Shown: one piece after another, positions 1-64,000 of the stretch
Layout: every line of letters starts with the position of its first letter
Numbering within the stretch: position 1 is the stretch's first letter
IMG/VR virus record: IMGVR_UViG_3300010233_000008
Source of the DNA: a virus
DNA: 64,000 nucleotides
Direction: 5' to 3' (one strand)
Position numbers and translations under genes: made by a program
The notes under the pieces: generated by a model
Databases searched by the model: none
Seen by the model: only the letters and a program-made list of their open reading frames with translations
Told to the model about the DNA's origin: nothing

Positions 1-70
1 ATAATTATCTGATCCTTCATAACAAAGTTTACCGTATTCGTCCTACATTATTAAATAACCACCACGAACA

Positions 71-487
71 TTAATTACTAGAGGCATGAGTTTCCTTTGT
101 GGATTTTTCTAAAATAGGAACACCGACTATATCTTCTTTTTCTACTTCTTTGGCTATTTGATTAGCAAATTCCAATTCTCCTTTGGGGGTTGTCCTTTTT
201 ATTCTTTCGGATTCCGATTCCGATCTAATTTCGATTATAAATTTGAGAATTGATCCATCTTTTGGGATAAGGGTTGTAATGTCGGGCGGTGTTGAAAATA
301 TACAAATATGATTGCCGAAATTTTCGTTATACCCAATAGAGCCCAATTGTGTTTCGTGGCAGATATTTCCGAGCGAAATGAGCAAAAGACTTCCGCATCG
401 CTCTATTTTTATCGGCTCGCATAAACCCTTAAAAACTATATTTGATTCGTCCATAATAATTTTCCTTTCTGCAACTAAGTCTAACAT
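71..487 (-). CDS. hypothetical protein (138 aa)
   Basis: ORF on - strand adjacent to 503..1081; no recognisable motif. Confidence 0.35.
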   Translation of the reverse strand: MLDLVAERKIIMDESNIVFKGLCEPIKIERCGSLLLISLGNICHETQLGSIGYNENFGNHICIFSTPPDITTLIPKDGSILKFIIEIRSESESERIKRTTPKGELEFANQIAKEVEKEDIVGVPILEKSTKETHASSN

Positions 488-502
488 ATTAAAATTGAAA
501 TG

Positions 503-1081
503 TCAAGATTCCCTCCATGAAGTAACTACGAATTTACCGAATGGACCTTTGCAAGACGGACGAAAATCTCCTAATCCAATGCGTTTTCCGGCTGCATCTA
601 CAATATCCCGAACAAGTTTAGGATGAATCATATCGGTATCGACATTAAGAGTAAACTTTAATTTCCAATCGTGGAAACAAGGACGATGGCAGAGAAATCT
701 TCCGCCCGTTGATGGATTTCGGACTGCTCTTGTATCTACTTGCCATTTATCCTTATGAATAATTGGAAGTTCAACACCATTAATATCAACACAAGCCGGA
801 ATCATCGAAGTCTTTTGGGTTGTTACCTTCGACTTTCCATTCTTAAAAAATTGTCCCGCCGCGATAATACAACTAAAAAGATTTGGTTGTGGAATAATAT
901 ACTTTCCATCATGTTCGGAAATATATAGCTTGGTTTCAGCTTGTTCCATTGGAGTTCCTTTATCTCCAATAGATACCATAGAATTTCCTGATGTAGCTCG
1001 CATGGCCGCTGCATCCGTAAACTTATTACAAAGAAGTGGAGTCATTCCAGATATTTCCACGTCGATCAACTTCTGTCCCAT
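503..1081 (-). CDS. hypothetical protein (192 aa)
   Basis: long - strand ORF with phage-like codon usage; overlapping + strand ORFs 312..626, 740..928 and 930..1130 look spurious. Confidence 0.45.
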   Translation of the reverse strand: MGQKLIDVEISGMTPLLCNKFTDAAAMRATSGNSMVSIGDKGTPMEQAETKLYISEHDGKYIIPQPNLFSCIIAAGQFFKNGKSKVTTQKTSMIPACVDINGVELPIIHKDKWQVDTRAVRNPSTGGRFLCHRPCFHDWKLKFTLNVDTDMIHPKLVRDIVDAAGKRIGLGDFRPSCKGPFGKFVVTSWRES

Positions 1082-1134
1082 AAAACTTTCCTTTCTAAAA
1101 ACCTTGGATTGCCAAACCGAAATAGTTTGACTAA

Positions 1135-1580
1135 AACCTTATTATTTCCGATTAAGAAATAATAAGATGTAACTTTGCCTTGCCGTACAAAACAACGGAT
1201 AGCGTGTCCGCGCCGCACCTCGCATTGCCCCGCATATCGAGGCAACTGATTGATTGCATCATACCATAATAAAATCAGAAGTCAATATCAAAATAAAAAA
1301 ATCTCATTATTATTTATTGAATAATAATGAGATAACCTTGCAGGGTCTTGCCTTGCCGCGCAACACCAAACCGCACCGCACGAGACATCGCATCGTGCAA
1401 TAGACATTGTATCATATTTATGATCCAAATCAATAAAAAAATCCGATTATTCTTGTTATGGAATAATCGGATAACCGTGGATTGCGAAGCAATGCCGGAC
1501 ATTGCAAAGATAAGCTTTGCCGCACTTCGCATCGCCGGTTCCTGCCGGACTGCACCTTGCATTGCAATACAAAAAATCCA
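1135..1580. repeat. three tandem degenerate ~140-165 bp units, each a perfect 11-12 bp stem hairpin next to an A-run, followed by a GC-rich segment
   Basis: hairpins at 1138-1166, 1302-1332 and 1443-1472; each followed by TAAC then GC-rich sequence with recurring TTGCCTTGCCG / GCCGCAC / CGCATCG / ATTGCAAT motifs; each unit preceded by an A7-8 run, so on the - strand it reads as hairpin plus U-run. Confidence 0.6.
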
Positions 1581-1649
1581 TTATACCAAATTTTTACTGG
1601 AAGCAAAATGAAATTGACGAATTTTTACGGAATTTTGAGTTAACCATAA

Positions 1650-3233
1650 ATGATTGACGCTAATGTAATTAGAACAATTCATCAGTTTCAAAGAGGCGGC
1701 GAATACTATATTCCGAGCGATTCGGGTACGGGGGCGATAAATCGCGGGGTTGCTAAAGGGCAAGTTGGCGGTCGCACAGCTACACTTGAAACATTTTTTG
1801 ATTTTTTCATCGACAATGTTCCGGCTCCGGACGAGGCGAAACTGCTCAACCCCGAAATAGAACAACAAATTAGATTTCATCCTGACGTTGTTGCCGCCCA
1901 TCGTAAAAGAACATTTCAAGTTTCATCTATGCCTTGGCGTATAGAACCTAATCCTATGGCAACGGATAAAACCGTAGCCCAACAGGTAGCCGATCATTGT
2001 AAGGAAATATGTTCTAAGCTTCCTAAATTCTATCAATTAATAGAGCATCTTCAATACGCCATAATAGTAGGGGGTCAAGGTATTGAGTTTAGGTGGCATA
2101 GAGAAGCTAATGGCGTAGAATATCCAGTAGAATTCTATCCCGTTCACATGTCCCGTTTTCTATTTGATAGATTAGGAAATATGGCATTACTTACCAGAGA
2201 TAATGCCGTTTGGGGAGTCTACGTTTCTAGTGACCCTCAAGCCCAATACGCTAGAATCCTACCTAGAGGTAAATTCTTATATCATATTTACCGTCAAGGT
2301 CAAGGTCCATGGTCTATCCCTCAAAATGAAGGATATGTTTATTATGGAGAAGGTGAAGACGTACCTCTTTATTATACAGTAACCTTCGATATTTTCTGCT
2401 TAAAATTTAGAATGAAATTTTTGGAAAGATGGGGAATGCCTCCTACTTATCTTTACTATGCAGAAAATAGGAAAATGACTAGGGAATTGGTTAGAGTTGT
2501 AGATAGTCTCCGTGGTGAGTCTGTAGTTACTATGCCTATGCCTATTAATGCTGGTGGACAAAATCAATATGGGTATTATAAGGCTGAATTACAAACCGCT
2601 CCTGCCGGTTCTTATGATTTCTTTGAATCATTTTCAGATAGATATACCCGACCTAGAGTTAATATGATATTACTAGGGGATGCCGGAGCTAATGCTAAAT
2701 CGGAAGAAAGAGGGGGATATTCTGACGATGTTTCTAGGACGGATAAGGGAGCGAATCTATTTGTTAAACGGGATGCTAGATGTATATCAGAGACTATAAC
2801 TACACAAATGATGCCCCCTATAGCATTAGCTAGATTCCCTAATTTACCTTCTGAATATTATCCTATTTTTTCACTTGAACCTAAAGAAGAAAAGGATAGA
2901 ATGCAAGAATTGCAGATTTTAGAACAAGGTGCAAAATTAGCTCCTATTGCAGTAAGTCAAGTTTATGATGCTGGAGATTTTGCTGTACCTAAAATTGATC
3001 CGGAGACAGGACAAATGGAGGATGTGGTTGGTGGTCAACAAAATTCTCCCGATGGACTTGACATGGGAATGATTCCTGATAAAATGCCAAAATTACCAGT
3101 GGGAGCTATGCAAGCCGTTCAAGGAAAAGGAATACAACCTGATGGAAATTTAAGTGGACAACCTCAAGCCATAGGTGATGGATTCAATAGAGGCGCATAC
3201 GCAGACAAATCCCACATGCAACCCCATAACTAA
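1650..3233 (+). CDS. portal protein (Mu gp29/DUF935-like, 527 aa)
   Basis: first large gene of rightward structural module, upstream of Mu-F-like, protease-scaffold and capsid genes; size and acidic C-terminus typical of portals; family call from gene order and memory, not a search. Confidence 0.5.
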   Translation: MIDANVIRTIHQFQRGGEYYIPSDSGTGAINRGVAKGQVGGRTATLETFFDFFIDNVPAPDEAKLLNPEIEQQIRFHPDVVAAHRKRTFQVSSMPWRIEPNPMATDKTVAQQVADHCKEICSKLPKFYQLIEHLQYAIIVGGQGIEFRWHREANGVEYPVEFYPVHMSRFLFDRLGNMALLTRDNAVWGVYVSSDPQAQYARILPRGKFLYHIYRQGQGPWSIPQNEGYVYYGEGEDVPLYYTVTFDIFCLKFRMKFLERWGMPPTYLYYAENRKMTRELVRVVDSLRGESVVTMPMPINAGGQNQYGYYKAELQTAPAGSYDFFESFSDRYTRPRVNMILLGDAGANAKSEERGGYSDDVSRTDKGANLFVKRDARCISETITTQMMPPIALARFPNLPSEYYPIFSLEPKEEKDRMQELQILEQGAKLAPIAVSQVYDAGDFAVPKIDPETGQMEDVVGGQQNSPDGLDMGMIPDKMPKLPVGAMQAVQGKGIQPDGNLSGQPQAIGDGFNRGAYADKSHMQPHN

Positions 3234-3244
3234 GGAAAATCCCG

Positions 3245-3445
3245 ATGCTTTCCGAAAATGATAGAAGTTTTTTATTGAGTGCGGCACACGCTGGTTCTCA
3301 AATTGCAAAATATCAATTAGATCAAGAATGTAAAAAAATTGCAGAAAAGTCAAAGCAAAACATTTGTTGTGATGAATTAATTAATCCCCCGACCGAAAAA
3401 TTTAATTTTAATTGTCAGTTAGAAGTTCAAAAAAATCCCCGATAA
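3245..3445 (+). CDS. hypothetical protein (66 aa)
   Basis: small ORF in co-directional array after portal. Confidence 0.35.
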   Translation: MLSENDRSFLLSAAHAGSQIAKYQLDQECKKIAEKSKQNICCDELINPPTEKFNFNCQLEVQKNPR

Positions 3446-3454
3446 GGAAAATTT

Positions 3455-3703
3455 ATGGAACCCCGCGAAGTAAATAGTGTAGATCGTTTAATTGGACTTA
3501 TGAAAGAAAAAGCCCCAATTCCTCACGATCCCGGATATGTTTGTAATCTCGAAATTATCAATCAAAATGTTTGGTTAATTATCGAGGAACTTGAAAGACT
3601 TCAAAAGAAAGCCGCTAAGAAGAAATTCCGTCCATTGGAAGGCGAAGAAGACGACGAAGAATATATTGATGAAATTCTTCCAAAAAAGCAAAGAAAAGCT
3701 TGA
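3455..3703 (+). CDS. hypothetical protein with acidic C-terminus (82 aa)
   Basis: ORF with start 10 nt after the preceding stop; EEDDEEY acidic tail. Confidence 0.45.
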   Translation: MEPREVNSVDRLIGLMKEKAPIPHDPGYVCNLEIINQNVWLIIEELERLQKKAAKKKFRPLEGEEDDEEYIDEILPKKQRKA

Positions 3704-3727
3704 CATCCTGATTTTTCGTGGTAAAAT
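3700..3727 (+). promoter_or_regulatory. sigma70-like promoter TTGACA-16-TAAAAT
   Basis: -35 TTGACA 3700-3705 (overlaps stop of 3455..3703), 16-nt spacer, -10 TAAAAT 3722-3727. Confidence 0.5.
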
Positions 3728-3882
3728 ATGTCGGTGCGAAGAATTATCAATATGGTTTGCATCGCCCTAATATTTACAGCGATAATTATTTTGCCTATTT
3801 TTGAAATATATGCCCACAAAAGATATGTAGAAGATGTTTTGGGTCATAATATTTCTTGGTGGGCGGCATACCAGAGTGATTG

Positions 3883-4107
3883 ATGGACAAGAATTATTCC
3901 TATTACTGGATAACTTACTCTAACGAAAAATTCTTCGCCATAGAAGGAAATTATACTGATGCCGACAGACCAAAACCAAAAAAATATAGTCAGGAATTTG
4001 ATGATTTATTCGATGCCGTAGATTTTTGCGTTAGAAATTATATCGGTAAGGGAATTGAGATTTCTAATAAAGCAAGAGCAATGGCTGGATTAAAACCGAG
4101 GCATTAA
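3883..4107 (+). CDS. hypothetical protein (74 aa)
   Basis: ORF; ATG at 3883 (ORF track begins at TTG 3880). Confidence 0.4.
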   Translation: MDKNYSYYWITYSNEKFFAIEGNYTDADRPKPKKYSQEFDDLFDAVDFCVRNYIGKGIEISNKARAMAGLKPRH

Positions 4108-4593
4108 TTGGAAGTAGTTGAACATCCAGATTTACCAGAAAAAGAAATAATCCCTCCCTCCGATATTGGAGCTAGGGTTACTTGTGGAAAATGTAATGTT
4201 GCTGTATTATTTCATCCTACTTTCGATTGGAAATTAAATTCTACTCCGCACGATCATTTTGCGGAAATGTCTAAATTTGCCCTAGATAATGGATGGGCCT
4301 ATGAGGCTAAAGAAGATAAATGGATATTTATTTGTCAGCGATGTATTGAGGTAAAAGAAGAAGCATTAAACAGAGAATTACCTAGATACGTTAAAAATAG
4401 TGTTTGTTGTAAGTGTGGAGCAAACGATGTATCGGTAAAATTTTGTTATGGTAGGGAAAATTGTAGTTTTGGCGCTCCTAGAGACCATCTACATAGAATG
4501 TGCAGGAAATGCGGATATAAATGGGTAGAGGGATGTTTAGACGATAAGAAAACTTTTATAAAGCGAGGTAAGCATGAAGGTAGTAACGGTTGA
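4108..4593 (+). CDS. zinc-ribbon protein with four CxxC pairs (161 aa)
   Basis: CGKC..CQRC and CCKCG..CRKCG motifs; start abuts preceding stop. Confidence 0.5.
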   Translation: MEVVEHPDLPEKEIIPPSDIGARVTCGKCNVAVLFHPTFDWKLNSTPHDHFAEMSKFALDNGWAYEAKEDKWIFICQRCIEVKEEALNRELPRYVKNSVCCKCGANDVSVKFCYGRENCSFGAPRDHLHRMCRKCGYKWVEGCLDDKKTFIKRGKHEGSNG

Positions 4594-4888
4594 ACTTTTA
4601 GATGTAGGTAAAAAGCATATTCACGATTTAGCTGATTTGCCCAATATTTTGGCTGCGGAGGTAACTGCCAGCGAAAGAAACGGATGGATTTGTTTGGGCG
4701 GTGTTTCTGTTATCCAAAGACAACGTGACGATGGAGTTCAAACCATTTTAATGCAAGCTATGACAAACAATTTGCAAAATTTGGCTAGTATCTGTTTAGA
4801 TAATGTAGAAGTAGAAATGCAAAAACGACAAAAGAAATTAGAAAACGTAGACGCCAATAACCCCGACGCAATTACCGCAACCCGATAA
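4574..4888 (+). CDS. hypothetical protein (104 aa)
   Basis: ORF overlapping the previous stop by 20 nt (translational coupling). Confidence 0.4.
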   Translation: MKVVTVELLDVGKKHIHDLADLPNILAAEVTASERNGWICLGGVSVIQRQRDDGVQTILMQAMTNNLQNLASICLDNVEVEMQKRQKKLENVDANNPDAITATR

Positions 4889-4898
4889 GGAATAACTA

Positions 4899-5576
4899 AT
4901 GTCTCAATCATTATCTCAACTAGATCAAATTAAGAAGGGGATGGAAGAGCAAGCAAGGAAAGACTTGCAAGCCATGACTTCTGCTTGTGGCTCGGAATTT
5001 ACTATTCCTAAAACCTTAGAATCTGCTGCTGGAATTATTGTACAACTTAAACGCGAAGCTGCTAAATGGAAGGAATCTCATTCTAAAATTCTTTCTGAAT
5101 TTCAATTAGAAACTCAAAAGCTACCTAATTTTTGTGCTGAAATTTTAGAAGGTAAGCCGGAAGGATTAAGGGCAAAAGATGGTATTTCCGTTAAGGCTTA
5201 TGTCGCTAGACTTAATCAGGAATTGACTAAAGCCAAATCTTTAGATGTAATGGAGAATGTAAGACATACTTTAACTGGAATTGGATTTACTGAAATTCCG
5301 GGATTGGTTGGATATTTTGAAAAACCCACTCCATTATTTGCTTGTGCCGAAGCTGCTACTATTTTAATTTCTACAGATAGTATAGCTAGGGAAAATTATC
5401 TATTAAGGCGTGGATGGACTAGGAATATGCCGGGAAGTTGGCGTGATCCTATTGGTAATGGAGTATCAGATTTAAGTGGAGCTATTAATGTCCAAACTAA
5501 ACGAGATATTAAGCCATTTTCGGGGTTGAGTAATAAAAATTGGAAGGGACCAAATCCGGAAAAAGTTACGGAGTAA
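4899..5576 (+). CDS. hypothetical protein (225 aa)
   Basis: ORF in head-module array; no recognisable motif. Confidence 0.5.
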   Translation: MSQSLSQLDQIKKGMEEQARKDLQAMTSACGSEFTIPKTLESAAGIIVQLKREAAKWKESHSKILSEFQLETQKLPNFCAEILEGKPEGLRAKDGISVKAYVARLNQELTKAKSLDVMENVRHTLTGIGFTEIPGLVGYFEKPTPLFACAEAATILISTDSIARENYLLRRGWTRNMPGSWRDPIGNGVSDLSGAINVQTKRDIKPFSGLSNKNWKGPNPEKVTE

Positions 5577-5669
5577 AATGAATCCATTTCAAGCGTTTGT
5601 TTTTATTGTTGTACTTTCAATTGCATTTATTGTTACCGCAAAAATCATAATGTATATTTTCGGTGAAGA

Positions 5670-6491
5670 TTGAAGCAATCCGTTGGTCGCCATGTTCAGC
5701 AAATTCTCTGGTCCGCTATCGCCTCAACCTATACCGGGATAGTATCTTCTATAATTAAATATGGTAGAGGCTCGGATGATCATTGGCTGCATTTTCAAAA
5801 TCAATTAACTAAATGGTTGGGATGGGTAGATTTAACAAGTGCCTCTACTTTAAGATATAGAGCATTACCCGAACCAACCATAATCCCTGATAATACTACA
5901 GATTTAGTAACTATAGCTCACGAAAATCCATGGTATATGGATCACAGGTTATTAAGTCAAAGAATTATAGAATCTAGGGCTGCAACTATTAGGATGATTG
6001 AAGAGGGATCATTAAATAGAAATTCTCAAAAGATTTGGGAATTACATAGGGATCATGGAGATAAGGTAGTTCCAGCCTATAGATTAGAAAGACGTAGAAG
6101 AGAGGCTATTTCTTCTACGATGAATACGGCTGAACAAATCCAATTATCTATTCCTCATATTGGGGATCATTTCCCAATAGCTGGATATTTTACTAGAAAA
6201 GATGATAGAGTTAGATGTGCGCATTTACCAATGCACGGATTTTTGGCCTTGCGTTCTTGGAAACATTGGGGTATAATAGTTCCGCCAGCAGGATTTGGTT
6301 GTAGATGCTGGATTAGGCAGTTTGCTAGATTTGAATGTATAGATAAAGGATGGATAAGTAAAGAAGGGAAGCCAAAATTTGAAGTAAAATGGCCTAATAC
6401 TTTAGCTAGACTAAATTTTGAAAAAGGTGTTTTTCCCGAATTCAAATTTGAAAGACCTTGGGTATATCCGAATGAATCAAACTCAAACTAA
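5670..6491 (+). CDS. minor head / head morphogenesis protein, Mu F / SPP1 gp7 family (273 aa)
   Basis: C-terminal PAGFGCRCW matches the conserved HPNCRC-type motif of the Phage_Mu_F/SPP1 gp7 family; position after portal fits; TTG start per ORF track. Confidence 0.55.
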   Translation: MKQSVGRHVQQILWSAIASTYTGIVSSIIKYGRGSDDHWLHFQNQLTKWLGWVDLTSASTLRYRALPEPTIIPDNTTDLVTIAHENPWYMDHRLLSQRIIESRAATIRMIEEGSLNRNSQKIWELHRDHGDKVVPAYRLERRRREAISSTMNTAEQIQLSIPHIGDHFPIAGYFTRKDDRVRCAHLPMHGFLALRSWKHWGIIVPPAGFGCRCWIRQFARFECIDKGWISKEGKPKFEVKWPNTLARLNFEKGVFPEFKFERPWVYPNESNSN

Positions 6492-6729
6492 TCCCGAAGA
6501 AAATAACAAGCCCGTCGAAAAGAAAAAACGGAAGATTAAAAGGTCTACAAAAGAGTTCATGAAAGATGCAAGAGATTATGTCGAAAGACAAAACTTCTCC
6601 GCTGAATATCAAATACAATCTTATGAAATTGATGCCCTATTAATGTATTCTAGGTTTCAAGCCATGATTAAAGCTGGATTTGAAGATAATAGAGCTTGGG
6701 AATTTATTATGGCAAGAGGGCTTAATTAA
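6472..6729 (+). CDS. hypothetical protein, tandem paralog 1 (86 aa from internal ATG)
   Basis: C-terminal ~45 aa (EYQIQ..E..LMY.R......GF......IM.RG) shared with 6729..6977; ATG 6472 chosen to limit overlap with upstream gene. Confidence 0.4.
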   Translation: MNQTQTNPEENNKPVEKKKRKIKRSTKEFMKDARDYVERQNFSAEYQIQSYEIDALLMYSRFQAMIKAGFEDNRAWEFIMARGLN

Positions 6730-6977
6730 TGGTTGCGGCTGAACAAGAAGATAATAAGGATGAACGCGAATTAGAAAAACAGCGTTCACGCGATCTTCGC
6801 CAGAAAATAATTGATACTCAAAATCAAGTAGAAGAAGGTCAACTTCTATTAGAATATCAAATTCAGGGAATAGAAATCAGTTCTAAATTAATGTATGCAA
6901 GATTAAGGTCTTTGGTTGAGTCTGGATTTACTCCGGAACAAGCTTATGGATTAATTATGCAAAGAGGTATAATGTGA
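6729..6977 (+). CDS. hypothetical protein, tandem paralog 2 (82 aa)
   Basis: paralog of 6472..6729; start overlaps previous stop (TAATG). Confidence 0.45.
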   Translation: MVAAEQEDNKDERELEKQRSRDLRQKIIDTQNQVEEGQLLLEYQIQGIEISSKLMYARLRSLVESGFTPEQAYGLIMQRGIM

Positions 6978-7240
6978 GTCCGGCGGAAATCCAACTCGAC
7001 GAATTATCTCATTCTAAACTATTAGATAAAACCCGCAAATTATCTAAACCCTCATTGATGGAATTGGGTCGCAGAGATAGAAAATTAATTAGTGATAAAT
7101 CTGCTATAGCTATTGATGCCGCAAATAGATCAGCATCAAATGCCGATGATCCCGAATCAGATTCAATTCCTAATTCCCAAAGAGACCATAGGACTTTTGG
7201 GCAAAGGCTCGATTATGCTTTTAGGTGTTTAGTGGAGTAA
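6974..7240 (+). CDS. hypothetical protein (88 aa)
   Basis: ORF with 4-nt start/stop overlap. Confidence 0.4.
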   Translation: MSPAEIQLDELSHSKLLDKTRKLSKPSLMELGRRDRKLISDKSAIAIDAANRSASNADDPESDSIPNSQRDHRTFGQRLDYAFRCLVE

Positions 7241-7440
7241 TAATGGTTAAGGTAGATAATTTTCATTACGACGATAATATCATGGAACCTAATTCACACC
7301 CTCCAGAAAATAAATCCAAAAAGAAAATTTATACATTGGAAGAAATAATTTCAATGATTACTTATTCTGATGACGGAGAAATAAGGCCGATTGCACTGGC
7401 TAAATTTTTATATAATTTGCAATGTTCCAATCAATCTTAA
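7225..7440 (+). CDS. hypothetical protein (71 aa)
   Basis: ORF overlapping previous gene end. Confidence 0.35.
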   Translation: MFSGVIMVKVDNFHYDDNIMEPNSHPPENKSKKKIYTLEEIISMITYSDDGEIRPIALAKFLYNLQCSNQS

Positions 7441-7607
7441 ATTTACTTTTCTTCCCATTTTTATCCGTCATAATCGCAATACTTTTCTGTTCATATATAA
7501 TTAAGATAGTTTTCTTTCCCAATAAATCTAAATTTTCTGCAATAGAAGTTTTCGATACATTCCCCGACACGGTTCATATCAAAATTGATCCCGATATAGT
7601 TAATTAG
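7422..7607 (+). CDS. small hydrophobic protein (61 aa)
   Basis: predicted transmembrane segment (LLFFPFLSVIIAILFCSYII). Confidence 0.3.
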   Translation: MFQSILNLLFFPFLSVIIAILFCSYIIKIVFFPNKSKFSAIEVFDTFPDTVHIKIDPDIVN

Positions 7608-7833
7608 GGATTTTTCTGTCAAAACTTAGTGATAAAATTACGCTCCGTGAGCGCACCCTTGATCTTTGGTCTACCGGAAGGTATGCCAGTAAAGAATTAG
7701 CTAAACAAGAAGCTAAAATTAGAATTGAATCAGAAAAAATTAAAAGAGAAATTGCTAATACAGAATATCAGAAAATTCAAGCAACTTTTACCTTGCCTAC
7801 TCCTTTTACTTATGATCCGAATACGCAATAACT

Positions 7834-9417
7834 ATGCCAGATATTAAAAAATCACTTCCAAATTCAGGCGTTTCGACCGAAGCGTTTGCTGGCGCTCCGA
7901 AATCCTTAGTCGATCTTTATCATAAGGAATATCAAAAACATAGGGATAATGGAATAGGTCATAATGATGCCCATAATAGGGCTATTCGTATGACTCAACA
8001 TGCGGGATGGTATAAAGGTCAAAAAGGGTGGAAGCAATTTACTCCTGATTTACAGAAAAAAGTAAATATTAGGGAAGCCGTTAAGCAACCTGATGGAAAA
8101 TATGTCATTGAAGATGTAGAAGTTTTTTATCCTAATGCTGTTAAGGGTAAAAATCAAGCTTATTCTGCTGATGATATCAGGCAGATAATTAAGAATACAA
8201 ATAGGTCGATAGAATCGGGTGGGCAAAAGCCGGGGATATTAGAGGGACATCCTCACGCCGATCAGGCTATGAGCGGGATTCAACCTTATTCTCATGGATT
8301 TGGAGTAAATTGGAGAGAAAATAAAAGTAAGCCGGGATGGGCGGTATGTGATTTAATAGATGTTGAACCAGAATATGTAGATAAATTAAAACATAAAAAG
8401 TTAACTGGTTTAAGTGCGGGATTTGCGAAGGATGCGGGGACAAACAAGCGTTTTGGGCATGTTGCGTTATTGGGTGGCTCAACACAGGCTCTAAGTTCAC
8501 TTCCAACCCATGAAATTTTTTCCTCCAGCCGGAATTACTTGTGCTTTAGCGCTGATGAGGAATCCTTTAATTTGAAAGGTTCTAAAATGAGTAAAATGTC
8601 TGAAAAGCAAGCTGCTTGCTATTCGGCTATGTGCGGCGCTAAGGATGCTTATGACGCTGCTTTTAAGAGTTTTGAAGTTGGCGAACCAGATGCCGACAAG
8701 AAAATGGAAGAGGCTTATAACGCAATTCGTAAAGCTTCCCAAGAATTTAGCGGTGAATTTGATATCGCTAATGTCGGTAGTTCTGTAGTTTCTGGCGGAA
8801 AAGAAGCCGTTCCGGATAAGGCGGAAGGTATTGATACCAAAAAGCCTGAACCAATTTCCCCGCTAATGACAGAAGGAAAATTTGCTACAGAAGAGTCTCC
8901 GGTCATTGCTCCTCCCAACGAAATGACCCATCCAAATCCAAGCTTTGAAGCCGATCCCGTTGCTGCATTTACTGCGGCACAGGAAGAAATTTCAATCTTG
9001 AAAACCTCTGTCTCTCAAGCATTAAATGCCATTAAGTCTTTGGCTACTAATGATAAGGCTCTTCGTGGTCGCATGGAAAAACAGAGTTTTGATGCCGAAG
9101 TTATTGAACTAAAGCGCCAGAATTTTGCTGTTCCTGCTAATATTGAAGAGCAATTTTCTAACTGCCTTGAAAATCCAGACCCATCTAAATCTATTAAGAG
9201 TTTGATGGCTGGATTAAGGAGTCTTCCGAAGATTTCTACGCCCGCTTCTACTGAAACACAGTTTGCGGCTGGTGGCGAAAAGCCGGTTGCCGGAAAAGCC
9301 TCAGCAAAGGCGCAAGCCAATGTTAAGGCACTTAAAGAAGTTCGTGAATCTTTAGGTAATATTTCGGATGAAGACATGAAGTATGCGGCTCTGGCTGAAA
9401 GCATCGAATCTAAGTAA
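7834..9417 (+). CDS. prohead protease fused to scaffolding-like C-terminal domain (527 aa)
   Basis: between Mu-F-like gene and major capsid gene; globular N-half with GH/HVALLGG-type motifs; Ala/Lys/Glu-rich helical C-half typical of scaffolds; family call is positional plus compositional. Confidence 0.45.
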   Translation: MPDIKKSLPNSGVSTEAFAGAPKSLVDLYHKEYQKHRDNGIGHNDAHNRAIRMTQHAGWYKGQKGWKQFTPDLQKKVNIREAVKQPDGKYVIEDVEVFYPNAVKGKNQAYSADDIRQIIKNTNRSIESGGQKPGILEGHPHADQAMSGIQPYSHGFGVNWRENKSKPGWAVCDLIDVEPEYVDKLKHKKLTGLSAGFAKDAGTNKRFGHVALLGGSTQALSSLPTHEIFSSSRNYLCFSADEESFNLKGSKMSKMSEKQAACYSAMCGAKDAYDAAFKSFEVGEPDADKKMEEAYNAIRKASQEFSGEFDIANVGSSVVSGGKEAVPDKAEGIDTKKPEPISPLMTEGKFATEESPVIAPPNEMTHPNPSFEADPVAAFTAAQEEISILKTSVSQALNAIKSLATNDKALRGRMEKQSFDAEVIELKRQNFAVPANIEEQFSNCLENPDPSKSIKSLMAGLRSLPKISTPASTETQFAAGGEKPVAGKASAKAQANVKALKEVRESLGNISDEDMKYAALAESIESK

Positions 9418-9538
9418 TCATTTCGATTATAGATAGGGATAGGTTTCATGGACCGAAAGCTCCTGCACGAGTTTCCCTATTTATTGAATAGTGCCTACCT
9501 CGCTAGTGCATAGCGAATTAACTTATAGGATATAAAAT

Positions 9539-9955
9539 ATGGCTGCCTCTACAGGTAATCGTAATGCGATTTCGCCAATTGTGGATACAATTCTTGCTCC
9601 CATTGCGGCGACAACGCAAATTTATTTGAATCAGTTGGTGTGTTGGAATGGTTCGGGGTATATTACTCCCGCCGCCAATACATCGGGTCTTATCTATTTA
9701 GGAATTTCGCAACAGAACGTAAATAACACTGGCTCTGCCGGTGCTTTTTCATGTCCCGTTCGCCCTCCGTCCGGAACGGATCAGTATCAATTGATGGCTT
9801 GCACAGGCGCTACTCAGGCTTGGGCTGGCACACTTGTTTACTTCGTGGATGATAATACTGTCGCTCAATCCGCATCTAATAGTATTTCATGCGGTAGGGT
9901 AATTCAGTTTATCTCTTCGACGCAAGTTGTTGTTGATACTGCTGTCCGGTCGTAA
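9539..9955 (+). CDS. head decoration / minor capsid-like protein (138 aa)
   Basis: small Gly/Ala/Thr-rich beta-type protein immediately upstream of major capsid gene. Confidence 0.35.
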   Translation: MAASTGNRNAISPIVDTILAPIAATTQIYLNQLVCWNGSGYITPAANTSGLIYLGISQQNVNNTGSAGAFSCPVRPPSGTDQYQLMACTGATQAWAGTLVYFVDDNTVAQSASNSISCGRVIQFISSTQVVVDTAVRS

Positions 9956-10092
9956 CGATAAAGCGGCGGGATAATCGTGGGGTCGCTCTTCACGCATGAT
10001 AAGCTGTCGTCGGGTCAGCTTCCCGTCCGCTCTTTAACCCGAAATACGCACACGTCTCCCGTCCGTGGGCATTAACTTAATAAGGATACCAA
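9956..10092 (+). promoter_or_regulatory. GC-rich structured leader upstream of major capsid gene with direct repeat TCCCGTCCG x2
   Basis: G+C rises to roughly 55-60% against a ~33% background; TCCCGTCCG at 10021-10029 and 10057-10065. Confidence 0.35.
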
Positions 10093-11349
10093 ATGCCTAC
10101 AATTTCTGGCCTTTCGGTTACTTCCACTCGTTTGGCTAATACTGCATTTTCTGCCACATTTTTCCCTCGCGTGATGCGTTCGGTGTGGCCACGAATTTGT
10201 GGTACTACTAAGTCAAGTGCGTCGGTTGAGCCGTTCGCTTTCATCGGTGCTTCTCCGTTGCTTAAACTGTTTCAGGGTAATGTCCCCGCTCAAGCAGTTC
10301 CCAGCTTTACTCTTAACGTTCCAAATCCTATTTGGAAAAATATTGAATTGTGGCGTCGGTCACAGTTTGAATTGGATCAGACTCGCGTTCTCTCGAAACG
10401 AGTTGGAATGCTTGGTGTTAAGGTTGCCCAGACTTGGGATTACCTTTTAGCTAATGTTATTCTCAATGGCTCTACTGCTGGTAGCCAAACCTTCCTTTAT
10501 CCGGAAGATGGTAATACCTATACGATGACATTTGATAATCAGCCGATTTTCAGTGCATCACATACCGTTACTTCCTTTAATGCTATTGGTGGTGGGAATG
10601 CTCCTACTTATTCCAATATTATTCAGGGCCATTTGCCGGTAGGAACTAGCAGTTTATTCGCTCAGGATGTTGGCGTTACTGCTACACAGTTGCAGAATGA
10701 CGTTCAGGCTATTATTCAGCGAATTTCTACTTGGGTTGATGATAAGGGTGCATTGATTTATCCGGATTTTGATCCGGCTCGTCAATTGGTTCTTGTTGTT
10801 CCTCCTCAGTTGTTTGCTGGTGCTGAACTTGCATTTAGGGTTCAGGGTGGATTGATTGGTGGTAGTTATCAGTCTAGCGCTGGTTCTTCGACCAATATTG
10901 GTTATAAGATGGTAAAAGATGTCATTAATTGGAATCTGTTAACCGGATGTCCAAACTTGACTTCAATTAGCCCAACCGCCACTGTTGGCCCTACTAATGT
11001 CAATGAATATTATGCTTTCATTGATGGAGATTATGTTCGTCCGTTCTATTTCCAGAGATTCATGCCTGTTAGACAGGGTGAAACTATGCCATTGGGTGAA
11101 GACCCGGCGGCACAGGCTGCTCGGATTATAGATCAGGCCAATACTAGCGGATTGTCGGTTACTCCGGAAGCTGCGGAAGTTTATGCGGCTACTGAAATCG
11201 ACTCGAACCTTGGCGCTCTTGGCGCTAATGCTCAGTATGATGTTGTGGCAAAGGAACAATTCTTTGTCTCTGCCCGTACTCGCGGAATGATCTTCCCCGG
11301 TCCATGGATGACCGCACTAAAAGTGGACCCAACCGGCACGTCCACCTAA
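10093..11349 (+). CDS. major capsid protein (418 aa)
   Basis: largest gene after protease-scaffold in head module; followed by a strong intrinsic terminator (high expression unit); no transmembrane or low-complexity regions. Confidence 0.55.
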   Translation: MPTISGLSVTSTRLANTAFSATFFPRVMRSVWPRICGTTKSSASVEPFAFIGASPLLKLFQGNVPAQAVPSFTLNVPNPIWKNIELWRRSQFELDQTRVLSKRVGMLGVKVAQTWDYLLANVILNGSTAGSQTFLYPEDGNTYTMTFDNQPIFSASHTVTSFNAIGGGNAPTYSNIIQGHLPVGTSSLFAQDVGVTATQLQNDVQAIIQRISTWVDDKGALIYPDFDPARQLVLVVPPQLFAGAELAFRVQGGLIGGSYQSSAGSSTNIGYKMVKDVINWNLLTGCPNLTSISPTATVGPTNVNEYYAFIDGDYVRPFYFQRFMPVRQGETMPLGEDPAAQAARIIDQANTSGLSVTPEAAEVYAATEIDSNLGALGANAQYDVVAKEQFFVSARTRGMIFPGPWMTALKVDPTGTST

Positions 11350-11371
11350 TTAAATTAGGTTTTTCTTACAC

Positions 11372-11412
11372 CCTCATTCACAATGAAATATTTGTGAATG
11401 AGGCTTTTATTC
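11372..11412 (+). terminator. rho-independent terminator after capsid gene
   Basis: perfect 12-bp stem CCTCATTCACAA/TTGTGAATGAGG (11372-11403), 8-nt loop, then CTTTTATTCT. Confidence 0.75.
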
Positions 11413-11414
11413 TC

Positions 11415-11442
11415 TTGACAAAATAAATCCCGATGATATCAT
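11415..11442 (+). promoter_or_regulatory. sigma70-like promoter TTGACA-16-TATCAT
   Basis: -35 11415-11420, -10 11437-11442; ATG 11451 lies ~8 nt downstream (leaderless configuration). Confidence 0.45.
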
Positions 11443-11450
11443 ATCCGATA

Positions 11451-11636
11451 ATGAATCAAATTGATAAATCTAATAATAAAATCTCCATCAAGCCATATCC
11501 TATTCCAAAGAAATTTGCGAATAAAGATATGATTGAGCAAGAAAGAATTATCAATGAATTGAAAAGGCTTAATAAAAATGGTGCTGGAGATACAGAACTA
11601 GCATCAACTTTAAGAAGTCATTTACGGAAGTTTTAA
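11451..11636 (+). CDS. hypothetical protein (61 aa; ORF track start 11433 lies inside the promoter)
   Basis: ORF; in-frame ATG at 11451 fits predicted TSS. Confidence 0.35.
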   Translation: MNQIDKSNNKISIKPYPIPKKFANKDMIEQERIINELKRLNKNGAGDTELASTLRSHLRKF

Positions 11637-11751
11637 GCTCTACGCCTGTCAAGTGTAGAGATTATCTGTTGATTCTCCGAGCTTATTAATTCGGAGATTT
11701 ATGATCGCAAGGTATATCTAGACGAGAAGTTTAGATATACCTATATAAAAA
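11637..11751 (+). promoter_or_regulatory. three consecutive stem-loops (6, 7 and 11 bp stems, 10-11 nt loops)
   Basis: CTCTAC/GTAGAG 11638-11660; TCTCCGA/TCGGAGA 11674-11697; AGGTATATCTA/TAGATATACCT 11710-11742, 10 nt upstream of ATG 11752. Confidence 0.5.
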
Positions 11752-11970
11752 ATGAAAACCAATCATCTTCCCAATCAACCTCGTTCCTCCGATTCGGAAA
11801 ACGGAATAGGTTCTAGGAATGACAATTTAGAAAATAGGGGAGTTATGAATTGGAATGAAGTTCAGCCAACACAATATCAAAAAGATCGGTGGAGATATTG
11901 TTGGCAATTAATAAAACAAGAAGATTATATATTTGAATTACCCGATTACTTTCCTAGAAAGGCCGCATAA
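11752..11970 (+). CDS. hypothetical protein (72 aa), possible toxin partner of downstream HigA-like gene
   Basis: start/stop overlap (TAATG) with 11970..12218; no clear RelE/HigB motif seen. Confidence 0.35.
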   Translation: MKTNHLPNQPRSSDSENGIGSRNDNLENRGVMNWNEVQPTQYQKDRWRYCWQLIKQEDYIFELPDYFPRKAA

Positions 11971-12218
11971 TGCCCGACACAATTACTCCCGGAAAAATTA
12001 TTCAAGACGAACTTCATTATCAAGGGTGGACGATTGGCGTTCTTGAATATAAAACTCATATCCCCGCTACAGATTGGGCCAATATTGTTTCAGGCAGAGA
12101 AAAAATTAATCAAGTTGTATCGGAGGGATTGGCTACGGCTTTCGGAACATCTGCACAACTTTGGCTAGATATTCAATCGCTTTACGATTCTAAGAGCGGG
12201 ATTTGTTTACTTCGTTGA
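11970..12218 (+). CDS. HigA-like XRE-family HTH antitoxin/regulator (82 aa)
   Basis: FGTSAQLWLDIQSLYD closely matches the HigA consensus FGTS.EFWLNLQ..YDL; preceded by HTH-like segment. Confidence 0.55.
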   Translation: MPDTITPGKIIQDELHYQGWTIGVLEYKTHIPATDWANIVSGREKINQVVSEGLATAFGTSAQLWLDIQSLYDSKSGICLLR

Positions 12219-12416
12219 CAATTTAATACTTTTACAGAAAGGCATACCTTGCCTGCTTCATTTTTGTTCTGGATTCTGATGATTTTGGCTTTCGTTCTTT
12301 CCGGTGGCCCATTTTATGCTCCCGGAAACAAGTATTTTCCTTTTGGTTCTGGCCTTTGTTTTTTTGTGGCAGTTGCAATTTTGGGCTGGAAATTTTTGGG
12401 TAGTATTGTTCAATAA

Positions 12417-13253
12417 TTGGGCGCAATCCTAACTATAGCAAGTGCAACGCTTGCGATTGATGGCTTAACCCTAACTATCAATATGGCTGGGGTGTCTGGA
12501 AGTCTATCCCCATCATCTGGGGTTACGGGATTTACTGTATATAGTAGTGGAGTAGGAATAAATATTTCATCCGCTACTGCTGCTGGTAGTGCCGTAGTTT
12601 TAGTAGTCGATACTGTAATCCAAGCTAGTGCAATTTGTACTCTTTCATTAGCTTCCGGAACCGGCACTAATTTAGTAGATGATGCAGCAAATACCCCTAC
12701 CGGACAAAATGGATTTTTAGTTGTTAATAATTCTACGGCCAATCCTTATTGTTCAAAACAACAACTAATAATGTTATATGACGTTAGATCGGTTCTACAA
12801 CTATCTAACGACGTAAATTCTAGACAGGGAAATCAACCTAATATCCAATTTATATTGGATGTTCAGGCTGGAGAATTAGAGTCAGCTTTATATGGCAGAT
12901 ATGACTTACCTTCTGTTTGGGCAATGAATCCTATTCCCTTAATTCTTACTAAATATGTAGCTGCTACGGCGGCTGGTAGATTGTGGGGACGTAGATCAGA
13001 TAAACCTAAAGCTATTTCTGCTGATGAAGAGTGGGCAGAAAATTGGATTAAGGGAATAATGAATGGTTCTATGTCTATTCCCGGACTTGAACGTGAGGCT
13101 CAACCAGTTCTACAAGATTCTGACTTTATTAATGGTGTATCTCAATTTGATTGGGTATATGGAACCGCACCTTCCCCGACCGGACCATCTGGAAATCAAA
13201 CTGGTCCTCCATGCGTAAATCCTTCGACTCAATTTAATGGTTCTATTCCCTAG
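12417..13253 (+). CDS. DUF1320 (Mu gp36-like) head-tail connector protein with 118-aa low-complexity N-extension (278 aa; possible true start ATG 12771)
   Basis: residues ~119-175 (MLYDVRSVLQLSNDV...ELESALYGRYDLP) match DUF1320 N-terminal consensus; third-position A/T bias supports + strand over antisense ORF 12410..12742. Confidence 0.5.
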   Translation: MGAILTIASATLAIDGLTLTINMAGVSGSLSPSSGVTGFTVYSSGVGINISSATAAGSAVVLVVDTVIQASAICTLSLASGTGTNLVDDAANTPTGQNGFLVVNNSTANPYCSKQQLIMLYDVRSVLQLSNDVNSRQGNQPNIQFILDVQAGELESALYGRYDLPSVWAMNPIPLILTKYVAATAAGRLWGRRSDKPKAISADEEWAENWIKGIMNGSMSIPGLEREAQPVLQDSDFINGVSQFDWVYGTAPSPTGPSGNQTGPPCVNPSTQFNGSIP

Positions 13254-13278
13254 CCCGATTTTATAAGGAAAAATCCCG

Positions 13279-13938
13279 ATGGCAAAACATATCAACATTC
13301 CCAATACTAATTATTGGGTATTAGAAGGCGATAGCGCATTAACCAAGGCCGCATTAGAAAGTGGCAGATTAATTAATGAAACATCAATAGAAAATCTCGA
13401 TGAAGTTAAGGCGTTAAAATCGGGTGACGTTGTTTTGGATATAGGAGCTTTGGTTGGAGATACGGCTGAAATTTTTCTAAATCTTGGCTGTGAAGTTTAT
13501 GCTTTTGAGCCATATTTAGATGCGTTTGAATGTTTAGAACATAATTGTCCAAAAGCCAAAAATTATAATGTTGCGGTTGGAGATGGCAGGCAAATGGCTG
13601 CATTGGGAAAATTGGGCGAAGATGGCTCAAATTTTGGAACTAGGATGATGGAATTAAATCAGGGGCAACCATCATTTAGAATAGATGACTTAAATCTTGA
13701 CAAATGTGATTTTGCCAAAATTGATTGCGAGGGATGCGAGCCAATGGTTTTGGATGGAATGAAGAGAACACTGAAAAAGTTCAAGCCAAAATTATTGATA
13801 GAATGTTATGATACTCTATTAAAAAAACAAGGGTTTAGGCGTGAAGATATTTTGGTCCCACTTAAAGAATTGGGATATCAATATCGAGTAGCAATCGGAA
13901 TTGAAAGTAATGATCGTGTAGATTTACTTTTTTACTAA
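13279..13938 (+). CDS. FkbM-family SAM-dependent methyltransferase (219 aa)
   Basis: DIGALVGDTAEIF...GCEVYAFEP...NVAVGDG matches Methyltransf_21/FkbM signature. Confidence 0.65.
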   Translation: MAKHINIPNTNYWVLEGDSALTKAALESGRLINETSIENLDEVKALKSGDVVLDIGALVGDTAEIFLNLGCEVYAFEPYLDAFECLEHNCPKAKNYNVAVGDGRQMAALGKLGEDGSNFGTRMMELNQGQPSFRIDDLNLDKCDFAKIDCEGCEPMVLDGMKRTLKKFKPKLLIECYDTLLKKQGFRREDILVPLKELGYQYRVAIGIESNDRVDLLFY

Positions 13939-13939
13939 A

Positions 13940-14572
13940 ATGTCAGAAAAATTAAAATACGGTCCCGATTGTTTCGACTACAATTATTATAATTCCAATT
14001 TTTCGGAAGCAATGAGATATGATAGTATATCTCAACAACACGAGTTAAAATATAAATTTGATTTTATACAAGATTTTGGAATTACATATAATTCGATATT
14101 ATTTGTCGGGTGTGCGACCGGGAATGAACCAAGATATTTTAGGAATAATGGTAAAGATGCTCAGGGTTGCGATATAAGTAAATATGCAATCAGCCAAGCC
14201 GATTCATCCATTTCTTCTAATATAAGAGAATATGATGGCGAAAAAATATCTTGGCAAGAAGACAATTCTATAGACGTTGTTTGCGCCTTCGATGTTCTAA
14301 CTATTATACCAAAAGAACAAAGAGAAAAATTAATCTCTGAAATGATTAGGGTCGCGTCTAAATTGATAGTTATTAGAACTACATTAAAGGTTCCGGACGA
14401 CTTGACAGATAGTGAATTTGATGGTATAGATGGATACTTATTCAAGCTGGAAACTTTGGCATATTGGGATAATATTTTTACAGAAAATAAAAAGCTCTGG
14501 TTAAAAAAGGCAAAAATTTATTCCATCAAGCATAATCATCGTGAAGCTATAATCGGTTTTGAGAGAGAGTAA
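13940..14572 (+). CDS. class I SAM-dependent methyltransferase (210 aa)
   Basis: motif I ILFVGCATGNE, acidic motif II (QGCDIS) and motif III-like VVCAFDVL. Confidence 0.55.
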   Translation: MSEKLKYGPDCFDYNYYNSNFSEAMRYDSISQQHELKYKFDFIQDFGITYNSILFVGCATGNEPRYFRNNGKDAQGCDISKYAISQADSSISSNIREYDGEKISWQEDNSIDVVCAFDVLTIIPKEQREKLISEMIRVASKLIVIRTTLKVPDDLTDSEFDGIDGYLFKLETLAYWDNIFTENKKLWLKKAKIYSIKHNHREAIIGFERE

Positions 14573-16998
14573 TGGATAGGATCGCTATCATTCAGCTTTG
14601 CAGATTCGGAGATATAGTCTCAATTCTCCCGATTGCCAAATACTTATCAAAAGATAATGAAGTAACAATAATCTGTCATGAAGATTTTGCGGGAATACTT
14701 GATGCAGTTAGTTATGTAAAAGTACAAACATTAAGTACGCATCATAGGGATTTGGTTGGAGCGATTGCTAAGGCTAAATTAGAAGGATACGATCAAATAT
14801 TAGTTACTCAGAATATGGGTAACAATAATCGTATTCCTTATGAAACTGATAATTATCAATGTCAACAATGGGCAAGAGCCGGATTCCTAGATAAGTTTCA
14901 TGATCTACCTTTAATCTTCGATAAAAGAAATAAAGAATTTGAAAATAAAGCCCTAAAACTTTTCTTACCCAAAGAAGATGGACGCCCATTATTAGGCTAT
15001 TCCTTACATGGAATTAGTTCTATCTATCTAAGATGGAAGGAACAAGAAGATTGGATTAAAAAAACATTTGGCAAGACTCATAGATTGATGAATTTTGGCG
15101 ATATTTGTACGGGTCAAGTTCATAATCTTTTGGGATTAATTGAGAAGTGTGATAAGTTAATAAGTATCGACACACTTCATTTACACTTAGCTTATGCGAC
15201 GAATACTCCGACTATAGCTTTGGTTGACGATAATCCACAAAAAAGAAGTGAGCCAAGAAAACATTGGATAGAAAATGTAACCTATATTGAGAGTATTACC
15301 GATATAGGGCGAGAAAAAATAAGTAATGCAGTTTATGACAAACCAAAATTAGGACGATTTTCTAAATCTATTTTCGTTCCTAAACCCGAATCAGAAAATG
15401 ATAATCGGGTTGCCATAATTGAACTAGCTCGATATGGGGATATAGTTAATGTTTTACCTATAGCTTATGATCTCCATAAAAAAGGTAATGAAGTTCACTG
15501 GTTTGTTCATCCTAATTTTGCCGATATTTTAGAAGCCGTTTCTTATGTTAAGGTTCATAAATATGGAGGATCGGATAGGGATGTTCAGGGCACATCAGAT
15601 TATGCTAGAAAACTAGGATTTAAGCGAGTCTTAGAATTACAAGTTAATGGCAATAAATTACCTTCTCCGATTGAATGTGAAAATTTCATTACGCAAAGTT
15701 GGGCTAGAGGCGGATATTTAGATAAGTTTCACGAATTGCCTTTAGTGTTTGATGAAAGAAATATTGATTTTGAAAATGATGCGCAAAAGGGATTGCCATA
15801 TACCCACAAAAAGGAAACGATTGCCTATTCTCTTGAAAGTCATTCATCCCCAATGCCAGAAAATAAAAAATTTGAGCAATGGATAATCAAAGAATTTGGG
15901 GATAAATTTAATCTGTGGAATATTGGGATATTAAAGCTAAAAAAGCCTCAATATCTTATTGGTATGTTGGAAATTGCTGGTATATTGATTTCGGTTGATA
16001 CCCTTTCCCTTCACTTATCCTACGCAACTAATACTCCAGTAATCGCCCTCGCTCCCGACCATAACACTCAAAATTATAAAGAGCGTTATAAATGGTATCA
16101 AAGCGAACCAAGAAATAACTGGATTGAAAGAGTTACTTATACTGATGCCTTAGAGAAAAAAGGTCAAGACAAAATAATCGCTGCCGTAAATGGGAAAAGG
16201 GAATTTGGTAAACTTACTCGTTCATTTGAAAAGTTTAAGTTGGATCGAATAGTTCACGCCGTAGAATGGCATATCCCTCCCCAACAAGATGAAAGGCGTA
16301 GACTTTTATCCGCACATAAAACTTGGGAGTCAGCTAGAAATTCAGATAATTCTTGTAAATTAGTTATAGTTGATACGGATAAAGCTAAGCGAACAAGCAA
16401 AACAGAATTAGGAGATAATCGCACACTTCCTTTTCTCCATGATATAATTGAATCAGGAATAAAAGAGTGTCAGAAAAACGACATACTTCTTCTTACAAAT
16501 TCCGATATATGTTTAACTCCCGAAGTTTCTACAATAATTAGAGCTAAATTAGCTAAAGAACCATGCTGTTTTTCTCGAAGGATAGATGTTCAGAATGCGG
16601 ATATTCCTAAATCATTAAGAATGATTGCTGGAATAGAGCCTCATCCCGGAACCGATTTATTTGCTTTTAGAACTTCATGGTGGGAGAAAAGAAAGAAGGA
16701 TTTTCCTGATTTGCTTGCAGCTTGTGAGGGTTGGGATTTTGTATTTAGACATATAATGTTATGGGATAACCCGAAAGCAGAGATACAGCCACCAATTATT
16801 TATCATGAATTACACAGAGCATACTGGTATAGAGGAGACGTTATTAACTCAAACCCCGGACAAATCTACAATAGAGAACTCGGTAGAGAATGGGCAATCA
16901 AATACGGATATGATGACGCCCTTAATCCAGAATGCCAAGGTGGACTCTTCAAGCTCGACGGACATTTTAGTAGAAAAACTCCCACAAAAACTAGCTGA
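14572..16998 (+). CDS. three-domain glycosyltransferase: 2 x GT9 (heptosyltransferase-like) + C-terminal GT-A-like domain (808 aa)
   Basis: domain 1 IAIIQLCRFGDIVSILP ... SIDTLHLHLAYATNTPTIALV; domain 2 VAIIELARYGDIVNVLP ... SVDTLSLHLSYATNTPVIALA (GT9 N-terminal R.GD..P and C-terminal DTG.HLA.A...P motifs); third domain LVIVDTD...LLLTNSD. Confidence 0.7.
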   Translation: MDRIAIIQLCRFGDIVSILPIAKYLSKDNEVTIICHEDFAGILDAVSYVKVQTLSTHHRDLVGAIAKAKLEGYDQILVTQNMGNNNRIPYETDNYQCQQWARAGFLDKFHDLPLIFDKRNKEFENKALKLFLPKEDGRPLLGYSLHGISSIYLRWKEQEDWIKKTFGKTHRLMNFGDICTGQVHNLLGLIEKCDKLISIDTLHLHLAYATNTPTIALVDDNPQKRSEPRKHWIENVTYIESITDIGREKISNAVYDKPKLGRFSKSIFVPKPESENDNRVAIIELARYGDIVNVLPIAYDLHKKGNEVHWFVHPNFADILEAVSYVKVHKYGGSDRDVQGTSDYARKLGFKRVLELQVNGNKLPSPIECENFITQSWARGGYLDKFHELPLVFDERNIDFENDAQKGLPYTHKKETIAYSLESHSSPMPENKKFEQWIIKEFGDKFNLWNIGILKLKKPQYLIGMLEIAGILISVDTLSLHLSYATNTPVIALAPDHNTQNYKERYKWYQSEPRNNWIERVTYTDALEKKGQDKIIAAVNGKREFGKLTRSFEKFKLDRIVHAVEWHIPPQQDERRRLLSAHKTWESARNSDNSCKLVIVDTDKAKRTSKTELGDNRTLPFLHDIIESGIKECQKNDILLLTNSDICLTPEVSTIIRAKLAKEPCCFSRRIDVQNADIPKSLRMIAGIEPHPGTDLFAFRTSWWEKRKKDFPDLLAACEGWDFVFRHIMLWDNPKAEIQPPIIYHELHRAYWYRGDVINSNPGQIYNRELGREWAIKYGYDDALNPECQGGLFKLDGHFSRKTPTKTS

Positions 16999-17659
16999 AT
17001 CTCCATCTATAAATACTAACGGAGAATTCGCTGATGCTTTACGTCAAGTAATTAAGGAATACGATCCCAGACGACTTTTGGAAACTGGAACATTTGATGG
17101 GTTGGGATCAACCGCGATTATTTCAGAATCCATCAATCCTTTGGCTAGATTAATTACTATCGAATGTGATTTTAGTCTATACGCTAAAGCCGTAGCAAAC
17201 ACTAGAAAATTTGGACACAAAGTAGATTGTAGAAATGGATTATCTATTCCATCTTCAATGTTACCGACTAAAGATGAAATAGTTAAAATGCTAAGTGAAT
17301 GTCCAGATAATCTCAACAAGGATTATCCAGAAGTTCAAAATCTAGATGACTATGCCATTTATTATCTTGATGAAATGAAAAGAGATTTCAAAGAAGATGA
17401 TTTAATTAAGCAGATTGTCTCAAAAGTTTTTGGAGGAAAATTAGATTTTGCGATTTTAGATAGTGCCGGACATTTGGGGTGGTTGGAATTCGCTTGTCTA
17501 TTAAACTTCTTAGAATCTCCATGTATAATTGCTTTAGATGATGTGAATCATATTAAGCATTACAAGAGTATGGAAGCCATAAGAAGCTCAAAGGTATTTA
17601 CTATTTTAAATGAGGGGGACGAGAGATATGGGTGGGCTATTGCTAGATATGATCCTTAA
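16910..17659 (+). CDS. TylF/CmcI-like sugar O-methyltransferase (start uncertain; ORF track 16805)
   Basis: LETGTFDGLGSTAI resembles TylF/macrocin O-MTase Gly-rich SAM motif (ECGV.RGGS); ORF overlaps end of GT gene in another frame; ATG 16910 is first in-frame Met. Confidence 0.5.
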   Translation: MMTPLIQNAKVDSSSSTDILVEKLPQKLAESPSINTNGEFADALRQVIKEYDPRRLLETGTFDGLGSTAIISESINPLARLITIECDFSLYAKAVANTRKFGHKVDCRNGLSIPSSMLPTKDEIVKMLSECPDNLNKDYPEVQNLDDYAIYYLDEMKRDFKEDDLIKQIVSKVFGGKLDFAILDSAGHLGWLEFACLLNFLESPCIIALDDVNHIKHYKSMEAIRSSKVFTILNEGDERYGWAIARYDP

Positions 17660-17904
17660 AAAGTTTTAGTTAAACTTGTCCTTATTGATTTAACTCCGAT
17701 AAAAGCAATTCCATTAAGACAATAATCCCTTTTACACATTAATTCTGAATCTGGAGTAACGGCATCACGAAATAATCTCGTTATCCTTGCTCTTGATTCG
17801 CTTTCAGACTGACTAATAATTTGATCCATTTTCATATCGTCTTGCCAAGTTCCACATTCAACTTGAATTTCAATAATACAATAAGTTTTTACGTCGTTTG
17901 CCAT
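17656..17904 (-). CDS. hypothetical protein (82 aa)
   Basis: first gene of a 5-gene antisense block inside the rightward structural region. Confidence 0.4.
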   Translation of the reverse strand: MANDVKTYCIIEIQVECGTWQDDMKMDQIISQSESESRARITRLFRDAVTPDSELMCKRDYCLNGIAFIGVKSIRTSLTKTF

Positions 17905-17906
17905 AA

Positions 17907-18098
17907 TTATTCCGAATGATGTAAAATATTTTCCGAATTCCTAAACTTATCTACTTTTTCTTGTCCTGCTTGACTCCACAATCCCCTGCATTCCAAACAT
18001 TCACAACCTCGCCTCATTGTACAATAAGTAGTTTCAATAGTCCCATTGGGCAGAAGTCTTTCTCGCCGACGTTGATTTAAAAATTCCTCAACTGACAT
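17907..18098 (-). CDS. Cys-rich hypothetical protein (63 aa)
   Basis: ORF 3 nt from neighbours; CTMRRGCECLEC. Confidence 0.4.
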   Translation of the reverse strand: MSVEEFLNQRRRERLLPNGTIETTYCTMRRGCECLECRGLWSQAGQEKVDKFRNSENILHHSE

Positions 18099-18101
18099 AA
18101 A

Positions 18102-18341
18102 TTATTCCTTCCAATCAATTTTAATTGCTCCGATCAATGCTTGACATTTAAAACCCCTAACTTCTAAACATCTGATTACTTTGTCTCTCATTACATCTCC
18201 AAGCCACCGTCTTTCAAAAGTACAACTAGAATTTTGACTAGCACAAGCCATTCTGATTTCTTGATATATTTCTAAAAGAAATTTATCTCTTAATACAGTA
18301 TCGTTTGCATTGAGTAAATCTCTTGCTTCCTTCGCTGTCAT
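18102..18341 (-). CDS. hypothetical protein (79 aa)
   Basis: tightly packed - strand ORF. Confidence 0.4.
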   Translation of the reverse strand: MTAKEARDLLNANDTVLRDKFLLEIYQEIRMACASQNSSCTFERRWLGDVMRDKVIRCLEVRGFKCQALIGAIKIDWKE

Positions 18342-18343
18342 AA

Positions 18344-18658
18344 TTATTCCTTAATTTGTGGAAGTGGAAACCAATAATGTGGATTCCAATTACTTTCCGT
18401 GAACCATTTTTTGATTTTATATTCATAATGTCCAATGCAAAATCCAATCGACGGATTACAAATTAAAACATCAACCGAATATTCTTTATCAGAATAATTT
18501 TCATCAATAGGCGGATATTCCGTCATTGGCCTAGGACCAAAAAAAGATTCGATAAGACCAGAAATTTCATTATGTAATTTCGTGTGATTTGTTGGGACTG
18601 TAAGCAATTCCAGTATTTTCCCCGCTAGTTTCCATGCTTCTTTTGATGGCATCAGCAA
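18344..18658 (-). CDS. hypothetical protein (104 aa)
   Basis: tightly packed - strand ORF. Confidence 0.4.
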   Translation of the reverse strand: MLMPSKEAWKLAGKILELLTVPTNHTKLHNEISGLIESFFGPRPMTEYPPIDENYSDKEYSVDVLICNPSIGFCIGHYEYKIKKWFTESNWNPHYWFPLPQIKE

Positions 18659-18731
18659 TTCCCCATTTCTAAAAATTCATAATTGGGATTAAAATATAAG
18701 CAAAAGTTAATTAAGAATTTAATGCGGTGCA

Positions 18732-19301
18732 TTACTTTTTCTTCTTTGGTTTCTTGGTTGGCTTGATGGTTGGATCAAAAGTTTTATTTATTGGTTCATT
18801 GGGATTAAAAACCATTTTGGGAATTTCTGGAACATAATAATTATATTCCTCAACTTTAGCAGATTGAATAAATCTAAGTGATGCTATTTCTGCCTCAACT
18901 TTTCTTCCGACATATTGTGCCAATAAACTAGCTTGTTCTCTTGACCAAAATCCCATACCAAAATATTGTGGAGAAAATCTAATTTGTACTGCATATTCTT
19001 CACGATAAGAATTATCAGCAAAGAATGAAATTCTGGTTGCCCGATCTACGATTGGTCCAACAACTTTATCAATTTTTTCTTGACACTCATTTCGCAATTT
19101 ATTCATTGCCCATTCATGGTCGCTTTGCCATATTTTAAGTCTAGATTCATATTGCTTTAGAAATTCTTTATTAGAATTTTGCAAAATCTTTTCGTGATTA
19201 CAAAAACAAATAGGTCGGAAATCCCAAAGCCAACCGAAAAAAGATTTCCCCGCACGAATCCAAGGGTAAGTTGTGTCTAGATAAAGTTTATCTTTTTGCA
19301 T
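18732..19301 (-). CDS. hypothetical protein with Lys-rich C-terminus (189 aa)
   Basis: - strand ORF divergent from 19360 gene. Confidence 0.45.
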   Translation of the reverse strand: MQKDKLYLDTTYPWIRAGKSFFGWLWDFRPICFCNHEKILQNSNKEFLKQYESRLKIWQSDHEWAMNKLRNECQEKIDKVVGPIVDRATRISFFADNSYREEYAVQIRFSPQYFGMGFWSREQASLLAQYVGRKVEAEIASLRFIQSAKVEEYNYYVPEIPKMVFNPNEPINKTFDPTIKPTKKPKKKK

Positions 19302-19359
19302 CCCTCAATTATACATTAACCTTTTTGAAAGTCAATACTAAATTCAATAAATTTTCTCA

Positions 19360-22300
19360 ATGTCAAAATTAGACGACTTAAAACAAAAATTAAATAAAAA
19401 CAAACCGAAAAGGATGAAATTCGCCGGTCTTTCGGTCATAATCGAAAATCCCGTAGACAGTATAAGAAAAGGTGTAAATTCTAAAGGAAAAAGTTGGGCT
19501 ACTCGTCTTAGCCATCCTTATGGGTATCTGGAAAAAGGAGTCGGTGCGGACGGAGAACAATTGGATTGCTTTTTGGGTAATCATCCAGAAGCAAAAGATG
19601 TTTATATCGTGCATCAGAATTCGTTGGACGGCAAGTATGATGAGGATAAATGTCTGCTAGCATTCCCTTCCGCCGAAGAGGCAAAGAAAGCATACTTATC
19701 CAATTACGACACCTCCGATTATTTTCGATCAATGACAACTATTCCGATGAATAGTTTCAAGAAAATGCTTACTACCGAAAAACCCGGAAGCATTAAATGG
19801 ACTAGAAAGCAAAGAAGGAATCACAAATCGGAAGCGATGTTTTCAACCAATACCGAAAATTTTGATGCCGACACGAAAGAAAAATGGTTGACAATTGGCG
19901 GTCACTCTGGACCAGAAGGTAAGCATGAAGGCGGATCACATATAGAAATTTCTGGTGATGGAGATATTGAAAAAGGTCCACCCGATCTAAAAAATAAACC
20001 GATTAGTGACCTAAAATCTAAAATGTCTTCCAAAATTACTCCCGGTGTTCCCCAAATAAATTCCCCCAAGCCATCTTCCGCTCCCGCACCCAAAATAATT
20101 CCTAATTCCCAATACGATCTTAAAACCGGCAAGCAAATTAATTCCCAACCTACTCCTCAAAAGGTAGAAGCTAAGCCAATTCAACCTCCAGTCGAACATC
20201 CATTTTTCGATAAAAAAATAAATGATGTTGCCAAAACGGATCAGGATAACGACAAATGGTGGACCAAACCCAATCAAGTAAGCGACCCCAATAAATTAAA
20301 TCCAGTTCAGCAAGGACAAAAAAATATTGCTAACGATAAAGAATCGCAATCAGCAATGAAAAATTCGCATGATTTGAAAAATTTCGGTTGGGGGAAGATG
20401 GCTCAAGCTGGAAATGCTAATGCGGATAAAATAAATAATTTGGCTGCACAAAAAGGCATAACGGCGAATCAAGCCCAAAGTCAATTATCCCAAAATATTT
20501 CTCCCCAATTAGCTCAACAAAATTTACCTAATAAAAATGCTAGTGGAATTCCGGGGTCATCCCCGATTAATCAATCTCAGGATAATCCTACTCCTAGTTC
20601 AGTAAATCCCCCACAGGAGCAATTGCAACCTAATGTCGGTGCGCCAAAAGGACCAATAAACGATAAGCCTACAAATAAATCTCCCGAATCTTCATTATTC
20701 TATCCTCCCGGCAAATTCTTTCCGCCCTCCGAATCTAAAGCTCCAGTTAATGCTCCGCAAGTTCCTCCACAAGAATTATTAAGTGATAAACCTATGTCTG
20801 GAGTTCAGCGAATTACTCCCGATGATTTTGCTAAAGGATGGGATGGAATAGAAGGTTGGGTTGGAGCTAGAGATAATCCCGAACATGCTGAAAATATAGC
20901 TAAGGGATTAAATCAATTAGGTGATAGAGAGCATGCCGTAATGCAACATTCTAATGGCAAACATATAGTTGTTAGTAGACCAAAACAAGGTCAAGCGAAC
21001 CAAGGTTTAGGTCAGAATCAACTTAGTCAAACTCCCCCAGAACAAATTCAGCCTAATACCCAAATTCCTAATGAAGAAATGCAAGAGCAATTAGGATCAA
21101 CTGGTGCGGCAACTCCCGCCATCAATAATCCTAATGAAATAAAACAGCAAGAAAATAAACCCGCTTCGCAAGAGCCATTATTTGATAATCCAAAAACTCC
21201 ATCACAAGAACCGTTACCAGAGGAACCAGAACAAAAATTAGGTGGAGTTCAAGATTATAGTAAAGCCTCAATTGAACGCCAATTATTAGATCATTATCAA
21301 AAGAATGGTGGAAATGCTGACGATCAAGATGAAAAATTAACCTCAGCTTATCATTCCCCATTTACTTTTAGACGAACAAGTAAAACTAAATCAGGATTTC
21401 CCGGTGAAATAGATAGGATGCTAGAAGGTCCGAACGGTAAAAAATTAAGAAGGCTTTTAAGTCTAACCGATAATCCAGAATCTTCTCAAGGTGCGGATTT
21501 AATGGGAGATTTAGGGGTAGATGGATATGAGCAATTACTTAATAGAAAATTAGGTGGCAAGAAAAATACTACATTAAATTCCGCATTAGATTTTGCCAAG
21601 AAATCTGGCGATCCGCAAATGGAATTCTTGGCTAAGCTTCATAGTATAACTCCCGATAGGCAAGATAAGAAGCCACAAGAGGTTATAAATACTCAGGCAT
21701 TACAAACTGGCGAAGCTGCGACTATTCATGGTATTCCTGTTACTATTAATGAGGATGAAAATGGGAATAAATCTATAGATGATGGTGGACATTTGCCGAG
21801 CGTTCCGTTAGAATCTATGAAACAATTACCTATTGATAAGGGTAGTTTACATAATACGGAAGAGCCGGAAGTTGATGAAAGTCCATTTGCTCCCGATGAA
21901 TTAAATCCAGAGGAATTAAATGAAAAAACGGATGAAGAAAGTCAGCCCGAACCAAGTCAAGAAAATGCTCCGGTTGAGTCTTCCCAAGATAATTCTGGAC
22001 AAGAAAATGGAATTGACTCTGGAATTGGAGAAGAAAATCCAGAAATTAATAAAGATGAGCAAGGGAATCGACCCGATACAAATGTTAATCCCACAACGGA
22101 ATCTCCCGAAATTAATCCAAGCAATCAAATCGGGAAAAGTGAAGGGGAAAATAGGGATAGTGAATCTAAGCCTCAATCAATTCCTCCAATTAAATCAAAT
22201 AAATTAGAGGAAAAACCAAATGAAAAAATCCCCGAAAAAGAAAAGTCAAAAGCTGTCCCGCAACATTCAGAAACTACTAATGAATCCCATAAAGATTTGG

Positions 22301-23349
22301 GCAAAGAAAAACAAAATGTCGGTTCGTCTGATTCAAAAGAAAAAGTAAATGAAAGTCCGAAAGATAAACCAGCCCCACAGTCTCCGGTCACTTCTAATCC
22401 ACCGGCTAAAAATGAAGTTAAAGAAGAAAATCCCAAAGCTTCCGCGCAAATTCATCCTCCCTATAAACATCCATTAAGAGATATCTACGAAAAAGCTAAT
22501 CCGAGATCGCAACAAGCGTCTAAAGAGGCAAATAAAAGCGGAAATAAAGTAAATATTCAGGAATCCGGAATTCAGGCTCGCGGATCGGCAATGGGTTTGC
22601 ATGGAGCTAAAAAGCGTGAAGATGCAATCAATAACGCTATAAAACAATATGGTCCTACCGAAAAAGCAATGCAAGTTGCCGTTGCCAATAGTTATAGACA
22701 ACCATTAAGTAAATCAGAAAAACAATATTTTAAGGATTATGCGGAGTCTTTAGCCAAGAGCAAAAACCCTTCAACATCCGTTGAAACTCCCCCAAATAAT
22801 GAAACTGCAAAATCTCCCACTACATCAGAAATACCGGAAGTCGATAACACAAAACAACTAGGCTTATACGAAAAAGATAAATCTGGTAATCCCAAAGAAG
22901 TAGGAGAAAAACCCGGACAATCCAATTTATTCAACCCCAATAAATTTAAGACAGAAGAAAAACCCAAAGAAGAAAAAGTCGCCCCTCAATTTGACCCAAA
23001 ACATACACAAGAAATGTTCCCCAATAAGGAACAATCGAAACCTATAGATCAATTAAAAGAAAAGATGAATCCAGACAAGAATCCCGTCAAAATGTCGGGA
23101 TCGCCAATTGACCAATTAAAAGATAAAATGCAGAAAAATAAGGGGTCTGGATATGATATTAATGAAGACGATGGATATATAGAAATTAAGCGAAATGGAC
23201 AAACAATTGCGACCGGAACTAGACAGCCAAATGGCAAAATAGGGGATTTACAATATAAACATCCTGTACACCAAAAGTTAGATGCTATAAGAAATGCCGT
23301 GCAACGCGCAATTAATGAACACGAGAAAAATCCACCTAGTCTAAAATAA
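19360..23349 (+). CDS. giant protein: inorganic-pyrophosphatase-like N-terminal domain + ~1200-aa intrinsically disordered P/Q/N/K/E-rich region (1329 aa)
   Basis: N-domain SVIIENP..., SHPYGYL, GADGEQLDCFLG, DGKYDEDKCLLAFP align with family I PPase motifs (VVIEIP, YP.NYGYI, DGDP.DVLV, DEAGEDAKLVAVP); remainder low-complexity with short tandem repeats (PIDQLKEKM/PIDQLKDKM). Confidence 0.6.
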   Translation: MSKLDDLKQKLNKNKPKRMKFAGLSVIIENPVDSIRKGVNSKGKSWATRLSHPYGYLEKGVGADGEQLDCFLGNHPEAKDVYIVHQNSLDGKYDEDKCLLAFPSAEEAKKAYLSNYDTSDYFRSMTTIPMNSFKKMLTTEKPGSIKWTRKQRRNHKSEAMFSTNTENFDADTKEKWLTIGGHSGPEGKHEGGSHIEISGDGDIEKGPPDLKNKPISDLKSKMSSKITPGVPQINSPKPSSAPAPKIIPNSQYDLKTGKQINSQPTPQKVEAKPIQPPVEHPFFDKKINDVAKTDQDNDKWWTKPNQVSDPNKLNPVQQGQKNIANDKESQSAMKNSHDLKNFGWGKMAQAGNANADKINNLAAQKGITANQAQSQLSQNISPQLAQQNLPNKNASGIPGSSPINQSQDNPTPSSVNPPQEQLQPNVGAPKGPINDKPTNKSPESSLFYPPGKFFPPSESKAPVNAPQVPPQELLSDKPMSGVQRITPDDFAKGWDGIEGWVGARDNPEHAENIAKGLNQLGDREHAVMQHSNGKHIVVSRPKQGQANQGLGQNQLSQTPPEQIQPNTQIPNEEMQEQLGSTGAATPAINNPNEIKQQENKPASQEPLFDNPKTPSQEPLPEEPEQKLGGVQDYSKASIERQLLDHYQKNGGNADDQDEKLTSAYHSPFTFRRTSKTKSGFPGEIDRMLEGPNGKKLRRLLSLTDNPESSQGADLMGDLGVDGYEQLLNRKLGGKKNTTLNSALDFAKKSGDPQMEFLAKLHSITPDRQDKKPQEVINTQALQTGEAATIHGIPVTINEDENGNKSIDDGGHLPSVPLESMKQLPIDKGSLHNTEEPEVDESPFAPDELNPEELNEKTDEESQPEPSQENAPVESSQDNSGQENGIDSGIGEENPEINKDEQGNRPDTNVNPTTESPEINPSNQIGKSEGENRDSESKPQSIPPIKSNKLEEKPNEKIPEKEKSKAVPQHSETTNESHKDLGKEKQNVGSSDSKEKVNESPKDKPAPQSPVTSNPPAKNEVKEENPKASAQIHPPYKHPLRDIYEKANPRSQQASKEANKSGNKVNIQESGIQARGSAMGLHGAKKREDAINNAIKQYGPTEKAMQVAVANSYRQPLSKSEKQYFKDYAESLAKSKNPSTSVETPPNNETAKSPTTSEIPEVDNTKQLGLYEKDKSGNPKEVGEKPGQSNLFNPNKFKTEEKPKEEKVAPQFDPKHTQEMFPNKEQSKPIDQLKEKMNPDKNPVKMSGSPIDQLKDKMQKNKGSGYDINEDDGYIEIKRNGQTIATGTRQPNGKIGDLQYKHPVHQKLDAIRNAVQRAINEHEKNPPSLK

Positions 23350-23533
23350 ATTCCATAATATCTTTAGAGGGAATTTCATTTGTCAGTCTTTTGTCGAGGG
23401 CGGCGGAAGTTTGCTTAAGACAATTTATAATTCTTGATATTGGTCCGGTTGGTATATCATAATCGCGGTCCAATTCTTTAATCCATTTGCGAACAACAAT
23501 AATATCTGATTCGATTTGATCCATAATTACCAT
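23336..23533 (-). CDS. hypothetical protein (65 aa)
   Basis: - strand ORF convergent with giant gene. Confidence 0.35.
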   Translation of the reverse strand: MVIMDQIESDIIVVRKWIKELDRDYDIPTGPISRIINCLKQTSAALDKRLTNEIPSKDIMEFILD

Positions 23534-23724
23534 CCTATATCTTTAGATGCCGCGACATGCGCATCGTCGCCTACTTCGATTCGCTTTTTCTTCATTGCTT
23601 CGGCAAAATATTGACCACGTTCATCCTGAAAGAAAGGATCGCCTATTGAAGAAAATCTCCACTTTGCCAACATACTTTTATAATCCATTTTATCAATTTC
23701 TCGTTTTTGCTCATCGGTAATCAT
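23527..23724 (-). CDS. hypothetical protein (65 aa)
   Basis: - strand ORF, 7-nt overlap with neighbour. Confidence 0.35.
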   Translation of the reverse strand: MITDEQKREIDKMDYKSMLAKWRFSSIGDPFFQDERGQYFAEAMKKKRIEVGDDAHVAASKDIGW

Positions 23725-23739
23725 AATAAATTCCTATGG

Positions 23740-23955
23740 TTAACATGATTCGTGGTCTAAATGTCCACAACCAACGCAAATAAAATCGACATATTCTCCC
23801 GGATTAAATTCCGAGGCAAATTCGGGATCAACTCCATGTCGCCATTCCCAATCATCCATTCCGCAATCCGGACATATTCTCCCCATTGGTTTATGTTTAC
23901 CAAAAGCCTTTTTGTTACACTCATTAACAGACCAATAAACTAGATCGTATTTCAT
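23740..23955 (-). CDS. zinc-finger protein (71 aa)
   Basis: CPDCG...CVGCGH. Confidence 0.4.
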   Translation of the reverse strand: MKYDLVYWSVNECNKKAFGKHKPMGRICPDCGMDDWEWRHGVDPEFASEFNPGEYVDFICVGCGHLDHESC

Positions 23956-23958
23956 AAT

Positions 23959-24381
23959 TTACTCCATCATTTTATTGACTTGATCTTTTGCTGTTTCAAT
24001 AATATTTGACATTTTTTGTAATGGGGATGGTCCATTACTTCTAATTTCTTTAAGAATTTTACAGCAAGGATACGGTTGTCCGTTTCTTCTCGGAATATGA
24101 TTTGGGCATTTACGACAAACTTTCATAGGTACTGAATATCCCGCTTTCATTCGCGGATATTCTTCTGACGGAGATTGCGGACAATTGAACGCAGAAAGCT
24201 GACCCAAAGTAAGACTTGCATCTTTTCCATCAACTGTTTTATATGACTTAATAAAAACGCCCTGATTATTTGTGGTTCCTTCATTTCCAAAATGCCATCC
24301 ATTAGGCAAACGTCTAATCTTTCCGTTTGCCGACTCAACTAACGACTTACCCATAACATTAAATATATTAGTTCCACGCAT
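23959..24381 (-). CDS. hypothetical protein (140 aa)
   Basis: - strand ORF ending the antisense block; divergent from promoter at 24450. Confidence 0.45.
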   Translation of the reverse strand: MRGTNIFNVMGKSLVESANGKIRRLPNGWHFGNEGTTNNQGVFIKSYKTVDGKDASLTLGQLSAFNCPQSPSEEYPRMKAGYSVPMKVCRKCPNHIPRRNGQPYPCCKILKEIRSNGPSPLQKMSNIIETAKDQVNKMME

Positions 24382-24449
24382 TATTTGATTATCTCATAAA
24401 TTTTAGAAATGTCAAGTATTTTTGCTAAAAAACTTAAAAAAGATTTAAG

Positions 24450-24478
24450 TTGCAATTATTGCCGACTTATGTTACAAT
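24450..24478 (+). promoter_or_regulatory. sigma70-like promoter TTGCAA-17-TACAAT
   Basis: -35 24450-24455, -10 24473-24478, in divergent intergenic region. Confidence 0.45.
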
Positions 24479-24484
24479 CTGTAA

Positions 24485-24847
24485 GTGAAGAAAAAGAATT
24501 ATTATATTAAAAAGGGTTATGTTAAGAATTGCACCGATCCCAAGATAGAGTTATATGAATCTGGATTTAGGGCAATGTGTTTTCATGTCGCCTATAATCA
24601 TTTTTATCATTTAGTTGCTGACAATACTTTAAGGTTTGCATATGCTTTATGCCATTCTTCACTTCCCATTAAAGATAGGGAGACCGTTGAGGCGTGGTAT
24701 AAATGGAGCAAGGGAAAAACCATCAAAGAAATGATGAATCACGGTCACGAAATCCCTAAATCACTAAAACCTATCGTTAATTCTTATTTTTCAGCTATTA
24801 AGAAAAGAGCTAAAGAGAATAAAGAAGATGTGAATTATTTGTTATGA
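24485..24847 (+). CDS. hypothetical protein (120 aa, GTG start per ORF track)
   Basis: ORF preceding GT-sulfotransferase gene with 4-nt overlap. Confidence 0.4.
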   Translation: MKKKNYYIKKGYVKNCTDPKIELYESGFRAMCFHVAYNHFYHLVADNTLRFAYALCHSSLPIKDRETVEAWYKWSKGKTIKEMMNHGHEIPKSLKPIVNSYFSAIKKRAKENKEDVNYLL

Positions 24848-26190
24848 ACCCGACAATTTGCTTCGTTACTACTTGCAAAAATCGCGCAAATCATATTAAG
24901 GAATGCTTGCCCGCGAATCTGGCAGACAATACCGATCCAAATCATAAATTCATCCTTTTAGATTATAATAGTCAAGATGATCTTATTGATTATCTTAAAT
25001 CTAATCATCAAAAAGATATAAATTCAGGGAGATTAGTAGTTTATAGTTTTAAGAGTCACGGACCATTTAGAATGGCTCATGCCAAAAATATGGCACACCG
25101 TTTAGGTATTCTAGAGGGCGGCAACATATTAGTTAATCTTGATGCTGATAATTTTACTGGTAAGGAATTTTCGACTTATATTCAGGAAAAATTTAAGCAA
25201 GATAATATATTCTTATGGGCAAAAAGGATTATAGGTCAAGCTCATACTAGAGGAACCTCTGGGCGTATCGGGGTATCTTCTAAATCCTTTATTCTGGCTG
25301 GAGGATACGATGAAAAGTATAATACTTGGTCTCCTGACGACAAAGACTTCAACGCTAGATTATGTCGCTTAGATTTTGTTCCTATTGAGATTGATCCTAA
25401 ATTCTTAAAAGCTAAAGTTCATAACGACAATATTAGATTTTCAGAGTATAAACATATTGATCTTGACGAACAAGAAGAAGAATCATTAAGAATCGGAGAT
25501 TCCGATCATACCATAGCTAATTTTGGCAGGATCGGATGTGGTACGGTTTATAAGAATTTCTCTAATGAACCAATAAATATAGACCCAATTCCAACTAGAA
25601 TATTTGGGATAGGGATGCACAAGACAGCGACCACTTCCCTAAATAAAGCATTTAAGATTTTAGGTTATCATTCCGCACATTGGAAATCTCCGCAATGGGC
25701 TAGAAATATTTGGGATGAAATACATAAATTTGGTAAATCCAGAACATTAGAAAAATATTATGCGCTATGCGATTTACCTATCACCTTACTCTATCAATCA
25801 TTGGATATAGCTTATCCCGGAAGTAAATTCATTCTTACTATCAGGGATGAAAATCAATGGCTGGAAAGCGTTAAGAATCATTGGGATTATGATCTAAATA
25901 TTTATAGAGAGAGTTGGGATAATGATGCCTTTACGCATAGAGTTCACAGTGAATTATATGGTAGGAAAATGTTCGATGTGGAAATTTTTATCAAGAGATT
26001 TCGTAGGCATAATGATGAAGTAAGAAATTATTTTAAAAATCGTCCACAAGATTTACTTGTTTTGGATATAGATAAAAAAGATAAGTGGGGAAAACTTTGT
26101 CCATTTTTGAATGTGGGAATACTGAATATTTCTTATCCGGAAGAGTTCAATACGGATAAAAGGGTAAAATTTTTAGCAGAAAATATTTAA
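24844..26190 (+). CDS. fusion protein: GT-A glycosyltransferase (DXD) + sulfotransferase domain (448 aa)
   Basis: N-half ICFVTTCKNR...LVNLDADNF (GT-A/GT2-like DXD); C-half GMHKTATTSL (5'-PSB PKSGTT-like, catalytic Lys) and ILTIRDENQWLESV (3'-PB RD...S motif) of PAPS sulfotransferases. Confidence 0.55.
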   Translation: MNPTICFVTTCKNRANHIKECLPANLADNTDPNHKFILLDYNSQDDLIDYLKSNHQKDINSGRLVVYSFKSHGPFRMAHAKNMAHRLGILEGGNILVNLDADNFTGKEFSTYIQEKFKQDNIFLWAKRIIGQAHTRGTSGRIGVSSKSFILAGGYDEKYNTWSPDDKDFNARLCRLDFVPIEIDPKFLKAKVHNDNIRFSEYKHIDLDEQEEESLRIGDSDHTIANFGRIGCGTVYKNFSNEPINIDPIPTRIFGIGMHKTATTSLNKAFKILGYHSAHWKSPQWARNIWDEIHKFGKSRTLEKYYALCDLPITLLYQSLDIAYPGSKFILTIRDENQWLESVKNHWDYDLNIYRESWDNDAFTHRVHSELYGRKMFDVEIFIKRFRRHNDEVRNYFKNRPQDLLVLDIDKKDKWGKLCPFLNVGILNISYPEEFNTDKRVKFLAENI

Positions 26191-27011
26191 TGAAAACACT
26201 TACAAATAATGCTGGTCAAAAATTCAAATTAGGTAGAATTCAGCCTTCTACTCGTCGGCTTGGTTTGTCGATGAAGGATTTACTTTCTGCAAATGTATTA
26301 CCACAAATAACTTTGCCAACATCTACTAATTATGGGGCGAAGGCAACGCAGTCGCTAAATAATATTTATTTGAACGGAAGCCTTTCGGATTGCGTTGTGG
26401 CGTGCGGATTCCATTGCGATGGTGTTACGTCTGGGAACAATGGCAGCGAAGTTTTGTATACCGATGCCCAAGTAATCCAGAATTATAGTGCAATCGGTGG
26501 CTATAATCCAAATGCCCCATTGGTTAGCGGAGAAAACGAAAGCGATAATGGTTGTAGCGAAGAAGTTGCAATCTCATATTGGGAAGCAAACGGTTTTCCT
26601 TCCGGAAGATGGCTAAAACGCGCTATTACCTTAGACCCTAATAATATTGAAGAAATCCGTACGGCCTTATATCTATTTGAAAATATTTGCTTCAATATAA
26701 ATTTACCCGATGCTTGGATTGATCCATTTCCTTCTGGCAATAATTTTGTTTGGGGAAAAAATGGCGAACCGGATCAAATGAACGGGCATAGTTTTTTGGG
26801 CTATGATATTTTAGCTAATGGAAATTTAGCGATAGACACTTGGGGAATTTTGGGAGAAATAACTCCAGAAGCAATAAGCTATTACGGTAATTGGAGTCAA
26901 GGGGGACAATTATTTACTTTCCTTTTGCCAGATATGTTCTACAGATTGTCGAAGAAAAGCCCAATTGGGTATGATGAAAATATCCTGATAGATTTTTTGA
27001 ATAAGCTCTAA
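26190..27011 (+). CDS. hypothetical protein, possible Cys/His peptidase-like (273 aa)
   Basis: start overlaps previous stop (ATGA); candidate catalytic SDCVVACGFH ... NGHSFLGYD ... DTWG; weak. Confidence 0.4.
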   Translation: MKTLTNNAGQKFKLGRIQPSTRRLGLSMKDLLSANVLPQITLPTSTNYGAKATQSLNNIYLNGSLSDCVVACGFHCDGVTSGNNGSEVLYTDAQVIQNYSAIGGYNPNAPLVSGENESDNGCSEEVAISYWEANGFPSGRWLKRAITLDPNNIEEIRTALYLFENICFNINLPDAWIDPFPSGNNFVWGKNGEPDQMNGHSFLGYDILANGNLAIDTWGILGEITPEAISYYGNWSQGGQLFTFLLPDMFYRLSKKSPIGYDENILIDFLNKL

Positions 27012-27019
27012 TTTTCTTC

Positions 27020-27047
27020 TTGACATTCCAAAATTATGAGGTATTAT
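27020..27047 (+). promoter_or_regulatory. sigma70-like promoter TTGACA-16-TATTAT
   Basis: shares CTTGACATT...GGTATTATTTGA core with promoter at 27412; SD AAAGG then ATG 27074. Confidence 0.55.
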
Positions 27048-27073
27048 TTGAATATCTCTTGTGAAAGGTTTTT

Positions 27074-27415
27074 ATGAATAGAGTTGTTGGCAAATGCAGT
27101 ATTTGTGGTGGGCGGGTTACTGTCCCGGACGTTTGGATGGGAATTAATCCCCCGATCCCTCAATGCGAAAACTGTTATGCTTTTGAAGATACTACTAAAG
27201 ATTTGCCAGTAGTTCCCATGAAGCCAAGAAAAAATCCTTTGGAAAAATATAAGAAGTGGGATAAATGTAATTGGAGCGAGGATCAAAAATACTATTGGAC
27301 GCACAATAAATCTCCCGACGATCCTATTCCAATGATGGATGAAGATACATTTAAGGTTCATCCTGATACGAATATGTTTAGAGTTCATCGTGAAGATTTT
27401 TCTTTTTGTGCTTGA
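27074..27415 (+). CDS. zinc-ribbon protein (113 aa)
   Basis: CSICGG...CENC; promoter and SD upstream; antisense ORF 27044..27481 rejected. Confidence 0.5.
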   Translation: MNRVVGKCSICGGRVTVPDVWMGINPPIPQCENCYAFEDTTKDLPVVPMKPRKNPLEKYKKWDKCNWSEDQKYYWTHNKSPDDPIPMMDEDTFKVHPDTNMFRVHREDFSFCA

Positions 27416-27439
27416 CATTTGAATAGTTTGTGGTATTAT
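27412..27439 (+). promoter_or_regulatory. sigma70-like promoter TTGACA-16-TATTAT with TGG extended -10
   Basis: -35 27412-27417, -10 27434-27439; drives the ~340-nt non-coding region and the two tRNAs. Confidence 0.55.
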
Positions 27440-27781
27440 TTGATCGGCGTCTTTGGAAATTTTGGGCTGTAAACCCATCAAGATTCCATTGATGTTATTT
27501 TCCTAGTATATTCCAGCAAAGATTGGAATGAACGGACGTTGTTGCGGGATTAAACGATAAACATCCCGCTTAGGCTACAAGTCAACGCCCATAGTTGATA
27601 GTAGCCACTAATGAAATCATAGTTTGTCGCATTGGGAAAATTTACTATGATGGCTGCAAATTATGCTATATAAAATGCGACTGGACGGAATTTTTACCAT
27701 TTAACGTCTTCACGACGGGAATAAAATTTCGTTAAGGAATCAACAAATTCTAGGACAAAATGATTCAATTTCCTACGTTAT

Positions 27782-27853
27782 GCCGGTGTAGCTCAGAGGT
27801 AGAGCCGCGATTTTGTAAATCGCAGGTCATAGGTCCGAATCCTATCGCCGGAT
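27782..27853 (+). tRNA. tRNA-Thr (anticodon TGT)
   Basis: manual cloverleaf: acceptor GCCGGTG, D-stem GCTC/GAGC, anticodon stem GCGAT/ATCGC, loop TTTGTAA, T-stem ATAGG/CCTAT; G1-A72 mismatch; no encoded CCA. Confidence 0.75.
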
Positions 27854-27910
27854 TGAATTACATGATATAGAGGAGATTTGTAGATTGCACCCCTATGAGT
27901 CACAAAGTAA

Positions 27911-27983
27911 TCTATGTTATGCGAGTGTAACTCAATAGGTAGAGTGTCGGATTTCCAATCCGGTTGTTGTCAGTTCGATTCTG
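27911..27983 (+). tRNA. tRNA-Gly (anticodon TCC)
   Basis: manual cloverleaf: acceptor GCGAGTG/CATTCGC, D-stem ACTC/GAGT, anticodon stem TCGGA/TCCGG, loop TTTCCAA, T-stem GTCAG/CTGAC, T-loop TTCGATT. Confidence 0.85.
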
Positions 27984-28008
27984 ACCATTCGCTCTAGGAG
28001 TAAAAAGT

Positions 28009-28389
28009 ATGTCCGCAGATAATGGTATATATATCGGAAGGTTTAAGAAGACCAACGGCAAATATGAATATCGAGTTATTTGTGCGCAAGCTATTGAAAA
28101 TTGCGACTATTCCACAAAATATTCTGAACACAAATTTCCCAAGAAACTGATTGATGGATATAGAGTTAATTATTATGGAAAATCTCCGAAATTTAGTTGT
28201 TCAAGGGATGCTTGGATGTATGCTTGGAAAGAATACGATAAATTGATGAAGGGTGAATATGGCATTTGTGAATATGGAGTATCGCAAATAAATTATGATG
28301 TTCCATTTCCAAAAATTTCTTCAAAAGAAGCAAACGAATTTGCTGATAAATATTGGGAAAAAGTTCAAGATGAAAAACAAAAATTCTAA
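28009..28389 (+). CDS. hypothetical protein (126 aa)
   Basis: ORF starting 26 nt after tRNA-Gly. Confidence 0.45.
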   Translation: MSADNGIYIGRFKKTNGKYEYRVICAQAIENCDYSTKYSEHKFPKKLIDGYRVNYYGKSPKFSCSRDAWMYAWKEYDKLMKGEYGICEYGVSQINYDVPFPKISSKEANEFADKYWEKVQDEKQKF

Positions 28390-28597
28390 GCGATCTATCT
28401 CTGACCTAGAAAAAGAAATCCAATCTCTTAAAGATCAAATTGCTTTATTAATTAAAGCATTAGGTCAAAAGGAATATGTATATATTCCAATGCCTCAAGT
28501 TGGGGAGGATAATATTTGGAAGAAATCCCCTCCAATTTATCCCGATCCTTGGAAACAGCCATATTGGAATCCTCCCGTATTTCCGCAATGGAGTTGA
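28370..28597 (+). CDS. hypothetical protein with coiled-coil and Pro/Trp-rich tail (75 aa from ATG 28370)
   Basis: ORF track 28295; internal ATG 28370 gives 20-nt overlap with upstream gene. Confidence 0.35.
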   Translation: MKNKNSKRSISDLEKEIQSLKDQIALLIKALGQKEYVYIPMPQVGEDNIWKKSPPIYPDPWKQPYWNPPVFPQWS

Positions 28598-28826
28598 TCC
28601 AACTCCCAATTATTATCCACTATTATTTGATCATTGCGATCCCGGCCCAACTTGCACTTATATAAATCAATATTGTGATATACAAATAAATGCTGCTAGA
28701 ATTTTAAGTCATCCCATTAATTCGCATCACAAATTAAGCGAAATACACGGATAAGCTATTCATTTCTATATCCCCCTATCCGAAACTCAAAAAATAGTTG
28801 ATAGATTAACTCCTACTTATCAAAGA

Positions 28827-29459
28827 ATGGAGGCTCTAGGATTCTACCTTAAACAACAAGTAATGGATAGACATGAAACTCAAGGTGAATCGGGGGGTGA
28901 GCCTTGGCAATCTAAAAAGATTAAAGAATGGGGATATGATGATGGTAGAGCAATTCTTACTGGTAAATCAGCGGAAATGCTTAATAGATGGTTCTCTTAT
29001 GCCGAAGTAGAGGGAAATATAGGAACCGCTGTTGTAGCTAATTCCGCACCTTATTCTTATGTTCAGGAATTAGGTACTGTAGGCAAGGGTGGAGTTTTAC
29101 CCGATATTGTTCCAGTTAATGCTAAAGCTTTATTTATTCCTATTACAGATAAAGGAATAAGCTATGCCAAAAATGTATTAAATGTCGCTAGAATAAGTAG
29201 GGGGATAGGGGGGGTTAAATTTAGTTTACCTAATGAAATTCCTTCTGGACCTAAAGCTAAAGGGATATTATCTGGTAGTGATTTAATAAAGGGGAGATTG
29301 AAAGATGGGAAATTACAAAAATTAACTGATGCGGGGTGGGTTGATGGAACGCCAGACTTTATTTTTCTCTCGAAGTCTTCGATCCCTCCACGCAAACAAT
29401 TACCTACTTCTCCACAAGAAAGATTGGCTCAGCAAAAGTTTTTGATTAGTGAGACCTAA
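28827..29459 (+). CDS. hypothetical structural protein (210 aa)
   Basis: Gly-rich ORF at start of tail region. Confidence 0.45.
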   Translation: MEALGFYLKQQVMDRHETQGESGGEPWQSKKIKEWGYDDGRAILTGKSAEMLNRWFSYAEVEGNIGTAVVANSAPYSYVQELGTVGKGGVLPDIVPVNAKALFIPITDKGISYAKNVLNVARISRGIGGVKFSLPNEIPSGPKAKGILSGSDLIKGRLKDGKLQKLTDAGWVDGTPDFIFLSKSSIPPRKQLPTSPQERLAQQKFLISET

Positions 29460-29667
29460 GATTATACTGCATTCTAATAGTATCTACTAAAAATCCCAAG
29501 GCGACAGAATAGAAAAATACTGTAATTCCTCGCAATATAATATGCAATGAAATCGGGACATGAAAATAAAAAATAACGCTTGGATATATAATTAGTCCAA
29601 GCAACCAAATAGGGACTATTGTTATAAAACTTTTCTGACTATTTGTCATATCTTCCCCTAATATCAT
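29446..29667 (-). CDS. small membrane protein (73 aa, 2-3 TM)
   Basis: hydrophobic segments; possible holin or exclusion protein. Confidence 0.4.
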   Translation of the reverse strand: MILGEDMTNSQKSFITIVPIWLLGLIIYPSVIFYFHVPISLHIILRGITVFFYSVALGFLVDTIRMQYNLRSH

Positions 29668-29827
29668 TAGCTAATACTTCCATTAATGATGCAATCGAAC
29701 CGATAACACAAAATATTCCCACAGAAAGATTCCGATCTTTTGTGGATAAATAAATACTGATACATCCTAATGCCAAAAGAATTACACAAATTATTTTTGC
29801 GAAATTTTTAGTTTTAATTCCCATCAA
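29639..29827 (-). CDS. small membrane protein (62 aa, 2 TM)
   Basis: hydrophobic segments; promoter immediately upstream on - strand. Confidence 0.4.
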   Translation of the reverse strand: MMGIKTKNFAKIICVILLALGCISIYLSTKDRNLSVGIFCVIGSIASLMEVLANDIRGRYDK

Positions 29828-29830
29828 CTT

Positions 29831-29858
29831 ATTCTACCATAAAAAATCTATTTGTCAA
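29831..29858 (-). promoter_or_regulatory. sigma70-like promoter (- strand) TTGACA-16-TAGAAT
   Basis: reverse complement of 29853-29858 = TTGACA, of 29831-29836 = TAGAAT. Confidence 0.4.
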
Positions 29859-29866
29859 GTAAATAA

Positions 29867-30397
29867 ATGCCGTCAACTCCAAATTTAATTTTACAATATT
29901 TTTGCTTAGGAATTATTGCAAAATTAGGAATTGATAGTCAAAGTTGTTTCCCGTCTATAACTCCGGCTTTAGATTTAGGTTGGGAAGGGGATGTACAAAT
30001 TCAAGTATGTCCCGGAAGCGCTGCTCCCGATGGCGGGGGCAAGGGAAATCAAGATGGTGGAGCATTAATAATCAGACAAAATTTTAATCTGATAGTATTT
30101 TATAGATTAAATATTGATCCTCATGGAAGATCGGATCAGATATTAACTCAAAATGCTACGGGATTAACGGATTTTGTAGAAAAAATGAAAGATATATTCT
30201 TAAATACATATCTAAATAATATGTCGATTGAAAGAATAAGGTATGAAGGGGAAACACAACCAGTATGGACCGATGCCGAAAGAGGGATCGTTCAGAAACA
30301 AGTAACTTATTCGGCTAATTATGGTAGGGATTTGCCCGGAATAACTTTGACTAATCAGGATATAGTTAGCCAGATAATTACGGCGAAATCGCCTTAA
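29867..30397 (+). CDS. hypothetical tail-region protein (176 aa)
   Basis: ORF; no recognisable motif. Confidence 0.45.
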   Translation: MPSTPNLILQYFCLGIIAKLGIDSQSCFPSITPALDLGWEGDVQIQVCPGSAAPDGGGKGNQDGGALIIRQNFNLIVFYRLNIDPHGRSDQILTQNATGLTDFVEKMKDIFLNTYLNNMSIERIRYEGETQPVWTDAERGIVQKQVTYSANYGRDLPGITLTNQDIVSQIITAKSP

Positions 30398-31056
30398 TCA
30401 TTAGCTGCGGGGTTATGGTTGTTCGTTATCCATCTTTTAGTTGTTAATGCTTCTTCGTCGGACATTTTAAGTTTATTTTTCCTTTTTGTAATTGTACTTC
30501 TGCTTAATCCAGTAATTTCAACCCATTCTGACACACATTTTGTTTCGCCATTTAGGGTTAGATTAAAGTTGTTTTTCTTGTTTCTATTTTGTTCCGTAGA
30601 AGTTGCCCACACGCAATTATCGGGATCATAATTTCCATTACTGTTTTTACGTTCGATGCTGTATTTATTCGATGGACGTTCTCCCATATCCTCTAGAAAA
30701 TTTTCAAAAGATTGCAGCCATCTTTCACATACACGGATTCCGCGTCCCCCATAATCTTTGAAGTTTGCCGCAGTGGGATTGCCGCAGCGATGTTTCATTG
30801 CCTTCCATATTTTATAGGTGGTTGTTTGTGACATATTATGCGTTGATCTAGATTTGCAAATTTCTATTTTGTGGCATCCGCACGATACAATTTTTCCTAA
30901 TTTTAGATTACTTCCATAACAAAATATATGTTCGTTTGGATTGCAATCACAAACGCAATCCCACATAGGCTTTCCTTCCGAATTATTAAACGTAGCTCGT
31001 TTAATCACCGTTAATTTCCCAAACTTCATTCCCGACAAATCCACAAATTTTCCCAT
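30394..31056 (-). CDS. free-standing HNH-family homing endonuclease paralog A (220 aa)
   Basis: N-term FGKLTV...W.C.CDC...SCGC zinc motif; core YGGRGIRVCERWLQSFENFLEDMGERP...SIERKNSNGNYDPDNCVWAT..EQNRN; C-term LNGETKCVSEWVEITGLSRSTI HTH; antisense to tail genes. Confidence 0.65.
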   Translation of the reverse strand: MGKFVDLSGMKFGKLTVIKRATFNNSEGKPMWDCVCDCNPNEHIFCYGSNLKLGKIVSCGCHKIEICKSRSTHNMSQTTTYKIWKAMKHRCGNPTAANFKDYGGRGIRVCERWLQSFENFLEDMGERPSNKYSIERKNSNGNYDPDNCVWATSTEQNRNKKNNFNLTLNGETKCVSEWVEITGLSRSTITKRKNKLKMSDEEALTTKRWITNNHNPAAND

Positions 31057-31138
31057 AAATTTCCTTTCGTAAAGTGTGGATTATATCAGAAGTTATTTAC
31101 TTTGTCAACTCTAACGTAAGTCATTACAGGAGCACACT

Positions 31139-31678
31139 TTGGCGTATATCGCTGGCCACCATACGGCATATTTTTCTTTAACAACTTTTTCTGCTGGTCC
31201 CACATATTTTAATATAGGCAGTACGGAAAATGGGTTCAATCACCGTGAAACTGACCACTATGAGGATGTTGTGGACGACGCTGGCGGTTCCGCCATCGCC
31301 GATGGCATTAACCAAGGACGAGACCTTATTGTTACTGGAACGTCCATAGAAGCAGACAACATTAATAATGTTCTATATCAGGGCACTCCGCTAGGTAGAT
31401 TCAATATTAATGTTGGTCAAACTGCTAATAGTTTGGCTGGCACTCTGGTATTAACTCCGGTTGCCGGTACTCCCGCCGCTGCTGCATTGGGTGTTGGAAT
31501 GAGTCGAGTTTATTATGCTGCTCTTATCATAAATGATGTTGAGCAAATGCTTAGTTCTAAACTAAGAAAAATTCCAGTAACTTGGCGATGTTATCCGAGT
31601 ACATCGGAAGGCTGGAAGGTTTGGGACATTTTAAGTACGCCCGCCGGAGTTTCAGCAGCCAATCCCACCGGCCCGTAA
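31139..31678 (+). CDS. hypothetical tail protein (179 aa; start may be downstream of ORF-track start)
   Basis: Gly/Ala/Thr-rich ORF followed by strong terminator. Confidence 0.45.
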   Translation: MAYIAGHHTAYFSLTTFSAGPTYFNIGSTENGFNHRETDHYEDVVDDAGGSAIADGINQGRDLIVTGTSIEADNINNVLYQGTPLGRFNINVGQTANSLAGTLVLTPVAGTPAAAALGVGMSRVYYAALIINDVEQMLSSKLRKIPVTWRCYPSTSEGWKVWDILSTPAGVSAANPTGP

Positions 31679-31691
31679 CCCCTTATTATTC

Positions 31692-31737
31692 ACTCACTAT
31701 AAGTCTAATCACTTATAGTGAGTTTTTCTTTATTTTT
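31692..31737 (+). terminator. rho-independent terminator
   Basis: perfect 12-bp stem ACTCACTATAAG/CTTATAGTGAGT (31692-31723), 8-nt loop, then TTTTTCTTTATTTTT. Confidence 0.8.
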
Positions 31738-31754
31738 AACCCGAAAGGATCATA

Positions 31755-32108
31755 ATGCGTCTTGCCGACATTAAGCCTACTAAATTTACTATTGAAATAG
31801 AGGCTGGAAATATTAAAACCTATAGCCCTTGGGAAACTCAGGAAAAACTTGATAAGTTAAATTCTGAATCTCAACGCAAGGCTTTAGAGGGTCAGTCATT
31901 TAATTCTACTTACGATAATATTCGTAAGGCATTTGACTTTCCGACACAAGAAGAAGTTGATGCTGCTGGTGAACCAAAACCTAGAACATTATCTTATGAT
32001 GAATGTATGGCGGTTCAGGTTAGCTTGATGGAATTTATAGCTAATTTGGAAGTATCAAAAAAAGCACGAGACCTTATGCAGAGATTCTCCACTTCTACCC
32101 AGCGATAA
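31755..32108 (+). CDS. hypothetical protein (117 aa)
   Basis: ORF with SD (AAAGGA) 8 nt upstream. Confidence 0.5.
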   Translation: MRLADIKPTKFTIEIEAGNIKTYSPWETQEKLDKLNSESQRKALEGQSFNSTYDNIRKAFDFPTQEEVDAAGEPKPRTLSYDECMAVQVSLMEFIANLEVSKKARDLMQRFSTSTQR

Positions 32109-32339
32109 CGCTAGAGGCATTAAGGTCTTTACCAATTGATGAGCGGGTAGGACTCCAAAATAATATGCTAGAAATAAAGGCTAGAGAACGATTGGAAAAT
32201 ATCGTTGATATCGGAATTGCGTTTTCTAGCCCCGATGATTCGCGTGAATTGCTCATGTACCTCGCCGAGCAAGCCTACGGACATGATGATAATGCCTATG
32301 GTCAAGTTTTAGAGGGTATTACTCGTAAACGAAGGTAAT

Positions 32340-33047
32340 CTATTTCATTAGGTGGAATGGAATAGATTTTTCTGTTTTCTTTTTAGGAGTAGTTAATGCT
32401 CTTTCTGGTGCCCATCCAGCAATTCTTATTCTAGTCCATACCAAATCATAACTCATGCCTAAAAATTCACACCATTCGGTTAGTTCCATTGTTTTGTTAC
32501 CAATTGTAATTTTTTCGATAGAATTTTCTCGATTATGATTTTGAATTTTTGCTGTAGCCCACACACAATTTTCTTTATCATAATTACCGTTTCTATTTTT
32601 TCTTTCTATTGAATGCTCGGAAGACGGACACGGACCAATATCCTCATAAAAGTTTTGGAAAGACTCTAGCCATCTATCGCACATTTTAATTCCTCTCCCA
32701 CCATATCTAAGATAATTTGGAGAATTTTTATTGAGACAGCGAGTTTTTATTCCTACCCAACAATAGTATTCCTTGCTGTTCTTTTTGGTGTGCCTTGTAT
32801 GGCCATGAATTAAATTTGCTTTTATTCTACTTTCCCTCATTAGACATCCACAAGATTTAACCGAACCAAACCGCAAATTTCCGCCGTCAACTATTTTATT
32901 GGTATTGCCGCAATCGCAATTACAAAACCATTTGCTTTTAGTTCTATTTTTTGATTCATTGTCTACCCTCGAAACTACTAGGAGCCGCCCAAATCTTTTT
33001 CCGGTTAAATCTATGAATGTTGCCATATTAAACCTAACATATACCAA
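32340..33047 (-). CDS. free-standing HNH-family homing endonuclease paralog B (235 aa; alternative start 33026)
   Basis: same architecture as A: FGRLLV..WFCNCDCG..SCGC; YGGRGIKMCDRWLESFQNFYEDIGPCP...SIERKNRNGNYDKENCVWAT..QNHNR; C-term HTH. Confidence 0.65.
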   Translation of the reverse strand: MVYVRFNMATFIDLTGKRFGRLLVVSRVDNESKNRTKSKWFCNCDCGNTNKIVDGGNLRFGSVKSCGCLMRESRIKANLIHGHTRHTKKNSKEYYCWVGIKTRCLNKNSPNYLRYGGRGIKMCDRWLESFQNFYEDIGPCPSSEHSIERKNRNGNYDKENCVWATAKIQNHNRENSIEKITIGNKTMELTEWCEFLGMSYDLVWTRIRIAGWAPERALTTPKKKTEKSIPFHLMK

Positions 33048-33068
33048 ACAAAATAGGATGTCAAGTCA

Positions 33069-34343
33069 ATGGGAATAAATTATAGCGAATTGTGGCCAGC
33101 ACTTGGTTCCCTTGTAAAATGGTCAAACGCTTTTATTTCCTATCAAGGCAATCAATTGATGGGAAATAGCGGCGAATTGACTGACGTACAAACCGTCTTT
33201 GAAAGTTATAATCTAAATTTAATTCCTTCTTTTACCACCCAAGTTTCTGGTCAAGCTAACGCTATGGCTGGATGGATATCTGCCTTAACCAATATCTTTA
33301 ACACTGTTTTAGCTTCTCTTCAATCTCAACTAAACGCTCCAAACAATAACAGCCAAACAATCCTACCATTATTATATGCCAGCATGGTCTCGTCCACGGA
33401 GACTATGTTGGCTACAACTATTTCTGCACCCAGCATAACCGTAGGATCAAATACCGGAAATGGTGTACTACTTCTATCTATTAATAATAACTTGGGTCAG
33501 GTAGATCAAAGAATTATTAATGAAACAGTACAATTGGTGTGTACTAACGATCAATTTTCCGGTACGGCTGCTGGATCGGAACGATTTTCTATTACGGGAT
33601 TCCCTACACAGCAACCTACCTCTTATCTCCCTCAAGGTAATGGAAATGGTCCCAATCTAACGGTTGCAGATTCAAATAATCTAATTAATAATGGTAATTT
33701 TGAGTCATGGACCAATACAAATACTCCTAATAATTGGGTGACTACTGGTACAGTGGGCACTAACATATTACAAAGTACAACTGCTCATTCTGGAAGTTTT
33801 GCTTTAGAATTTGCTGGGGATGGGACAACTACAAATATTAATGTTTCACAAAATGTTTTTAGTAGATTAAATACCACTACTATTTATGGAATGAGTGTTT
33901 GGTTAAGAAAAGCTGGTACGGTTTCAGGTGGCTCTAATCTAGCAGTTAATCTAACTGGTACGGGGTTTTCTACCATCAACTTATTTAATGCTGATCCGGC
34001 GACATTAACTACAAGCTATCAACAATTTCATATTTATTTCCCAACTGGGATTGAATTTGGAAATAATATGGCGGTTGAGGCAAATTGGACAAGCGCTAAT
34101 TCTGCTGGAGGATCGGCGGTAATTTTAATTGATGATTTTGTATTAAATACTGCAAATTCATTTGGCAATGTTCAGTATAGTATTTATCGCGGTTCAACTG
34201 ATTTCTTAAAAGGTGATAATTTTAGTGTAGTTACGGCGGTAAATTCACCAGCTATTTGGAGTAGTTATTTTGCAAGATTCTATAATTTTCAAATGCCAAC
34301 TGTGGCATCGTCGCCAAGCGTAGCCGAATCGCTTGCGGAATGA
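33069..34343 (+). CDS. tail fibre / receptor-binding protein with CBM-like domain (424 aa)
   Basis: N-terminal Ser/Thr/Asn-rich beta region; central NLINNGNFESW..NWV..G and later GDG..TN motifs typical of carbohydrate-binding modules in phage fibres. Confidence 0.55.
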   Translation: MGINYSELWPALGSLVKWSNAFISYQGNQLMGNSGELTDVQTVFESYNLNLIPSFTTQVSGQANAMAGWISALTNIFNTVLASLQSQLNAPNNNSQTILPLLYASMVSSTETMLATTISAPSITVGSNTGNGVLLLSINNNLGQVDQRIINETVQLVCTNDQFSGTAAGSERFSITGFPTQQPTSYLPQGNGNGPNLTVADSNNLINNGNFESWTNTNTPNNWVTTGTVGTNILQSTTAHSGSFALEFAGDGTTTNINVSQNVFSRLNTTTIYGMSVWLRKAGTVSGGSNLAVNLTGTGFSTINLFNADPATLTTSYQQFHIYFPTGIEFGNNMAVEANWTSANSAGGSAVILIDDFVLNTANSFGNVQYSIYRGSTDFLKGDNFSVVTAVNSPAIWSSYFARFYNFQMPTVASSPSVAESLAE

Positions 34344-34963
34344 GCCTTTGGTATAAATTTTGGCGTTACAATTGCTTTTTCTATAGACCATCCACGGTAA
34401 AGTCTGCTACTAATCGTTTGTCTATCAATTCCAATTTCTTCCGCCCAATCAGTTAGACATTGGGTTTTTCCATTAAATGTAATCATTCTGTTTCTAGAAT
34501 AATTTCTTAATTGTTCTCTTTTTGTTGTCCACCGGCAATTATCTTTTTCATAATTTCCGTTATTGTCAATACGATCTATACTTAATCCTTCCGGTTTTTC
34601 GCCCATATCTTCTAAAAAGTTTTCAAATGATTCCCGCCATCTTTGGCAAACACTAATTCCGCGTCCGCCATATTTTGGATATGATTTTTGTGCTGGATTT
34701 GTGCAGCGATTTATCATATTTGCCCATATCATATATGTTTTACTTTTCTTTTTACCGATTGCATGTCCATGAGACAATGGGTTGGTATATCCATTTAATT
34801 TTCTCAAACATCCACATGATTTTGTACGTCCGTGAATTAATCTGCTTCCCATAACGATAGTTTTTTTGCCGCACTCACATTGACAAAACCAAAAAGCATT
34901 GCCGTTGTATGTGACATCATAATTTCTACTTACAACAGTTAGTTTTCCAAATTTCTGTCCCAT
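34289..34963 (-). CDS. free-standing HNH-family homing endonuclease paralog C (225 aa from ATG 34963; ORF track 35074)
   Basis: MGQKFGKLTVVSR aligns with starts of A and B; YGGRGISVCQRWRESFENFLEDMGEKP...SIDRIDNNGNYEKDNCRWTT; start 34963 avoids overlap with 35050 gene. Confidence 0.65.
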   Translation of the reverse strand: MGQKFGKLTVVSRNYDVTYNGNAFWFCQCECGKKTIVMGSRLIHGRTKSCGCLRKLNGYTNPLSHGHAIGKKKSKTYMIWANMINRCTNPAQKSYPKYGGRGISVCQRWRESFENFLEDMGEKPEGLSIDRIDNNGNYEKDNCRWTTKREQLRNYSRNRMITFNGKTQCLTDWAEEIGIDRQTISSRLYRGWSIEKAIVTPKFIPKAHSASDSATLGDDATVGI

Positions 34964-35049
34964 TACGTTTTTAACTTTTCTCACAATAAATCCTTTCAAT
35001 AAAATTATGAAACATAACATTATTATAACAAGAAAAACTTTTAAGTCAA

Positions 35050-38000
35050 ATGCCTGATACATACCAAGAGACAATTCGCCTTCGGGTTGAGGTGGATTCC
35101 TCTGACGTGGGGAAGGCTGTTCAATCCGAACAACAAAGAGCTAATCAAAGATTAAGACAACAATCATCTATTCCTCAATCTCCAAATTTAGGTCGTTCCG
35201 GCGGATTAAATTGGGATCAAATGAGGGGAGTATTTGGAGCTACAAATACTTTATCTGGATTTTTAGGCGGCGGTAGAAATATATTTGGTATTCCTCAATA
35301 TCAAATGATGAGTATGTCTAGGATGTTCGGGGGAATGGGGCATCCAAGTGCATCACATTATCAAAGTATTCGTGCCTCAGAAATAAATAGAATGGCGCGT
35401 GAGGCGGCACAAGCCAGAACAACTAGACCCGGCGTTACTCCGCAAGCTATTGCTTCCGAAACTAAAGCATATTTTGAAACACTAAAAGGATTGAGGCAAA
35501 CTGCCGAACAAATAATTAAAGGATCATTGGCTAGCGGTAAATTAATATTACCAATGACAATGGGTGGTCCTAAATTTGATGCCGCAAGTCAAGCCTATAA
35601 AGATTTGGCTCAATCAATGGGTTATTCTGTTGGAGATTTTCAAAAGAGTGGTCCCTTTTCTCAAGCTTCAATCGGGGCATTGGGCGGAAAATCACAAAAA
35701 TTTGGTAAATCCGATGAAGATAAAGCTTTAATAGAAGAGGAAAAAAAGAGATTAGTATCGGAAGAAATTAAAAAGAAGGTCGAAGCCGATAAAAAAATTG
35801 CCGAACAAGCCATGAAGGCTGCTGCGACTGGAGCTAAATTTGTTGGCGGAATAGAAATAGCTGCTTCCGTAGCTATTCAAATGGGTCAAGTTCTAAAATC
35901 CATTTCTAGTTCATTATCTAATTTCGCTGCTTCGTTTGCTACTGGCGATGTTAGTAAGGCAATGCACGGAGTAGTTGACGCTTTACAGGGTATAGCTCAT
36001 GGAATAGGAGCGGGAACTAGCGCAATAGTTGGGTCTATAGGATTAGTTATTGGTTCGGCATTTGGTCCTATAGGAACAATGATTGGTGCTGCTGCTGGAG
36101 CATTAGTAGGCAATATATTAGGTGGGGCTTTATCTGCTGTAGCTGGATTATTTAATACTTTCATAACAGCTATGGATTCATTGGTAAATAATCTATCCAA
36201 ATGGAATCCTTCATTAGCCGCAATGAATGCCCAACTAAATATCCAAACTATTCTATTTCAAAGACAAATGAGTTATGCCATGCAACCCGCATTATTGGCA
36301 TGGATTCATTTGAAAGAAGTAATCTTAGATAAACTTATATCCTATGCCCCACAAATTAATGCTTTAGCTAATTGGATAGCTAATTTAATTACTGGAATAA
36401 TTAATCTTGCTGGAGAAATATCAGCATGGATAAATGTTATTGTTACTGTAGCAAAAGTTATATATAAATTCCTGATTGCTCCGATATTGGAATTCGGAAA
36501 TATTATAAATATATTATTAAAGCCGGTTAGATGGCTTATTGATTTATTTGGTGGGTTGGGGCATTATATGGAATTGCTTTTCAATCCTATTATAACTTTA
36601 ATTGGTGATTTTGTTGATTTGGGTGGAGGGATAACGAAAATTACTGTAGATTTATTGGATGCCTTTGGATTATTTATTAATGCACTTGCTAATGCTGCGG
36701 ATGAAATGGGTCAGAATGATATAGCAGTATCTCTTGGAAAATCAGCAAATGAACTGATTGATGCTGCATCAAAATTATCTCAAGCTGCAAATCCTCAAAG
36801 TCTTAGTCCTGATGAATTAGCAAAACAAGCGGAAGAATGGGGTAAGGCGTTTATGAATTCATTGGGAGATTTTGCTAAAGCAAATGGTTCTGGTGGTATA
36901 GATAAAAGTAGACCATTGGGGGCAGCACTTCATGGATTAATTGGTGGAAATGTTAGCGGTGGAAATAGTAATGTTCAAACTCCATTAAGTAATATTGGTG
37001 GTGCGGTAGGTGGATTTAATATTGCCGCAAATACCATGATTCAAGCCGCAAACGTAATGGTTGGAGCGGCAAATGTTAATGCTATTGCTGCTGGGGTCAA
37101 TGCCGTAGCCAAGAAATTTAATCCAAATAATCCAGCCGGAGCTACAGCAAAACAAATAGCTGCCGCTAATTTTATTGCCCAAGGTCATGGAAAATATAAC
37201 GTAGATTTTGGATCGCTTTCACAGAATCAATATTCTGCCGGAATTAGCGGTGGGGTGGATATTGGCAATATTCCAAGTCATCGATGGTTTAAAGATAAAA
37301 TATACAAAACTCCGTGGAGTACCGCTTTTGGCTCTCGCAATAGATTAAAATATCCGGGATATCTACCATATGATCAATGGGCTGATATAGTTGGCGCTTC
37401 GCAAGGAACGGGTCTAGGAAAATATCCGGATACCGGATCAACTATTGGTGCTATGGGGTCTAAATATGGATCAAGCGGATCATATTCTGATTCTGGAAAT
37501 ATAGTCGGAGCAATGGGTAATAAATATGGTGGATCAGATTTATCTTCCGGGTTTATGACTTTTCAGCAATGGAGAGTGAGAAAACTTCAACGTGCCGGAC
37601 AAAAGAATCTTAAAGGTCAAAATATAGATGATCCTGATTATTCGGGAGTTGATCCAAATTTAGTTTGGGCATATAAATTAAGAAATAAGTTTGGAATTGA
37701 TGGCAATCCCGGAAACTTACAAGTTCCCCCAAGCGATCTACTCGCCGCATTGCATTATTGGCATACCCAAATGGTACAAGATGCGGGAAGCAGCAGATGG
37801 GATAATGACAGCTTACAGTGGAATGCTGCATTTAAGGCGTATTATGGGCATGATGAACTAGCTGGTTTCGGGGCTACTCCGGGAAGCCCCGCCGATATTG
37901 CCGCTCAAAAAAAATATGGCAATAGTACATCACCAACGACTCAACCCTCAACCCCTAGCGACGCCTTCATTCAATCCATAGGCGGTAAGGTTACTCCAGC

Positions 38001-38370
38001 CCCGTCAGGACAATTAGATAGATATGGTAGAAGTCCTGATGACCCCAATTACTTAAGTGCATTCAAAACCGATCCGCAAAAAGATACAGATTCTTGGAAA
38101 AAAGCCAGAAATATTACTACCGATTCCGAAAGAGCTTTAGCTGAATATAAAAAAGATATCCATAAAACCGGACCACAAATGCCCCACGCTGCCGTAGCCC
38201 TTAACGCTCAATTTAATAACACCTTCAATCAAACTATAGAAGAACAAGAAGTTAATAGGGCGATTTGGCAAGTTCGAGAATTTCTACTTAATACTTTTAA
38301 TTGTCATAGAAATGAAACTCAATTATGGTTAGCAACTTTAGAGGGGTCGATGATTGCGGATAGCGTTTAA
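35050..38370 (+). CDS. tape-measure-like / tail-length protein (1106 aa)
   Basis: N-terminal coiled-coil, central Gly/Ala-rich hydrophobic segments (GAGTSAIVGSIGLVIGSAFGPIGTMIGAAAGALVGNILGGALSAVAG) and length typical of tape-measure proteins; an internal ejection protein is an alternative. Confidence 0.5.
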   Translation: MPDTYQETIRLRVEVDSSDVGKAVQSEQQRANQRLRQQSSIPQSPNLGRSGGLNWDQMRGVFGATNTLSGFLGGGRNIFGIPQYQMMSMSRMFGGMGHPSASHYQSIRASEINRMAREAAQARTTRPGVTPQAIASETKAYFETLKGLRQTAEQIIKGSLASGKLILPMTMGGPKFDAASQAYKDLAQSMGYSVGDFQKSGPFSQASIGALGGKSQKFGKSDEDKALIEEEKKRLVSEEIKKKVEADKKIAEQAMKAAATGAKFVGGIEIAASVAIQMGQVLKSISSSLSNFAASFATGDVSKAMHGVVDALQGIAHGIGAGTSAIVGSIGLVIGSAFGPIGTMIGAAAGALVGNILGGALSAVAGLFNTFITAMDSLVNNLSKWNPSLAAMNAQLNIQTILFQRQMSYAMQPALLAWIHLKEVILDKLISYAPQINALANWIANLITGIINLAGEISAWINVIVTVAKVIYKFLIAPILEFGNIINILLKPVRWLIDLFGGLGHYMELLFNPIITLIGDFVDLGGGITKITVDLLDAFGLFINALANAADEMGQNDIAVSLGKSANELIDAASKLSQAANPQSLSPDELAKQAEEWGKAFMNSLGDFAKANGSGGIDKSRPLGAALHGLIGGNVSGGNSNVQTPLSNIGGAVGGFNIAANTMIQAANVMVGAANVNAIAAGVNAVAKKFNPNNPAGATAKQIAAANFIAQGHGKYNVDFGSLSQNQYSAGISGGVDIGNIPSHRWFKDKIYKTPWSTAFGSRNRLKYPGYLPYDQWADIVGASQGTGLGKYPDTGSTIGAMGSKYGSSGSYSDSGNIVGAMGNKYGGSDLSSGFMTFQQWRVRKLQRAGQKNLKGQNIDDPDYSGVDPNLVWAYKLRNKFGIDGNPGNLQVPPSDLLAALHYWHTQMVQDAGSSRWDNDSLQWNAAFKAYYGHDELAGFGATPGSPADIAAQKKYGNSTSPTTQPSTPSDAFIQSIGGKVTPAPSGQLDRYGRSPDDPNYLSAFKTDPQKDTDSWKKARNITTDSERALAEYKKDIHKTGPQMPHAAVALNAQFNNTFNQTIEEQEVNRAIWQVREFLLNTFNCHRNETQLWLATLEGSMIADSV

Positions 38371-40124
38371 TGCCTTACTATCAAATTTCCTATAACGGAT
38401 ACCAATTACCCTACGTCCGATCCACGATAACTGAAACTCCGCAATATGCCGACGATCAAATTACTTTAGAGGGAACTAATTATAATTTTGAATTCTCCGG
38501 TTATTTAATAGGATCATCTAATACCGCACAATTTGCTACTAATCTAGATGCGATGCGATGTGCATTAACAGTTCCTAGAGAGAATTTATTAGTTCAGTGG
38601 TCGGATGATAATTCTACATGGAATACTCTTTATAATTTTGATAGTTCAAATAATAATGATGCTAATTCAGACAATGCTTGGGGACCGATTCCCGGCGATT
38701 TTAAGGTAAATAAGGTATATGGTGGACGTGCCGCCATGTATTCTTATTCTATTAAGGTATTTCAAAAAAGCTGTTGCCCTTCCGGACAAAATACAACTAA
38801 TGAGATACTTTCAGTAACTAGAAAATGGTTATTTTCTATAGATGGAAATGGATTAACTAATCAAACTGTTTCTGGCACACTAACTATTAAATCTAACTTA
38901 GTTGCTGGCGGAAGTCCTGCTGATAATTATAGATATGTTGTCACCCCTCCATTAGATACTAATTTTCAAAGGGTTAGTCAAAGTTTCACTCAAAGTGAAG
39001 ATGGAAGGCATCTTTATTTTAGTATTTCGGATCAAGAAGTTAAATATACCTTACCTCCACCTATAACTACCGGCAATGCTAATTACGCAGTAAAAATTCA
39101 ATATCAAGGTGGAATGGTTGATATTTCATTGTCGGGAAAATTTTCTGCCGCCGCAAGTATTCCCAAGGCCACAATTTTAACCGCAATATTTAATTTGTGG
39201 GCAGCAAAATTTCCTCCTCCCGGCGGAACGCCTACGGTAATTTATACCGCCAGAGAAATTACCGACGATATTTATAATAATGCCATTTCTTTTAATATGA
39301 CGGCTCAAGTCGGAATGGCAAATTTGCCTCAATCTGGGGCTTCTCCCGCACCTTATTATTCATTAGGTTTAAGTTCTATAATTACTTCTCCTCCCGGCTC
39401 AAATGGAAGTGCCGAATTAATTTTACCTTACGGCTCTAGTGGAACTGCCGGTGGCTCTAGTGGAGCTATCGCCAGACCTCCATCTATTTATGATAATTGT
39501 ACTTCTACTACTCCCGGATATCCGGGAGTCAATGGGAGTCCGGGATTAACTTCTCAAGGGGGATCGGGTGGAACTGGAAATCCTTTATCTACTTATGGTA
39601 ATTATCCTTCTACCGCCGGTATTTCAACTCAACATCAAAATTCACCGTGGATAGCTTACCATGAAAAAATGAGTTGGGAAATAGATAACAATATAGTCTA
39701 CTTTACTCCTAAAGTAGAGGGTGAAAAACCCATTATCCAACAAACAGGCGTACCGAAAGTAACTTGTATTCAGGCTGGATATTCAAGTCAAATGTGTGCA
39801 CAAGCCAGTGATGCCGCCCCTCCTAACGCTCCATTTTATCTTTGTTCAGGCTCTAATCCTCAAGCTTATATGCAGAATTGTTTCATAGAACCTTCTAATC
39901 CTGTAATTATAGGTGATGGAACGGTAAATAGATATACGGTTCATTGGAGATATGTAATGGTTCTGAATAATAATATTGAGATTCTATCCGATATCCCAAA
40001 TCTTCAATATCCTAATGATCCAATTCGTCCTCCGGGAGCCACAAATACCATTACCTTCCAACCAGCCAATACAGCTAATCCCGCCGGTACATTTTCTGGC
40101 GTAGTAACTACGCCACAATCATGA
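38370..40124 (+). CDS. tail protein (584 aa)
   Basis: translationally coupled (TAATG) to upstream gene; Gly/Ser/Thr/Pro-rich beta-type protein. Confidence 0.5.
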   Translation: MPYYQISYNGYQLPYVRSTITETPQYADDQITLEGTNYNFEFSGYLIGSSNTAQFATNLDAMRCALTVPRENLLVQWSDDNSTWNTLYNFDSSNNNDANSDNAWGPIPGDFKVNKVYGGRAAMYSYSIKVFQKSCCPSGQNTTNEILSVTRKWLFSIDGNGLTNQTVSGTLTIKSNLVAGGSPADNYRYVVTPPLDTNFQRVSQSFTQSEDGRHLYFSISDQEVKYTLPPPITTGNANYAVKIQYQGGMVDISLSGKFSAAASIPKATILTAIFNLWAAKFPPPGGTPTVIYTAREITDDIYNNAISFNMTAQVGMANLPQSGASPAPYYSLGLSSIITSPPGSNGSAELILPYGSSGTAGGSSGAIARPPSIYDNCTSTTPGYPGVNGSPGLTSQGGSGGTGNPLSTYGNYPSTAGISTQHQNSPWIAYHEKMSWEIDNNIVYFTPKVEGEKPIIQQTGVPKVTCIQAGYSSQMCAQASDAAPPNAPFYLCSGSNPQAYMQNCFIEPSNPVIIGDGTVNRYTVHWRYVMVLNNNIEILSDIPNLQYPNDPIRPPGATNTITFQPANTANPAGTFSGVVTTPQS

Positions 40125-41776
40125 GCCAATTAGTATTAAATACTTGTACTTTGTCCGATGAAGACGGGCATAAGTATAACGTCTATGACCCTCCGAAGGG
40201 TGGAAGACCTACTAATGTATTTACCATGCACACCGGCGCTTCGCGTCCGGGCATCGGTAGATATTTAATGACTAAATCTGATTTTGAACAATTAGATGAA
40301 ACAGGGACATTAACTATAAATGGTCCTCCCGGTCCCGGAGTTTCTATTCCAGTGGTCGTCATGGCGGCTGTACCTTATGCTACTGGACCCTCGGCTGATT
40401 CTAGTGCATTAGGCACTAATATGATGGAGGTAATAGTTGCTGATATGAGAGAGCAACTAACTACTCCAATGATTTCCTGTGCTTTTAATGTTCAGCAACA
40501 AGGATTCCCATATACAACGCCCGATACCCCAATATTTTACACACAAACTATTAACGGATCAATAGCTTGGAGTTGGAATGATGTATTAGATAACCTAACT
40601 AACTCTCCAGCCTTCCCTCAAAATATAATATTTCCTAATCCCGATCCTTCATCTTGGCAACCCAGAAACCTAATTTATGATGGATGTTCATGTGCTAAGA
40701 TTATAGATGATATTGGCGAACAAGTTTATGTGGTAACTGGATTCGACTATACTCAAGATAATTTTCTAGACGGTATTCAATATTATCCTCCGGGAAATTC
40801 TCAAGATGGGAATACGGATGATTCTGGAAATACGAATATATTAAATAACGCCAAGAATTATGTAATAGCCGGAAGCGATCCCAATAACCCTACTAATTCT
40901 AATGAAAATGTTATAGGTACGGATTCATGGTTGAGATTTAAGACTAGATTCCCGGCTATAGTTAGAGTTGAGTTTAAGATTTATGATGCTACCAATCCAT
41001 TTCCTATTCCTACCTCTTTACCTCAGCCCCCTCCTGTTTGGACGGCTGGCACACCTTCATTCCAAAGAACCTATAGTAAAGACATAATCAATAACTCTGG
41101 TAGTGCCAATGATAATTATGTTCTACCGTTAAATTATGGAAATTACATAGCGATAATCTCTGGAAATACGATCTATAATCAGGCTGAATTAGATACGGTA
41201 GCTTTGGATATAGGTAATAGATTTCTAAGTAATCTTCAATTGCCTTTAGCTGAAAAAGTATTCGCTGGAATTTGGCCATTAATTCCTGATGGATTAGTTA
41301 GAGGAATTCAATGGGTGAGTAATAGGATGGGGGCGACAACTAGGGTTAGATTTAATAATGAAAAAGATTTTGACCCAGTACACGAAAATAAACGAGTAGT
41401 GGATGCTATATCTAATCAATTAATAGTGGGGTTAGGAGTCACTAACTCGTCGGTAGGTCCGAGCGGAAGTAGGCAGATCTGGACGCCAACTACTCATGTT
41501 TTGGTTAAGTTCAATACGAATACATCTTTGACTTCACTTTATACTGGATATTTTATGTTTGGGAGTGGGTCTGCTTCTGGTATTCCTCCTATTGGTTTCA
41601 GTCAAGGTCCGGAGTGTTATATTTGTAATTTGAATGAAATCATTTTGAATAATGAATGGCCCACCAATGCCGGTGAATTCGGCTGGGGGGATATTGTAAA
41701 TCCAGCATATATTGGCCCAAATGGGACCATGCCATTAGTTTATGTAGACCATCCGGGCGCTGGTCCTTGTGATTAA
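40121..41776 (+). CDS. tail protein (551 aa)
   Basis: ATGA start/stop overlap; position after tape-measure-like gene. Confidence 0.5.
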   Translation: MSQLVLNTCTLSDEDGHKYNVYDPPKGGRPTNVFTMHTGASRPGIGRYLMTKSDFEQLDETGTLTINGPPGPGVSIPVVVMAAVPYATGPSADSSALGTNMMEVIVADMREQLTTPMISCAFNVQQQGFPYTTPDTPIFYTQTINGSIAWSWNDVLDNLTNSPAFPQNIIFPNPDPSSWQPRNLIYDGCSCAKIIDDIGEQVYVVTGFDYTQDNFLDGIQYYPPGNSQDGNTDDSGNTNILNNAKNYVIAGSDPNNPTNSNENVIGTDSWLRFKTRFPAIVRVEFKIYDATNPFPIPTSLPQPPPVWTAGTPSFQRTYSKDIINNSGSANDNYVLPLNYGNYIAIISGNTIYNQAELDTVALDIGNRFLSNLQLPLAEKVFAGIWPLIPDGLVRGIQWVSNRMGATTRVRFNNEKDFDPVHENKRVVDAISNQLIVGLGVTNSSVGPSGSRQIWTPTTHVLVKFNTNTSLTSLYTGYFMFGSGSASGIPPIGFSQGPECYICNLNEIILNNEWPTNAGEFGWGDIVNPAYIGPNGTMPLVYVDHPGAGPCD

Positions 41777-44744
41777 AGCTGGACAATTTATTAGACAGGA
41801 TGGCGGCGGCTTAGTTAGGGGAGCTAAGGGCGGATTTGTTCGGGCAAAATATGATAATGATACAGAGGCTTGTCCGGGATGCACTTGCGGATGCTGTCCC
41901 ATATGTCTTAATCAACAATATATAATAACTTACGCTTTTGATAATGGAAGTGGTCAGGTTCAGCAACAAGCAATAACAAATCAGGGGTTTGTTCCCGGTG
42001 ATTTAGCTTTTCCATTAGATACCCAACAAATATGCTATATATTTGGTGCCGAAACGTGCGGTACGCCATTTCCTACTCTACCTCAATTGGTTTATGGAAA
42101 ATTCGGAACAAGTGCAATAACTTTTCCCGTAACCTCTACCAGCACAACCACTACTACATCTACCAGCACAAATTCTACTTCTAGTTCGACCTCAACAGAT
42201 ACTTTTACATCTTTTTCAACCACATCTTCATTTGAAGATAATTATTGCGAAACATTAAATAGTGATTTTTGTACTTGGGCCGTATATTTGGTGAAATGGG
42301 TATGGCAACAGACCACAGATATTGAGGGAGACCATACCGGAGTTTACGTTTATGCTGTTTACATATTAAATTATGATGGAAGTACAAGTACATCTTCATC
42401 TTCTACTTCTGGATTTTCTCCAGAATGCGGATTAAGCCCTGTCGGAACGTATGAATTATATTGTACCGGAATTTATACCGATTCGTTTATTCCTCCACCA
42501 ATATATTCTGGTTTGTTTGGATCGTCCAGTACAACCACAACAACCAGCAGTTCGACAAATACTTTTTCTGTAACTGGTACGAGTTCGTTCACAAGTGAAA
42601 GCTCTTCTACTTCCACTTATACCACAAGTTCAACAACAACATCTACCACTGGTACAACGACTTCAACTAGTACGACAACATATTCCACGACTTCCGCCAC
42701 TACATCAACTTCCACAAGCTCAGATACTTTTACCTCCACCAGTACAACTACAACCTATAGTACAAGTCGATCAACCTCTAGTTCTTCTGCTTGGTTAAAT
42801 TTTGAGAATGCTGGCGATGCTTTTTATAACCCAATTGCTCCAGACGGTGGACCTTGGCTTTTAGGATTAAATCCGTATTCTGGTGGAATAGGTGATTACC
42901 TTACTCTTAAGGATTTCAATAAATGCTTCTCTCCTACCGTAACAATATCTCCCGGTGGTGGATTTATAAATTATGGAACGGTAACATCTACTTCGACTTC
43001 TTCGGTTTATTTATATAGTAGCAGTACCTCTACTCAAACATTTACCACTGCATCCGTTAGTTCAACTTCGATTACTTCAACGTCTACGATTGGCACTTCA
43101 ACTACAACAATTGGTACATCCACTTCCACCAGCACAACGATATCTACCTCTACTTCGATATCAATATTTACATCAACGTCTAGCTCGACAACAAGCGACA
43201 CATTTACTTTTACATCAACAAATTACGATCTCTCATTTAGTTCCTCAACGGTACAGGGATTTTCATCGTACTCCAGTGCGTCGGCATGTATTGGTTGCAA
43301 TGATTGCTGTACCGGATATCAGATAAAAATAAGTAGCGGATTGTCTGGTAGTCCGTTTTATGGAAATGTCACTCAAATTATATGTACGGAACCAAACGTG
43401 AGTTCCGGATCAACAATTGGGTGTTTGCTGGGCGATCCATATATACAAGATTTTTATGAAAGTTTTTTAAATCCAACAGTAGACAATACTACTTTTGCTC
43501 AAGGATGCTTTTGGGAGGCATGTCCGAGTTTGGTTGGATCAAGTCCACCGCAAACAGTAGAAGCGTATTTATGGCTTGCCTGCGATACTTGGTATATAGC
43601 AGCGAGTGATGCAACGCAGCCCGGAATTGGTGGGGTTTATTGGCTGTTTTCTGCCCCTTATGATGGCGATTGCCCACCAGAAAATTTTTCATTAGTTCAA
43701 TATGGACCTCACAATTATAATGCCTTCCACGGTTATGGATCATTTTCTACCTATGGAAGTTCAACTTCTACCTCTACCTCAACATACACTTCAACATCAT
43801 TAACTTTTGGAACTAGCACTTCAACGTCTAGTTCCACTTTTACAAATACTTATACTTCCACAACTACTTCAACCACTTCAACTTTTACTTTTACAAGTTC
43901 TAGCACAGGAACATTCAGTTCGACATCTAGTTCATATTATACTTCTAGTTCATATTCATATATATCATTTACCTCTAGCTCAACCTCAATATCTACTTCT
44001 CTAGAAGGATCATATGCTACGGACGATGGAGCTACCGCTACCTTAGAATGTATAAATTGTTGTGGTACATGTCCAAGCAGTACATCAAGTAAAACTTCCT
44101 GTACCTCATTTACCTCGGTATCTTTTTCCACCTCAACTACAACTTCTACAAGCTCATCATTTAGTGTTTCCGGTACGTCTACTGCTACAATAACTTCCAC
44201 CTCAACTAAATCAGAAACATTTATATCTATATCTACTTCGGTAACTTGTCCTAGTACAAATACCTCTACATCTAGTTCTCCTCCTACGTCATCTACTTCT
44301 ACATCGCCATGCACGGCTTGCATTAACTGTTCTTCCGATCCAGCTACTAATGATTGTGGTTCATTGTCCGATACTTATGTAGCTTCATTTAATATAACAG
44401 TTAGAAATCCATTAACGGGATTATTCCAGAATTATCCGGTCAGTGTAACTATTACTTATACAAATGATGGGACTTGCTCTTGGGTCGGATCATCCGCCCC
44501 TATTTTTCCCAATACTCCGGCATTTGATGTAAGCGTATTTTTAACTAACCAAGGCGACCCAACTTCTCCGTGTGTATTTGAAATGGATGTTGAAGCCAAC
44601 AATGATTTCGATGATGGATGTAACGTGCAAACACTCCCCTCAAACCCCCTTTGTGCCGTATTTTGCACTACTCCGGTAAATAATTATAACCAAAATACTG
44701 CCTGTACTCCCGGCTCAAGTATCTCTGGCGCGATGGTTTCTTAA
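41769..44744 (+). CDS. Ser/Thr-rich mucin-like tail-associated protein with Cys-rich modules (991 aa, GTG start)
   Basis: extreme poly-S/T tracts (TSTSTTTTTSTSTNSTSSSTSTDTFTSFSTTSS...) interrupted by Cys/Trp-containing globular segments; all overlapping antisense/alternate-frame ORFs are low-complexity artefacts. Confidence 0.6.
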   Translation: MIKAGQFIRQDGGGLVRGAKGGFVRAKYDNDTEACPGCTCGCCPICLNQQYIITYAFDNGSGQVQQQAITNQGFVPGDLAFPLDTQQICYIFGAETCGTPFPTLPQLVYGKFGTSAITFPVTSTSTTTTTSTSTNSTSSSTSTDTFTSFSTTSSFEDNYCETLNSDFCTWAVYLVKWVWQQTTDIEGDHTGVYVYAVYILNYDGSTSTSSSSTSGFSPECGLSPVGTYELYCTGIYTDSFIPPPIYSGLFGSSSTTTTTSSSTNTFSVTGTSSFTSESSSTSTYTTSSTTTSTTGTTTSTSTTTYSTTSATTSTSTSSDTFTSTSTTTTYSTSRSTSSSSAWLNFENAGDAFYNPIAPDGGPWLLGLNPYSGGIGDYLTLKDFNKCFSPTVTISPGGGFINYGTVTSTSTSSVYLYSSSTSTQTFTTASVSSTSITSTSTIGTSTTTIGTSTSTSTTISTSTSISIFTSTSSSTTSDTFTFTSTNYDLSFSSSTVQGFSSYSSASACIGCNDCCTGYQIKISSGLSGSPFYGNVTQIICTEPNVSSGSTIGCLLGDPYIQDFYESFLNPTVDNTTFAQGCFWEACPSLVGSSPPQTVEAYLWLACDTWYIAASDATQPGIGGVYWLFSAPYDGDCPPENFSLVQYGPHNYNAFHGYGSFSTYGSSTSTSTSTYTSTSLTFGTSTSTSSSTFTNTYTSTTTSTTSTFTFTSSSTGTFSSTSSSYYTSSSYSYISFTSSSTSISTSLEGSYATDDGATATLECINCCGTCPSSTSSKTSCTSFTSVSFSTSTTTSTSSSFSVSGTSTATITSTSTKSETFISISTSVTCPSTNTSTSSSPPTSSTSTSPCTACINCSSDPATNDCGSLSDTYVASFNITVRNPLTGLFQNYPVSVTITYTNDGTCSWVGSSAPIFPNTPAFDVSVFLTNQGDPTSPCVFEMDVEANNDFDDGCNVQTLPSNPLCAVFCTTPVNNYNQNTACTPGSSISGAMVS

Positions 44745-44753
44745 CCCCGAACT

Positions 44754-46577
44754 ATGAAAATAAATTGCAAAAACTTTTCTGAATGTAATCGGAACGATGG
44801 TGGATGTTGCGCCATTTCCGATAAATCAGGTAGCAAATTACCTTCTTATGGATATTGCCAAATCTGTAAAGTTAGAGACCCAATTAATTCAGATATCAAA
44901 TCCCCACTTTTAGAAGAAGTAAAAAAGATAGAACCAAAGCCCATGCCAAAATGCGGAAAATGCCAACGCAAGGAATCTTCCCGACAAACTCAAAAAAAAA
45001 CTGAACCTTATGAAGTAGTTATTAAATGCCATCAATCTCCCGGCGATATTACTTTACTTCATGGAGCAATTAGAGAAGTACAAAAAGCATATCCCGGAAA
45101 ATTTAGATTTTCCCCAGATACTCATTTTAACGATCTATTTTATAATTCACCTTGGGTAATTAATAGAGAACATCTTAAAGACCCAATAACTATTGAATCT
45201 GGTCAATGTTGGAGTTGGGCAAACCAAAGATCGGATCATTTAGTTCAGGAATTTACCAGATCATTAATTGGACAATTAAATGATAAATTGAAATTAGATT
45301 TGAAAGTTCCGTATATGACGGAATTTAGGGGGTGTTTGATATTAAGTGAAGAGGAAAAGAATAGGGATGTAACGGATATAATTGGGGAATATGATAGCTA
45401 TTTTTTGATAGATGCCGGATGGAAAAGTAACGATTACGATGTAAAGCGTGCCCCAACAGAGACTTATCAACAAGTGGTTGATGGGTTATTGGGGAAAGTA
45501 AAATTTGTACAAATGGGCCGAAATGATCCAAATGCTCCGGACAGACACCCCCCACTTAAAAACGTAATAAATGCAATAGGATTAACTGAAAACCGTCGAG
45601 ATTTTCTTAGATTGGTTTATAGATCATCCGGGGTGATTACTCCGATTAGTTGGCCACTTCATGCAAGCGCTGCCATACCGATGCACTCTAATCCAAACAA
45701 GTTAAGACCATGTGTGGTTCTTGCTGGTGGTAGAGAACCAGTTTCAATGATCCAATATCCGGGGCATAGCGTTTTAAGCATGGTGGGAAAATTAGACTGC
45801 TGCCTTAACGGTGGCTGCTTCAAAACATCCATAGGTCATAAGCCTAATGATATGAAGGGAGTTTCAGATGAGAGATGCTTAAGGCCGGAAAATGGAATAG
45901 CTAAGTGCATGAGGATGATAACCGCACCGCAAATAATTTCCGCCGTTGAAAGCTATTTAGTTCCTCCAGAAAAGCCAAAAATCTGTATAGCAAGCATTGC
46001 AACAAATGACATGAGGGAGTTGAGGGATTTAACTTTCCCAAATAAAAAGCAATATGCAGAAAAACACAATTATGGGTTTGTCGGATGGGAAGATGTTTTC
46101 CACGAAAAAGATAAGCAAGATCGCCCCGCTTCGTGGAGCAAACTACCATTAATCCTTCAATTATTTTCTGAATATAATTGGATATTTTGGTCCGATGCTG
46201 ACTCTGTAATTACAAATATGGATAAGAAGATCGAAGATTTTATTGATAACGATTACGACTTGATAATTGCAGCAGATAGGAACGGGCGAAACTGCGGACA
46301 GTTTTTAATAAAGTCAAGTCAGCAAAGTTGGGATTTTCTACGTCGGGCATGGGAACAAACAGAATTTATAAATGACGGGTGCTGGGAGCAAAGTGCGATA
46401 GGGAAATTGTTAAGAGAAAATCCAAATCAAATTAGAGAAAAAATTGTACCTCAAAATTGGTTCAATTCTTATCCTGACATTTGGAATAAGAATGATTTTT
46501 TACTTCATGCTCCAAGGGATGATCGTTGGAATCGAATTGATCCTCTAAAAAATGCTTTGAATGGAGAGAAAATATGA
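44754..46577 (+). CDS. Zn-ribbon + GT9 heptosyltransferase-like + GT-A (DXD, GT34-like) glycosyltransferase (607 aa)
   Basis: N-term Cys clusters (CKNFSECN..CC, CQICK, KCGKCQ); VVIKCHQSPGDITLLHGAIREVQKAYP and GVITPISWPLHASAAIPM (GT9 motifs); C-domain SWSKLPLIL...WIFWSDADSVITN (GMA12/MNN10-like DXD). Confidence 0.6.
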   Translation: MKINCKNFSECNRNDGGCCAISDKSGSKLPSYGYCQICKVRDPINSDIKSPLLEEVKKIEPKPMPKCGKCQRKESSRQTQKKTEPYEVVIKCHQSPGDITLLHGAIREVQKAYPGKFRFSPDTHFNDLFYNSPWVINREHLKDPITIESGQCWSWANQRSDHLVQEFTRSLIGQLNDKLKLDLKVPYMTEFRGCLILSEEEKNRDVTDIIGEYDSYFLIDAGWKSNDYDVKRAPTETYQQVVDGLLGKVKFVQMGRNDPNAPDRHPPLKNVINAIGLTENRRDFLRLVYRSSGVITPISWPLHASAAIPMHSNPNKLRPCVVLAGGREPVSMIQYPGHSVLSMVGKLDCCLNGGCFKTSIGHKPNDMKGVSDERCLRPENGIAKCMRMITAPQIISAVESYLVPPEKPKICIASIATNDMRELRDLTFPNKKQYAEKHNYGFVGWEDVFHEKDKQDRPASWSKLPLILQLFSEYNWIFWSDADSVITNMDKKIEDFIDNDYDLIIAADRNGRNCGQFLIKSSQQSWDFLRRAWEQTEFINDGCWEQSAIGKLLRENPNQIREKIVPQNWFNSYPDIWNKNDFLLHAPRDDRWNRIDPLKNALNGEKI

Positions 46578-46771
46578 CTACCTTTACCTCAACTTCTTAC
46601 GCAAATTCCCACAGCGAATCCATTCAAGAGTCATATTTTAATCCTTGGACTAATTTCCAAACCTATCAAGAGCCAAACAAAGATAAATCAATTTGCACTT
46701 GCTCTAAACAGGAATTAATGGTTGCGGGATGTAATTGTGGGCATATTAAAAGATATTCGGAGAAAAGGTGA
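46574..46771 (+). CDS. hypothetical Cys-containing protein (65 aa)
   Basis: ATGA-coupled small ORF. Confidence 0.35.
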   Translation: MTTFTSTSYANSHSESIQESYFNPWTNFQTYQEPNKDKSICTCSKQELMVAGCNCGHIKRYSEKR

Positions 46772-47484
46772 TAGGTAAACGACCTAAACGAAATCCTCCA
46801 GCAATAAGATTAAATAGACCAGTAGGGAAAAGAGTAGAAATTACACAGCCAAAAATAATTCATCATAAAATAATTGAACCAAAAAAACCAAAAGAAATAA
46901 TTAAAGAAATACCCATAGAAAAAATTAAATTATCTCCACAACAAATAAAAGAAAATTGCCTAAAAACATTGCAGCAATTATATGACGAAAGGCATGGGGA
47001 ATGCGATAAGGGGGCCAAGCATAGTTACATAAGTCTATACGAAAAAATATTAGAACCTTTCAGGAATATTCCAGTCACATTTGTCGAGCTTGGTATATTT
47101 TCTGGATGGTCACTAGATTTGTGGTCAAGATATTTTATTGATGAAAACACAAAAATAATTGGTGTGGATATTTCGCCATCAATTGACAACAAAACCATTT
47201 CAGATATTCGCCAACAAATTATTATTGGAAACTGTACAGACCCATCAACATTTGAATCAATTGATAAAATTGATATCGTAATTGACGATGCGAGCCACAC
47301 ATTAAAAGATCAAACAGAATCATTCAATTTATTATTTCCACTCCTAAATATTGGCGGAATATATTGTATTGAAGATATCCAAAATGAGAGCAATAAAAAT
47401 GAATTGCTGTTGCTTTTTCCGTTTGAAGTTCATGCTTTTAATAAATGTTCAGACGATACTATTTTAATTGCAAGAAAAACTTGA
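46768..47484 (+). CDS. TylF/CmcI-like class I methyltransferase (238 aa)
   Basis: FVELGIFSGWSLDLW...IIGVDIS...VIDDASH pattern of the macrocin O-MTase / cephalosporin hydroxylase-like SAM fold. Confidence 0.5.
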   Translation: MIGKRPKRNPPAIRLNRPVGKRVEITQPKIIHHKIIEPKKPKEIIKEIPIEKIKLSPQQIKENCLKTLQQLYDERHGECDKGAKHSYISLYEKILEPFRNIPVTFVELGIFSGWSLDLWSRYFIDENTKIIGVDISPSIDNKTISDIRQQIIIGNCTDPSTFESIDKIDIVIDDASHTLKDQTESFNLLFPLLNIGGIYCIEDIQNESNKNELLLLFPFEVHAFNKCSDDTILIARKT

Positions 47485-47508
47485 CATTTTTATTTCTCTC
47501 GCTATAAT
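47481..47508 (+). promoter_or_regulatory. consensus sigma70 promoter TTGACA-16-TATAAT
   Basis: perfect hexamers; -35 overlaps stop of 46768..47484; ATG 47517 ~8 nt after -10 (near-leaderless). Confidence 0.6.
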
Positions 47509-47516
47509 CCTCCAAT

Positions 47517-47789
47517 ATGAAAAAACAACCCCCTCAAACTTATCAACCCGAACCCCCAAAATTTCCTCCAGCCCAATTTAAAATGCCTCCCAATCCCATC
47601 CTTCCAGTATTATGGTCTGATACTTTAGATGTTCAATACGATCAGCAAAACGCATTACTTAGGTTTTCAGCTACAGTTGAAGGCCATAAAATCGAAGTAG
47701 CGAGAGTTCAAACTTCATTGGATCATGTCAAGAAAATGGTAGATATGTTTTGCAATGCCCTTAATTATTATCCGACTAAACCCGAATGA
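47517..47789 (+). CDS. hypothetical Pro-rich protein (90 aa)
   Basis: ORF downstream of consensus promoter. Confidence 0.45.
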   Translation: MKKQPPQTYQPEPPKFPPAQFKMPPNPILPVLWSDTLDVQYDQQNALLRFSATVEGHKIEVARVQTSLDHVKKMVDMFCNALNYYPTKPE

Positions 47790-48193
47790 CAAAAATCAGA
47801 CCTAATTTATATCTGGGTTCTTGGCAATCCGTAAACGCTAAAGACTTAGAGCAAAATAAAATTACCGCAATTCTTTGTTGTGACCATAATCTAGTTCCAG
47901 ATTTACATTCTATTCGTGAAAAATATAAGTGGATATGCGTTCATTTGCATGATAATGAATTACCGAATCCTTCTCATGTTTTAGAAATTTCAGCAAATAT
48001 TTTAGATCAATTATTGTGTAATAATGAAACTGTATTGGTTCATTGTATTGCCGGATCAAATCGCGCCCCTTCTGTCGTTTGCAAATACTTAACTAATGAA
48101 TATGGTGGGGGTTGGGATGAAAACTGGAATCAATTAAGAAAATTAAGAGCGGCTGTCGGTAAATATTCTAAGGTTATGCAATATTTAAAATGA
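47786..48193 (+). CDS. dual-specificity protein/carbohydrate phosphatase (135 aa)
   Basis: active-site VHCIAGSNRAPSVV (CX5R P-loop) with upstream HLHD general-acid loop and N-terminal LYLGS start typical of DSPs. Confidence 0.65.
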   Translation: MTKIRPNLYLGSWQSVNAKDLEQNKITAILCCDHNLVPDLHSIREKYKWICVHLHDNELPNPSHVLEISANILDQLLCNNETVLVHCIAGSNRAPSVVCKYLTNEYGGGWDENWNQLRKLRAAVGKYSKVMQYLK

Positions 48194-48492
48194 TTTTTCA
48201 ATTCATAATTTCAATTTTATCTGCCTACGGATTGGCTATTGCCGTCGTTCAAAAGGGAGATAAATTTCCAGTTAAATTATTAGTCAATCCATTAAGAAAT
48301 CTTATTCATTGGATCAACCCAGAAGCTACGGAAGTTTTAGAATGCGCTCCATGCTTCTCATTTTGGGCTGCAATCCTTACCAGTTCTTACGTAATGATCT
48401 TTCATAATCATCCCGTATCATTTCTACCTTTGCATGGCTTAATATCTCTGGGGCTTACATGGACGATCTATGAAGCTTTGCCACAGAAATAA
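48190..48492 (+). CDS. membrane protein (100 aa)
   Basis: 2-3 predicted TM helices; ATGA overlap with phosphatase gene. Confidence 0.45.
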   Translation: MIFQFIISILSAYGLAIAVVQKGDKFPVKLLVNPLRNLIHWINPEATEVLECAPCFSFWAAILTSSYVMIFHNHPVSFLPLHGLISLGLTWTIYEALPQK

Positions 48493-48687
48493 TTAATCCT
48501 TTTCCATGGCCCAAGAAATAAAACCGCATATAATTGTTGCAATTCCAACAATAAGATTAAATATAAAAAGTCCAGCCATATTTTCTTTGCGTTGTTCCGT
48601 CCATGTCGGATCAAGAGGAAAATTACACATTACTATGATAACCATCATGGCTAATTGAAGCCCGCAAAAAATCGCAATAAATTTCAT
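48493..48687 (-). CDS. small membrane protein (64 aa)
   Basis: last gene of leftward operon; hydrophobic. Confidence 0.4.
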   Translation of the reverse strand: MKFIAIFCGLQLAMMVIIVMCNFPLDPTWTEQRKENMAGLFIFNLIVGIATIICGFISWAMEKD

Positions 48688-48707
48688 ATTTAACTTTCTA
48701 GCTCTGC

Positions 48708-48950
48708 TTAATCGGCAGGGCTATTTTTATTGTATTCATTCCAATAATCTTCAAGCGAATCTCTCAACAATCTCCCAAAATTCATTAAATCTTTATCACT
48801 CCAACAAAATGGAGTTCCAAACCCAAATTCTTCAAATAACAAATCTATCCCCTTATCATCAATCCATTGCTTAAGAATTTTATGATAATCGGGAATTTTT
48901 CCTCCGTTTCCAATTACAAATGAATCCTGTTCGTCGGTTTCTATTGGCAT
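48708..48950 (-). CDS. hypothetical protein (80 aa)
   Basis: - strand ORF in compact leftward array. Confidence 0.4.
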   Translation of the reverse strand: MPIETDEQDSFVIGNGGKIPDYHKILKQWIDDKGIDLLFEEFGFGTPFCWSDKDLMNFGRLLRDSLEDYWNEYNKNSPAD

Positions 48951-49051
48951 AAATTACCTTATTGCCGGAAATAGGATTTGCACCTATACGCTCCGAAGAG
49001 CAAATCATTTTAAATGATTCTTGTCTGCTAATTTCAACATTCCGGCTTAAT

Positions 49052-49378
49052 TCATACAAAAAAATGATGTACAATCCATCCACCAATTAAAATAGGTAGC
49101 GGATAGGTTGCATATCCAAATTCATATCCAGCCATTTTCTTTAATTCATACTTATCCTTATATCCCGGATCAGGCTTATAAAAAGCCTTGGCTGTATAAA
49201 TCAATCCGACAATAATCCAAAATTTAGGAACTTCAATATTGAATTGATTAACTACAAACCAACTCCATAATTTACTAACAACCCAAGCCTGAATAAGCGG
49301 ACCAAATATAACTGAAATCCACATTAAAAATAACTGTGCCGACTTCTCCGCACAACCTTCAATTTCTTTATCTGTCAT
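49052..49378 (-). CDS. membrane protein (108 aa)
   Basis: 3 predicted TM segments. Confidence 0.45.
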   Translation of the reverse strand: MTDKEIEGCAEKSAQLFLMWISVIFGPLIQAWVVSKLWSWFVVNQFNIEVPKFWIIVGLIYTAKAFYKPDPGYKDKYELKKMAGYEFGYATYPLPILIGGWIVHHFFV

Positions 49379-49388
49379 AATAAATCCT

Positions 49389-49640
49389 TTAAATATACTC
49401 CGACTTTAATTCTTCCCTAAACCCTTTATTGGTCATTTCATCTTCCCATCCCTTCAATTTCCTTTTAATTTTCTTCATAGCGATACATCCCAATTGCCTA
49501 CAAGATTCAACACTTAAATTCATATTATATCTTTTCTTCATTTCTAATGCAACTTCTTCCCAGCTTCTTTCCGAATTACCAAATTCCTTTCCTAAAGCTC
49601 TAATTCTTTTTCGATTAGAGATTTTTTCAAGCCTGTTCAT
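49389..49640 (-). CDS. sigma-region-4-like HTH protein, tandem paralog 1 (83 aa)
   Basis: W.EV..E.KKR......W; similar to 49627..49878. Confidence 0.45.
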   Translation of the reverse strand: MNRLEKISNRKRIRALGKEFGNSERSWEEVALEMKKRYNMNLSVESCRQLGCIAMKKIKRKLKGWEDEMTNKGFREELKSEYI

Positions 49641-49878
49641 AATACTTCAATTCTCCGATAACTCCTTTATCTGAAAACTCATCTTTAAATTTATCTAGTT
49701 CATTAACTATCTTTTTCTCCGCATCTCTAGCAATATATTTACACCAAGTTGGAGTTAAAGATATTCCAGTTCTCTTTTTTAATTCGTCGGAAACTTCGGT
49801 CCATGTTCTTTCCCAATTTCCATTAATTCTAAATGGCGAACGATCTGGACTTTCAACTCTCTTCTTACGCATTTTCAA
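49627..49878 (-). CDS. sigma-region-4-like HTH protein, tandem paralog 2 (83 aa)
   Basis: paralog of previous; 14-nt overlap. Confidence 0.45.
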   Translation of the reverse strand: MKMRKKRVESPDRSPFRINGNWERTWTEVSDELKKRTGISLTPTWCKYIARDAEKKIVNELDKFKDEFSDKGVIGELKYYEQA

Positions 49879-50351
49879 AATTCCTCATATTCCCACCCGT
49901 CTTTACCCAAATAACAGCCAATAAATTGAAACATCGGATACATTTCCGCAGCTACTTTTATTTTTACTCTTGCGTCGTCTTCATAATGAACTTTTTCTTT
50001 GCCTTTCACTTTCCATTTTACCTTAACTTCGTGAAATTGCAAGCGTAAATTTGAAAGCATTACAAAAAAATCAGGAATGAAATAGGTTTTGTCGGCAAGT
50101 CTTAATTTTATTGCCTCGTATTTCCATAGTTCAATTTCACCAGCAATTTTTCTTATGGCCAAAAGCTCAGAATACTTTCTCTCAGAATTATTCATTTCTG
50201 ATTGACTATTATTTATTTTTCCTTCCGCAAATTTTCCCTTTTTTTTATCTATATCCGCAATTAATGCTCGTTTTAATGGGGAATTGGGACCAGATAGAAT
50301 TGAGGATGAGGAAAGATTAGGCAATTTTTGCTTCCTCAATCTTTCCCACAA
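49875..50351 (-). CDS. putative PD-(D/E)XK nuclease (158 aa)
   Basis: E(110s)...IPDFFV...x15...HEVKVK arrangement of motifs I-III. Confidence 0.4.
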   Translation of the reverse strand: MWERLRKQKLPNLSSSSILSGPNSPLKRALIADIDKKKGKFAEGKINNSQSEMNNSERKYSELLAIRKIAGEIELWKYEAIKLRLADKTYFIPDFFVMLSNLRLQFHEVKVKWKVKGKEKVHYEDDARVKIKVAAEMYPMFQFIGCYLGKDGWEYEEF

Positions 50352-50523
50352 CCCAATTTAATCTAGGAAAATTCATACCATGCGCATAACAAAATACTGA
50401 TTGCGAATCTACTGCTTTCTTCCAATTCATAGCTTCCGCTCCAGATAACTCGGCAAACTCATCCCCATATTCAATTCTTATTTTACTAATTACTTTTTGC
50501 GAAGTTAAGTTATGACTTTCCAT
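50317..50523 (-). CDS. hypothetical protein (68 aa)
   Basis: overlapping ORF in leftward operon. Confidence 0.35.
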   Translation of the reverse strand: MESHNLTSQKVISKIRIEYGDEFAELSGAEAMNWKKAVDSQSVFCYAHGMNFPRLNWVVGKIEEAKIA

Positions 50524-51035
50524 TGTATTTCCTGACCCTTCTTTGGTTTATTAGGTAAAATTCTCCACTCCCTTAATTTTCCGCAAATATTTCTTAGCTT
50601 ACCATAAAAATTCCAATATTTAGGATGATCGGAAATTAAGTCATCTATCCACATATCTCCCGACCATTGAACTGCTACTCTATTATTCTTATGAAGCCTA
50701 TGTTTATAAACCCATTCCTCTAATTTATCATCATAAATTACTCCACCACATCCTATTTCCCACCAAAATCCCTTATGCCAAATTAGTTTAGGGGTAAATC
50801 CGCCCTGACTAATTTGAGCTTCAAATTCAAATACTTTTTGTGTTCCTTTATAAAAAATAACGGTGGAAATAAAACACAGATATGGTTTTAAATATTGGCT
50901 GGGACCATTAATAATTGGTTCGCAAATCCATATCATATTATTATGATTTGGTTCATTTTCAAACCAAGAATTAATAGGTAGGGATTCGGCGCGTCGATGT
51001 TCATTATTGATGTAGATGTCTTGATAATCAGACAT
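50505..51035 (-). CDS. hypothetical protein (176 aa)
   Basis: compact operon member; Trp-rich. Confidence 0.45.
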   Translation of the reverse strand: MSDYQDIYINNEHRRAESLPINSWFENEPNHNNMIWICEPIINGPSQYLKPYLCFISTVIFYKGTQKVFEFEAQISQGGFTPKLIWHKGFWWEIGCGGVIYDDKLEEWVYKHRLHKNNRVAVQWSGDMWIDDLISDHPKYWNFYGKLRNICGKLREWRILPNKPKKGQEIQWKVIT

Positions 51036-51222
51036 TGGGGTTTATCGAATATACTGACTCAATAACGATTCTGGCTGGCGTCGGATCGGACCATATGATT
51101 TCTTCCTCGGACTCAATCATATTGGAAGCGATAATCTTCGCTTCTTTTTCGTTTTCTGCCTCAACTAAAATCGAGCAATCGGTTTGAACTTCTGTGTGTG
51201 CATAAACTCTATACTTTTTCAT
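51028..51222 (-). CDS. hypothetical acidic protein (64 aa)
   Basis: compact operon member. Confidence 0.4.
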   Translation of the reverse strand: MKKYRVYAHTEVQTDCSILVEAENEKEAKIIASNMIESEEEIIWSDPTPARIVIESVYSINPNV

Positions 51223-51541
51223 TTACAATCTCCATAATTTTTTTGGCTATAATATTAGCATGACAATTTTTTGGAAAACACCAACAAATAAGCGTTAATT
51301 TTTCTTCCTTTTTATATACTTCAACCAATCTAAAAATTTCCCTGCTTACTTCATTAACTGTTTTCATTTTTTCGTCTAGCCAATTACCATATAACTCGAT
51401 AGCAATATCTGGATTTTCTACTAATTTGGCTCGATCAACTATACTACTTTTTACGCTACTCCAAGGATTTCCTAAAACTGAAGGTCTTCCAACATAAATG
51501 CCTTCGCCTTTATAAGTATGTTTATTGGCGATGGTAATCAT
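51209..51541 (-). CDS. DUF4326-family protein (110 aa)
   Basis: YVGRPSVLGNPW...ELYGNWL...LICWCFPKNCHANII matches DUF4326 (Y.GR...GNPF ... L.C.C.P..CH). Confidence 0.5.
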   Translation of the reverse strand: MITIANKHTYKGEGIYVGRPSVLGNPWSSVKSSIVDRAKLVENPDIAIELYGNWLDEKMKTVNEVSREIFRLVEVYKKEEKLTLICWCFPKNCHANIIAKKIMEIVNEKV

Positions 51542-52422
51542 TGATGATCTGGGTTGGTGGTTGGCGGCATAGTAACTACCGGAACACCCATTGGGCCACT
51601 AGGAATATAGATTACCGTATGGTCCGGACTGCCGATTACAGTTTTTTGGGCTTCAATTGCTTGATACTGAATATAATTTGTTGAAAGCTTTTGGTTGATA
51701 ATGTCCATTGCCTTTGCGATCCCCTCGGCTTCTATGATTCTCTTTTGGGCATCGGCTTGCATGATGCTAATTTCTGTTTTCTTTTGTTCCAAGACTTGTT
51801 GAATCGCCATTTTATTCGATACCGCATCAGCAACCACGGAAGGATATTGGACACTTCCGACAACTACATTGGTTACTTTGTACGGCGTATCTTTTGTCAA
51901 ATTGTCAACTCTATTTTGTACAGCCAACCCAATTTCATCTAAATTATCCTTAACATCTAATCCGCCATACTTTTGCACTTCGATTCTGGCAAAAGTTCTA
52001 AGAGGCTGCTTTACAAAATTATTATAAGCATCTTGGGCGCATTTGTCCGGGTTATTAAAATCCCCAGCACTAAATTTTTCAATGAATTGTTGTACTCCAT
52101 CGGGTTTAATTTGCCAAGTAAGATGGACAGCAAAAGATATTTTTAGATTATCTTTTGCTAGAACAGAATCATTTTCGGTAAATTCTTCATCGTAGGTATA
52201 TGGAGTAACGCTTACATTGGCAACATGGCCAAGCCAAGTTCTACCATAACTTGTTGGTCCGGTTTGCAATCCAAGAAAATGTGTATTTCCAAATACGGCG
52301 GATTGAGTTACATATCCAACATATCCCGCTGGAGTTTCTGGATTTCTACTACCGACAAACCAAATAAATCCAGACAAAATTAGCACAACAAAAATTGCCG
52401 CACTCGTAATCTTTCCGATCAT
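51538..52422 (-). CDS. SPFH/band-7 (HflK/C, stomatin-like) membrane protein (294 aa)
   Basis: N-terminal TM, band-7 core, C-terminal coiled coil QADAQKRIIEAEGIAKAMDIINQKL typical of SPFH proteins. Confidence 0.55.
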   Translation of the reverse strand: MIGKITSAAIFVVLILSGFIWFVGSRNPETPAGYVGYVTQSAVFGNTHFLGLQTGPTSYGRTWLGHVANVSVTPYTYDEEFTENDSVLAKDNLKISFAVHLTWQIKPDGVQQFIEKFSAGDFNNPDKCAQDAYNNFVKQPLRTFARIEVQKYGGLDVKDNLDEIGLAVQNRVDNLTKDTPYKVTNVVVGSVQYPSVVADAVSNKMAIQQVLEQKKTEISIMQADAQKRIIEAEGIAKAMDIINQKLSTNYIQYQAIEAQKTVIGSPDHTVIYIPSGPMGVPVVTMPPTTNPDHQ

Positions 52423-52423
52423 A

Positions 52424-52645
52424 TTATCCTATCGCCTTCTTTGTTCTATCCACCAAATTCTTACCAATACTATTATCCACCAATACTTCCGAAAAAGCAA
52501 TCCATTCTTCTAATAATTTCTTCATATTTTCAACATCACCAGAATTATAAACGGTAAAAACTGGCGGCTTCTTTTCCGGGAATTCTCTTAATACCCTCAT
52601 TCCATCCAACCAATTAATTCCTGATAAATATGGTTTTTCAGTCAT
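52424..52645 (-). CDS. hypothetical protein (73 aa)
   Basis: compact operon member. Confidence 0.4.
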   Translation of the reverse strand: MTEKPYLSGINWLDGMRVLREFPEKKPPVFTVYNSGDVENMKKLLEEWIAFSEVLVDNSIGKNLVDRTKKAIG

Positions 52646-52985
52646 CTTGCTCCTTTAACTTAATTCTAGCGACTTCTAAAATTTTGTCAACTCCAAATTT
52701 TTTACAAGCTGGCTCATCCAATTCAACATTCAAAACAACTTGCTCATTTTCTGTCCTAGTAATTCTAAATTTTAGAGCATCTTCTAAAGTTAAGTCCGTC
52801 CAAATTACAACCCAAGTTAATAAATCAATTCCTATATGGACTTCTTTGTCTCCGGGATTATTATTTCCTATGATAGCGTCATAAAAACTAACACTTGCTC
52901 CGTTATAGCTATCATCATTAACTAATTTAACTATTTCGTCAATTAGTTGATGGGATGGAGATTTATGAAGGAAATCATCGAGCAT
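52638..52985 (-). CDS. hypothetical protein (115 aa)
   Basis: compact operon member. Confidence 0.4.
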   Translation of the reverse strand: MLDDFLHKSPSHQLIDEIVKLVNDDSYNGASVSFYDAIIGNNNPGDKEVHIGIDLLTWVVIWTDLTLEDALKFRITRTENEQVVLNVELDEPACKKFGVDKILEVARIKLKEQDD

Positions 52986-53175
52986 TTTTATCCTTTAGCT
53001 TGCCGTTTTCATAATCCACTGTTTCAGAAAAGAACATTAACATCGTATTAATAAGAAAAATGAAATACCCAATTATTAAGTACGAGGAGTTTTTTGTGGC
53101 AATTCCAATTATGCCTAAAATGCAAGCCACTACAAGAATTCCCGCACACGCCGTTCTAATTTTTTCTCCGGTCAC
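52975..53175 (-). CDS. small membrane protein (66 aa)
   Basis: two hydrophobic helices. Confidence 0.4.
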   Translation of the reverse strand: MTGEKIRTACAGILVVACILGIIGIATKNSSYLIIGYFIFLINTMLMFFSETVDYENGKLKDKNAR

Positions 53176-53453
53176 AAATTATTCCTTTCTTTGTGTTTTT
53201 CCTCAATAATCTTCTCTTTTTCGGTAGGTTTATCCTGCTCTAATTCCTGAAACATAATCTTTTGAACTTCTTCTTCTGGAATCTTTTCTTGCCTCCCAAT
53301 ATCAATAGCCATTGCGCATATTGATCTAACGGCTTTACCTAAATAATCTAATGCCTGACCGACTGTTGGCTGAGGTTTAATAAAGAATTCGGCATTCATT
53401 CCCACATTAGTTATTTCATCAGTAAAAGTTAATACGAAAAGTTTTTTTCTCAT
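53172..53453 (-). CDS. hypothetical protein (93 aa)
   Basis: compact operon member. Confidence 0.4.
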   Translation of the reverse strand: MRKKLFVLTFTDEITNVGMNAEFFIKPQPTVGQALDYLGKAVRSICAMAIDIGRQEKIPEEEVQKIMFQELEQDKPTEKEKIIEEKHKERNNL

Positions 53454-53743
53454 TAAAATACCGGGTCTTTCAATTTATTATTCCAAGGATTATCACCCCA
53501 CACATGATCGTTAAACCAATGAACAAATTGCTCCACTACAACTTTATCGAATCCCGTTGCCTCATCTATCATCATTTCTAATCCACTTTTGGGACCGGAA
53601 TATCCAGTATCTTTTACAAAATGATCTAATACTTTATCATTTTTAATTGCCCATAAAAGACATCCCGACCATGCCATTTTCTGCAATGGATCATATTCAT
53701 AAGCTGATCTTAAAAGTTCACCAATGTCTTTCTGATCTTCCAT
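53453..53743 (-). CDS. hypothetical protein (96 aa)
   Basis: compact operon member. Confidence 0.4.
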   Translation of the reverse strand: MEDQKDIGELLRSAYEYDPLQKMAWSGCLLWAIKNDKVLDHFVKDTGYSGPKSGLEMMIDEATGFDKVVVEQFVHWFNDHVWGDNPWNNKLKDPVF

Positions 53744-53773
53744 TCCTAAATCCTACCACAAAATATTCGGAAG

Positions 53774-54358
53774 TCAATCAAATTTTACCAAATTCCCCAT
53801 ATTTTCTAAAAGTAATGGAATAATAGGTATTTCCATTTTACTTTCAGTTCTCGCCATCGTCCAATCTATCTGCCCTTTAATTAAACACCTCCCATTTATA
53901 TCCCATCTATCCCTATTTAATCTATTGGTTAATTTATGTGGATCATCCCTCATTAATTTTAGCCAATTAATCCATCCAATTTTACCGGGGAATTTACAGC
54001 CATAGATTTCAACTTGTCCGATATATTTAGATAATAAATAAAGTTCTTCCGAAGATTCGTAAGCTATAACAAAAAACCAATCTGGATCGACTCTCGCCCT
54101 ATCTCTAATTAAAGCTCCAAAACATTTTAGTTGGAATTCATCGTCATCTAAATAATAATTCATTGCATCAATTATTATGGGGGAAAATTCTATTCCCCAT
54201 CTTGATAATTCATCATATAAATCATTATATTTTATTGTTGATTTTACGGATTGGCTTTTATCGAATATAAATTTATGGATATCATCTTCTATATTTTTAT
54301 CCCAAAATAATCGGGAGGAAATTAGGGATTGGATTGAGGAATTGAAATCTTGACACAT
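53774..54358 (-). CDS. hypothetical protein (194 aa)
   Basis: compact operon member. Confidence 0.45.
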   Translation of the reverse strand: MCQDFNSSIQSLISSRLFWDKNIEDDIHKFIFDKSQSVKSTIKYNDLYDELSRWGIEFSPIIIDAMNYYLDDDEFQLKCFGALIRDRARVDPDWFFVIAYESSEELYLLSKYIGQVEIYGCKFPGKIGWINWLKLMRDDPHKLTNRLNRDRWDINGRCLIKGQIDWTMARTESKMEIPIIPLLLENMGNLVKFD

Positions 54359-54371
54359 TAATCATCCTTGA

Positions 54372-54650
54372 TTAGATATCTGTTTGTCTTAACATTTTGC
54401 CGATCCATTCTGCTGGTTTATCTGGCAAGTCTATCGGCTCGATTTGCGACGGATTTATTTCTCCGTTTAATATTTTATCTGCTATCTTCTTACCTAAATC
54501 TCCCGCATATCTACATAATTTTTTAGTTTTTCCATAAGTTGTTACTGTAAATCTATTCCCGGTCTCTTCTAATCCGAAAATAATAACTACTGGACATTTT
54601 CTCTTGTCGGAAATATTTTCGGCATCCTTGATTGGAATTTTCCCAGCCAT
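54372..54650 (-). CDS. hypothetical protein (92 aa)
   Basis: compact operon member. Confidence 0.4.
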   Translation of the reverse strand: MAGKIPIKDAENISDKRKCPVVIIFGLEETGNRFTVTTYGKTKKLCRYAGDLGKKIADKILNGEINPSQIEPIDLPDKPAEWIGKMLRQTDI

Positions 54651-54961
54651 TAAAATACCTCCTCATCTTGAACATCTAAATAATCTCTAAGTTTAACCTT
54701 TTTTAATTTTACGTTAACTGTTACTCCGGATTCCAATAAATCTTCTTCGCCCGTTGAATCCATTAAATCTTGAATTAAATCAGAAGTGTAATCCATCGCA
54801 TCAAAATAGCTTCTGATCCAAATCTCGTCAAATTCTTTATTTCTCGATGGTTCGATTACCCAACAATTAATTATGGATTCAGGGGATTCGTTATTTGGTA
54901 ATTTTTCGCCACGCCAATCTACTTTTTCTTCGTTTTTCATTAGTGTTTTCCTTCTGCCCAA
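54650..54961 (-). CDS. hypothetical acidic protein (103 aa)
   Basis: compact operon member. Confidence 0.4.
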   Translation of the reverse strand: MGRRKTLMKNEEKVDWRGEKLPNNESPESIINCWVIEPSRNKEFDEIWIRSYFDAMDYTSDLIQDLMDSTGEEDLLESGVTVNVKLKKVKLRDYLDVQDEEVF

Positions 54962-55311
54962 CCGTAAAGGTCAGATAGGTTATAAAATACGGGTAAATTC
55001 ATTTTTTGAAATTCTAGCGTTTCTCCGTCCGCTCCATTAGACAGCCATAGATCATAATTCATAGGTTTATATTTAGAAGCTAGTCTAATACAGGCATCAA
55101 ATGTCCCACGTCTAATTAAATCTAGATCATATTTAGTCCAATCTTCATAGGGTCTAGGATTAAATATGTGTTGAAAGTGAGACCATAAAGGAGCGAATGG
55201 TAAAACAATTCCATCGCTCAACATCGTTTCAAACATTTCCATTTGGAAACGAGTATTGATTCCAACATCGTTATGGCTATATGGGGAAGCTATATAAATT
55301 AACTTTTTCAT
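54940..55311 (-). CDS. nucleoside 2-deoxyribosyltransferase-like (DUF4406/Rcl-like) protein (123 aa)
   Basis: N-terminal KLIYIASPYS resembles the IYLAGPF start of the nucleoside deoxyribosyltransferase fold; weak. Confidence 0.4.
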   Translation of the reverse strand: MKKLIYIASPYSHNDVGINTRFQMEMFETMLSDGIVLPFAPLWSHFQHIFNPRPYEDWTKYDLDLIRRGTFDACIRLASKYKPMNYDLWLSNGADGETLEFQKMNLPVFYNLSDLYGWAEGKH

Positions 55312-55318
55312 TTAAATA

Positions 55319-55543
55319 TTATTCATCCCCAAGGTAAATGGTTTTGAAATGTTCTTCCGCTCTATCCATTAAAATTTTCCACCAAACTTCTCTATATTCT
55401 TCGCTTATTGCATTAGCAAATTCATACCCAGCTTCCTCTATTGAGTTTTCTTCGTGTTCCCAAAGAAATTCAGCTTTATATATTTCCTTTTTATTTTCTT
55501 TGGTTGTTTCTCTCATAACACTCAAAATTTCCATTCTCGCCAA
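55319..55543 (-). CDS. hypothetical protein (74 aa)
   Basis: compact operon member. Confidence 0.35.
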   Translation of the reverse strand: MARMEILSVMRETTKENKKEIYKAEFLWEHEENSIEEAGYEFANAISEEYREVWWKILMDRAEEHFKTIYLGDE

Positions 55544-55703
55544 ACGACATTACAAATTTATTTTCAGATTCTAATTCGGGAATCAACTGAAAATTTTCGT
55601 TTAGAAAAACTATAGAAAATTGTTGGCCACTATTAGTAAATATTGTTGCCAATTTTTCTAGATCGCTTCCAATCGGAATAAGAACACGTTCTTTCTTTTT
55701 CAC
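55491..55703 (-). CDS. hypothetical protein (70 aa)
   Basis: compact operon member. Confidence 0.35.
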   Translation of the reverse strand: MKKKERVLIPIGSDLEKLATIFTNSGQQFSIVFLNENFQLIPELESENKFVMSFGENGNFECYERNNQRK

Positions 55704-56062
55704 TTTTTGCCTTTTGTTAATTTTCTAATTACTTCTGCACATTTACCTTTACTTGGTCTATCGTCTATTAATCTACCTAATTCTTTAGCGTCTAAAAGTA
55801 TTGCCGTATTAGCCCTTATGTGAGCAAAATGATGATATCCGCTTTGTTTATCAATATCTTCTCCATCCAAATAAGAATCTAAATGTCTTTTTATCGCATC
55901 GCAATAGACCGTAGCCGATACATTAGATTTTCGCCAATTAAACTCGCCGTAAATTTTTGCACTATCTTCTAATACTTTGGCTTCATAATAATTGGCCACA
56001 GGAGGAGTAAAATGACAACTAGGTTTGGTTCTACCTATTGCGTCTTTGGGATTACCTTTCAT
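55700..56062 (-). CDS. hypothetical protein (120 aa)
   Basis: compact operon member. Confidence 0.4.
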   Translation of the reverse strand: MKGNPKDAIGRTKPSCHFTPPVANYYEAKVLEDSAKIYGEFNWRKSNVSATVYCDAIKRHLDSYLDGEDIDKQSGYHHFAHIRANTAILLDAKELGRLIDDRPSKGKCAEVIRKLTKGKK

Positions 56063-56253
56063 TCCGCCTCTTTTAATGAATCAATTTCTTCGTCTTTTTC
56101 TACAAGCTCATCTTCCAAATTAGTAATTTGTAGTTCTAAATCTTCGATTTCATTTCTTTGGCTGCTTATTTCATTCTCCAACTCTACAATCTTACTTTCG
56201 TAATCATCGCAAACTTCTTCCATTACTGAAATTGCGTCATTTCTATCATTCAT
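56059..56253 (-). CDS. acidic coiled-coil protein (64 aa)
   Basis: heptad-like ELENEISSQRNEIEDLELQITNLEDEL. Confidence 0.4.
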   Translation of the reverse strand: MNDRNDAISVMEEVCDDYESKIVELENEISSQRNEIEDLELQITNLEDELVEKDEEIDSLKEAE

Positions 56254-56256
56254 ATA

Positions 56257-56469
56257 TCACCTGCTTTTTGATGTTGCTAATGGGACTTTAATTTTAACGG
56301 TTCTCAAATATGCGAACGATTCGCATTTCGGATATTTGGCAATACTATTTTCTGCATCCACCCTTGAAATCCATGCGACAGCCCCTCCTTCTCCTATATC
56401 TTCCGCCATAAATGTATTGTTCCTTCGATCAACTACAAAATACAACTCGTCATAATTTTTCTTTTTCAT
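56257..56469 (-). CDS. hypothetical protein (70 aa)
   Basis: first gene of this leftward array; divergent region follows. Confidence 0.4.
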   Translation of the reverse strand: MKKKNYDELYFVVDRRNNTFMAEDIGEGGAVAWISRVDAENSIAKYPKCESFAYLRTVKIKVPLATSKSR

Positions 56470-56520
56470 AGTCCACCAATTATATCAGGTAGAAATTAGA
56501 ATGCAAGGGGAAAATTTATG

Positions 56521-56548
56521 TTGACAAAAATTTATTTTGGGGTAAGAT
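56521..56548 (+). promoter_or_regulatory. sigma70-like promoter TTGACA-16-TAAGAT
   Basis: -35 56521-56526, -10 56543-56548; ATG 56555 at predicted TSS (leaderless). Confidence 0.45.
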
Positions 56549-56554
56549 TAAATA

Positions 56555-56899
56555 ATGGAAACAGAATTCAAACATCCTAACGATATTCATGTCGCACATT
56601 TTTGTAATGGTAAAATTCGCGGATATCCATCCGTAGTTTGTAGTTCTTGTCGAGAAGCAAAAGAAAAAGACAATTTAACTATTAATCAATTAGTCGAAAT
56701 GGCTAACGAATTACAGGGAAAACTTTATTATAAGTTTGGGTATAAGAATCCGGAAAATCAAACTAAAATTTTAGTGTGGTGGAACAATTGTTGGCAAATG
56801 GGATTTTGTATAAATGAAGAAATCTATATTGAAAATGTTCCAATGAGAGTTAAGGCTGATTTTTGGAAACCACTTCCACCTAAGCCAACTCTTGTTTAG
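56555..56899 (+). CDS. zinc-finger protein (114 aa)
   Basis: HFCNGK...CSSCREAKEK; isolated + strand gene in a - strand region. Confidence 0.45.
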   Translation: METEFKHPNDIHVAHFCNGKIRGYPSVVCSSCREAKEKDNLTINQLVEMANELQGKLYYKFGYKNPENQTKILVWWNNCWQMGFCINEEIYIENVPMRVKADFWKPLPPKPTLV

Positions 56900-57092
56900 G
56901 TATTCTTCCCATGGTTATATTCTTTTGAAATCTTAATTCCGTACTTGGAAATGACCATATCTCACCATTAGAATCTAAGGCTACGGTAAATATAAGATTT
57001 TGCTCTTCGCTATAATCTATAACTAAAAAGGCTAATGCTGAGCCTTTATCTTTAGTGATTACCGGAATTTGGGGGTTAAGCTGGAGGATCAT
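56880..57092 (-). CDS. hypothetical protein (70 aa)
   Basis: - strand ORF convergent with 56555 gene. Confidence 0.35.
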   Translation of the reverse strand: MILQLNPQIPVITKDKGSALAFLVIDYSEEQNLIFTVALDSNGEIWSFPSTELRFQKNITMGRIPKQELA

Positions 57093-57112
57093 AAAATTTT
57101 TTCCTTAATGGC

Positions 57113-57141
57113 TTGACAATTACAATTCCGCATTATACAAT
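57113..57141 (+). promoter_or_regulatory. sigma70-like promoter TTGACA-17-TACAAT
   Basis: -35 57113-57118, -10 57136-57141; downstream ~390 nt has no convincing ORF. Confidence 0.45.
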
Positions 57142-57529
57142 ATGCAAATATCGGTGTCAATGGAAGACACCAAGTTTTCAAGGAAGAATTTGGAAAATTC
57201 ATTTCTAAAAAATCCATCCGGTTTTTGTAACCATTTGTTTTTCCCGGAATACTCATCAAAATCATGGTCGTCTGAAACCAGAGTCCCAAGCCACCGTAGA
57301 GAATGGGTAGTTATCCATATCCCGGCAATAGGCGTAGAAATACGGGGATTCAATGCGGCAACGAGTTATCAATTGGGCAAGCTACCAAATCAAAATGTCG
57401 GGCAACGATCCAAGACACTATCGACCCGCCCTAGGAATCATCTAGCAGGTAGCAAAAAATTGTTTTTCGACCGTGCTTGGGTTTAATCTTAGAAGAATCT
57501 AAGAGTAGCCTCTTGTCCCAGACAGATTT

Positions 57530-58303
57530 CTAGGATAAAGTGTCATTGCGCGCCGAATTAATTAGTTTTTTGGCAATTCTATTGATTTTCTTTAATTTGA
57601 CTCCAAAATGTCTGGCTATTTGTCGATTTGTCATATATCCAGAAATAATTTCTGTTTTTATTTCCTTCATCTCTAGATCGCTTAAATTTCTTGTGCCATT
57701 AGAAATGTTTTTTTGTTCTTCTTTGTGCGTTCCGGTTCTTTTCTTTGATGCCAATAATCTTTCGGCAATCAGTTCTCCTTCATCTACAGTCAATTCCTTG
57801 CCAAGACAGCGATATTTCCACCCCTTAACCCATTTCTTATCTTCACCTAAAAGTCTTAATCCTCTATAGGTTATTCCGTCACAAATCCCAATCAGTTGAT
57901 CCCTATATTCTTCCGTGACTATAATCTTTATCATATTCCCGTTGCGATCTTTTTTGCGAACGGGGATTGTTTGTTCGTTGGTTGGAAGTGGAATGCGTTT
58001 GGGAAGTTGCGGAAGAGAATTTAACTTGGCGGGAAGATTTTTAGCCTCATCGGCATATTTATTTTTTGTTCGTGGATCGCGTTTTACATGAAAAAACTTA
58101 TGGCATTCTTCGCAAAGAACAACTAAATCACTGTCTAGTTCTTTTCCTAATCTGACATAAGTATTGTGATGAACATTTAATTTTTTTGTACTCCGACATA
58201 ATTGACAACAATGATCGGCACGAATCAATGCGGACTTACGTTTTTCTTGCCATTCTGGAGATAAAATATATTGATTATAATCGACTCTATTGAGAGATTC
58301 CAT
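57530..58303 (-). CDS. HNH endonuclease with C-terminal sigma-region-4-like HTH (257 aa)
   Basis: HCCQLC..x..VHHN......LVVLCEECHKFFH HNH core; C-terminal MTNRQIARHFGVKLKKINRIAKKL HTH. Confidence 0.65.
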   Translation of the reverse strand: MESLNRVDYNQYILSPEWQEKRKSALIRADHCCQLCRSTKKLNVHHNTYVRLGKELDSDLVVLCEECHKFFHVKRDPRTKNKYADEAKNLPAKLNSLPQLPKRIPLPTNEQTIPVRKKDRNGNMIKIIVTEEYRDQLIGICDGITYRGLRLLGEDKKWVKGWKYRCLGKELTVDEGELIAERLLASKKRTGTHKEEQKNISNGTRNLSDLEMKEIKTEIISGYMTNRQIARHFGVKLKKINRIAKKLINSARNDTLS

Positions 58304-58479
58304 TGTTCGATCCTTGAACGAAATACATCAAACTCTCAGCGCAATGCTTGCCAGCGAATAGCGCCAAGAAATTTGATGTATTGTCGTGTGATGTTAATGG
58401 AATGCTGGCAAGCATTATTTTTGTATCATACCAAACATTATCCTAACTTCAAAGCAAAATTGCGATTATTCGAAAATGG

Positions 58480-58716
58480 TCAAGAATTTGACAAAATTGC
58501 ACTTTTGTGTTTTCCAGTTAATGTATTATGTTTGATTCTTTTTAGTGCATCAATTCCAAATCTATTAATTATTGCTTCGTCAATTCTTTCCAAATTAACA
58601 TCGGCTTTGTAATGAGTATTCAAGGCATAACTTAGTGAAATATCTTCCTCTGTTGATTTTTCGTTTCTTAATTCTCCAATAATTAATTCTTCGCAAAGCA
58701 TTGATCTAAAATCCAT
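58480..58716 (-). CDS. hypothetical protein, tandem paralog (78 aa)
   Basis: YAL......V.W..I..AI.NR....GLK.IK shared with 58740..58958. Confidence 0.4.
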   Translation of the reverse strand: MDFRSMLCEELIIGELRNEKSTEEDISLSYALNTHYKADVNLERIDEAIINRFGIDALKRIKHNTLTGKHKSAILSNS

Positions 58717-58739
58717 CTTTTAGCTCCTAAAAATTAAAT

Positions 58740-58958
58740 CTACTCAAAGCATTTCCCATTCCAAGCCATTTCCTTAATTTTCTTTAATCCCGACATACTC
58801 CATCTATTAACTATTGCAGTATTTATTTTCTTCCAATCAACTTTTTCTCCCGATCTAATTATTAGAGCATAAGTCTGAGCAATATCTTTTTGCTTTAATT
58901 TTTTATTGGATATTTCTATAAGAATCGTTTCTTCGCCATTGGTGATTTCAAATGTCAT
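58740..58958 (-). CDS. hypothetical protein, tandem paralog (72 aa)
   Basis: paralog of 58480..58716. Confidence 0.4.
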   Translation of the reverse strand: MTFEITNGEETILIEISNKKLKQKDIAQTYALIIRSGEKVDWKKINTAIVNRWSMSGLKKIKEMAWNGKCFE

Positions 58959-58991
58959 AATTTATTTCCTCGTTCTAGATATTATATATAA

Positions 58992-59510
58992 TTATCTAGA
59001 ATCAAAGCCTAGTTCCGAAAGACACTCATTAATTATTGCTTGATACGGTTTCCATTGCGTTGCCGAAAAATGTTTCCCGTTTTCATGTTTTTTGCTAAAC
59101 CATTTTGGGTAGTGACATTTTGCTTCATTATTTTCATATTTAGGAATTAATAATTTGCATTCGTATGGTCTATTGTTGAAGCTTAGCGAGCATCCATTTT
59201 CTGTCAGATTGGCGCATTCTCCTCCCCACGAAGCATCATATATCTTATTATTTCCTTTTACTCTTGGTCTGATAAAGTATATTGATCCGTATTCATCATT
59301 ATCTTCCTTATTTAATTTTCCATCCCAAGAATCTACCGCATAAAATCCGGACCGAAGACCGAAAAGTAATTTAATCTTTATATCTGATTCGGTATTTCCT
59401 ATGTCTGATGGAATATAGCATCCCGGAGCGGATTTACAGCATTGACCACCACACTTTTTGCATTGGCTGCCATCTACAAACTTTTTCTGTAATAATACGG
59501 GTAGATTCAT
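58992..59510 (-). CDS. Cys-rich hypothetical protein (172 aa)
   Basis: CKKCGGQCC plus further Cys/His residues; 4-nt overlap with HNH gene. Confidence 0.45.
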   Translation of the reverse strand: MNLPVLLQKKFVDGSQCKKCGGQCCKSAPGCYIPSDIGNTESDIKIKLLFGLRSGFYAVDSWDGKLNKEDNDEYGSIYFIRPRVKGNNKIYDASWGGECANLTENGCSLSFNNRPYECKLLIPKYENNEAKCHYPKWFSKKHENGKHFSATQWKPYQAIINECLSELGFDSR

Positions 59511-59875
59511 TTCTTTTTCCTACCACAATTTTCCTCATGTGACAATAATTGTAAATGTTCACCTTCTATACATGGTCTATTAAAGCATTTATGGTCTATC
59601 GTATCCCCATCCGGAATATCTCCATTATTTACTGCATAAGAAATTCTATGCACCCAGTATGCCTTACCTTTATATTTAATTTGTCCATAATTATCATCAT
59701 CTTTATATCCATTCCAAACTCGACATGAACAAATCATATTTGGACGAATGAAATTTTCTACCGTGGAATTATTAAGTAATTTTTGTCTGATAGAATCATC
59801 GGTGATTCTATCCATGGCTTTAGCTCGATTTATTTTACCCATCAAAATCCCCGAAGTCCAGTTACCTTTCTCCAA
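59507..59875 (-). CDS. HNH endonuclease (122 aa)
   Basis: GK.YWVHRISYAVNNGDIPDGDTIDHKCFNRPCIEGEHLQLLSHEEN = canonical phage HNH (VHR..Y...G.IP.G..IDH.C.N..C.NP.HL.L.T..EN). Confidence 0.7.
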   Translation of the reverse strand: MEKGNWTSGILMGKINRAKAMDRITDDSIRQKLLNNSTVENFIRPNMICSCRVWNGYKDDDNYGQIKYKGKAYWVHRISYAVNNGDIPDGDTIDHKCFNRPCIEGEHLQLLSHEENCGRKKK

Positions 59876-60123
59876 TTATCCTGCTCTTCGCGTTTTCTGT
59901 TATCTTCTTTAAGTCTATATATTGTATGGTTTTGATCTTTTATCTCTGCATCTAAACTTCTAATTGCCATTTCCTGTTGCTTAATATCCATTTCTAGTCT
60001 AGCAACTTCTAATTCTAAATTTCCCATTGACCTTTGCGCATCCAACAAATAATCCAAATAGGTTTCCGCTTTATCCTCTTCCTGAATACCATCTATAATA
60101 AAAGAAAATTCTTGGCTATTCAT
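59842..60123 (-). CDS. coiled-coil protein (93 aa)
   Basis: ELEVARLEMDIKQQEMAIRSLDAEIKDQ. Confidence 0.4.
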   Translation of the reverse strand: MNSQEFSFIIDGIQEEDKAETYLDYLLDAQRSMGNLELEVARLEMDIKQQEMAIRSLDAEIKDQNHTIYRLKEDNRKREEQDNWRKVTGLRGF

Positions 60124-61013
60124 CTTTTCCTCGCAAAATATCTAGTATTCTTAATAACTAAATCCAAATAAGTTTTAGTGCATCCTTCATTTATCCATAT
60201 TCTAAAATCTTTATTAAATGGAGGCAGTATAATTTTAACTGGTCGATATATTTCTTGTGCTAGTTTAACCGCTCCATCCTGTCCCGGCAAGAGAATTCCG
60301 CCATTTTTTTGAATTTTTTTTTCATCCCTATTACTAAATATTATTACTTCTCTTTTAGGAAATTGACGTAAATACATAGTAATAAATGAGATACCGGAAT
60401 TACAGTTGGCTCTACCGATTACTGGATAACCTAAATCAAGTAAGGCTAAATTATCTGTTGGACCTTCGCAAAAACAGATTGGGCCTTCGCCAGATAGATC
60501 GGAAGGAATAAATAAGCCATTCTCCGATCCCTTAATAGCCCATTTTTTACCATCTTCGGCTCTGAGTCGAATTCCTACAATCTTTCCAGTTCCATCCCTC
60601 ATTGGTATAGCCCAAGCCTTATGGGCTTCATGCCATTTAAATCCTAGTCGTTTAAGGCTATCTATTGAGACCCCCAATAGTTTAGATAGCTTTTCTAATC
60701 TAGGAGTTAATGTATCTTCTCGACATCTTTTAAGAATAGATTCAAAGTCCGGTTTTTCTTCTAATTCTTTTTCTGGCTTGTAATAGGAAGGAACGGTAAA
60801 ATTACCGTTCTTTTTTAAGCCAATACTAGCGAATACGTCGGGCCATAAACAACCCGCATGGCATTTAAGAAAAATGCGGTGTCCATCCTTACCTATAAAA
60901 ATAGATAATGAACGATGTTTGTCTTCATGGCAGGGACAAAAAGCGGTCCATCCATTTCCTGATCGCTTAACTCCCTTTAGGCGAGATAGGATATCGTGAG
61001 TTTTATCTTCCAT
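60120..61013 (-). CDS. DNA primase (CHC2 zinc finger + TOPRIM) (297 aa)
   Basis: CPCHEDKHRSLSI matches DnaG zinc-finger CPFH.E.TPSF; TOPRIM-like ICFCEGPTDNLAL and downstream acidic residues. Confidence 0.65.
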   Translation of the reverse strand: MEDKTHDILSRLKGVKRSGNGWTAFCPCHEDKHRSLSIFIGKDGHRIFLKCHAGCLWPDVFASIGLKKNGNFTVPSYYKPEKELEEKPDFESILKRCREDTLTPRLEKLSKLLGVSIDSLKRLGFKWHEAHKAWAIPMRDGTGKIVGIRLRAEDGKKWAIKGSENGLFIPSDLSGEGPICFCEGPTDNLALLDLGYPVIGRANCNSGISFITMYLRQFPKREVIIFSNRDEKKIQKNGGILLPGQDGAVKLAQEIYRPVKIILPPFNKDFRIWINEGCTKTYLDLVIKNTRYFARKR

Positions 61014-61255
61014 TAGGTTTTTGGTTCTGAGTTTTTGCTAGGAATTGGGTAATATTCTTTATTCATTATTGATAATGTTTCACGCCAATTAAATTCTTCG
61101 TTGCATTCTCGGCAACACGTTCGGCTTTTAGAGAATCCGTAATGGCAATTCCAAGCATATTGTCCTCCGCAAATCGTACAATACATTTTTTGTGTAGAAT
61201 AAATGCTCATTTTACATTGCCGGTGGAATTTGAATATTAAGATATTCCGCTGCAA
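61013..61255 (-). CDS. zinc-finger protein (80 aa)
   Basis: CTICGG...CCREC. Confidence 0.4.
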   Translation of the reverse strand: MQRNILIFKFHRQCKMSIYSTQKMYCTICGGQYAWNCHYGFSKSRTCCRECNEEFNWRETLSIMNKEYYPIPSKNSEPKT

Positions 61256-61613
61256 ACTTAAATATTTGTTCTAAATAATGACTGAATTCTTCTTTATTTA
61301 ATGATGCGGTTGATCTAGTCCTTTCTCCTACAACTTCTCCGGTTTCTTTATTAACTATTGGAGTAGACAAGAATTTTTTTCTTAATATTTCGTGTACTTC
61401 ATCATCTGTCAGCTGTTCTCCCCATTGATTATTTAGTCCCTTGGTAACATGAATTAAAACACATCCCCAATAATAATTATTTTGTGGAGTGGTTCTATTT
61501 CCAATACATTTCCTTGTGTCGAAATAATGTGGACCTCGCAATCCCTTAATAATATTAATGGCTATTTTTCGGATAGCCGGACTATCGAAATCTAGGATTG
61601 CTATTTCAGACAT
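61212..61613 (-). CDS. NinB/Orf-like recombination mediator (133 aa)
   Basis: RTTPQNNYYWGCVLIHVTKGL..WGEQLTDDEVHEIL parallels lambda NinB RNRSLDQNRKLWACLGDVSRQVEWHGRWLDAESWKCVF; moderate. Confidence 0.4.
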   Translation of the reverse strand: MSEIAILDFDSPAIRKIAINIIKGLRGPHYFDTRKCIGNRTTPQNNYYWGCVLIHVTKGLNNQWGEQLTDDEVHEILRKKFLSTPIVNKETGEVVGERTRSTASLNKEEFSHYLEQIFKFAAEYLNIQIPPAM

Positions 61614-61694
61614 TAATGGTAAAGGAAAAGGGTTTAACTGGTTTTCTGGAATCTTTGAAGAAATTAAGAATTACTTTCATTTTTAAACTTCCAA

Positions 61695-61946
61695 TTATTT
61701 TACAGTAAGTTTCGCCGGAACTTCAAAATAATTTTTGTAATTAAATACTAATGTTTTTCCGGAAATTCGGCGACAATAATTTCGTATTGATTGTAGTCGC
61801 GTTTTCCCATCTTCCCACGCAGAAACAAAAGCTCCCGGTTCTTTAATATCTCCATCCTCAAAACATGCTTGCCATATCCCCAATCCTTCATTAAAATTTG
61901 AAATAACCTTGTGTCCAACTAATTTTTCAAATTCAGATAGATTCAT
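61695..61946 (-). CDS. hypothetical protein (83 aa)
   Basis: leftward array member. Confidence 0.4.
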   Translation of the reverse strand: MNLSEFEKLVGHKVISNFNEGLGIWQACFEDGDIKEPGAFVSAWEDGKTRLQSIRNYCRRISGKTLVFNYKNYFEVPAKLTVK

Positions 61947-62007
61947 GCTTCCACCGCCCTAACTATTACGGCAGAGATAAAACAAATTCCGGAAAAAATG
62001 GTAAAAA

Positions 62008-62244
62008 TTATGGACATTTATCCTCCAATAATTTTTCTAAATCCAAAATATGAAGTTCGCACAAATTGGAGTGCATTTGTAATTCTGCAATATCCATGTC
62101 TTTTGCCAATCCCGTCCTTCGCATAATCCCATTTTCCGTAATAGTCCATTTTAAGGCATTTCCCCAACTTGGATGGAAGTCTGGATCAATTCTACAATGA
62201 TATTTTATTCCATTGAATCCCATATTATCCACCCAAATCTTCAA
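62008..62244 (-). CDS. hypothetical protein (78 aa)
   Basis: leftward array member. Confidence 0.4.
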   Translation of the reverse strand: MKIWVDNMGFNGIKYHCRIDPDFHPSWGNALKWTITENGIMRRTGLAKDMDIAELQMHSNLCELHILDLEKLLEDKCP

Positions 62245-62419
62245 TACGCAAAGTATTTAGGCTACATGCAATAGCCAATTCTGCAAGCTCCATGCTTTTT
62301 GATGTTCCTGATTCTAGGAGCTTATTTTCCTTATGATATTCGGCTAGATTGATTTCCCAAAGCCATTTTTTGCCTTTATTCCAATATGATCCGCAATATT
62401 TATCTGTTACGAATTTCAT
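62225..62419 (-). CDS. hypothetical protein (64 aa)
   Basis: ATG 62419 coincides with predicted TSS of upstream promoter (leaderless). Confidence 0.4.
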   Translation of the reverse strand: MKFVTDKYCGSYWNKGKKWLWEINLAEYHKENKLLESGTSKSMELAELAIACSLNTLRIEDLGG

Positions 62420-62425
62420 ATCTCT

Positions 62426-62453
62426 ATCATACCTAAATTTATTAATTTGTCAA
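62426..62453 (-). promoter_or_regulatory. sigma70-like promoter (- strand) TTGACA-16-TATGAT
   Basis: reverse complement of 62448-62453 = TTGACA and of 62426-62431 = TATGAT. Confidence 0.45.
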
Positions 62454-62463
62454 GAGAATTAAA

Positions 62464-62979
62464 TCAGAAAATTTCTATTTCTTCCGGAGCATTAGAATCC
62501 GATTTAAGATGATCTGGGCATTTCCATCCGTTTTGCGCAATGGCATCTATCCATTCCTTTGCTTGTTGAAATTTTACATTAGTTGGCAATCCATGCTTAC
62601 GAAGGATTTTCGCCATTTTAAACGTGCATTGATCTTTATCCCTTCTACCAATTATTTCACCAATAATTTGTTTTGCTTCTGTATAATTTAGTTTATCGGT
62701 ATTGATTCCCTGTTTCTGTAAGAAGGAATCCATCTTCTCTGAAATCGGTTTTCCAATATCCCAACCTCTAGCTCTTTGGGGTTCAAGATGAAGTATATCA
62801 AATGGAGATATTTCGAATGAACTATATTTAGCCTTAGGAGTTAATGCCGCACGTCGTTTAGCTTCTAATTCTTTAGCCTTGATTTCTTCCGCATGAGCTT
62901 CTTTTGCAGCTTGCGAAAGAGTATCCATCATATTAACTGGTTGCTTAGATTCTCTAGCTTTTCTTTGTGCGCGTTCCAC
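62464..62979 (-). CDS. hypothetical protein, possibly C-terminal continuation of the helicase (171 aa, GTG start in ORF track)
   Basis: same reading frame as helicase gene; 51 stop-free codons separate it from helicase TAA. Confidence 0.4.
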   Translation of the reverse strand: MERAQRKARESKQPVNMMDTLSQAAKEAHAEEIKAKELEAKRRAALTPKAKYSSFEISPFDILHLEPQRARGWDIGKPISEKMDSFLQKQGINTDKLNYTEAKQIIGEIIGRRDKDQCTFKMAKILRKHGLPTNVKFQQAKEWIDAIAQNGWKCPDHLKSDSNAPEEIEIF

Positions 62980-63132
62980 TATCTCTTCTGAATAATTACC
63001 GCCTAAAATATCCGCAGAAGAAACTAATTTATGTTTGCCGGAATTACCTACGAAATCTATAATTTCTAGATGAGGGATTGGGGAGCTAGCAATTGCTAAT
63101 TTGCGTTCTTCGGGAGTAGAATATTTATCGAC

Positions 63133-64000
63133 TTAGCCGGGAGGATAGGGTCGAGTGCCACGCCCGACCATCTGACTAAATAATGGACGAGACTTTGTAG
63201 GTCTGCCCATTACAACTACTTCTACTTTTGGCTCGTCCCAACCTTCAACTGTGATGCCAACATTAATTAAGAAGCGAAATCTCCCTTGGGAATAATCAGA
63301 AAACATTTGCCTGCGTTCATCTTTTGGTGTAGTTCCACATACCCATTGAGCGCAATTAGATTCGTACCTATTAAATATTTCTGATAGCCTTTCCGCATGA
63401 GCTACTGATGCCGCAAAAACCAATGTGGTTCTACCATTAGATATTTCAAATGTTGGTGCGGCAATTTTTAGTAGATTTTCTTCATATTCCATTACTTTGG
63501 CCAAATCGCCACCATTCAAATCTCCTGCCGTAGTTCTGCATTGAGATAAATCTAATCCTTCGACAGTTACATATCTTTGCTGAATTGGTAATAGCCATCC
63601 ATCATTAATGGCATCGGTTAATTCATAATCAACCGACCCATAAATTTGTCCCAATGCTTCTTCGTCTGCCCTGTCGGGAGTCGCAGTAACCCCCAAATGA
63701 CGACAATTGGGATTCGACATGAAATAACTACTAATGTGTTTATAAGAAGAACTAGTAGAATGTTGCGATTCGTCTGTGATTAATAGGGTAAATTCCTCTT
63801 TGGGGAAACGAGAAATTCTTCCCTCTCCTTCGCCAGCAATTAGCGTCTGAACGGAAGCGACTACTACTTTTTTCTTGCCAAACATTCCATGTGTTTGGTC
63901 GGCGCGATATTCTGCCATTTCAATATCAACTTCTTCGCCAGTAACTTTTTTAATCTTATCTGCTGCCTGCCATATTAATTCTTCCCTATGAGCTATAACC
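63133..64000 (-). CDS. SF2 DExH-box helicase, 5' end beyond window edge (partial)
   Basis: motif II LITDESQH, motif III GVTATP, motif VI QMVGRGTR; reading frame stays open upstream of Met 63918 to position 64000, so the N-terminus with Walker A lies outside the window. Confidence 0.7.
   Translation of the reverse strand, partial: VIAHREELIWQAADKIKKVTGEEVDIEMAEYRADQTHGMFGKKKVVVASVQTLIAGEGEGRISRFPKEEFTLLITDESQHSTSSSYKHISSYFMSNPNCRHLGVTATPDRADEEALGQIYGSVDYELTDAINDGWLLPIQQRYVTVEGLDLSQCRTTAGDLNGGDLAKVMEYEENLLKIAAPTFEISNGRTTLVFAASVAHAERLSEIFNRYESNCAQWVCGTTPKDERRQMFSDYSQGRFRFLINVGITVEGWDEPKVEVVVMGRPTKSRPLFSQMVGRGTRPYPPG

What the first reader, a model, noticed from the sequence alone, without database searches (positions are those of the whole stretch)
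13279..17659. Glycan-tailoring cassette (3 methyltransferases + multi-domain GT9/GT-A glycosyltransferase) embedded in the structural gene block
Four consecutive rightward genes encode an FkbM-type MTase, a class I SAM MTase, a protein with two tandem GT9 heptosyltransferase-family domains plus a GT-A domain, and a TylF-like sugar O-MTase. GT9 enzymes use ADP-heptose. The same family includes the bacterial autotransporter heptosyltransferases (Aah, TibC) that O-glycosylate Ser residues of adhesins. Sitting between the head-tail connector gene and tail genes, the cassette could synthesise a methylated heptose-containing glycan on a virion protein, or modify host LPS or receptor. Either would be unusual in a phage.
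Basis: partly seen in the sequence, partly recalled or inferred. Interest (0 to 1): 0.8.

Follow-up and report, generated by a model that had tools for sequence, protein, structure and literature searches.

The report
Phage head-operon glycan-building gene cassette
An uncultured phage carries, right after its head genes, an enzyme with three sugar-transferring domains plus three methyltransferases, which most likely put a methylated sugar coat on the phage's own particle, and related phages carry a differently composed sugar-gene set at the same spot.

Summary
Four tightly packed rightward genes follow the head-tail adaptor gene:
- an FkbM methyltransferase
- a Methyltransf_11 methyltransferase
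- an 808-aa glycosyltransferase
- a COMT-like O-methyltransferase (TylF itself was not recovered)

The usual form is one GT9-like module plus the GT-A domain. That form defines a large family not covered by Pfam or PHROGs: 700 cluster representatives at E<=1e-30 and 63 IMG/VR loci. I found none in GenBank phages or in 185,579 cellular genomes.

In this phage's head-protein lineage, all nine distinct phages sampled carry a glycan island after the head/adaptor genes, with differing enzyme content. The window also encodes a GT2-sulfotransferase, a GT34 protein, a fourth methyltransferase and a 991-aa protein that is 40% Ser/Thr.

Best reading: late-expressed, cytoplasmic glycosylation of a virion protein, similar to chlorovirus capsid glycosylation. 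The acceptor and the sugar donor are not established, and heptose is not supported specifically.

The parts
13279..13938 (+). FkbM-family SAM-dependent methyltransferase (219 aa)
   Evidence: PF05050 E=5e-14, TIGR01444 E=6e-21, phrog_8156 E=1e-22. Homologs lie next to M-X in L001-L005, L004, L007/L068, L010, L035, L039, L044, L045, L048, L053 and L062.
13940..14572 (+). Class I SAM methyltransferase, Methyltransf_11 type (210 aa)
   Evidence: PF08241 E=1.4e-10, PF13649 E=9e-10; weak hit to the pseudaminic-acid-associated methylase TIGR03587, E=3e-7, below cut-off. Homologs lie directly beside M-X in L070, L074 and L009.
14572..16998 (+). 808-aa glycosyltransferase with three catalytic domains (M1-M2-X)
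   Evidence: The M-M-X architecture occurs in only 3 of 163 family members. No PHROG hit.
14572..15387 (+). M1: first GT9-type GT-B module (residues 1-272)
15400..16215 (+). M2: second GT9-type GT-B module (residues 277-548)
   Evidence: 45% identical to M1, E=3e-72. It keeps all family-invariant residues: G289, D290, D476, H481.
16216..16995 (+). X: GT-A-fold glycosyltransferase domain with no Pfam family (residues 549-808)
16940..17659 (+). COMT / O-methyltransferase-family-3-like SAM methyltransferase (239 aa). The start is uncertain (16910, 16913 or 16940); the gene overlaps the end of the GT gene.
   Evidence: Profile hit to 7CVU O-methyltransferase family 3 at E=3.8e-6, followed by COMT structures. 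Invariant E-T-G-x3-G-x-G-S-T, LDSAGH and LDD-x2-H-x-K-H motifs. 41% identical homolog in the L001 cassette. Fused to M-X or X in P0055, P0065 and P0103.
12417..13253 (+). Head-tail adaptor (Mu Gp36 type); its gene ends 25 nt before the cassette
   Evidence: PF07030 E=5.5e-9, phrog_195. Same order in L001-L005, L004, L069, L070, L074 and L077.
10093..11349 (+). Major head protein (Mu gpT type) with a conserved C-terminal tail P-x-G-x-S/T-x; candidate acceptor (inferred)
   Evidence: PF10124, phrog_371. C-terminal motif seen in 31 homologs. Strong terminator-like hairpin at 11372-11403.
24844..26190 (+). GT2 + sulfotransferase fusion (448 aa); further glycan enzyme outside the flagged interval
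   Evidence: PF17784 Sulfotransfer_4 E=8e-30; PF10111 and PF00535 N-terminal.
41769..44744 (+). 991-aa protein, 40% Ser+Thr: Cys-rich modules joined by long poly-Ser/Thr tracts; candidate O-glycosylation acceptor (inferred)
   Evidence: Only one weak two-copy DNA tandem repeat in the gene. All Ser and Thr codons are used. No Pfam hit.
44754..46577 (+). 607-aa protein with a C-terminal GT34 / Nucleotid_trans (GT-A) domain
   Evidence: PF05637 E=2e-20. 38% identical (E=2e-32) to the GT34 part of a 786-aa L076 protein that also carries Methyltransf_24, an M module and a partial X.
46768..47484 (+). Fourth methyltransferase (Methyltransf_24, 238 aa)
   Evidence: PF13578 E=4e-6.

Best explanation
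The cassette is a phage-encoded, soluble, late-expressed glycan assembly line.

The 808-aa enzyme adds up to three sugars, using two GT9-type GT-B modules and one metal-dependent-type GT-A domain. The three SAM methyltransferases (FkbM, Methyltransf_11, COMT-like) methylate those sugars. The product is most likely attached in the cytoplasm to a protein of the phage's own particle, before or during assembly.

Candidate acceptors:
- the conserved Ser/Thr-containing C-terminal tail of the major head protein
- the small virion protein encoded beside it
- the 991-aa mucin-like Ser/Thr protein encoded near the second glycan cluster

The island's enzyme content differs between related phages at a fixed position. 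That is what would be expected of a surface glycan under diversifying selection.

Shown: gene order, domain folds, conserved catalytic-type residues, family distribution, fusion events, synteny.
Inferred: that the domains are active, that the methyl groups go onto sugars, that the acceptor is a virion protein, and which protein it is. The sugar donors are unknown.
For: Enzyme identity.

Both GT9-like modules and domain X keep every family-invariant residue.

Co-transcription with the head operon is suggested by the 25, 1, -1 and -59 nt spacings and by the absence of a terminator between the adaptor gene and the cassette.

The position after the head/adaptor genes is conserved in relatives whose GT is 35-52% identical: L001-L005, L004, L069, L070, L074.

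All nine distinct phages of the head-protein lineage for which context was retrieved have a glycan island there, with varying content:
- L075 has no M or X. It has Glyco_trans_1_2, TylF, a further MTase, DegT and a dehydratase instead.
- L076 has GT1, MT24, GT2 and a GT34-MT24-M fusion.
- L077 has M-GH130, faint GT25 and GT11 hits, FkbM and MT24.

Fusions tie the parts together: the ORF4-type MTase is fused to M-X or X in P0055, P0065 and P0103, and M is fused to GT34 and MT24 in L076.

No membrane segment or signal peptide was found in any cassette protein.

Domain X is on 63 IMG/VR loci. No relative was found in 185,579 cellular genomes with the close-subfamily patterns.

In distant viral loci M-X lies next to giant DarB-like proteins or to discoidin-domain tail proteins.

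The same genome encodes a 40% Ser/Thr protein next to GT34 and MT24 genes.

Precedent: the soluble multi-domain GTs and MTases A111/114R, A064R and A061L glycosylate the chlorovirus capsid protein (PMC9614988), and mycobacteriophages carry glycans on the C-termini of capsid and tail-tube subunits (as cited in PMC12619734).
Against: - No direct evidence for any acceptor. The whole argument is by position, distribution and analogy.
- The head-protein C-terminal motif is present in all 31 complete homologs in the family, so there is no with/without contrast to test it.
- Ser/Thr-hyper-rich proteins were not found within 10 kb of M-X in 73 other loci. The test could not have caught a gene 25 kb away, as in the window.
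- The nearest solved structures of the GT9-like module are mainly LPS-core enzymes, not protein glycosyltransferases.
- In a distant clade M-X sits at the boundary with replication genes rather than beside head genes.
- Host, lifestyle and expression timing are unknown.
- The genome-contig scan used only two peptide patterns from the close subfamily, so distant cellular relatives could have been missed.
Confidence: 0.5

Rival explanations
1. The enzymes remodel a host envelope glycan (LPS core, O-antigen, capsule or a teichoic-acid-like polymer) during infection. This could destroy or mask the receptor, so that progeny are not lost on debris and superinfection is blocked.
For: The closest solved structures of the GT9-like module include the LPS heptosyltransferases WaaF and WaaC, and the profile hits WaaC. 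Domain X resembles GT2-type enzymes of wall and capsule polymers: SpsA, TarP, TarS, K4CP. FkbM-type and other sugar MTases are common in cell-surface polysaccharide loci (my own knowledge). Variable island content would also fit tracking of variable host glycans.
Confidence: 0.25
2. The glycosyltransferases hypermodify the phage DNA by adding sugars to modified bases, protecting it from restriction.
For: Phage GT-A and GT-B enzymes that glycosylate 5hmC are widespread, and some sit near packaging genes (10.1101/2023.12.21.572611). The cassette's neighbour in many loci is a giant DarB-like or polyvalent anti-restriction-type protein.
Against: Among all window ORFs of 200 aa or more scanned against Pfam, none hit a thymidylate-synthase-type, 5mYOX/TET-type or DNA C5-methyltransferase family. 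The three MTases are FkbM, Methyltransf_11 and COMT-like types, not DNA MTases. The GT-B modules are GT9-type rather than T4 beta-GT-like. The cited study itself regards GTs that lack a neighbouring base-modification enzyme as less likely to be DNA modifiers.
Confidence: 0.07
3. The target is the giant injected 'polyvalent' protein encoded next to the cassette, not a surface protein of the particle. This is a variant of the virion-protein idea, with an internal cargo protein as acceptor.
For: The neighbour shared between the window clade and the distant clade is a giant protein. In the window clade it is an InPase polyvalent protein: 1329 aa in the window and 2086-4212 aa in L001-L004. In 16 distant loci it is a protein of about 1850 aa with a weak DarB-like hit. 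The window's 1329-aa protein has about 1100 residues rich in Pro, Gln, Ser and Lys.
Against: L070 has M-X after the head genes with no InPase domain in the 8.7 kb of sequence that follows it. The 1329-aa protein is only 13% Ser+Thr. No precedent for glycosylated phage cargo proteins turned up in the searches run.
Confidence: 0.1

Closest known systems
Chlorovirus PBCV-1 capsid glycosylation enzymes A111/114R (three GT domains, 860 aa), A064R (GT-GT-methyltransferase) and A061L (separate methyltransferase)
   Different: No sequence relationship was detected. The host is eukaryotic and the chlorovirus genes are expressed early. The chlorovirus glycans are N-linked to the capsid protein and have been verified chemically. 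Here the acceptor, the linkage and the sugars are all unknown, and two of the three GT domains are GT9-type GT-B, which A064R and A111/114R are not reported to contain.
Mycobacteriophage virion glycosylation (Freeman et al. 2023, Cell Host Microbe; known to me only through citing papers)
   Same: Phage-encoded glycosyltransferases that decorate the phage's own particle. The glycans are reported at the C-termini of capsid and tail-tube subunits. In the window lineage the head protein ends in a conserved P-x-G-x-S/T-x tail.
   Different: The host group is different and the window phage has no GenBank relative. The enzymes differ: here a GT9-like module fused to a GT-A domain that no Pfam family covers. 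The primary paper was not available, so gene-level comparison was not possible. No mass-spectrometric evidence exists here.
LPS heptosyltransferases WaaC/WaaF and other GT9 enzymes (3TOV)
   Different: The modules are about 272 aa against 320-350 aa. They score 29.5 bits against cut-offs of 185 or more for the heptosyltransferase models. They are fused to a GT-A domain, encoded by viruses and placed in a head operon. ADP-heptose use is untested.
Bacterial autotransporter heptosyltransferases (TibC, Aah)
   Different: TibC is not closer than the LPS enzymes. The modules lack any CxxC pair, whereas TibC has an iron-binding Cys motif and forms a dodecamer (my own knowledge of the 4RAP study). There is no autotransporter substrate here.
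Phage serotype-conversion (Gtr-type) and DNA-glycosylating glycosyltransferases
   Same: Phage-encoded glycosyltransferases.
   Different: Gtr systems use membrane proteins and are carried by prophages (my own knowledge). The cassette proteins are soluble, and the GT-A domain was not found in cellular genomes. DNA-modifying GTs cluster with base-modification enzymes, and none was found in the window.

Membership tests
GT9 (Pfam PF01075 / CAZy GT9) | GT-B fold of the GT9 sub-type | tested here: met
GT9 (Pfam PF01075 / CAZy GT9) | Score above the curated sequence-model thresholds | tested here: inconclusive
   The whole protein scores 30.7 bits against the Pfam cut-off of 22. The separate modules score 20.3 and 13.7 bits, both below 22. 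Only 53 of 247 profile positions match.
GT9 (Pfam PF01075 / CAZy GT9) | Conserved acidic residues equivalent to WaaC D13 and D261 | tested here: met
   Profile alignment to 2GT1 and 2H1F. D14/D200 in M1 and D290/D476 in M2 are invariant or nearly invariant across 36 modules. The catalytic role of D13 and D261 is from my own knowledge.
LPS heptosyltransferase I/II/III (NCBIfam equivalogs) | Score above the equivalog cut-off | tested here: not met
   TIGR02193 gives 29.5 bits against a cut-off of 185.3; TIGR02201 gives 16.4 against 170.2.
LPS heptosyltransferase I/II/III (NCBIfam equivalogs) | ADP-L-glycero-D-manno-heptose as donor | not testable with these tools
No heptose-pathway gene appeared among the Pfam-annotated neighbours.
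Bacterial autotransporter heptosyltransferases (TibC/Aah) | Closer to TibC than to the LPS heptosyltransferases | tested here: not met
Bacterial autotransporter heptosyltransferases (TibC/Aah) | Iron-binding Cys cluster | tested here: not met
   The 808-aa protein has no CxxC pair. The definition of the motif is from my own knowledge.
GT-A fold glycosyltransferases (GT2-like) | GT-A nucleotide-sugar-binding fold | tested here: met
GT-A fold glycosyltransferases (GT2-like) | DxD metal-binding motif | tested here: inconclusive
   An invariant N643-x-D645 sits after a beta-strand where DxD is expected, with invariant H745 and H748 downstream. No structural superposition of the motif was done.
GT-A fold glycosyltransferases (GT2-like) | Membership of an existing Pfam GT family | tested here: not met
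   None of the 26 members reaches a Pfam GT family; the best is a single member at E=0.056 to PF00535. A profile search against PDB sequences finds nothing relevant.
FkbM methyltransferases (PF05050 / TIGR01444) | Score above the curated cut-offs | tested here: met
   53.2 bits against 22.7, and 75.5 bits against 37.7.
TylF / macrocin O-methyltransferase (PF05711) | Detectable match to the TylF model | tested here: not met
   ORF4 and its relatives have no TylF hit. A true TylF/Methyltransf_24 gene does occur in the alternative island of L075.
Cation-dependent O-methyltransferase family 3 (COMT-like) | SAM-binding Rossmann half with motif I | tested here: met
   The profile gives E=3.8e-6 to 7CVU, followed by COMT structures. 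The E-T-G-x3-G-x-G-S-T motif is invariant.
Cation-dependent O-methyltransferase family 3 (COMT-like) | Metal-binding acidic residues in the C-terminal half | not tested
   D174 (LDSAGH) and D200-D201 (LDD) are invariant and resemble COMT's D141 and D169/N170 as I recall them. The alignments stop at residue 105, and no model was made.
Phage/virus virion-glycosylation systems | Glycan chemically demonstrated on a virion protein | not testable with these tools
   This needs particles or co-expression, plus mass spectrometry.
Phage/virus virion-glycosylation systems | Virus-encoded soluble GTs linked to structural genes | tested here: met
Serotype-converting Gtr-type systems | Membrane flippase/GT components and prophage carriage | tested here: not met
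   No hydrophobic segment typical of membrane helices. No relative was found in 185,579 cellular genomes.
DNA sugar-hypermodification clusters | Adjacent 5mYOX, thymidylate-synthase-type or C5-MTase genes | tested here: not met
   None was found among the window ORFs of 200 aa or more that were scanned. About 8 kb of the 72-kb source contig lies outside the window and was not seen.

The most novel reading that the evidence does not exclude
An uncultured phage lineage autonomously makes strain-variable, methylated and possibly sulfated glycans on its own particle. The acceptors would be the head protein's C-terminal tail and/or a 991-aa mucin-like protein. The genes form an O-antigen-like hypervariable island anchored in the head operon. 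Its core is a previously undescribed virus-restricted bifunctional enzyme family: a GT9-like GT-B module fused to a new GT-A domain, with at least 700 clusters at 50% identity. This would be the tailed-phage counterpart of chlorovirus capsid glycosylation.
Probability: 0.4. Interest if true: 0.8.

Novelty: new variant of a known kind. Interest (0 to 1): 0.62.

Why it matters
Glycosylated phage particles have been shown chemically only in a few actinobacteriophages. The best-understood virus-encoded capsid glycosylation belongs to giant algal viruses.

This locus suggests that an unrelated, uncultured phage lineage invests heavily in such chemistry. One genome carries at least five glycosyltransferase domains, four methyltransferases and a sulfotransferase. 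The genes sit in a variable island fixed to the head operon.

It also defines a large, virus-associated two-domain glycosyltransferase family that Pfam and PHROGs do not cover.

If the product is a virion glycan, it bears on how phages evade recognition or adhere to surfaces. It would also give glycoengineers a set of soluble, compact, multi-domain transferases.

The claim can be tested directly by co-expression and mass spectrometry, without culturing the phage.

Tried and rejected
- DNA and protein searches of the cassette, the 808-aa protein and the head protein against 50,697 GenBank phage records found nothing. No cultured relative or host could be named.
- Context look-ups for the window's own protein and its 86% relative were not on record.
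- Pattern-based locus searches failed with the GT9-module alignment and with the whole protein. A tighter alignment ran and found nothing.
- The head-protein alignment recovered only three IMG/VR loci, so a with/without-cassette comparison on viral contigs was not possible.
- I tested whether the head protein's C-terminal tail tracks with the cassette. The tail is present in all 31 complete homologs in the family and every sampled relative has a glycan island, so there is no contrast.
- I tested whether Ser/Thr-hyper-rich proteins accompany M-X. None lies within 10 kb in 73 loci, but the window's own copy is 25 kb away, so the test is uninformative.
- I suspected a toxin-antitoxin pair at 11752-12218, between the head and adaptor genes. 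Pfam gave no support and I dropped it.
- I considered a frameshift fusion of the GT and ORF4, because X ends at 16968 and the ORF4 match starts at 16970 in the +1 frame. I rejected it: the GT's C-terminus and stop are conserved in the 86% relative and in other homologs.
- The primary mycobacteriophage glycosylation paper was not held.
- BFVD has only generic GT-A viral proteins as matches to domain X, with TM 0.4-0.58.

Full report
**1. What is at the coordinates**

Four rightward ORFs occupy 13279-17659:
- 13279-13938 (219 aa)
- 13940-14572 (210 aa)
- 14572-16998 (808 aa)
- 16805-17659

The fourth overlaps the end of the third. Its likely start is ATG 16910/16913 or GTG 16940, and the public gene call of 239 aa matches 16940. 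The genes are separated by 25, 1, -1 and -59 nt. A strong terminator-like hairpin follows the major head gene at 11372-11403, but none lies between the adaptor gene and the cassette. So the cassette reads as the tail end of the rightward head operon: portal 1650-3233, Mu F-like 5670-6491, a 527-aa protein, a 138-aa virion protein, gpT-type major head protein 10093-11349, and Gp36-type adaptor 12417-13253. Downstream are five small leftward genes and then a 1329-aa protein with an N-terminal InPase domain. No tail gene was recognised next to the cassette.

**2. The two clear methyltransferases**

ORF1 is an FkbM-family enzyme (PF05050 E=5e-14; TIGR01444 E=6e-21). ORF2 is a class I SAM enzyme of the Methyltransf_11 type (E=1.4e-10).

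**3. The 808-aa protein**

It has three parts.

Residues 1-272 and 277-548 are a tandem duplication, 45% identical, E=3e-72. Pfam recognises only a 53-residue piece of GT9, and the heptosyltransferase models of NCBIfam score 29.5 bits against cut-offs of 185 or more. A profile of 36 such modules hits E. coli WaaC at E=5e-5. The invariant G-D aligns to WaaC G12-D13, and the D-T-x3-H-L motif aligns to WaaC D261/H266.

**4. The fourth gene**

No Pfam hit. Its small family (six sequences) hits family-3/COMT-type O-methyltransferases at E=3.8e-6 over the SAM-binding half. It has invariant acidic and histidine motifs in the C-terminal half. 'TylF-like' is therefore only approximately right. It is a COMT-superfamily methyltransferase, and TylF itself was not recovered.

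**5. The family behind the big protein**

The common form is one GT9-like module followed by X. Among 163 X-containing proteins, the main architectures are:

| Architecture | Count |
|---|---|
| M-X | 62 |
| extra N-terminal domain + M-X | 31 |
| X alone | 34 |
| other N-terminal region + X | 14 |
| M-M-X (the window type) | 3 |

The remaining proteins have rarer arrangements. Other members replace X by GH130-like, radical-SAM or GT2 domains.

Domain X has 2217, 1143 and 700 representatives at E<=1e-3, 1e-10 and 1e-30 in a library of 1.84 billion cluster representatives. It occurs on 63 IMG/VR viral loci, about 55 of which have M directly upstream. It has no PHROG and no GenBank phage match. 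No relative was found in 185,579 cellular genome representatives using the close-subfamily patterns. BFVD holds only generic GT-A matches.

Three representatives fuse an ORF4-type methyltransferase to M-X or X (P0055, P0065, P0103). In P0103, residues 511-720 are 36% identical to the window's ORF4, E=1e-39. That ties the methyltransferase functionally to the glycosyltransferase.

**6. Synteny**

In relatives whose GT is 35-52% identical, the order head protein, adaptor, M-X, methyltransferases is kept (L001-L005, L004, L069, L070, L074).

Searching with the head protein gave 32 homologs, many on the same contigs as the GT homologs. Counting the window, context was retrieved for nine distinct phages of this lineage. 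Every one has a glycan island after the head/adaptor genes, but the content differs:
- L075 lacks M and X. It has Glyco_trans_1_2, a true TylF/Methyltransf_24, another methyltransferase, a DegT aminotransferase and a dehydratase/epimerase.
- L076 has GT1, MT24, GT2 and a 786-aa GT34-MT24-M-partial-X fusion.
- L077 has M-GH130, faint GT25 and GT11 hits, FkbM and MT24.

This is a fixed locus with replaceable glycan genes.

In a distant clade of viral contigs, M-X follows a protein of about 1850 aa with a weak DarB-like hit. In another it follows a VWA-discoidin tail protein. FkbM, Methyltransf_24, Methyltransf_11 or GT2 genes lie alongside.

**7. More glycan genes in the same window**

Outside the flagged interval the window encodes:
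- a GT2-sulfotransferase fusion (24844-26190)
- a 607-aa protein ending in a GT34-type domain (44754-46577)
- a Methyltransf_24 gene (46768-47484)

The GT34 domain is 38% identical (E=2e-32) to the one fused to an M module in L076, so the two clusters in the window are linked.

Immediately upstream of the GT34 gene lies a 991-aa ORF (41769-44744) that is 40% Ser+Thr. Its Cys-rich modules are joined by tracts such as TTTSTTGTTTSTSTTTYSTTSATTSTSTSS. Tandem Repeats Finder reports only one weak two-copy repeat in the gene, and all Ser and Thr codons are used. So the composition is maintained at the protein level. It has no Pfam match. Composition of this kind is typical of heavily O-glycosylated proteins (my own knowledge), which makes it a candidate acceptor.

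**8. Mechanism proposed**

All cassette proteins lack membrane segments and signal peptides. I therefore propose a cytoplasmic pathway. The three GT domains add sugars in sequence, and the three methyltransferases methylate them. The product sits on a virion protein made at the same time.

Candidate acceptors are the head protein's conserved C-terminal P-x-G-x-S/T-x tail, the 138-aa virion protein, and the 991-aa Ser/Thr protein.

The closest functional analogue is the chlorovirus system. There the soluble A111/114R (three GT domains), A064R (GT-GT-MTase) and A061L (MTase) build a methylated capsid glycan (PMC9614988). Mycobacteriophages are reported to carry glycans on the C-termini of capsid and tail-tube subunits (as cited in PMC12619734).

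Folds, motifs, fusions, distribution and synteny are shown. Activity, donors, the acceptor and the linkage are inferred.

**9. Rivals**

*Host envelope glycan remodelling.* This is favoured by the LPS-enzyme resemblance. It is disfavoured by the head-operon position, by the absence of membrane components and by the absence of cellular or prophage relatives.

*DNA sugar hypermodification.* This is a known phage use of GT-A and GT-B enzymes. However, no base-modification gene was found among the window's larger ORFs. The methyltransferases are not DNA types, and the GT-B modules are GT9-type.

*Glycosylation of the neighbouring giant polyvalent protein.* This cannot be excluded.

**10. Verdict**

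The virion-glycan idea is the best fit. 'Heptose' and the specific TibC/Aah link are not supported, and the phenomenon is not unprecedented.

What is new:
- the enzyme family (a GT9-like module fused to a GT-A domain that no Pfam family covers, associated with viruses)
- the hypervariable glycan island anchored in the head operon of an uncultured lineage
- the coexistence with a mucin-like protein and a sulfotransferase fusion

Noticed in passing
window 41769-44744 (+): A 991-aa ORF that is 40% Ser+Thr. Cys-rich modules are joined by long poly-Ser/Thr tracts. Tandem Repeats Finder reports only one weak two-copy DNA repeat in the gene. There is no Pfam match. It lies directly upstream of a GT34-domain gene.
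   Followed up: partly
window 24844-26190 (+): A single 448-aa protein fusing an N-terminal GT2 domain to a Sulfotransfer_4 domain (E=8e-30). This hints that the phage's glycan might be sulfated.
   Followed up: no
window 44754-46577 and 46768-47484 (+); L076 18795-21155: A GT34-type domain protein sits next to a Methyltransf_24 gene. In relative L076, GT34, Methyltransf_24, a GT9-like module and a partial domain X are fused in one 786-aa protein inside the head-operon island.
   Followed up: yes
window 19360-23349 (+); L001-L004, L069: A 1329-aa protein with an N-terminal InPase domain, followed by about 1100 residues rich in Pro, Gln, Ser and Lys. Its counterparts in relatives are 2086-4212 aa polyvalent-type proteins with AAA_34, Helicase_C_4 or topoisomerase IB domains. 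They always lie beside the glycan island.
   Followed up: partly
window 10093-11349, C-terminus; 31 homologs: The major head protein ends in a conserved tail: V/I-D-P-T/S-G-x-S-x. Pro is at position -6 and Gly at -4 in 28 of 31 homologs, and Ser or Thr at -2 in 27 of 31.
   Followed up: partly
window 12417-12740 (+): The Gp36-type adaptor carries an N-terminal extension of about 105 residues rich in Ser, Thr, Gly and Ala. Only L001-type relatives share it; L004, L069 and L070 lack it.
   Followed up: no
L075 17293-21227: A relative of the same head-protein lineage has no GT9-like module or domain X. At the same locus it carries Glyco_trans_1_2, TylF/Methyltransf_24, another MTase, a DegT aminotransferase and an NDP-sugar dehydratase/epimerase. 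This looks like cassette replacement.
   Followed up: partly
window 27782-27853, 27921-27994 (+), 48963-49046 (-): Three tRNA genes: Thr(UGU), Gly(UCC) and Leu(UAA). The ACA codon read by tRNA-Thr(UGU) makes up 33% of Thr codons in the Ser/Thr-rich gene, against 22% in other late genes.
   Followed up: no
window 11372-11403 (+): A 12-bp-stem terminator-like hairpin directly after the major head gene. A promoter-like site at 11415-11442 and three small ORFs of unknown function lie before the adaptor gene.
   Followed up: no
window 51538-52422 (-): An SPFH/Band 7 family protein (E=1.6e-13) among the leftward genes.
   Followed up: no
whole window: No DNA match for the 9000-20000 region, and no protein match for the GT or the major head protein, in 50,697 GenBank phage records. 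The lineage appears to be entirely uncultured.
   Followed up: yes

Follow-up and report, generated by a model that had tools for sequence, protein, structure and literature searches.

Gene content of the phage locus

The stretch of DNA analysed here, called the window throughout, comprises 64 kb of a 72-kb contig. It carries genes for Mu-type portal, F, gpT capsid and gp36 proteins and for a polyvalent protein with an InPase domain, and its source is an uncultured tailed phage with a Mu-like head. Cultured phage relatives were found neither for the transferase described below nor for the capsid protein, and the portal gave only matches of 22-23%. The head genes are followed by a compact gene cassette in which a three-module transferase ORF is accompanied by three methyltransferase or methyltransferase-like genes, and the features of the cassette and its surroundings are collected in Table 1. 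That the transferase gene belongs to a phage had escaped the first-pass annotation.

Table 1 Features of the window discussed in the text.
Feature	Coordinates	Strand	Evidence or sites
Mu gpT-like major capsid protein, candidate acceptor	10093..11349	+	family matches
Mu gp36-like head-tail adaptor, directly upstream of the cassette	12417..13253	+	family matches
FkbM-family methyltransferase, likely sugar O-methyltransferase	13279..13938	+	PF05050 E 5e-14; TIGR01444 E 6e-21
Class I SAM methyltransferase	13940..14572	+	Methyltransf_11 E 1e-10
Three-module glycosyltransferase ORF, 808 aa	14572..16998	+	ATG start
Module 1, compact GT9-like GT-B domain, residues 1-264	14572..15363	+	BLASTP, AlphaFold model, Foldseek
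Module 1 sites: putative catalytic Asp14; sugar-site motif D200-T-x-x-x-H205			WaaC alignment
Disordered linker joining the GT9-like modules, residues 265-275	15364..15396	+	pLDDT <50
Module 2, second GT9-like GT-B domain, residues 276-549	15397..16218	+	D290, D476, H481
Module 3, GT-A GT2-like domain, residues 554-808	16231..16995	+	D624, T-N643-S-D645, D695, H745, H748
Conserved 249-aa protein, weakly catechol-O-methyltransferase-type class I methyltransferase-like	16910..17659	+	PDB phmmer
Giant 1329-aa protein, N-terminal InPase domain	19360..23349	+	family matches, composition
GT2 and sulfotransferase fusion, 448 aa, second glycan gene	24844..26190	+	Sulfotransfer_4 E 8e-30; GT2 E 6e-4, E 3e-6
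607-aa protein, C-terminal GT34-type GT-A domain	44754..46577	+	PF05637 E 2e-20
Methyltransf_24 methyltransferase, adjoins the GT34 gene	46768..47484	+	
MazZ-like dATP/dGTP diphosphohydrolase	55700..56062		

A strong terminator-like hairpin (11372-11403) lies 3' of the capsid gene, whose product has a conserved C-terminus and no obvious glycosylation-specific extension, while the adaptor carries a Ser/Thr/Gly-rich N-terminal extension of ~110 aa. Within the cassette, the class I methyltransferase, which also weakly matches a pseudaminic-acid-associated methylase, is probably translationally coupled to the transferase, because the stop codon of its gene and the start codon of the transferase overlap as TAATG, suggesting co-translation. 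On the other side of the transferase, the 249-aa protein is 41% identical to the product of a syntenic gene in a related locus (L001) and matches COMT at E 0.006 in the phmmer search; its start is uncertain (ATG 16910 or 16913), and the reading frame overlaps the 3' end of the transferase gene by 86-89 nt. The giant protein continues after its InPase domain with 1179 aa of low-complexity sequence rich in K, P, N, E, S and Q, and the downstream limit of the cassette in relatives is set by this polyvalent protein. The GT34 gene lies downstream of large tail-like genes. In total, glycan genes occupy ~13% of the window, encode at least five GT domains, four methyltransferases and one sulfotransferase, and, without exception, share their strand with the structural genes.

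Architecture of the three-module transferase

The 808-aa ORF lies exactly where the first-pass annotation had placed it, and the proposal that its chain consists of two GT9-like GT-B domains and one GT-A domain is supported by sequence comparison and by the predicted structure. When residues 1-275 were compared with residues 276-808 by BLASTP, the two copies aligned over 276 columns with 45% identity (E = 9e-69), far beyond chance, and both motifs quoted in that annotation were found twice, R-x-GD at residues 11-14 and 287-290 and (I/V)DT..LHL.YATNTP at residues 199-213 and 475-489. A full-length AlphaFold model (pLDDT 90, pTM 0.54), the check that had been suggested, gave the two GT-B folds and the one GT-A fold, and the third transferase domain corresponds to a confident GT-A Rossmann-like fold at residues 554-808. 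This third module has no Pfam match even at E ≤10, and its likeness to GT2 enzymes is at the level of the fold only. Two motifs had been ascribed to it; TNSD belongs to a conserved T-N-x-D motif, whereas LVIVDTD is not conserved in the family. The four residues T-N643-S-D645 occupy the D-x-D position after the fourth strand as N-x-D, are nearly invariant in the family and may form a metal/nucleotide site. D624, the G-x-D-L-F-A-F motif (D695) and the H-x-x-H motif are conserved as well, H745 and H748 of the latter being likewise nearly invariant. Every residue with a family conservation of 85% or higher, the putative catalytic Asp and the D-T...H motif among them, is retained in both module 1 and module 2, and, judged by their conserved putative catalytic residues, all three modules look catalytically intact. 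No transmembrane segment was found in the protein.

An assembly or sequencing artefact as the source of the duplication, a concern raised in the first-pass annotation, is excluded because the two copies have diverged, with only 55% nucleotide identity and the same codon at 55 of 126 identical amino acids, and because a separate homolog (P0002; 806 aa, 86% identical), an entry of its own on its own JGI contig, has the same three-part layout. The impression that this architecture is unfamiliar among characterised heptosyltransferases also proved sound, as neither the solved structures nor the literature searched contained the same domain layout. A literature search for tandem or bifunctional GT9 enzymes gave nothing relevant, PHROGs contained no family matching the transferase, and a viral structure library returned only generic viral GT9-like and multi-GT matches.

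Relationship to GT9 enzymes

PF01075 (GT9) is the sole Pfam match of the protein, with 30.7 bits against a cut-off of 22 bits, a score that arises from two fragmentary matches lying within positions 175-228 of the 247-position profile; taken singly, the two copies scored 20.4 and 13.6 bits, each below the cut-off. The NCBIfam equivalog cut-offs for heptosyltransferases I, II and III were missed by far (TIGR02193, 51.6 versus 185.3 bits; TIGR02201, 21.7 versus 170.2 bits; PRK10422, 18 versus 467 bits), and the weak sequence matches of the transferase were to heptosyltransferases I and III and to RfaQ. With these cut-offs missed, the heptosyltransferase identity implied earlier is not established, and the same is true of heptosyltransferase activity.

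A Foldseek search of the PDB with the AlphaFold model returned GT9 enzymes as the nearest structural neighbours, with 3tov (E 9e-9), TibC (E 9e-7), WaaC (E 1e-6) and WaaF (E 2e-6) ahead of GT1-type enzymes. In a profile alignment to WaaC, the G-D motif of the family corresponds to G12-D13 and the D-T-x-x-x-H-L motif to D261..H266, of which we take D13 to be the catalytic Asp and D261..H266 to be the sugar-binding motif; the equivalent residues are present in both copies (Table 1). WaaC/HepI and WaaF/HepII (2gt1, 1psw, 3tov) thus have the GT-B fold and both motifs in common with the transferase, but the identity is only 13-14%, and the GT9-like modules are ~265 aa long with a shortened four-strand N-lobe, whereas the GT9 lipopolysaccharide heptosyltransferases have 320-350 aa. 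Unlike in those enzymes, a K-x-W-P-type nucleotide motif is not evident, the acceptor-side N-lobes are slightly acidic (net charges -3 and -1), and the gene is phage-encoded, tandem-duplicated and fused to a GT-A domain.

TibC, a GT9-related enzyme with a four-strand N-lobe, O-glycosylates protein serine directly in the cytoplasm, and the hallmarks of its family are an N-terminal beta-barrel, a thumb in the form of a beta-hairpin and an iron finger with four cysteines (PMC4358343). TibC/AAH enzymes and the window protein have the GT9-related GT-B core and the reduced four-strand N-lobe in common, and TibC ranked third among the solved structures. We nevertheless rejected membership of the TibC/AAH (BAHT) family because the beta-barrel, the thumb and the iron finger, its defining insertions, are missing from the window protein. 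Module 1 opens directly at strand 1, with the G-D motif at residues 13-14, and there is no Cys4 cluster, since cysteines are found at positions 10, 35, 97, 179 and 193 in module 1 and only at 369 in module 2, the C-lobe of which has none.

The family and the origin of the doubled form

The direct fusion of a GT9-like domain to this GT-A domain, as seen in the window protein, defines a family with 1,432 representatives at E ≤1e-3 and 326 at E ≤1e-30, all of them metagenome-only clusters at 50% identity. Architectures were compiled for 168 proteins (G, GT9-like; A, GT-A; x, extra module): GA 85, xGA 35, Gx 14, GAx 8, AG 5, GGA 2, xGGA 1 and GG 1. The standard form is one GT9-like domain plus the GT-A domain. 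Three-module proteins are common, and about one-third of the 168 members carry an extra module (GT2, GT4, GT34, GT17, GH130, sulfotransferase or radical SAM); nearly all fusion partners of the family core are glycan-building or glycan-tailoring domains, which is what one would expect of an assembly line for variable glycans. Only four of the 168 have the doubled GT9-like architecture to which the window protein belongs, a rare variant within this large family.

Between the window protein and its 86% identical homolog, module 1 is 77%, module 2 94% and module 3 87% conserved. Module 2 is closest to the single GT9-like domain of two family members, P0003 and P0004, to which modules 2 and 3 together are 52% identical. 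A recent tandem duplication in place was rejected, as none of 100 neighbour-joining bootstraps paired the two GT9-like modules as sisters, and module 2 grouped with P0003 and P0004. In another member, P0008, the extra N-terminal GT9-like copy has lost several conserved residues. No relatives of the transferase were detected by tblastn in 50,697 phage records. To infer a host, 185,579 species-representative genomes were scanned with the transferase alignment, and representative genomes also with that of the capsid protein; these pattern-based scans, of limited sensitivity, returned nothing.

The gene order around the family gene is conserved. In six phage lineages it lies directly after the capsid and adaptor genes, and the capsid proteins of these lineages are only 42-55% identical to that of the window where measured. 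The FkbM methyltransferase adjoins the family gene in the window and in four of five related lineages, and in these same lineages the giant InPase protein follows it. The conserved order may reflect shared ancestry of the phages rather than function, and the viral and metagenome neighbourhood scans comprise only three and four loci, mostly from the same lineages. For one member of the family (L006/L009/L016), no homolog of the capsid protein lies within 10 kb, and the gene of a distant one (L017) is located in another type of phage. The cassettes of some relatives contain radical SAM/SPASM proteins, short-chain dehydrogenases and GH130 phosphorylase fusions. A literature search for the combination of FkbM, GT and capsid genes in phages gave nothing relevant.

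Proposed role in virion glycan assembly

We propose that the ORF encodes a soluble, three-module phage enzyme that assembles a short methylated glycan, most likely on a virion protein, and we hold this interpretation with about even confidence. We infer that each of the three modules would add one sugar in turn, drawing on nucleotide sugars of the host cytoplasm, and that the neighbouring methyltransferases would then O-methylate the glycan product. The likeliest acceptor would be a co-produced virion protein, with the major capsid protein, the adaptor and the packaged giant protein as candidates, and the outcome would be a particle with a methylated glycan coat. The 'processive' assembly suggested in the first-pass annotation is an analogy only, and stepwise addition by three active sites fits multi-domain transferases better. 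In favour of the proposed role we count the apparently intact modules of a protein with no membrane segment, the repeated position of the gene behind the head genes with FkbM alongside, the TAATG overlap, the nature of the fusion partners, the share of the window given to glycan genes and the precedents of TibC and of the viral enzymes below. Weighing against it are the shared ancestry that may underlie the gene order, the members L006/L009/L016 and L017, the capsid C-terminus with its lack of an obvious glycosylation-specific extension, the missing TibC hallmarks and the preference of canonical GT9 enzymes for lipopolysaccharide.

The best functional analogy is with A064R and A111/114R of PBCV-1, each a soluble polypeptide of viral origin whose three transferase domains act one after another on the capsid glycan; A064R of this chlorovirus, with two GT domains and a methyltransferase domain, builds and methylates the end of the glycan, which a separate methyltransferase, A061L, finishes (PMC9614988). 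These enzymes differ from the window protein in coming from a eukaryotic giant virus, in their domain families (GT-A, novel GT and methyltransferase in A064R) and in their acceptor, an N-linked glycan on Vp54, and no sequence relationship is detectable. Closer to tailed phages, PMC11256854, citing Freeman et al. 2023, describes phage-encoded transferases that glycosylate the major capsid proteins of Che8, Rita and related mycobacteriophages; the same paper places the transferase genes near the right genome end, in contrast to the head module of the window. These transferases act in phages of Actinobacteria and are unrelated to the window protein by the tblastn search above. The chondroitin polymerase K4CP, LARGE1 and KpsC-type enzymes also combine at least two GT active sites in one chain and use different sugars in turn, and K4CP and LARGE1 are among the fold matches of the window protein. 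However, they are alternating polymerases with two GT-A or two identical-family domains, whereas the window protein has two GT-B domains and one GT-A domain, and nothing suggests that it has polymerising activity.

Alternative acceptors and functions

Instead of decorating the virion, the enzyme could remodel the host envelope by modifying the lipopolysaccharide core, O-antigen or another surface glycan, with the benefit that superinfection is blocked or progeny are kept from re-adsorbing to debris. The lipopolysaccharide heptosyltransferases WaaC and WaaF are among the closest solved structures, the weak sequence matches point to the same group of enzymes, and modification of surface glycans by temperate phages is well established, all of which we count in favour of this explanation. 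Nevertheless, we judge it unlikely. A role in lysogenic conversion is argued against because neither a relative nor a prophage copy of the transferase appeared in the 185,579 genomes within the limits of the pattern-based scan, and because there is no integrase or other lysogeny gene among the scanned ORFs of the window. In addition, the gene lies among head genes rather than at an attachment site or moron position, the protein lacks a membrane segment, and, as weak evidence, the slightly acidic acceptor-side lobes fit anionic Kdo2-lipid A poorly. That the cassette uses a non-virion acceptor, its product in the infected cell being a small molecule bearing sugars, a glycolipid or a modified peptide, seems to us quite unlikely. 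The radical SAM/SPASM proteins, short-chain dehydrogenases and GH130 fusions of the relatives do occur in natural-product and peptide-modification pathways too, but the cassette shows no sign of a precursor peptide, a lipid carrier enzyme or an exporter, and its consistent neighbours are structural genes.

Very improbable, in our view, is DNA hypermodification, in which the modules would glycosylate modified phage bases as a defence against restriction, as happens in T4. DNA decoration by GT-A and GT-B enzymes of phages is known, and in recently described metagenomic phages 5-hydroxymethylcytosine carries one sugar or several, heptose among them; such systems cluster with thymidylate-synthase-like, 5mYOX or C5-methyltransferase genes (bioRxiv 10.1101/2023.12.21.572611). 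The MazZ-like diphosphohydrolase likewise hints at non-canonical nucleotide metabolism in this phage. Against this, none of the partner genes was found in the window, although ~8 kb of the contig lies outside it and could carry them, and the cassette is located in the head module, with ~40 kb separating it from the replication genes. It is accompanied by methyltransferases of the sugar type (FkbM), and the top structural neighbours of the transferase are GT9 enzymes rather than the T4 beta-glucosyltransferase. A separate question, which concerns the number of active modules, can be combined with any acceptor and was not scored against the explanations above, is whether only two modules are active and one GT9-like copy serves as a non-catalytic scaffold, an acceptor-binding domain or a pseudo-dimer partner. 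The much lower conservation of module 1 relative to modules 2 and 3 in the 86% homolog and the residues lost from the extra copy of P0008 are consistent with this idea, but both copies in the window retain the conserved residues of the family, and we consider a silent copy improbable.

Implications for possible phage glycan coats

The proposed virion glycosylation can be extended, tentatively, to the whole family, although we would sooner expect this broader scheme to fail than to hold. The fusion of GT9-like and GT-A domains would then be the core of a widespread, previously uncharacterised system by which uncultured tailed phages, most of them apparently from soil, glycosylate their virions, the compact GT9-like module would represent a new class of cytoplasmic protein O-glycosyltransferase, and swappable modules would diversify a methylated or sulfated capsid glycan coat. 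In the window protein, which would be a natural case of specificity broadened through domain duplication, the extra module would be the second GT9-like copy; elsewhere its place would be taken by a GT2, GT4, GT34, sulfotransferase or radical SAM domain.

To our knowledge, only a handful of phages, mostly mycobacteriophages, have documented particle glycans, which in the mycobacteriophages alter recognition by antibodies. If the target of the cassette were lipopolysaccharide or DNA, its function would be a more ordinary one of host takeover or anti-restriction. If virions are what it modifies, glycosylation of capsids would be a common and modular feature of a large uncultured phage clade, with more than 1,400 sequence clusters and no cultured representative, and would be carried out by enzymes unrelated to the known mycobacteriophage ones. 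The substrate of canonical GT9 enzymes is lipopolysaccharide, not protein, and GT9-type chemistry would in that case be extended beyond lipopolysaccharide and autotransporters. The family would also be a source of compact, soluble, naturally fused transferase modules for glyco-engineering, and its doubled-domain variant would offer a direct test of how domain duplication lengthens a glycan chain by one sugar.

Tandem GT9-like domains in one open reading frame

The 808-aa transferase described in the first-pass annotation is encoded as reported, and the tandem GT9-like duplication claimed for it is real: residues 1-275 aligned by BLASTP to the rest of the protein with 45% identity over 276 columns (E = 9e-69), with a repeat unit of ~270 aa. 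Both motif pairs quoted for the repeats occur twice, R-x-G-D at residues 11-14 and 287-290 and (I/V)DT..LHL.YATNTP at 199-213 and 475-489. The copies share only 55% nucleotide identity, use the same codon at only 55 of their 126 identical amino acids, and have a longest DNA repeat of 89 nt at 78%. P0002, an 86%-identical homolog of 806 aa, has the same three-part build and is catalogued separately, on its own JGI contig. This divergence, together with the independent homolog, excludes an assembly artefact as the source of the doubling.

Fold and conserved residues of the three modules

The sole Pfam match of the transferase is Glyco_transf_9, with 30.7 bits for the whole protein against a 22-bit cut-off; the match consists of two short stretches confined to the sugar-site region at the C-terminal end of the profile, and either copy alone scores under the cut-off. 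The NCBIfam heptosyltransferase I model gave 51.6 bits against a cut-off of 185. Compared with PDB sequences, the family profile matched WaaC, WaaF and 3tov weakly, aligning the family G-D motif to WaaC G12-D13 and D-T-x-x-x-H-L to WaaC D261..H266. The full-length AlphaFold model has a pLDDT of 90, a pTM of 0.54 and a disordered linker at residues 265-275, and the low pTM and the linker suggest independently folded modules. Each repeat is modeled as a compact GT-B unit with a four-strand N-lobe and a Rossmann C-lobe, for which GT9 structures ranked first in Foldseek against the PDB (3tov, 9e-9; TibC, 9e-7; WaaC, 1e-6; WaaF, 2e-6). The model and Foldseek confirm the expected layout of two GT-B folds and one GT-A fold in one chain. 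The GT9 label itself stands for the fold and the catalytic motifs, marginally for the family model, and not for the heptosyltransferase equivalog models, so that the GT9-like modules behave as remote GT9 members; module 3 (residues 554-808) is a predicted GT-A domain by its fold only.

In an alignment of 41 GT9-like domains of the family, both copies keep all columns that are ≥85% conserved, among them G-D and H, which are invariant, and the D of the D-T motif, which is nearly so. For the third domain, the proposed TNSD motif is conserved in the family (T-N643-S-D645), as are D624, D695 and H745/H748, but 'LVIVDTD' is not. No transmembrane segment was found in the whole protein. Three intact-looking transferase modules are present in one soluble phage protein.

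Architectures of the family and history of the doubling

A word-indexed search returned 37 relatives, and an exhaustive HMMER search 1,432 cluster representatives at E ≤1e-3, 326 of them at E ≤1e-30. In a census of 168 sequences (G, GT9-like; A, this GT-A; x, another segment >120 aa), GA is the standard form (85), followed by xGA (35), Gx (14), GAx (8), the permuted AG (5), GGA (2, the transferase and its 86% homolog), xGGA (1) and GG (1); three-module enzymes are common in the family and the doubled GT9-like form is rare. By Pfam, the extra segments are GT2, GT4/GT1, canonical GT9, GT34, GT17, GT21, GH130, Stealth, sulfotransferases, one methyltransferase and radical SAM. The reversed order in P0054, P0063, P0074, P0103 and P0146 suggests separate fusion events or a shuffling of domains within the family.

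In a neighbour-joining tree, modules 1 and 2 were sisters in 0 of 100 bootstraps and module 2 clustered with P0003 and P0004, relatives with a single GT9-like domain, implying that the second copy is an old duplication or that diverged paralogs were fused. Identity to P0002 is 77% in module 1, 94% in module 2 and 87% in module 3, and this uneven conservation may reflect relaxed or diversifying selection on the extra copy.

A glycan cassette in the head module

The window is a tailed-phage genome in which the transferase sits in a compact same-strand block with methyltransferase genes. Directly after the capsid gene, a terminator-like hairpin with a 12-bp stem (11372-11442 region, +) precedes a promoter-like site that nearly matches the consensus (TTGACA, 16 nt, TATCAT, with TG; consensus match only), and these matches may bound a transcription unit holding the cassette.

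Features of the window
Feature	Position	Strand	Remarks
Mu-type portal	1650-3233
Mu F-like protein	5670-6491
gpT-like major capsid protein	10093-11349		Strong terminator-like hairpin directly after
gp36-like adaptor	12417-13253	+	278 aa; TTG start, hence true start uncertain
FkbM methyltransferase	13279-13938	+
Class I methyltransferase	13940-14572	+	Stop overlaps transferase start (TAATG)
Transferase	14572-16998	+	808 aa; ATG start
Conserved 249-aa protein	~16910-17659	+	Weakly similar to catechol-O-methyltransferase-type enzymes
Giant InPase-domain protein	19360-23349	+	1329 aa; InPase residues 14-137, E 2e-36
GT2-sulfotransferase fusion	24844-26190	+	448 aa; GT2 ~7-203; Sulfotransfer_4 252-433, E 8e-30
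tRNA genes (n=3: Thr-TGT, Gly-TCC, Leu-TAA)	27782-27994; 48963-49046	+; -
GT34-domain protein	44754-46577	+	607 aa; 420-aa N-terminal part unassigned; C-terminal GT34-type domain, E 2e-20
Methyltransf_24 gene	46768-47484	+	Follows GT34-domain gene
Dual-specificity protein phosphatase	47786-48193	+	E 6e-17
DUF4326 protein	51209-51541	-
SPFH/Band 7 protein	51538-52422	-
MazZ-like dATP/dGTP diphosphohydrolase, N-terminal domain	55700-56062	-	PF18909, E 7e-23
Primase-like and helicase-like genes		Opposite

The adaptor is longer in the window than in related loci (255 aa in L001, 151-166 aa in L004 and L010), and Ser, Thr and Gly account for 38% of its first ~110 residues. For the 249-aa gene, no start codon lies 3' of the transferase stop. 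With the best candidate, ATG 16910 or 16913, the gene shares the last 86-89 nt of the transferase gene in a different reading frame; similarity to the L001 homolog sets in precisely where the transferase ends. Beyond InPase, the giant protein is 1179 aa of low complexity (59% K/P/N/E/S/Q/T); in relatives it spans 875-4212 aa, with topoisomerase, helicase or other domains in place of InPase.

Five further lineages share the order capsid, adaptor, family transferase, usually FkbM methyltransferase, and giant InPase protein, except that locus L019 shows neither the FkbM nor the InPase gene; their capsids, where measured, are only 42-55% identical to that of the window. On a 107-kb contig the transferase accompanies FkbM, SPASM and GT17 genes, with no capsid homolog within 10 kb. 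A distant member of architecture GT2-G-A occurs in another type of phage; its gene, again part of a glycan cassette, sits between the terminase and a giant polyvalent protein. Small SPASM/radical SAM proteins recur in relatives' cassettes (L004 12754-13521, L006 11024-11704, L017 5150-5941; P0029), others of which hold a PAPS-reductase-like gene, GT17 genes, a short-chain dehydrogenase or GH130 fusions. The position of the cassette is fixed among relatives while its content turns over. No relative of the transferase or capsid protein appeared among 50,697 cultured-phage records, or in pattern-based scans of 185,579 representative genomes.

About 13% of the window is taken up by glycan genes. 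The GT2-sulfotransferase fusion hints at a sulfated phage glycan; the adjoining 273-aa ORF (26190-27011) had no match. The GT34-domain gene lies directly 3' of four large tail-like ORFs (35050-44744), and its product could be a virion-associated transferase or mark a second glycan cassette. These two genes and the Methyltransf_24 gene share the strand of the structural genes. The phosphatase, DUF4326 and SPFH/Band 7 genes lie close to where the late gene block gives way to the early one. MazZ-like enzymes go with purine replacement in the DNA of other phages; the scanned ORFs of the window included no PurZ-like gene, and no integrase, thymidylate-synthase-like, 5-methylpyrimidine dioxygenase or cytosine methyltransferase gene.

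Proposed function and alternatives

The intact-looking modules, the tight methyltransferase linkage, the conserved head-module position and the glycan-enzyme fusion partners within the family are what was observed. We consider the transferase very probably a multi-module glycan-assembly enzyme. Each module would transfer one sugar in turn, stepwise rather than processively, and the methyltransferases of the cassette would cap the product. The acceptor would be a protein synthesised and assembled concurrently in the cytoplasm; a virion protein is the most plausible candidate, a reading we hold with about as much belief as doubt. Precedents are the phage-encoded transferases that, as one paper summarises, glycosylate mycobacteriophage capsids (PMC11256854), the three-domain chlorovirus A064R, which with the separate methyltransferase A061L builds and methylates a capsid glycan terminus (PMC9614988), and the GT9-related TibC, which O-heptosylates protein directly (PMC4358343). 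TibC/AAH protein heptosyltransferases are defined by a four-cysteine cluster and an N-terminal beta-barrel (PMC4358343), whereas the transferase has neither, which rules out its GT9-like modules as TibC-type enzymes.

The GT9 resemblance would also fit remodelling of host lipopolysaccharide or the host surface, but we regard this as unlikely, given a gene in the head module, a protein without membrane association, slightly acidic acceptor lobes, and the lack of lysogeny genes among the scanned ORFs and of prophage copies in pattern-based genome scans. A small-molecule or peptide product, in keeping with the radical SAM/SPASM genes of relatives, is more doubtful still, as no precursor or exporter is evident. 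Other phages put sugars, even heptose, on DNA (bioRxiv 10.1101/2023.12.21.572611), and the MazZ-like gene indicates some unusual nucleotide metabolism; known DNA-glycosylation systems, however, cluster with base-hydroxymethylation genes, none of which was found among the scanned ORFs of the window (~8 kb of the contig lies outside it), and DNA is the least probable acceptor. That one GT9-like copy is non-catalytic could be combined with any of these acceptors, and is not ranked against them; the residue conservation in both copies makes it improbable.

Multi-domain transferases are well known in viruses and bacteria. Two GT9-like domains plus a GT-A, however, were met in none of the solved structures, cultured-phage genes or papers searched. 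Of greater interest than the duplication itself is the whole uncharacterised phage family of 'GT9-like + GT-A' fusions, together with its head-module glycan cassette.

What the first reader, a model, noticed from the sequence alone, without database searches (positions are those of the whole stretch)
19360..23349. 1329-aa protein: inorganic-pyrophosphatase-like N-terminal domain fused to a ~1200-aa intrinsically disordered P/Q/N/K/E-rich region
Residues ~20-130 align motif by motif with family I PPases: SVIIENP (VVIEIP), SHPYGYL (YPCNYGYI), GADGEQLDCFLG (DGDPVDVLV), DGKYDEDKCLLAFP (DEAGEDAKLVAVP). This includes the Asp/Glu metal ligands. The rest of the protein is almost entirely low-complexity with short tandem repeats (PIDQLKEKM x2, QEPL repeats) and ends in a small globular segment. 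A catalytic-looking PPase module on a giant disordered tether inside the structural region is highly unusual. It might be an ejected or internal virion protein, or it might pull nucleotide-sugar reactions forward.
Basis: partly seen in the sequence, partly recalled or inferred. Interest (0 to 1): 0.7.

Follow-up and report, generated by a model that had tools for sequence, protein, structure and literature searches.

The report
Phage polyvalent protein with pyrophosphatase-like domain
This 1329-residue phage gene is real and starts with a pyrophosphatase-like domain, but that domain is a known hallmark of large "polyvalent" proteins that phages are thought to pack into the head and inject with their DNA, and the rest is a string of conserved modules joined by floppy linkers, not one giant disordered tail.

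Summary
The ORF 19360-23349 (+) is real. Residues 14-137 match Pfam PF18823 "InPase" (E 1.7e-36). The AlphaFold model (pLDDT 82) hits only family I inorganic pyrophosphatases in the PDB. This domain was described in 2017 as a phage-specific component of polyvalent proteins, and it occurs in 461 of 50,697 sequenced phages, mostly fused to portal or minor head proteins. It is therefore not highly unusual.

The claim of a ~1200-aa disordered region is only half right. The remainder holds conserved modules:
- A: residues ~165-235.
- B: residues ~620-845, with more than 100 homologues and a confident fold (pLDDT 90) that has no known structural relative.
- C: residues ~1150-1235.
- A small C-terminal segment.

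About 680 aa of unconserved hydrophilic linker separate these modules. Five syntenic relatives carry a protein with the same module order (InPase, A where detected, B, usually C) at the same position, after the Mu-like head genes and, where the contig extends, before a tail-completion gene. Some relatives add topoisomerase IB or LPD1.

Best reading: a virion-packaged, injected polyvalent effector whose InPase domain hydrolyses pyrophosphate or a nucleotide-like phosphoanhydride early in infection. Packaging and catalysis are inferred, not shown. Module C carries conserved QLGLF/QxNLF motifs that match the bacterial sliding-clamp-binding consensus; this lead is untested.

Verdict: new member of a known kind, modest interest.

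The parts
19360..23349 (+). Complete ORF, 1329 aa: phage polyvalent-type protein
   Evidence: ORF list. The identical protein is recorded once on a 72,004-bp JGI contig. Conserved modules lie in one frame along its length.
19399..19770 (+). InPase domain (residues 14-137), family I pyrophosphatase-like OB fold. Invariant residues E29, R36, Y54, G55, D64, D69, Q86, D94, E95, K97; E66 stands where most homologues have D.
   Evidence: Pfam PF18823, E 1.7e-36. Alignment A2 invariants. AF2 pLDDT 81.8. Foldseek top 50 hits are all inorganic PPases. Profile alignment to E. coli PPase residues 53-73.
19852..20064 (+). Module A (residues ~165-235). Consensus W[IV]TIGG..G..G.H.GG..V.I...G.I..GP..L.GK.i..L. 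Ends in PISDLKSKM.
   Evidence: 23 homologous copies aligned, present 2-3 times in some proteins. No Pfam or PHROG family.
20077..21204 (+). Linker 1 (residues ~240-615). P/Q/N/K/S-rich, 19% hydrophobic, essentially no homologues. Contains QEPLF (604-608). A possible small island lies at ~480-540.
   Evidence: Coverage profile, composition, motif positions. Disorder is inferred, not predicted with a dedicated tool.
21217..21894 (+). Module B (residues ~620-845). Conserved ~220-aa domain with a helical N-part and a small SH3-like beta barrel. No known family or fold match.
21907..22806 (+). Linker 2 (residues ~850-1149). E/K/S/P/N-rich, 14% hydrophobic, no homologues.
22807..23064 (+). Module C (residues ~1150-1235). 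Consensus VD..RQ.GLFAKD..G.P.E[IV]GE..GQANLF ... DP.HT..MF. In this protein: QLGLY 1166-1170 (nt 22855-22869), QSNLF 1187-1191 (nt 22918-22932), TQEMF 1216-1220.
   Evidence: 32-sequence alignment. Motif conservation and 20-fold enrichment of Qxx[LM]F. Clamp-binding consensus taken from PMC3716654.
23041..23130 (+). Two copies of PIDQLK[ED]KM (residues 1228-1236 and 1249-1257), similar to the end of module A (PISDLKSKM, 214-222).
   Evidence: Direct reading of the sequence.
23140..23334 (+). C-terminal segment (residues 1261-1325), probably a small folded unit.
   Evidence: One homologue, P0141 residues 448-512, E 5e-15. Not LPD1.

Best explanation
The gene encodes a phage-type polyvalent protein. 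This is a long modular polypeptide made late in infection together with the head proteins. It is most likely packed inside the capsid and delivered into the next host cell with the DNA.

Its N-terminal InPase domain is a trimmed family I pyrophosphatase fold that keeps the metal-binding carboxylates. On entry it most likely hydrolyses inorganic pyrophosphate, or a nucleotide-like phosphoanhydride. This would favour early phage transcription or replication, or destroy a host defence nucleotide.

Modules A, B and C are conserved partner domains of unknown function, shared with other polyvalent proteins. The two long hydrophilic proline-rich linkers keep the modules independent. They would also let the protein travel through the tail channel in an extended state.

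Shown here: the ORF, the domain family and fold, the conserved modular architecture, the conserved genomic position, and the co-occurrence of its modules with polyvalent-protein domains.

Inferred: packaging, ejection, catalytic activity, substrate, and disorder of the linkers.
For: - Domain and fold: Pfam InPase E 1.7e-36. PPase fold by AF2 plus Foldseek. Core motif aligned to E. coli PPase with Y54=Y55, D64=D65, E66=D67, D69=D70. Invariant E29, D64, D69, D94, E95, K97 and R36 in 14 homologues.
- Virion link: the best PDB and phage hits are the C-terminal extension of the portal of PB1-like phages (9b41 gp19 residues 633-753). That part lies beyond the modelled residues 94-528 and had no discernible density in the map (PMC11456595).
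- Polyvalent partners: module B co-occurs in 20 large homologues with LPD38, LPD1, LPD5, LPD23, LPD3, ART-PolyVal, MuF_C, PBECR3, 2H and topoisomerase IB. InPase-only homologues carry ART-PolyVal, LPD38, PBECR1, helicase, SLT, Zeta toxin, Mu portal and RNAP domains.
- Recurrent architecture: the same order, InPase, A where detected, B, then C in most, is found in P0020, P0021, P0026, P0027, P0032, P0035, P0059, P0064 and P0049.
- Conserved position: in syntenic loci L002-L005 the protein follows the Mu-like head genes (MuF-like protein where the locus reaches it, gpT-like capsid, gp36-like adaptor, 808-aa GT9 protein). In L002, L004 and L005, as in L001, a tail-completion-like gene follows it; L003 ends at the gene.
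- Linkers: homologues also have 170-860-aa hydrophobic-poor linkers whose composition tracks genome GC.
Against: - There is no direct evidence of packaging. No virion proteome or structure exists for this protein or its full-length relatives, and none of them is in the 50,697-phage collection.
- No packaging signal, MuF or portal fusion, or processing peptidase was found in this protein.
- The position equivalent to the proposed general base D67 is Glu (E66). The K29/E31 hairpin and the Y141/K142 phosphate ligands of canonical PPases have no visible counterpart, so true PPi hydrolysis is uncertain.
- The Foldseek TM-scores are modest (~0.45).
- Disorder of the linkers was not tested with a proper predictor. 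A FoldIndex calculation was uninformative because it also called the folded domains unfolded.
Confidence: 0.6

Rival explanations
1. It is a late morphogenetic or scaffolding-type protein that acts in the infected cell during head assembly and is not delivered to the next host. The InPase domain would work in the producer cell or be purely structural.
For: The gene sits among head-assembly genes in all relatives. No capsid-targeting or MuF/portal fusion was found in this protein. Long hydrophilic regions are also typical of scaffolding proteins (own knowledge).
Against: Its modules travel with effector-type domains (ART-PolyVal, PBECR3, 2H, topoisomerase IB), which make sense only in a target cell. 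The lengths of positional orthologues vary two-fold, 1329-2707 aa, which is odd for a scaffold that must fit a fixed capsid. InPase is fused to portals, that is, to parts retained in virions.
Confidence: 0.15
2. It is an external head or neck decoration or fibre. The proline-rich linkers would be extended spacers, possibly modified by the neighbouring glycosyl-, methyl- and sulfotransferases.
For: The structural module of this phage and its relatives is unusually rich in glycosyltransferases and methyltransferases. An 808-aa GT9-domain protein is conserved next to the head genes in four relatives.
Against: Ser plus Thr content of the linkers is ordinary (S 8-12%). An intracellular-type metal-dependent hydrolase and partner domains such as topoisomerase IB or ART have no obvious role outside the capsid. 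No Ig-like, collagen or fibre domain was detected.
Confidence: 0.1
3. It is an auxiliary metabolic pyrophosphatase that drives PPi-releasing biosynthesis (nucleotide-sugar or nucleic-acid synthesis) in the infected cell.
For: PPase fold with retained metal ligands. Many sugar-modifying genes lie nearby.
Against: By established biochemistry, glycosyltransferases release NDP, not PPi. No sugar-1-phosphate nucleotidyltransferase was found among the ORFs scanned. The protein fails the canonical PPase family model (no PF00719 hit at E<=10). A 1200-aa appendage of conserved non-metabolic modules is unexplained by this reading.
Confidence: 0.05
4. The long ORF is an artefact: a mis-assembly across low-complexity sequence, or a fusion of separate genes.
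For: Biased composition. Only one database record has the exact protein.
Against: There are no tandem DNA repeats apart from one marginal 12-bp array (TRF score 33). A 3990-nt stop-free frame occurs in 37-39% GC DNA. Four independently conserved modules lie in the same frame and in the same order as in several other proteins from unrelated samples.
Confidence: 0.02

Closest known systems
InPase domain of phage polyvalent proteins (Pfam PF18823; Iyer, Burroughs, Anand, de Souza & Aravind 2017, PMC5512222)
   Same: Strong HMM match, family I PPase OB fold, conserved acidic residues, phage origin, virion-gene context, and embedding in a long multidomain protein.
   Different: Here InPase is the only recognisable enzymatic domain. 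It sits at the extreme N-terminus and is combined with three modules (A, B, C) that are in no Pfam, PHROG or NCBIfam family.
Portal protein gp19 of Pseudomonas phage Pa193 and other PB1-like phages (PDB 9b41)
   Same: Carries the same InPase domain (E 2.5e-21 to the query), which had no discernible density in the cryo-EM map (residues 529-765).
   Different: There the domain is a C-terminal appendage of the portal, in 12 copies fixed at the vertex. Here it heads a separate 1329-aa protein, and the window has its own portal gene without it.
Canonical family I soluble inorganic pyrophosphatase (e.g. E. coli Ppa, M. tuberculosis Rv3628)
   Same: Overall fold and the YGY...D.D..D core with the metal-binding aspartates.
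   Different: 14-16% identity, TM ~0.45 and no PF00719 hit. About 10 residues shorter between the first Glu and the YGY strand, consistent with the missing hairpin noted in PMC5512222. Glu replaces Asp67. The C-terminal Tyr/Lys phosphate ligands are not identifiable. It is not a free hexameric enzyme.
Phage P1 Dar internal head proteins (DarB, DdrB) and N4 virion RNA polymerase
   Same: These are the experimentally studied model for large multidomain proteins packed in the head and injected with DNA (summarised in PMC5512222). One PHROG hit is to a 'DarB-like antirestriction' family through the InPase region.
   Different: No methylase, helicase, ParB or RNAP domain is present here. Homology is limited to the InPase domain. 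Packaging is unproven for this protein.
Bacterial beta-sliding-clamp-binding motif QL[S/D]LF (Pol II QLGLF, UmuC QLNLF; PMC3716654)
   Same: Module C keeps Q[LF]GLF and Q[AG][NDS]LF in nearly all 32 homologues. The query has QLGLY and QSNLF.
   Different: Only a motif-level resemblance; binding is untested. The surrounding residues are also conserved, so module C may be a small domain or a processing site and not a clamp-binding peptide.

Membership tests
Pfam PF18823 InPase (polyvalent-protein pyrophosphatase-like domain) | Score above the curated gathering threshold over most of the model | tested here: met
   125.5 bits against 26.8, model positions 9-134 of 135, residues 14-137.
Pfam PF18823 InPase (polyvalent-protein pyrophosphatase-like domain) | Family I PPase OB fold | tested here: met
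   AF2 pLDDT 81.8, pTM 0.77. The 50 listed Foldseek PDB hits are all inorganic PPases, probability ~1.0 for the best but TM only ~0.45.
Pfam PF18823 InPase (polyvalent-protein pyrophosphatase-like domain) | Conserved acidic metal-binding residues | tested here: met
   E29, D64, D69, D94 and E95 are invariant in 14 homologues. D64, E66 and D69 align to E. coli D65, D67 and D70. E66 is a conservative D-to-E change.
Pfam PF18823 InPase (polyvalent-protein pyrophosphatase-like domain) | Lacks the beta hairpin between the first two core strands that all solved PPases have (PMC5512222) | tested here: inconclusive
   25 residues separate E29 and Y54, against 35 between E20 and Y55 in E. coli. This is consistent with the loss, but no residue-level structural superposition was available.
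Pfam PF18823 InPase (polyvalent-protein pyrophosphatase-like domain) | Hydrolytic activity on PPi or a nucleotide | not testable with these tools
   Needs an enzyme assay.
Canonical family I inorganic pyrophosphatase (PF00719, EC 3.6.1.1) | Match to the family model or signature D-[SGDN]-D-[PE]-[LIVMF]-D-[LIVMGAC] (signature recalled from own knowledge) | tested here: not met
   No PF00719 hit at E<=10. The query has DGEQLDC, with E at the third and Q at the fourth position.
Canonical family I inorganic pyrophosphatase (PF00719, EC 3.6.1.1) | Full set of substrate ligands (E. coli K29, E31, R43, Y141, K142) | tested here: inconclusive
   Only R36 and K97 are invariant basic residues. Profile alignments cover only the core motif.
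Phage-type polyvalent proteins (Iyer et al. 2017) | Several distinct domains in one polypeptide, including domains of the polyvalent repertoire | tested here: met
   InPase plus modules A, B and C. Module B co-occurs with LPD38, LPD1, LPD5, LPD23, LPD3, ART-PolyVal, MuF_C, PBECR3, 2H and TopoIB in homologues.
Phage-type polyvalent proteins (Iyer et al. 2017) | Encoded by a phage with a portal-terminase system, in the context of virion genes | tested here: met
   Portal, major head and adaptor genes lie upstream. The position after the head genes is conserved in five related loci, and a tail-completion gene follows wherever the locus extends past the gene.
Phage-type polyvalent proteins (Iyer et al. 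2017) | Packaged in the capsid and delivered into the host | not testable with these tools
   Needs virion proteomics and an ejection assay.
Beta-sliding-clamp-binding proteins | Pentapeptide Qxx[LM]F / QL[SD]LF | tested here: met
   QSNLF at 1187-1191 and QEPLF at 604-608. QLGLY at 1166-1170 is a near match. The second motif is kept in 32 of 32 homologues. There are 81 observed against 4.0 expected in module-C proteins.
Beta-sliding-clamp-binding proteins | Physical binding to the hydrophobic cleft of DnaN | not testable with these tools
   The host is unknown and no complex prediction or binding assay was possible.

The most novel reading that the evidence does not exclude
Module C, and the extra QG[NS]LFG copies scattered through related proteins, are tandem beta-sliding-clamp-binding motifs. 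Injected phage polyvalent proteins would then dock on the host DNA sliding clamp. This would either place their enzymatic domains (here a pyrophosphatase) at sites of DNA synthesis, or block the clamp's partner-binding cleft and so stall host replication. If true, it would define a previously unrecognised targeting principle for this whole class. Modules A and B would be new uncatalogued domains of that class.
Probability: 0.25. Interest if true: 0.6.

Novelty: new member of a known kind. Interest (0 to 1): 0.3.

Why it matters
The pyrophosphatase-like domain on a long phage protein is already explained: it belongs to the polyvalent-protein repertoire described in 2017. The headline of the finding is therefore not new.

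The protein has two points of modest value:
- It belongs to a recurrent, uncultivated-phage architecture (InPase-A-B-C) whose three partner modules are absent from Pfam, PHROGs, NCBIfam, the PDB and BFVD. One of them folds confidently.
- The most conserved short motifs in this family match the bacterial sliding-clamp-binding consensus. This gives a concrete, cheap experiment on how injected phage proteins find their targets.

No InPase domain of this type has been assayed or resolved structurally. Any member, including this one, could serve for that first test.

Tried and rejected
- The search for homologous proteins with the N-domain alone and with the module B alignment returned nothing. Other tools found many relatives, so I treat this as a limitation of the word index and not as evidence of absence.
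- The look-up of encoding contigs did not find the query itself.
- tblastn of residues 140-1329 and of the portal against 50,697 phage records gave no match. The phage and the tail modules are known only from metagenomes.
- The afdb50 fold library was unavailable.
- The profile of module B against PDB sequences gave only chance hits to designed helical repeats.
- hmmalign and hhalign to E. coli PPase aligned only the YGY...DGD..D core. The equivalences E29=E20 and E95/K97=D102/K104 therefore rest on inspection.
- A FoldIndex-type calculation called 95% of the protein unfolded, including the two domains AlphaFold folds confidently. It was discarded as uninformative.
- The promoter and terminator scan was at chance level.
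- The C-terminal segment is not LPD1.
- A tape-measure role was considered and rejected. By own knowledge, tape-measure proteins are largely helical and sit next to tail genes. This protein is proline-rich, varies two-fold in length among positional orthologues, and carries effector-type partner domains.


Full report
**1. The observation**

The ORF is present as described: 19360..23349, + strand, ATG start, 1329 aa. The identical protein is on record once, on a 72,004-bp JGI metagenome contig.

Composition is strongly biased: K 146, P 127, S 114, N 111, E 110, Q 95. Tandem Repeats Finder reports nothing in the ORF except a marginal 12-bp array. The bias is therefore compositional and not a repeat array. 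PIDQLK[ED]KM occurs twice near the C-terminus. A third copy, PISDLKSKM, is at 214-222, and SQEPL occurs twice.

**2. The N-terminal domain**

- Residues 14-137 match Pfam PF18823 'InPase' with E 1.7e-36, covering positions 9-134 of the 135-position model.
- All PHROG hits of the protein go through this domain. They include 'minor head protein', 'virion structural protein' and 'DarB-like antirestriction' families.
- An alignment with 13 homologous domains shows invariant E29, R36, G43, Y54, G55, D64, D69, Q86, D94, E95, K97, F102, A108, Y112 and F133.
- AlphaFold2 on this alignment gives mean pLDDT 81.8 and pTM 0.77, with a beta-barrel followed by two helices.
- In Foldseek against the PDB, the 50 listed hits are all family I inorganic pyrophosphatases. 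The best is 4z70, E 3.5e-4, probability 1.0, but TM is only ~0.45 at 14-16% identity.
- A profile of the alignment against PDB sequences finds the Pa193 portal (E 1.9e-44). After that, 24 of 27 weak hits are inorganic PPases, aligned on YGYI...DGD.vDV. hhalign against E. coli PPase gives 88.6% probability over the same stretch.
- From these alignments: Y54=Y55, D64=D65, E66=D67 and D69=D70. The equivalences E29=E20 and E95/K97=D102/K104 rest on inspection and on strand order in the model.
- The domain is about 10 residues shorter than E. coli PPase between the first Glu and the YGY strand. It gives no hit to the canonical PPase family at E<=10.

**3. The domain is already known**

Iyer et al. 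2017 (PMC5512222) describe these InPase domains as follows:
- They are type I PPase OB folds that lack a beta hairpin.
- They are sometimes fused to portals and are predicted to be packaged and injected.
- Two functions are proposed: attack on a nucleotide made in response to infection, or clearing of PPi to favour early replication or transcription.

In the collection of 50,697 phage records, 461 carry the domain. Nearly all have it as the C-terminal part of the portal or 'minor head protein' of PB1-like Pseudomonas phages. ECML-117-like coliphages, BcepF1, Serratia MTx and others also carry it.

The only solved structure with the domain in its sequence is the Pa193 portal (9b41). That model stops at residue 528 and residues 529-765 had no density (PMC11456595). 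No structure or assay of this domain type therefore exists.

**4. The rest of the protein is not one disordered tail**

HMMER of residues 140-1329 against 1.84 billion representative proteins gave 144 hits, 82 of them below 1e-10. Mapping them back shows four conserved stretches:
- Module A: ~165-235, ~33 hits.
- Module B: ~620-845, ~115 hits, E to 7e-55.
- Module C: ~1150-1235, ~33 hits.
- C-terminal segment: 1261-1325, one good homologue at E 5e-15.

Between them, residues ~240-615 and ~850-1150 have essentially no homologues. They are poor in hydrophobic residues, 19% and 14%.

Module B was aligned with 32 homologues. AlphaFold2 predicts it with mean pLDDT 90.4 as a helical part followed by a small beta barrel. 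It has no significant structural match:
- BFVD: no hit at E<=1e-3.

No Pfam, NCBIfam or PHROG family covers modules A, B, C, the C-terminus or the linkers.

About half of the protein (~680 aa) is plausibly disordered linker, not ~1200 aa. Even that remains an inference, because a simple charge/hydropathy index could not separate folded from unfolded parts in this very hydrophilic protein.

**5. A recurrent architecture at a conserved genomic position**

The order InPase (with A where detected), then B, then in most C, recurs in P0020, P0021, P0026, P0027, P0032, P0035, P0059, P0064 and P0049. P0032 and P0049 end in LPD1. P0027 adds a topoisomerase IB and LPD1.

In 20 other large proteins, module B travels with LPD38, LPD1, 2H, ART-PolyVal, LPD5, MuF_C, PBECR3, LPD23, LPD3 and TopoIB. 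This is the classical polyvalent repertoire.

The contigs encoding P0020, P0026, P0027, P0032 and P0064 were retrieved and compared with the window. Across loci L002-L005, each covering part of it, the shared gene order is:
- Mu-like portal
- MuF-like protein
- a 527-aa protein
- gpT-like capsid protein (window 10093-11349; 39-55% identity)
- gp36-like adaptor
- an 808-aa protein with a GT9 domain
- methyltransferase
- the InPase protein
- a Phage_tail_S-like protein (window 28827-29459)
- proteins of ~424, ~1106, ~584 and ~551 aa

The InPase protein always follows the head genes, and a tail-completion gene follows it in every locus that extends past it (L003 ends at the gene). Its length ranges from 1329 to 2707 aa. 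Only the modules are conserved, with the N-terminal InPase(+A) stretch at 41-47% identity.

The linkers of the relatives are equally long (170-860 aa) and hydrophobic-poor. They are A/P/G/E-rich, whereas the query's are P/Q/N/K/S-rich, which tracks genome composition. Long flexible spacers are therefore a conserved trait of the family, even though their sequences are not conserved.

**6. Most likely function**

The best-supported reading is that of Iyer et al.: a polyvalent protein made with the head proteins, packed into the capsid and delivered with the DNA. Its InPase domain would hydrolyse PPi or a nucleotide-like phosphoanhydride at the start of infection.

- Shown: family, fold, conserved ligands, modular architecture, conserved virion-module position, and polyvalent partner domains.
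- Inferred: packaging, ejection, activity and substrate.
- Caveats: E66 replaces the Asp proposed as general base in canonical enzymes. The lysine/glutamate hairpin and the C-terminal Tyr/Lys phosphate ligands are not identifiable, so a substrate other than PPi is quite possible.

Glycosyltransferases such as those encoded nearby release NDP and not PPi, and no nucleotidyltransferase was seen in the ORFs scanned.

Rivals kept with low weight are a non-packaged morphogenetic role, an external and possibly glycosylated decoration, and a metabolic PPase. An assembly artefact is practically excluded, because four conserved modules lie in one frame and in the family's usual order.

**7. An unexpected lead**

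Module C has the consensus VD..RQ.GLFAKD..G.P.E[IV]GE..GQANLF...DP.HT..MF.
- The first pentapeptide is Q[LF]GLF in most sequences; QLGLF is the Pol II clamp-binding motif.
- The second is Q[AG][NDS][LM]F in 32 of 32 sequences.
- The published beta-clamp-binding consensus is QL[S/D]LF, with UmuC QLNLF (PMC3716654).
- The 31 module-C proteins contain 81 Qxx[LM]F motifs against 4.0 expected from shuffling. Thirty of these lie outside module C, often as tandem 'SQG[NS]LFG' copies in linkers.
- The query has QLGLY (1166-1170), QSNLF (1187-1191) and QEPLF (604-608).

Phage use of the host clamp through such motifs has recently been reported for Mu MuC (PMC12867686). The polyvalent-protein paper does not mention clamps. 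The motifs could equally be processing sites or part of a small domain. I put the clamp reading at about 0.25.

**8. Verdict**

The protein is a new member of a known kind: a phage polyvalent protein with an InPase domain. Its partner modules are uncatalogued. Interest is modest (0.3). It would rise if the clamp-binding hypothesis or an unusual substrate of the InPase domain were demonstrated.

Noticed in passing
window 30394-31056 (-), 32340-33047 (-), 34289-35074 (-): Three paralogous HNH endonuclease genes (phrog_374, E 1e-64 to 1e-72) lie on the opposite strand, wedged between + strand structural genes. Homologues sit at similar places in the related loci L004 and L005. They look like homing endonucleases spreading within the tail-gene region.
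   Followed up: partly
window 13279-17659, 24844-27011, 44754-47484: The structural region is unusually rich in modification enzymes. There are two methyltransferases (13279-13938, 13940-14572) and an 808-aa protein with a GT9 heptosyltransferase-like domain that is conserved next to the head genes in four relatives. There is also a GT2 plus sulfotransferase fusion (24844-26190), a GT34-type glycosyltransferase (44754-46577) and another methyltransferase (46768-47484). Virion or host-surface glycosylation is possible.
   Followed up: partly
protein P0003 (homologue, not in the window), residues ~318-662: An intein (Pfam PF14528/PF14890) interrupts the InPase domain of this homologue directly after the metal-binding motif DGDHVDC. 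Inteins usually sit in functionally critical sites, which hints that this motif is functionally important.
   Followed up: no
protein P0018 (homologue, not in the window): In this homologue an N-terminal InPase domain is fused to multisubunit-type RNA polymerase domains (PF00623, PF00562), with a LAGLIDADG homing-endonuclease domain (PF03161) in the same protein. This is reminiscent of virion-packaged RNA polymerases of crAss-like phages, and is a physical link between PPi removal and transcription.
   Followed up: no
window 19852-20064 and homologues P0127, P0132, P0134, P0155: Module A (W[IV]TIGG..G..G.H.GG..V.I...G.I..GP..L.GK) is a glycine-rich ~45-aa unit that is in no database family. 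It is repeated two or three times in some proteins and is often preceded by a QxxLF motif. Its role is unknown.
   Followed up: partly
window 19302-19359 and 23336-23349: The gene is flanked on both sides by blocks of small minus-strand ORFs (17656-19301 and 23336-24381). The downstream one overlaps its stop by 14 nt. The 58-bp upstream gap shows no Shine-Dalgarno-like sequence before the ATG. In the relatives the gene is in one + strand run, so these small-gene blocks look like insertions.
   Followed up: partly
window 5670-6491 and 7834-9417: ORF 5670-6491 matches a MuF-like protein of L003 (47% identity) and, weakly, a 'minor head protein and DNA pilot' PHROG. The 527-aa ORF 7834-9417 is conserved in L003 and L005 at the place where Mu has its protease/scaffold, but it matches no family.
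   Followed up: no
locus L004 5769-9791: In the relative encoding P0064, a second polyvalent protein (1340 aa, ART-PolyVal) lies immediately upstream of the InPase protein. These phages can therefore carry more than one such protein side by side.
   Followed up: no
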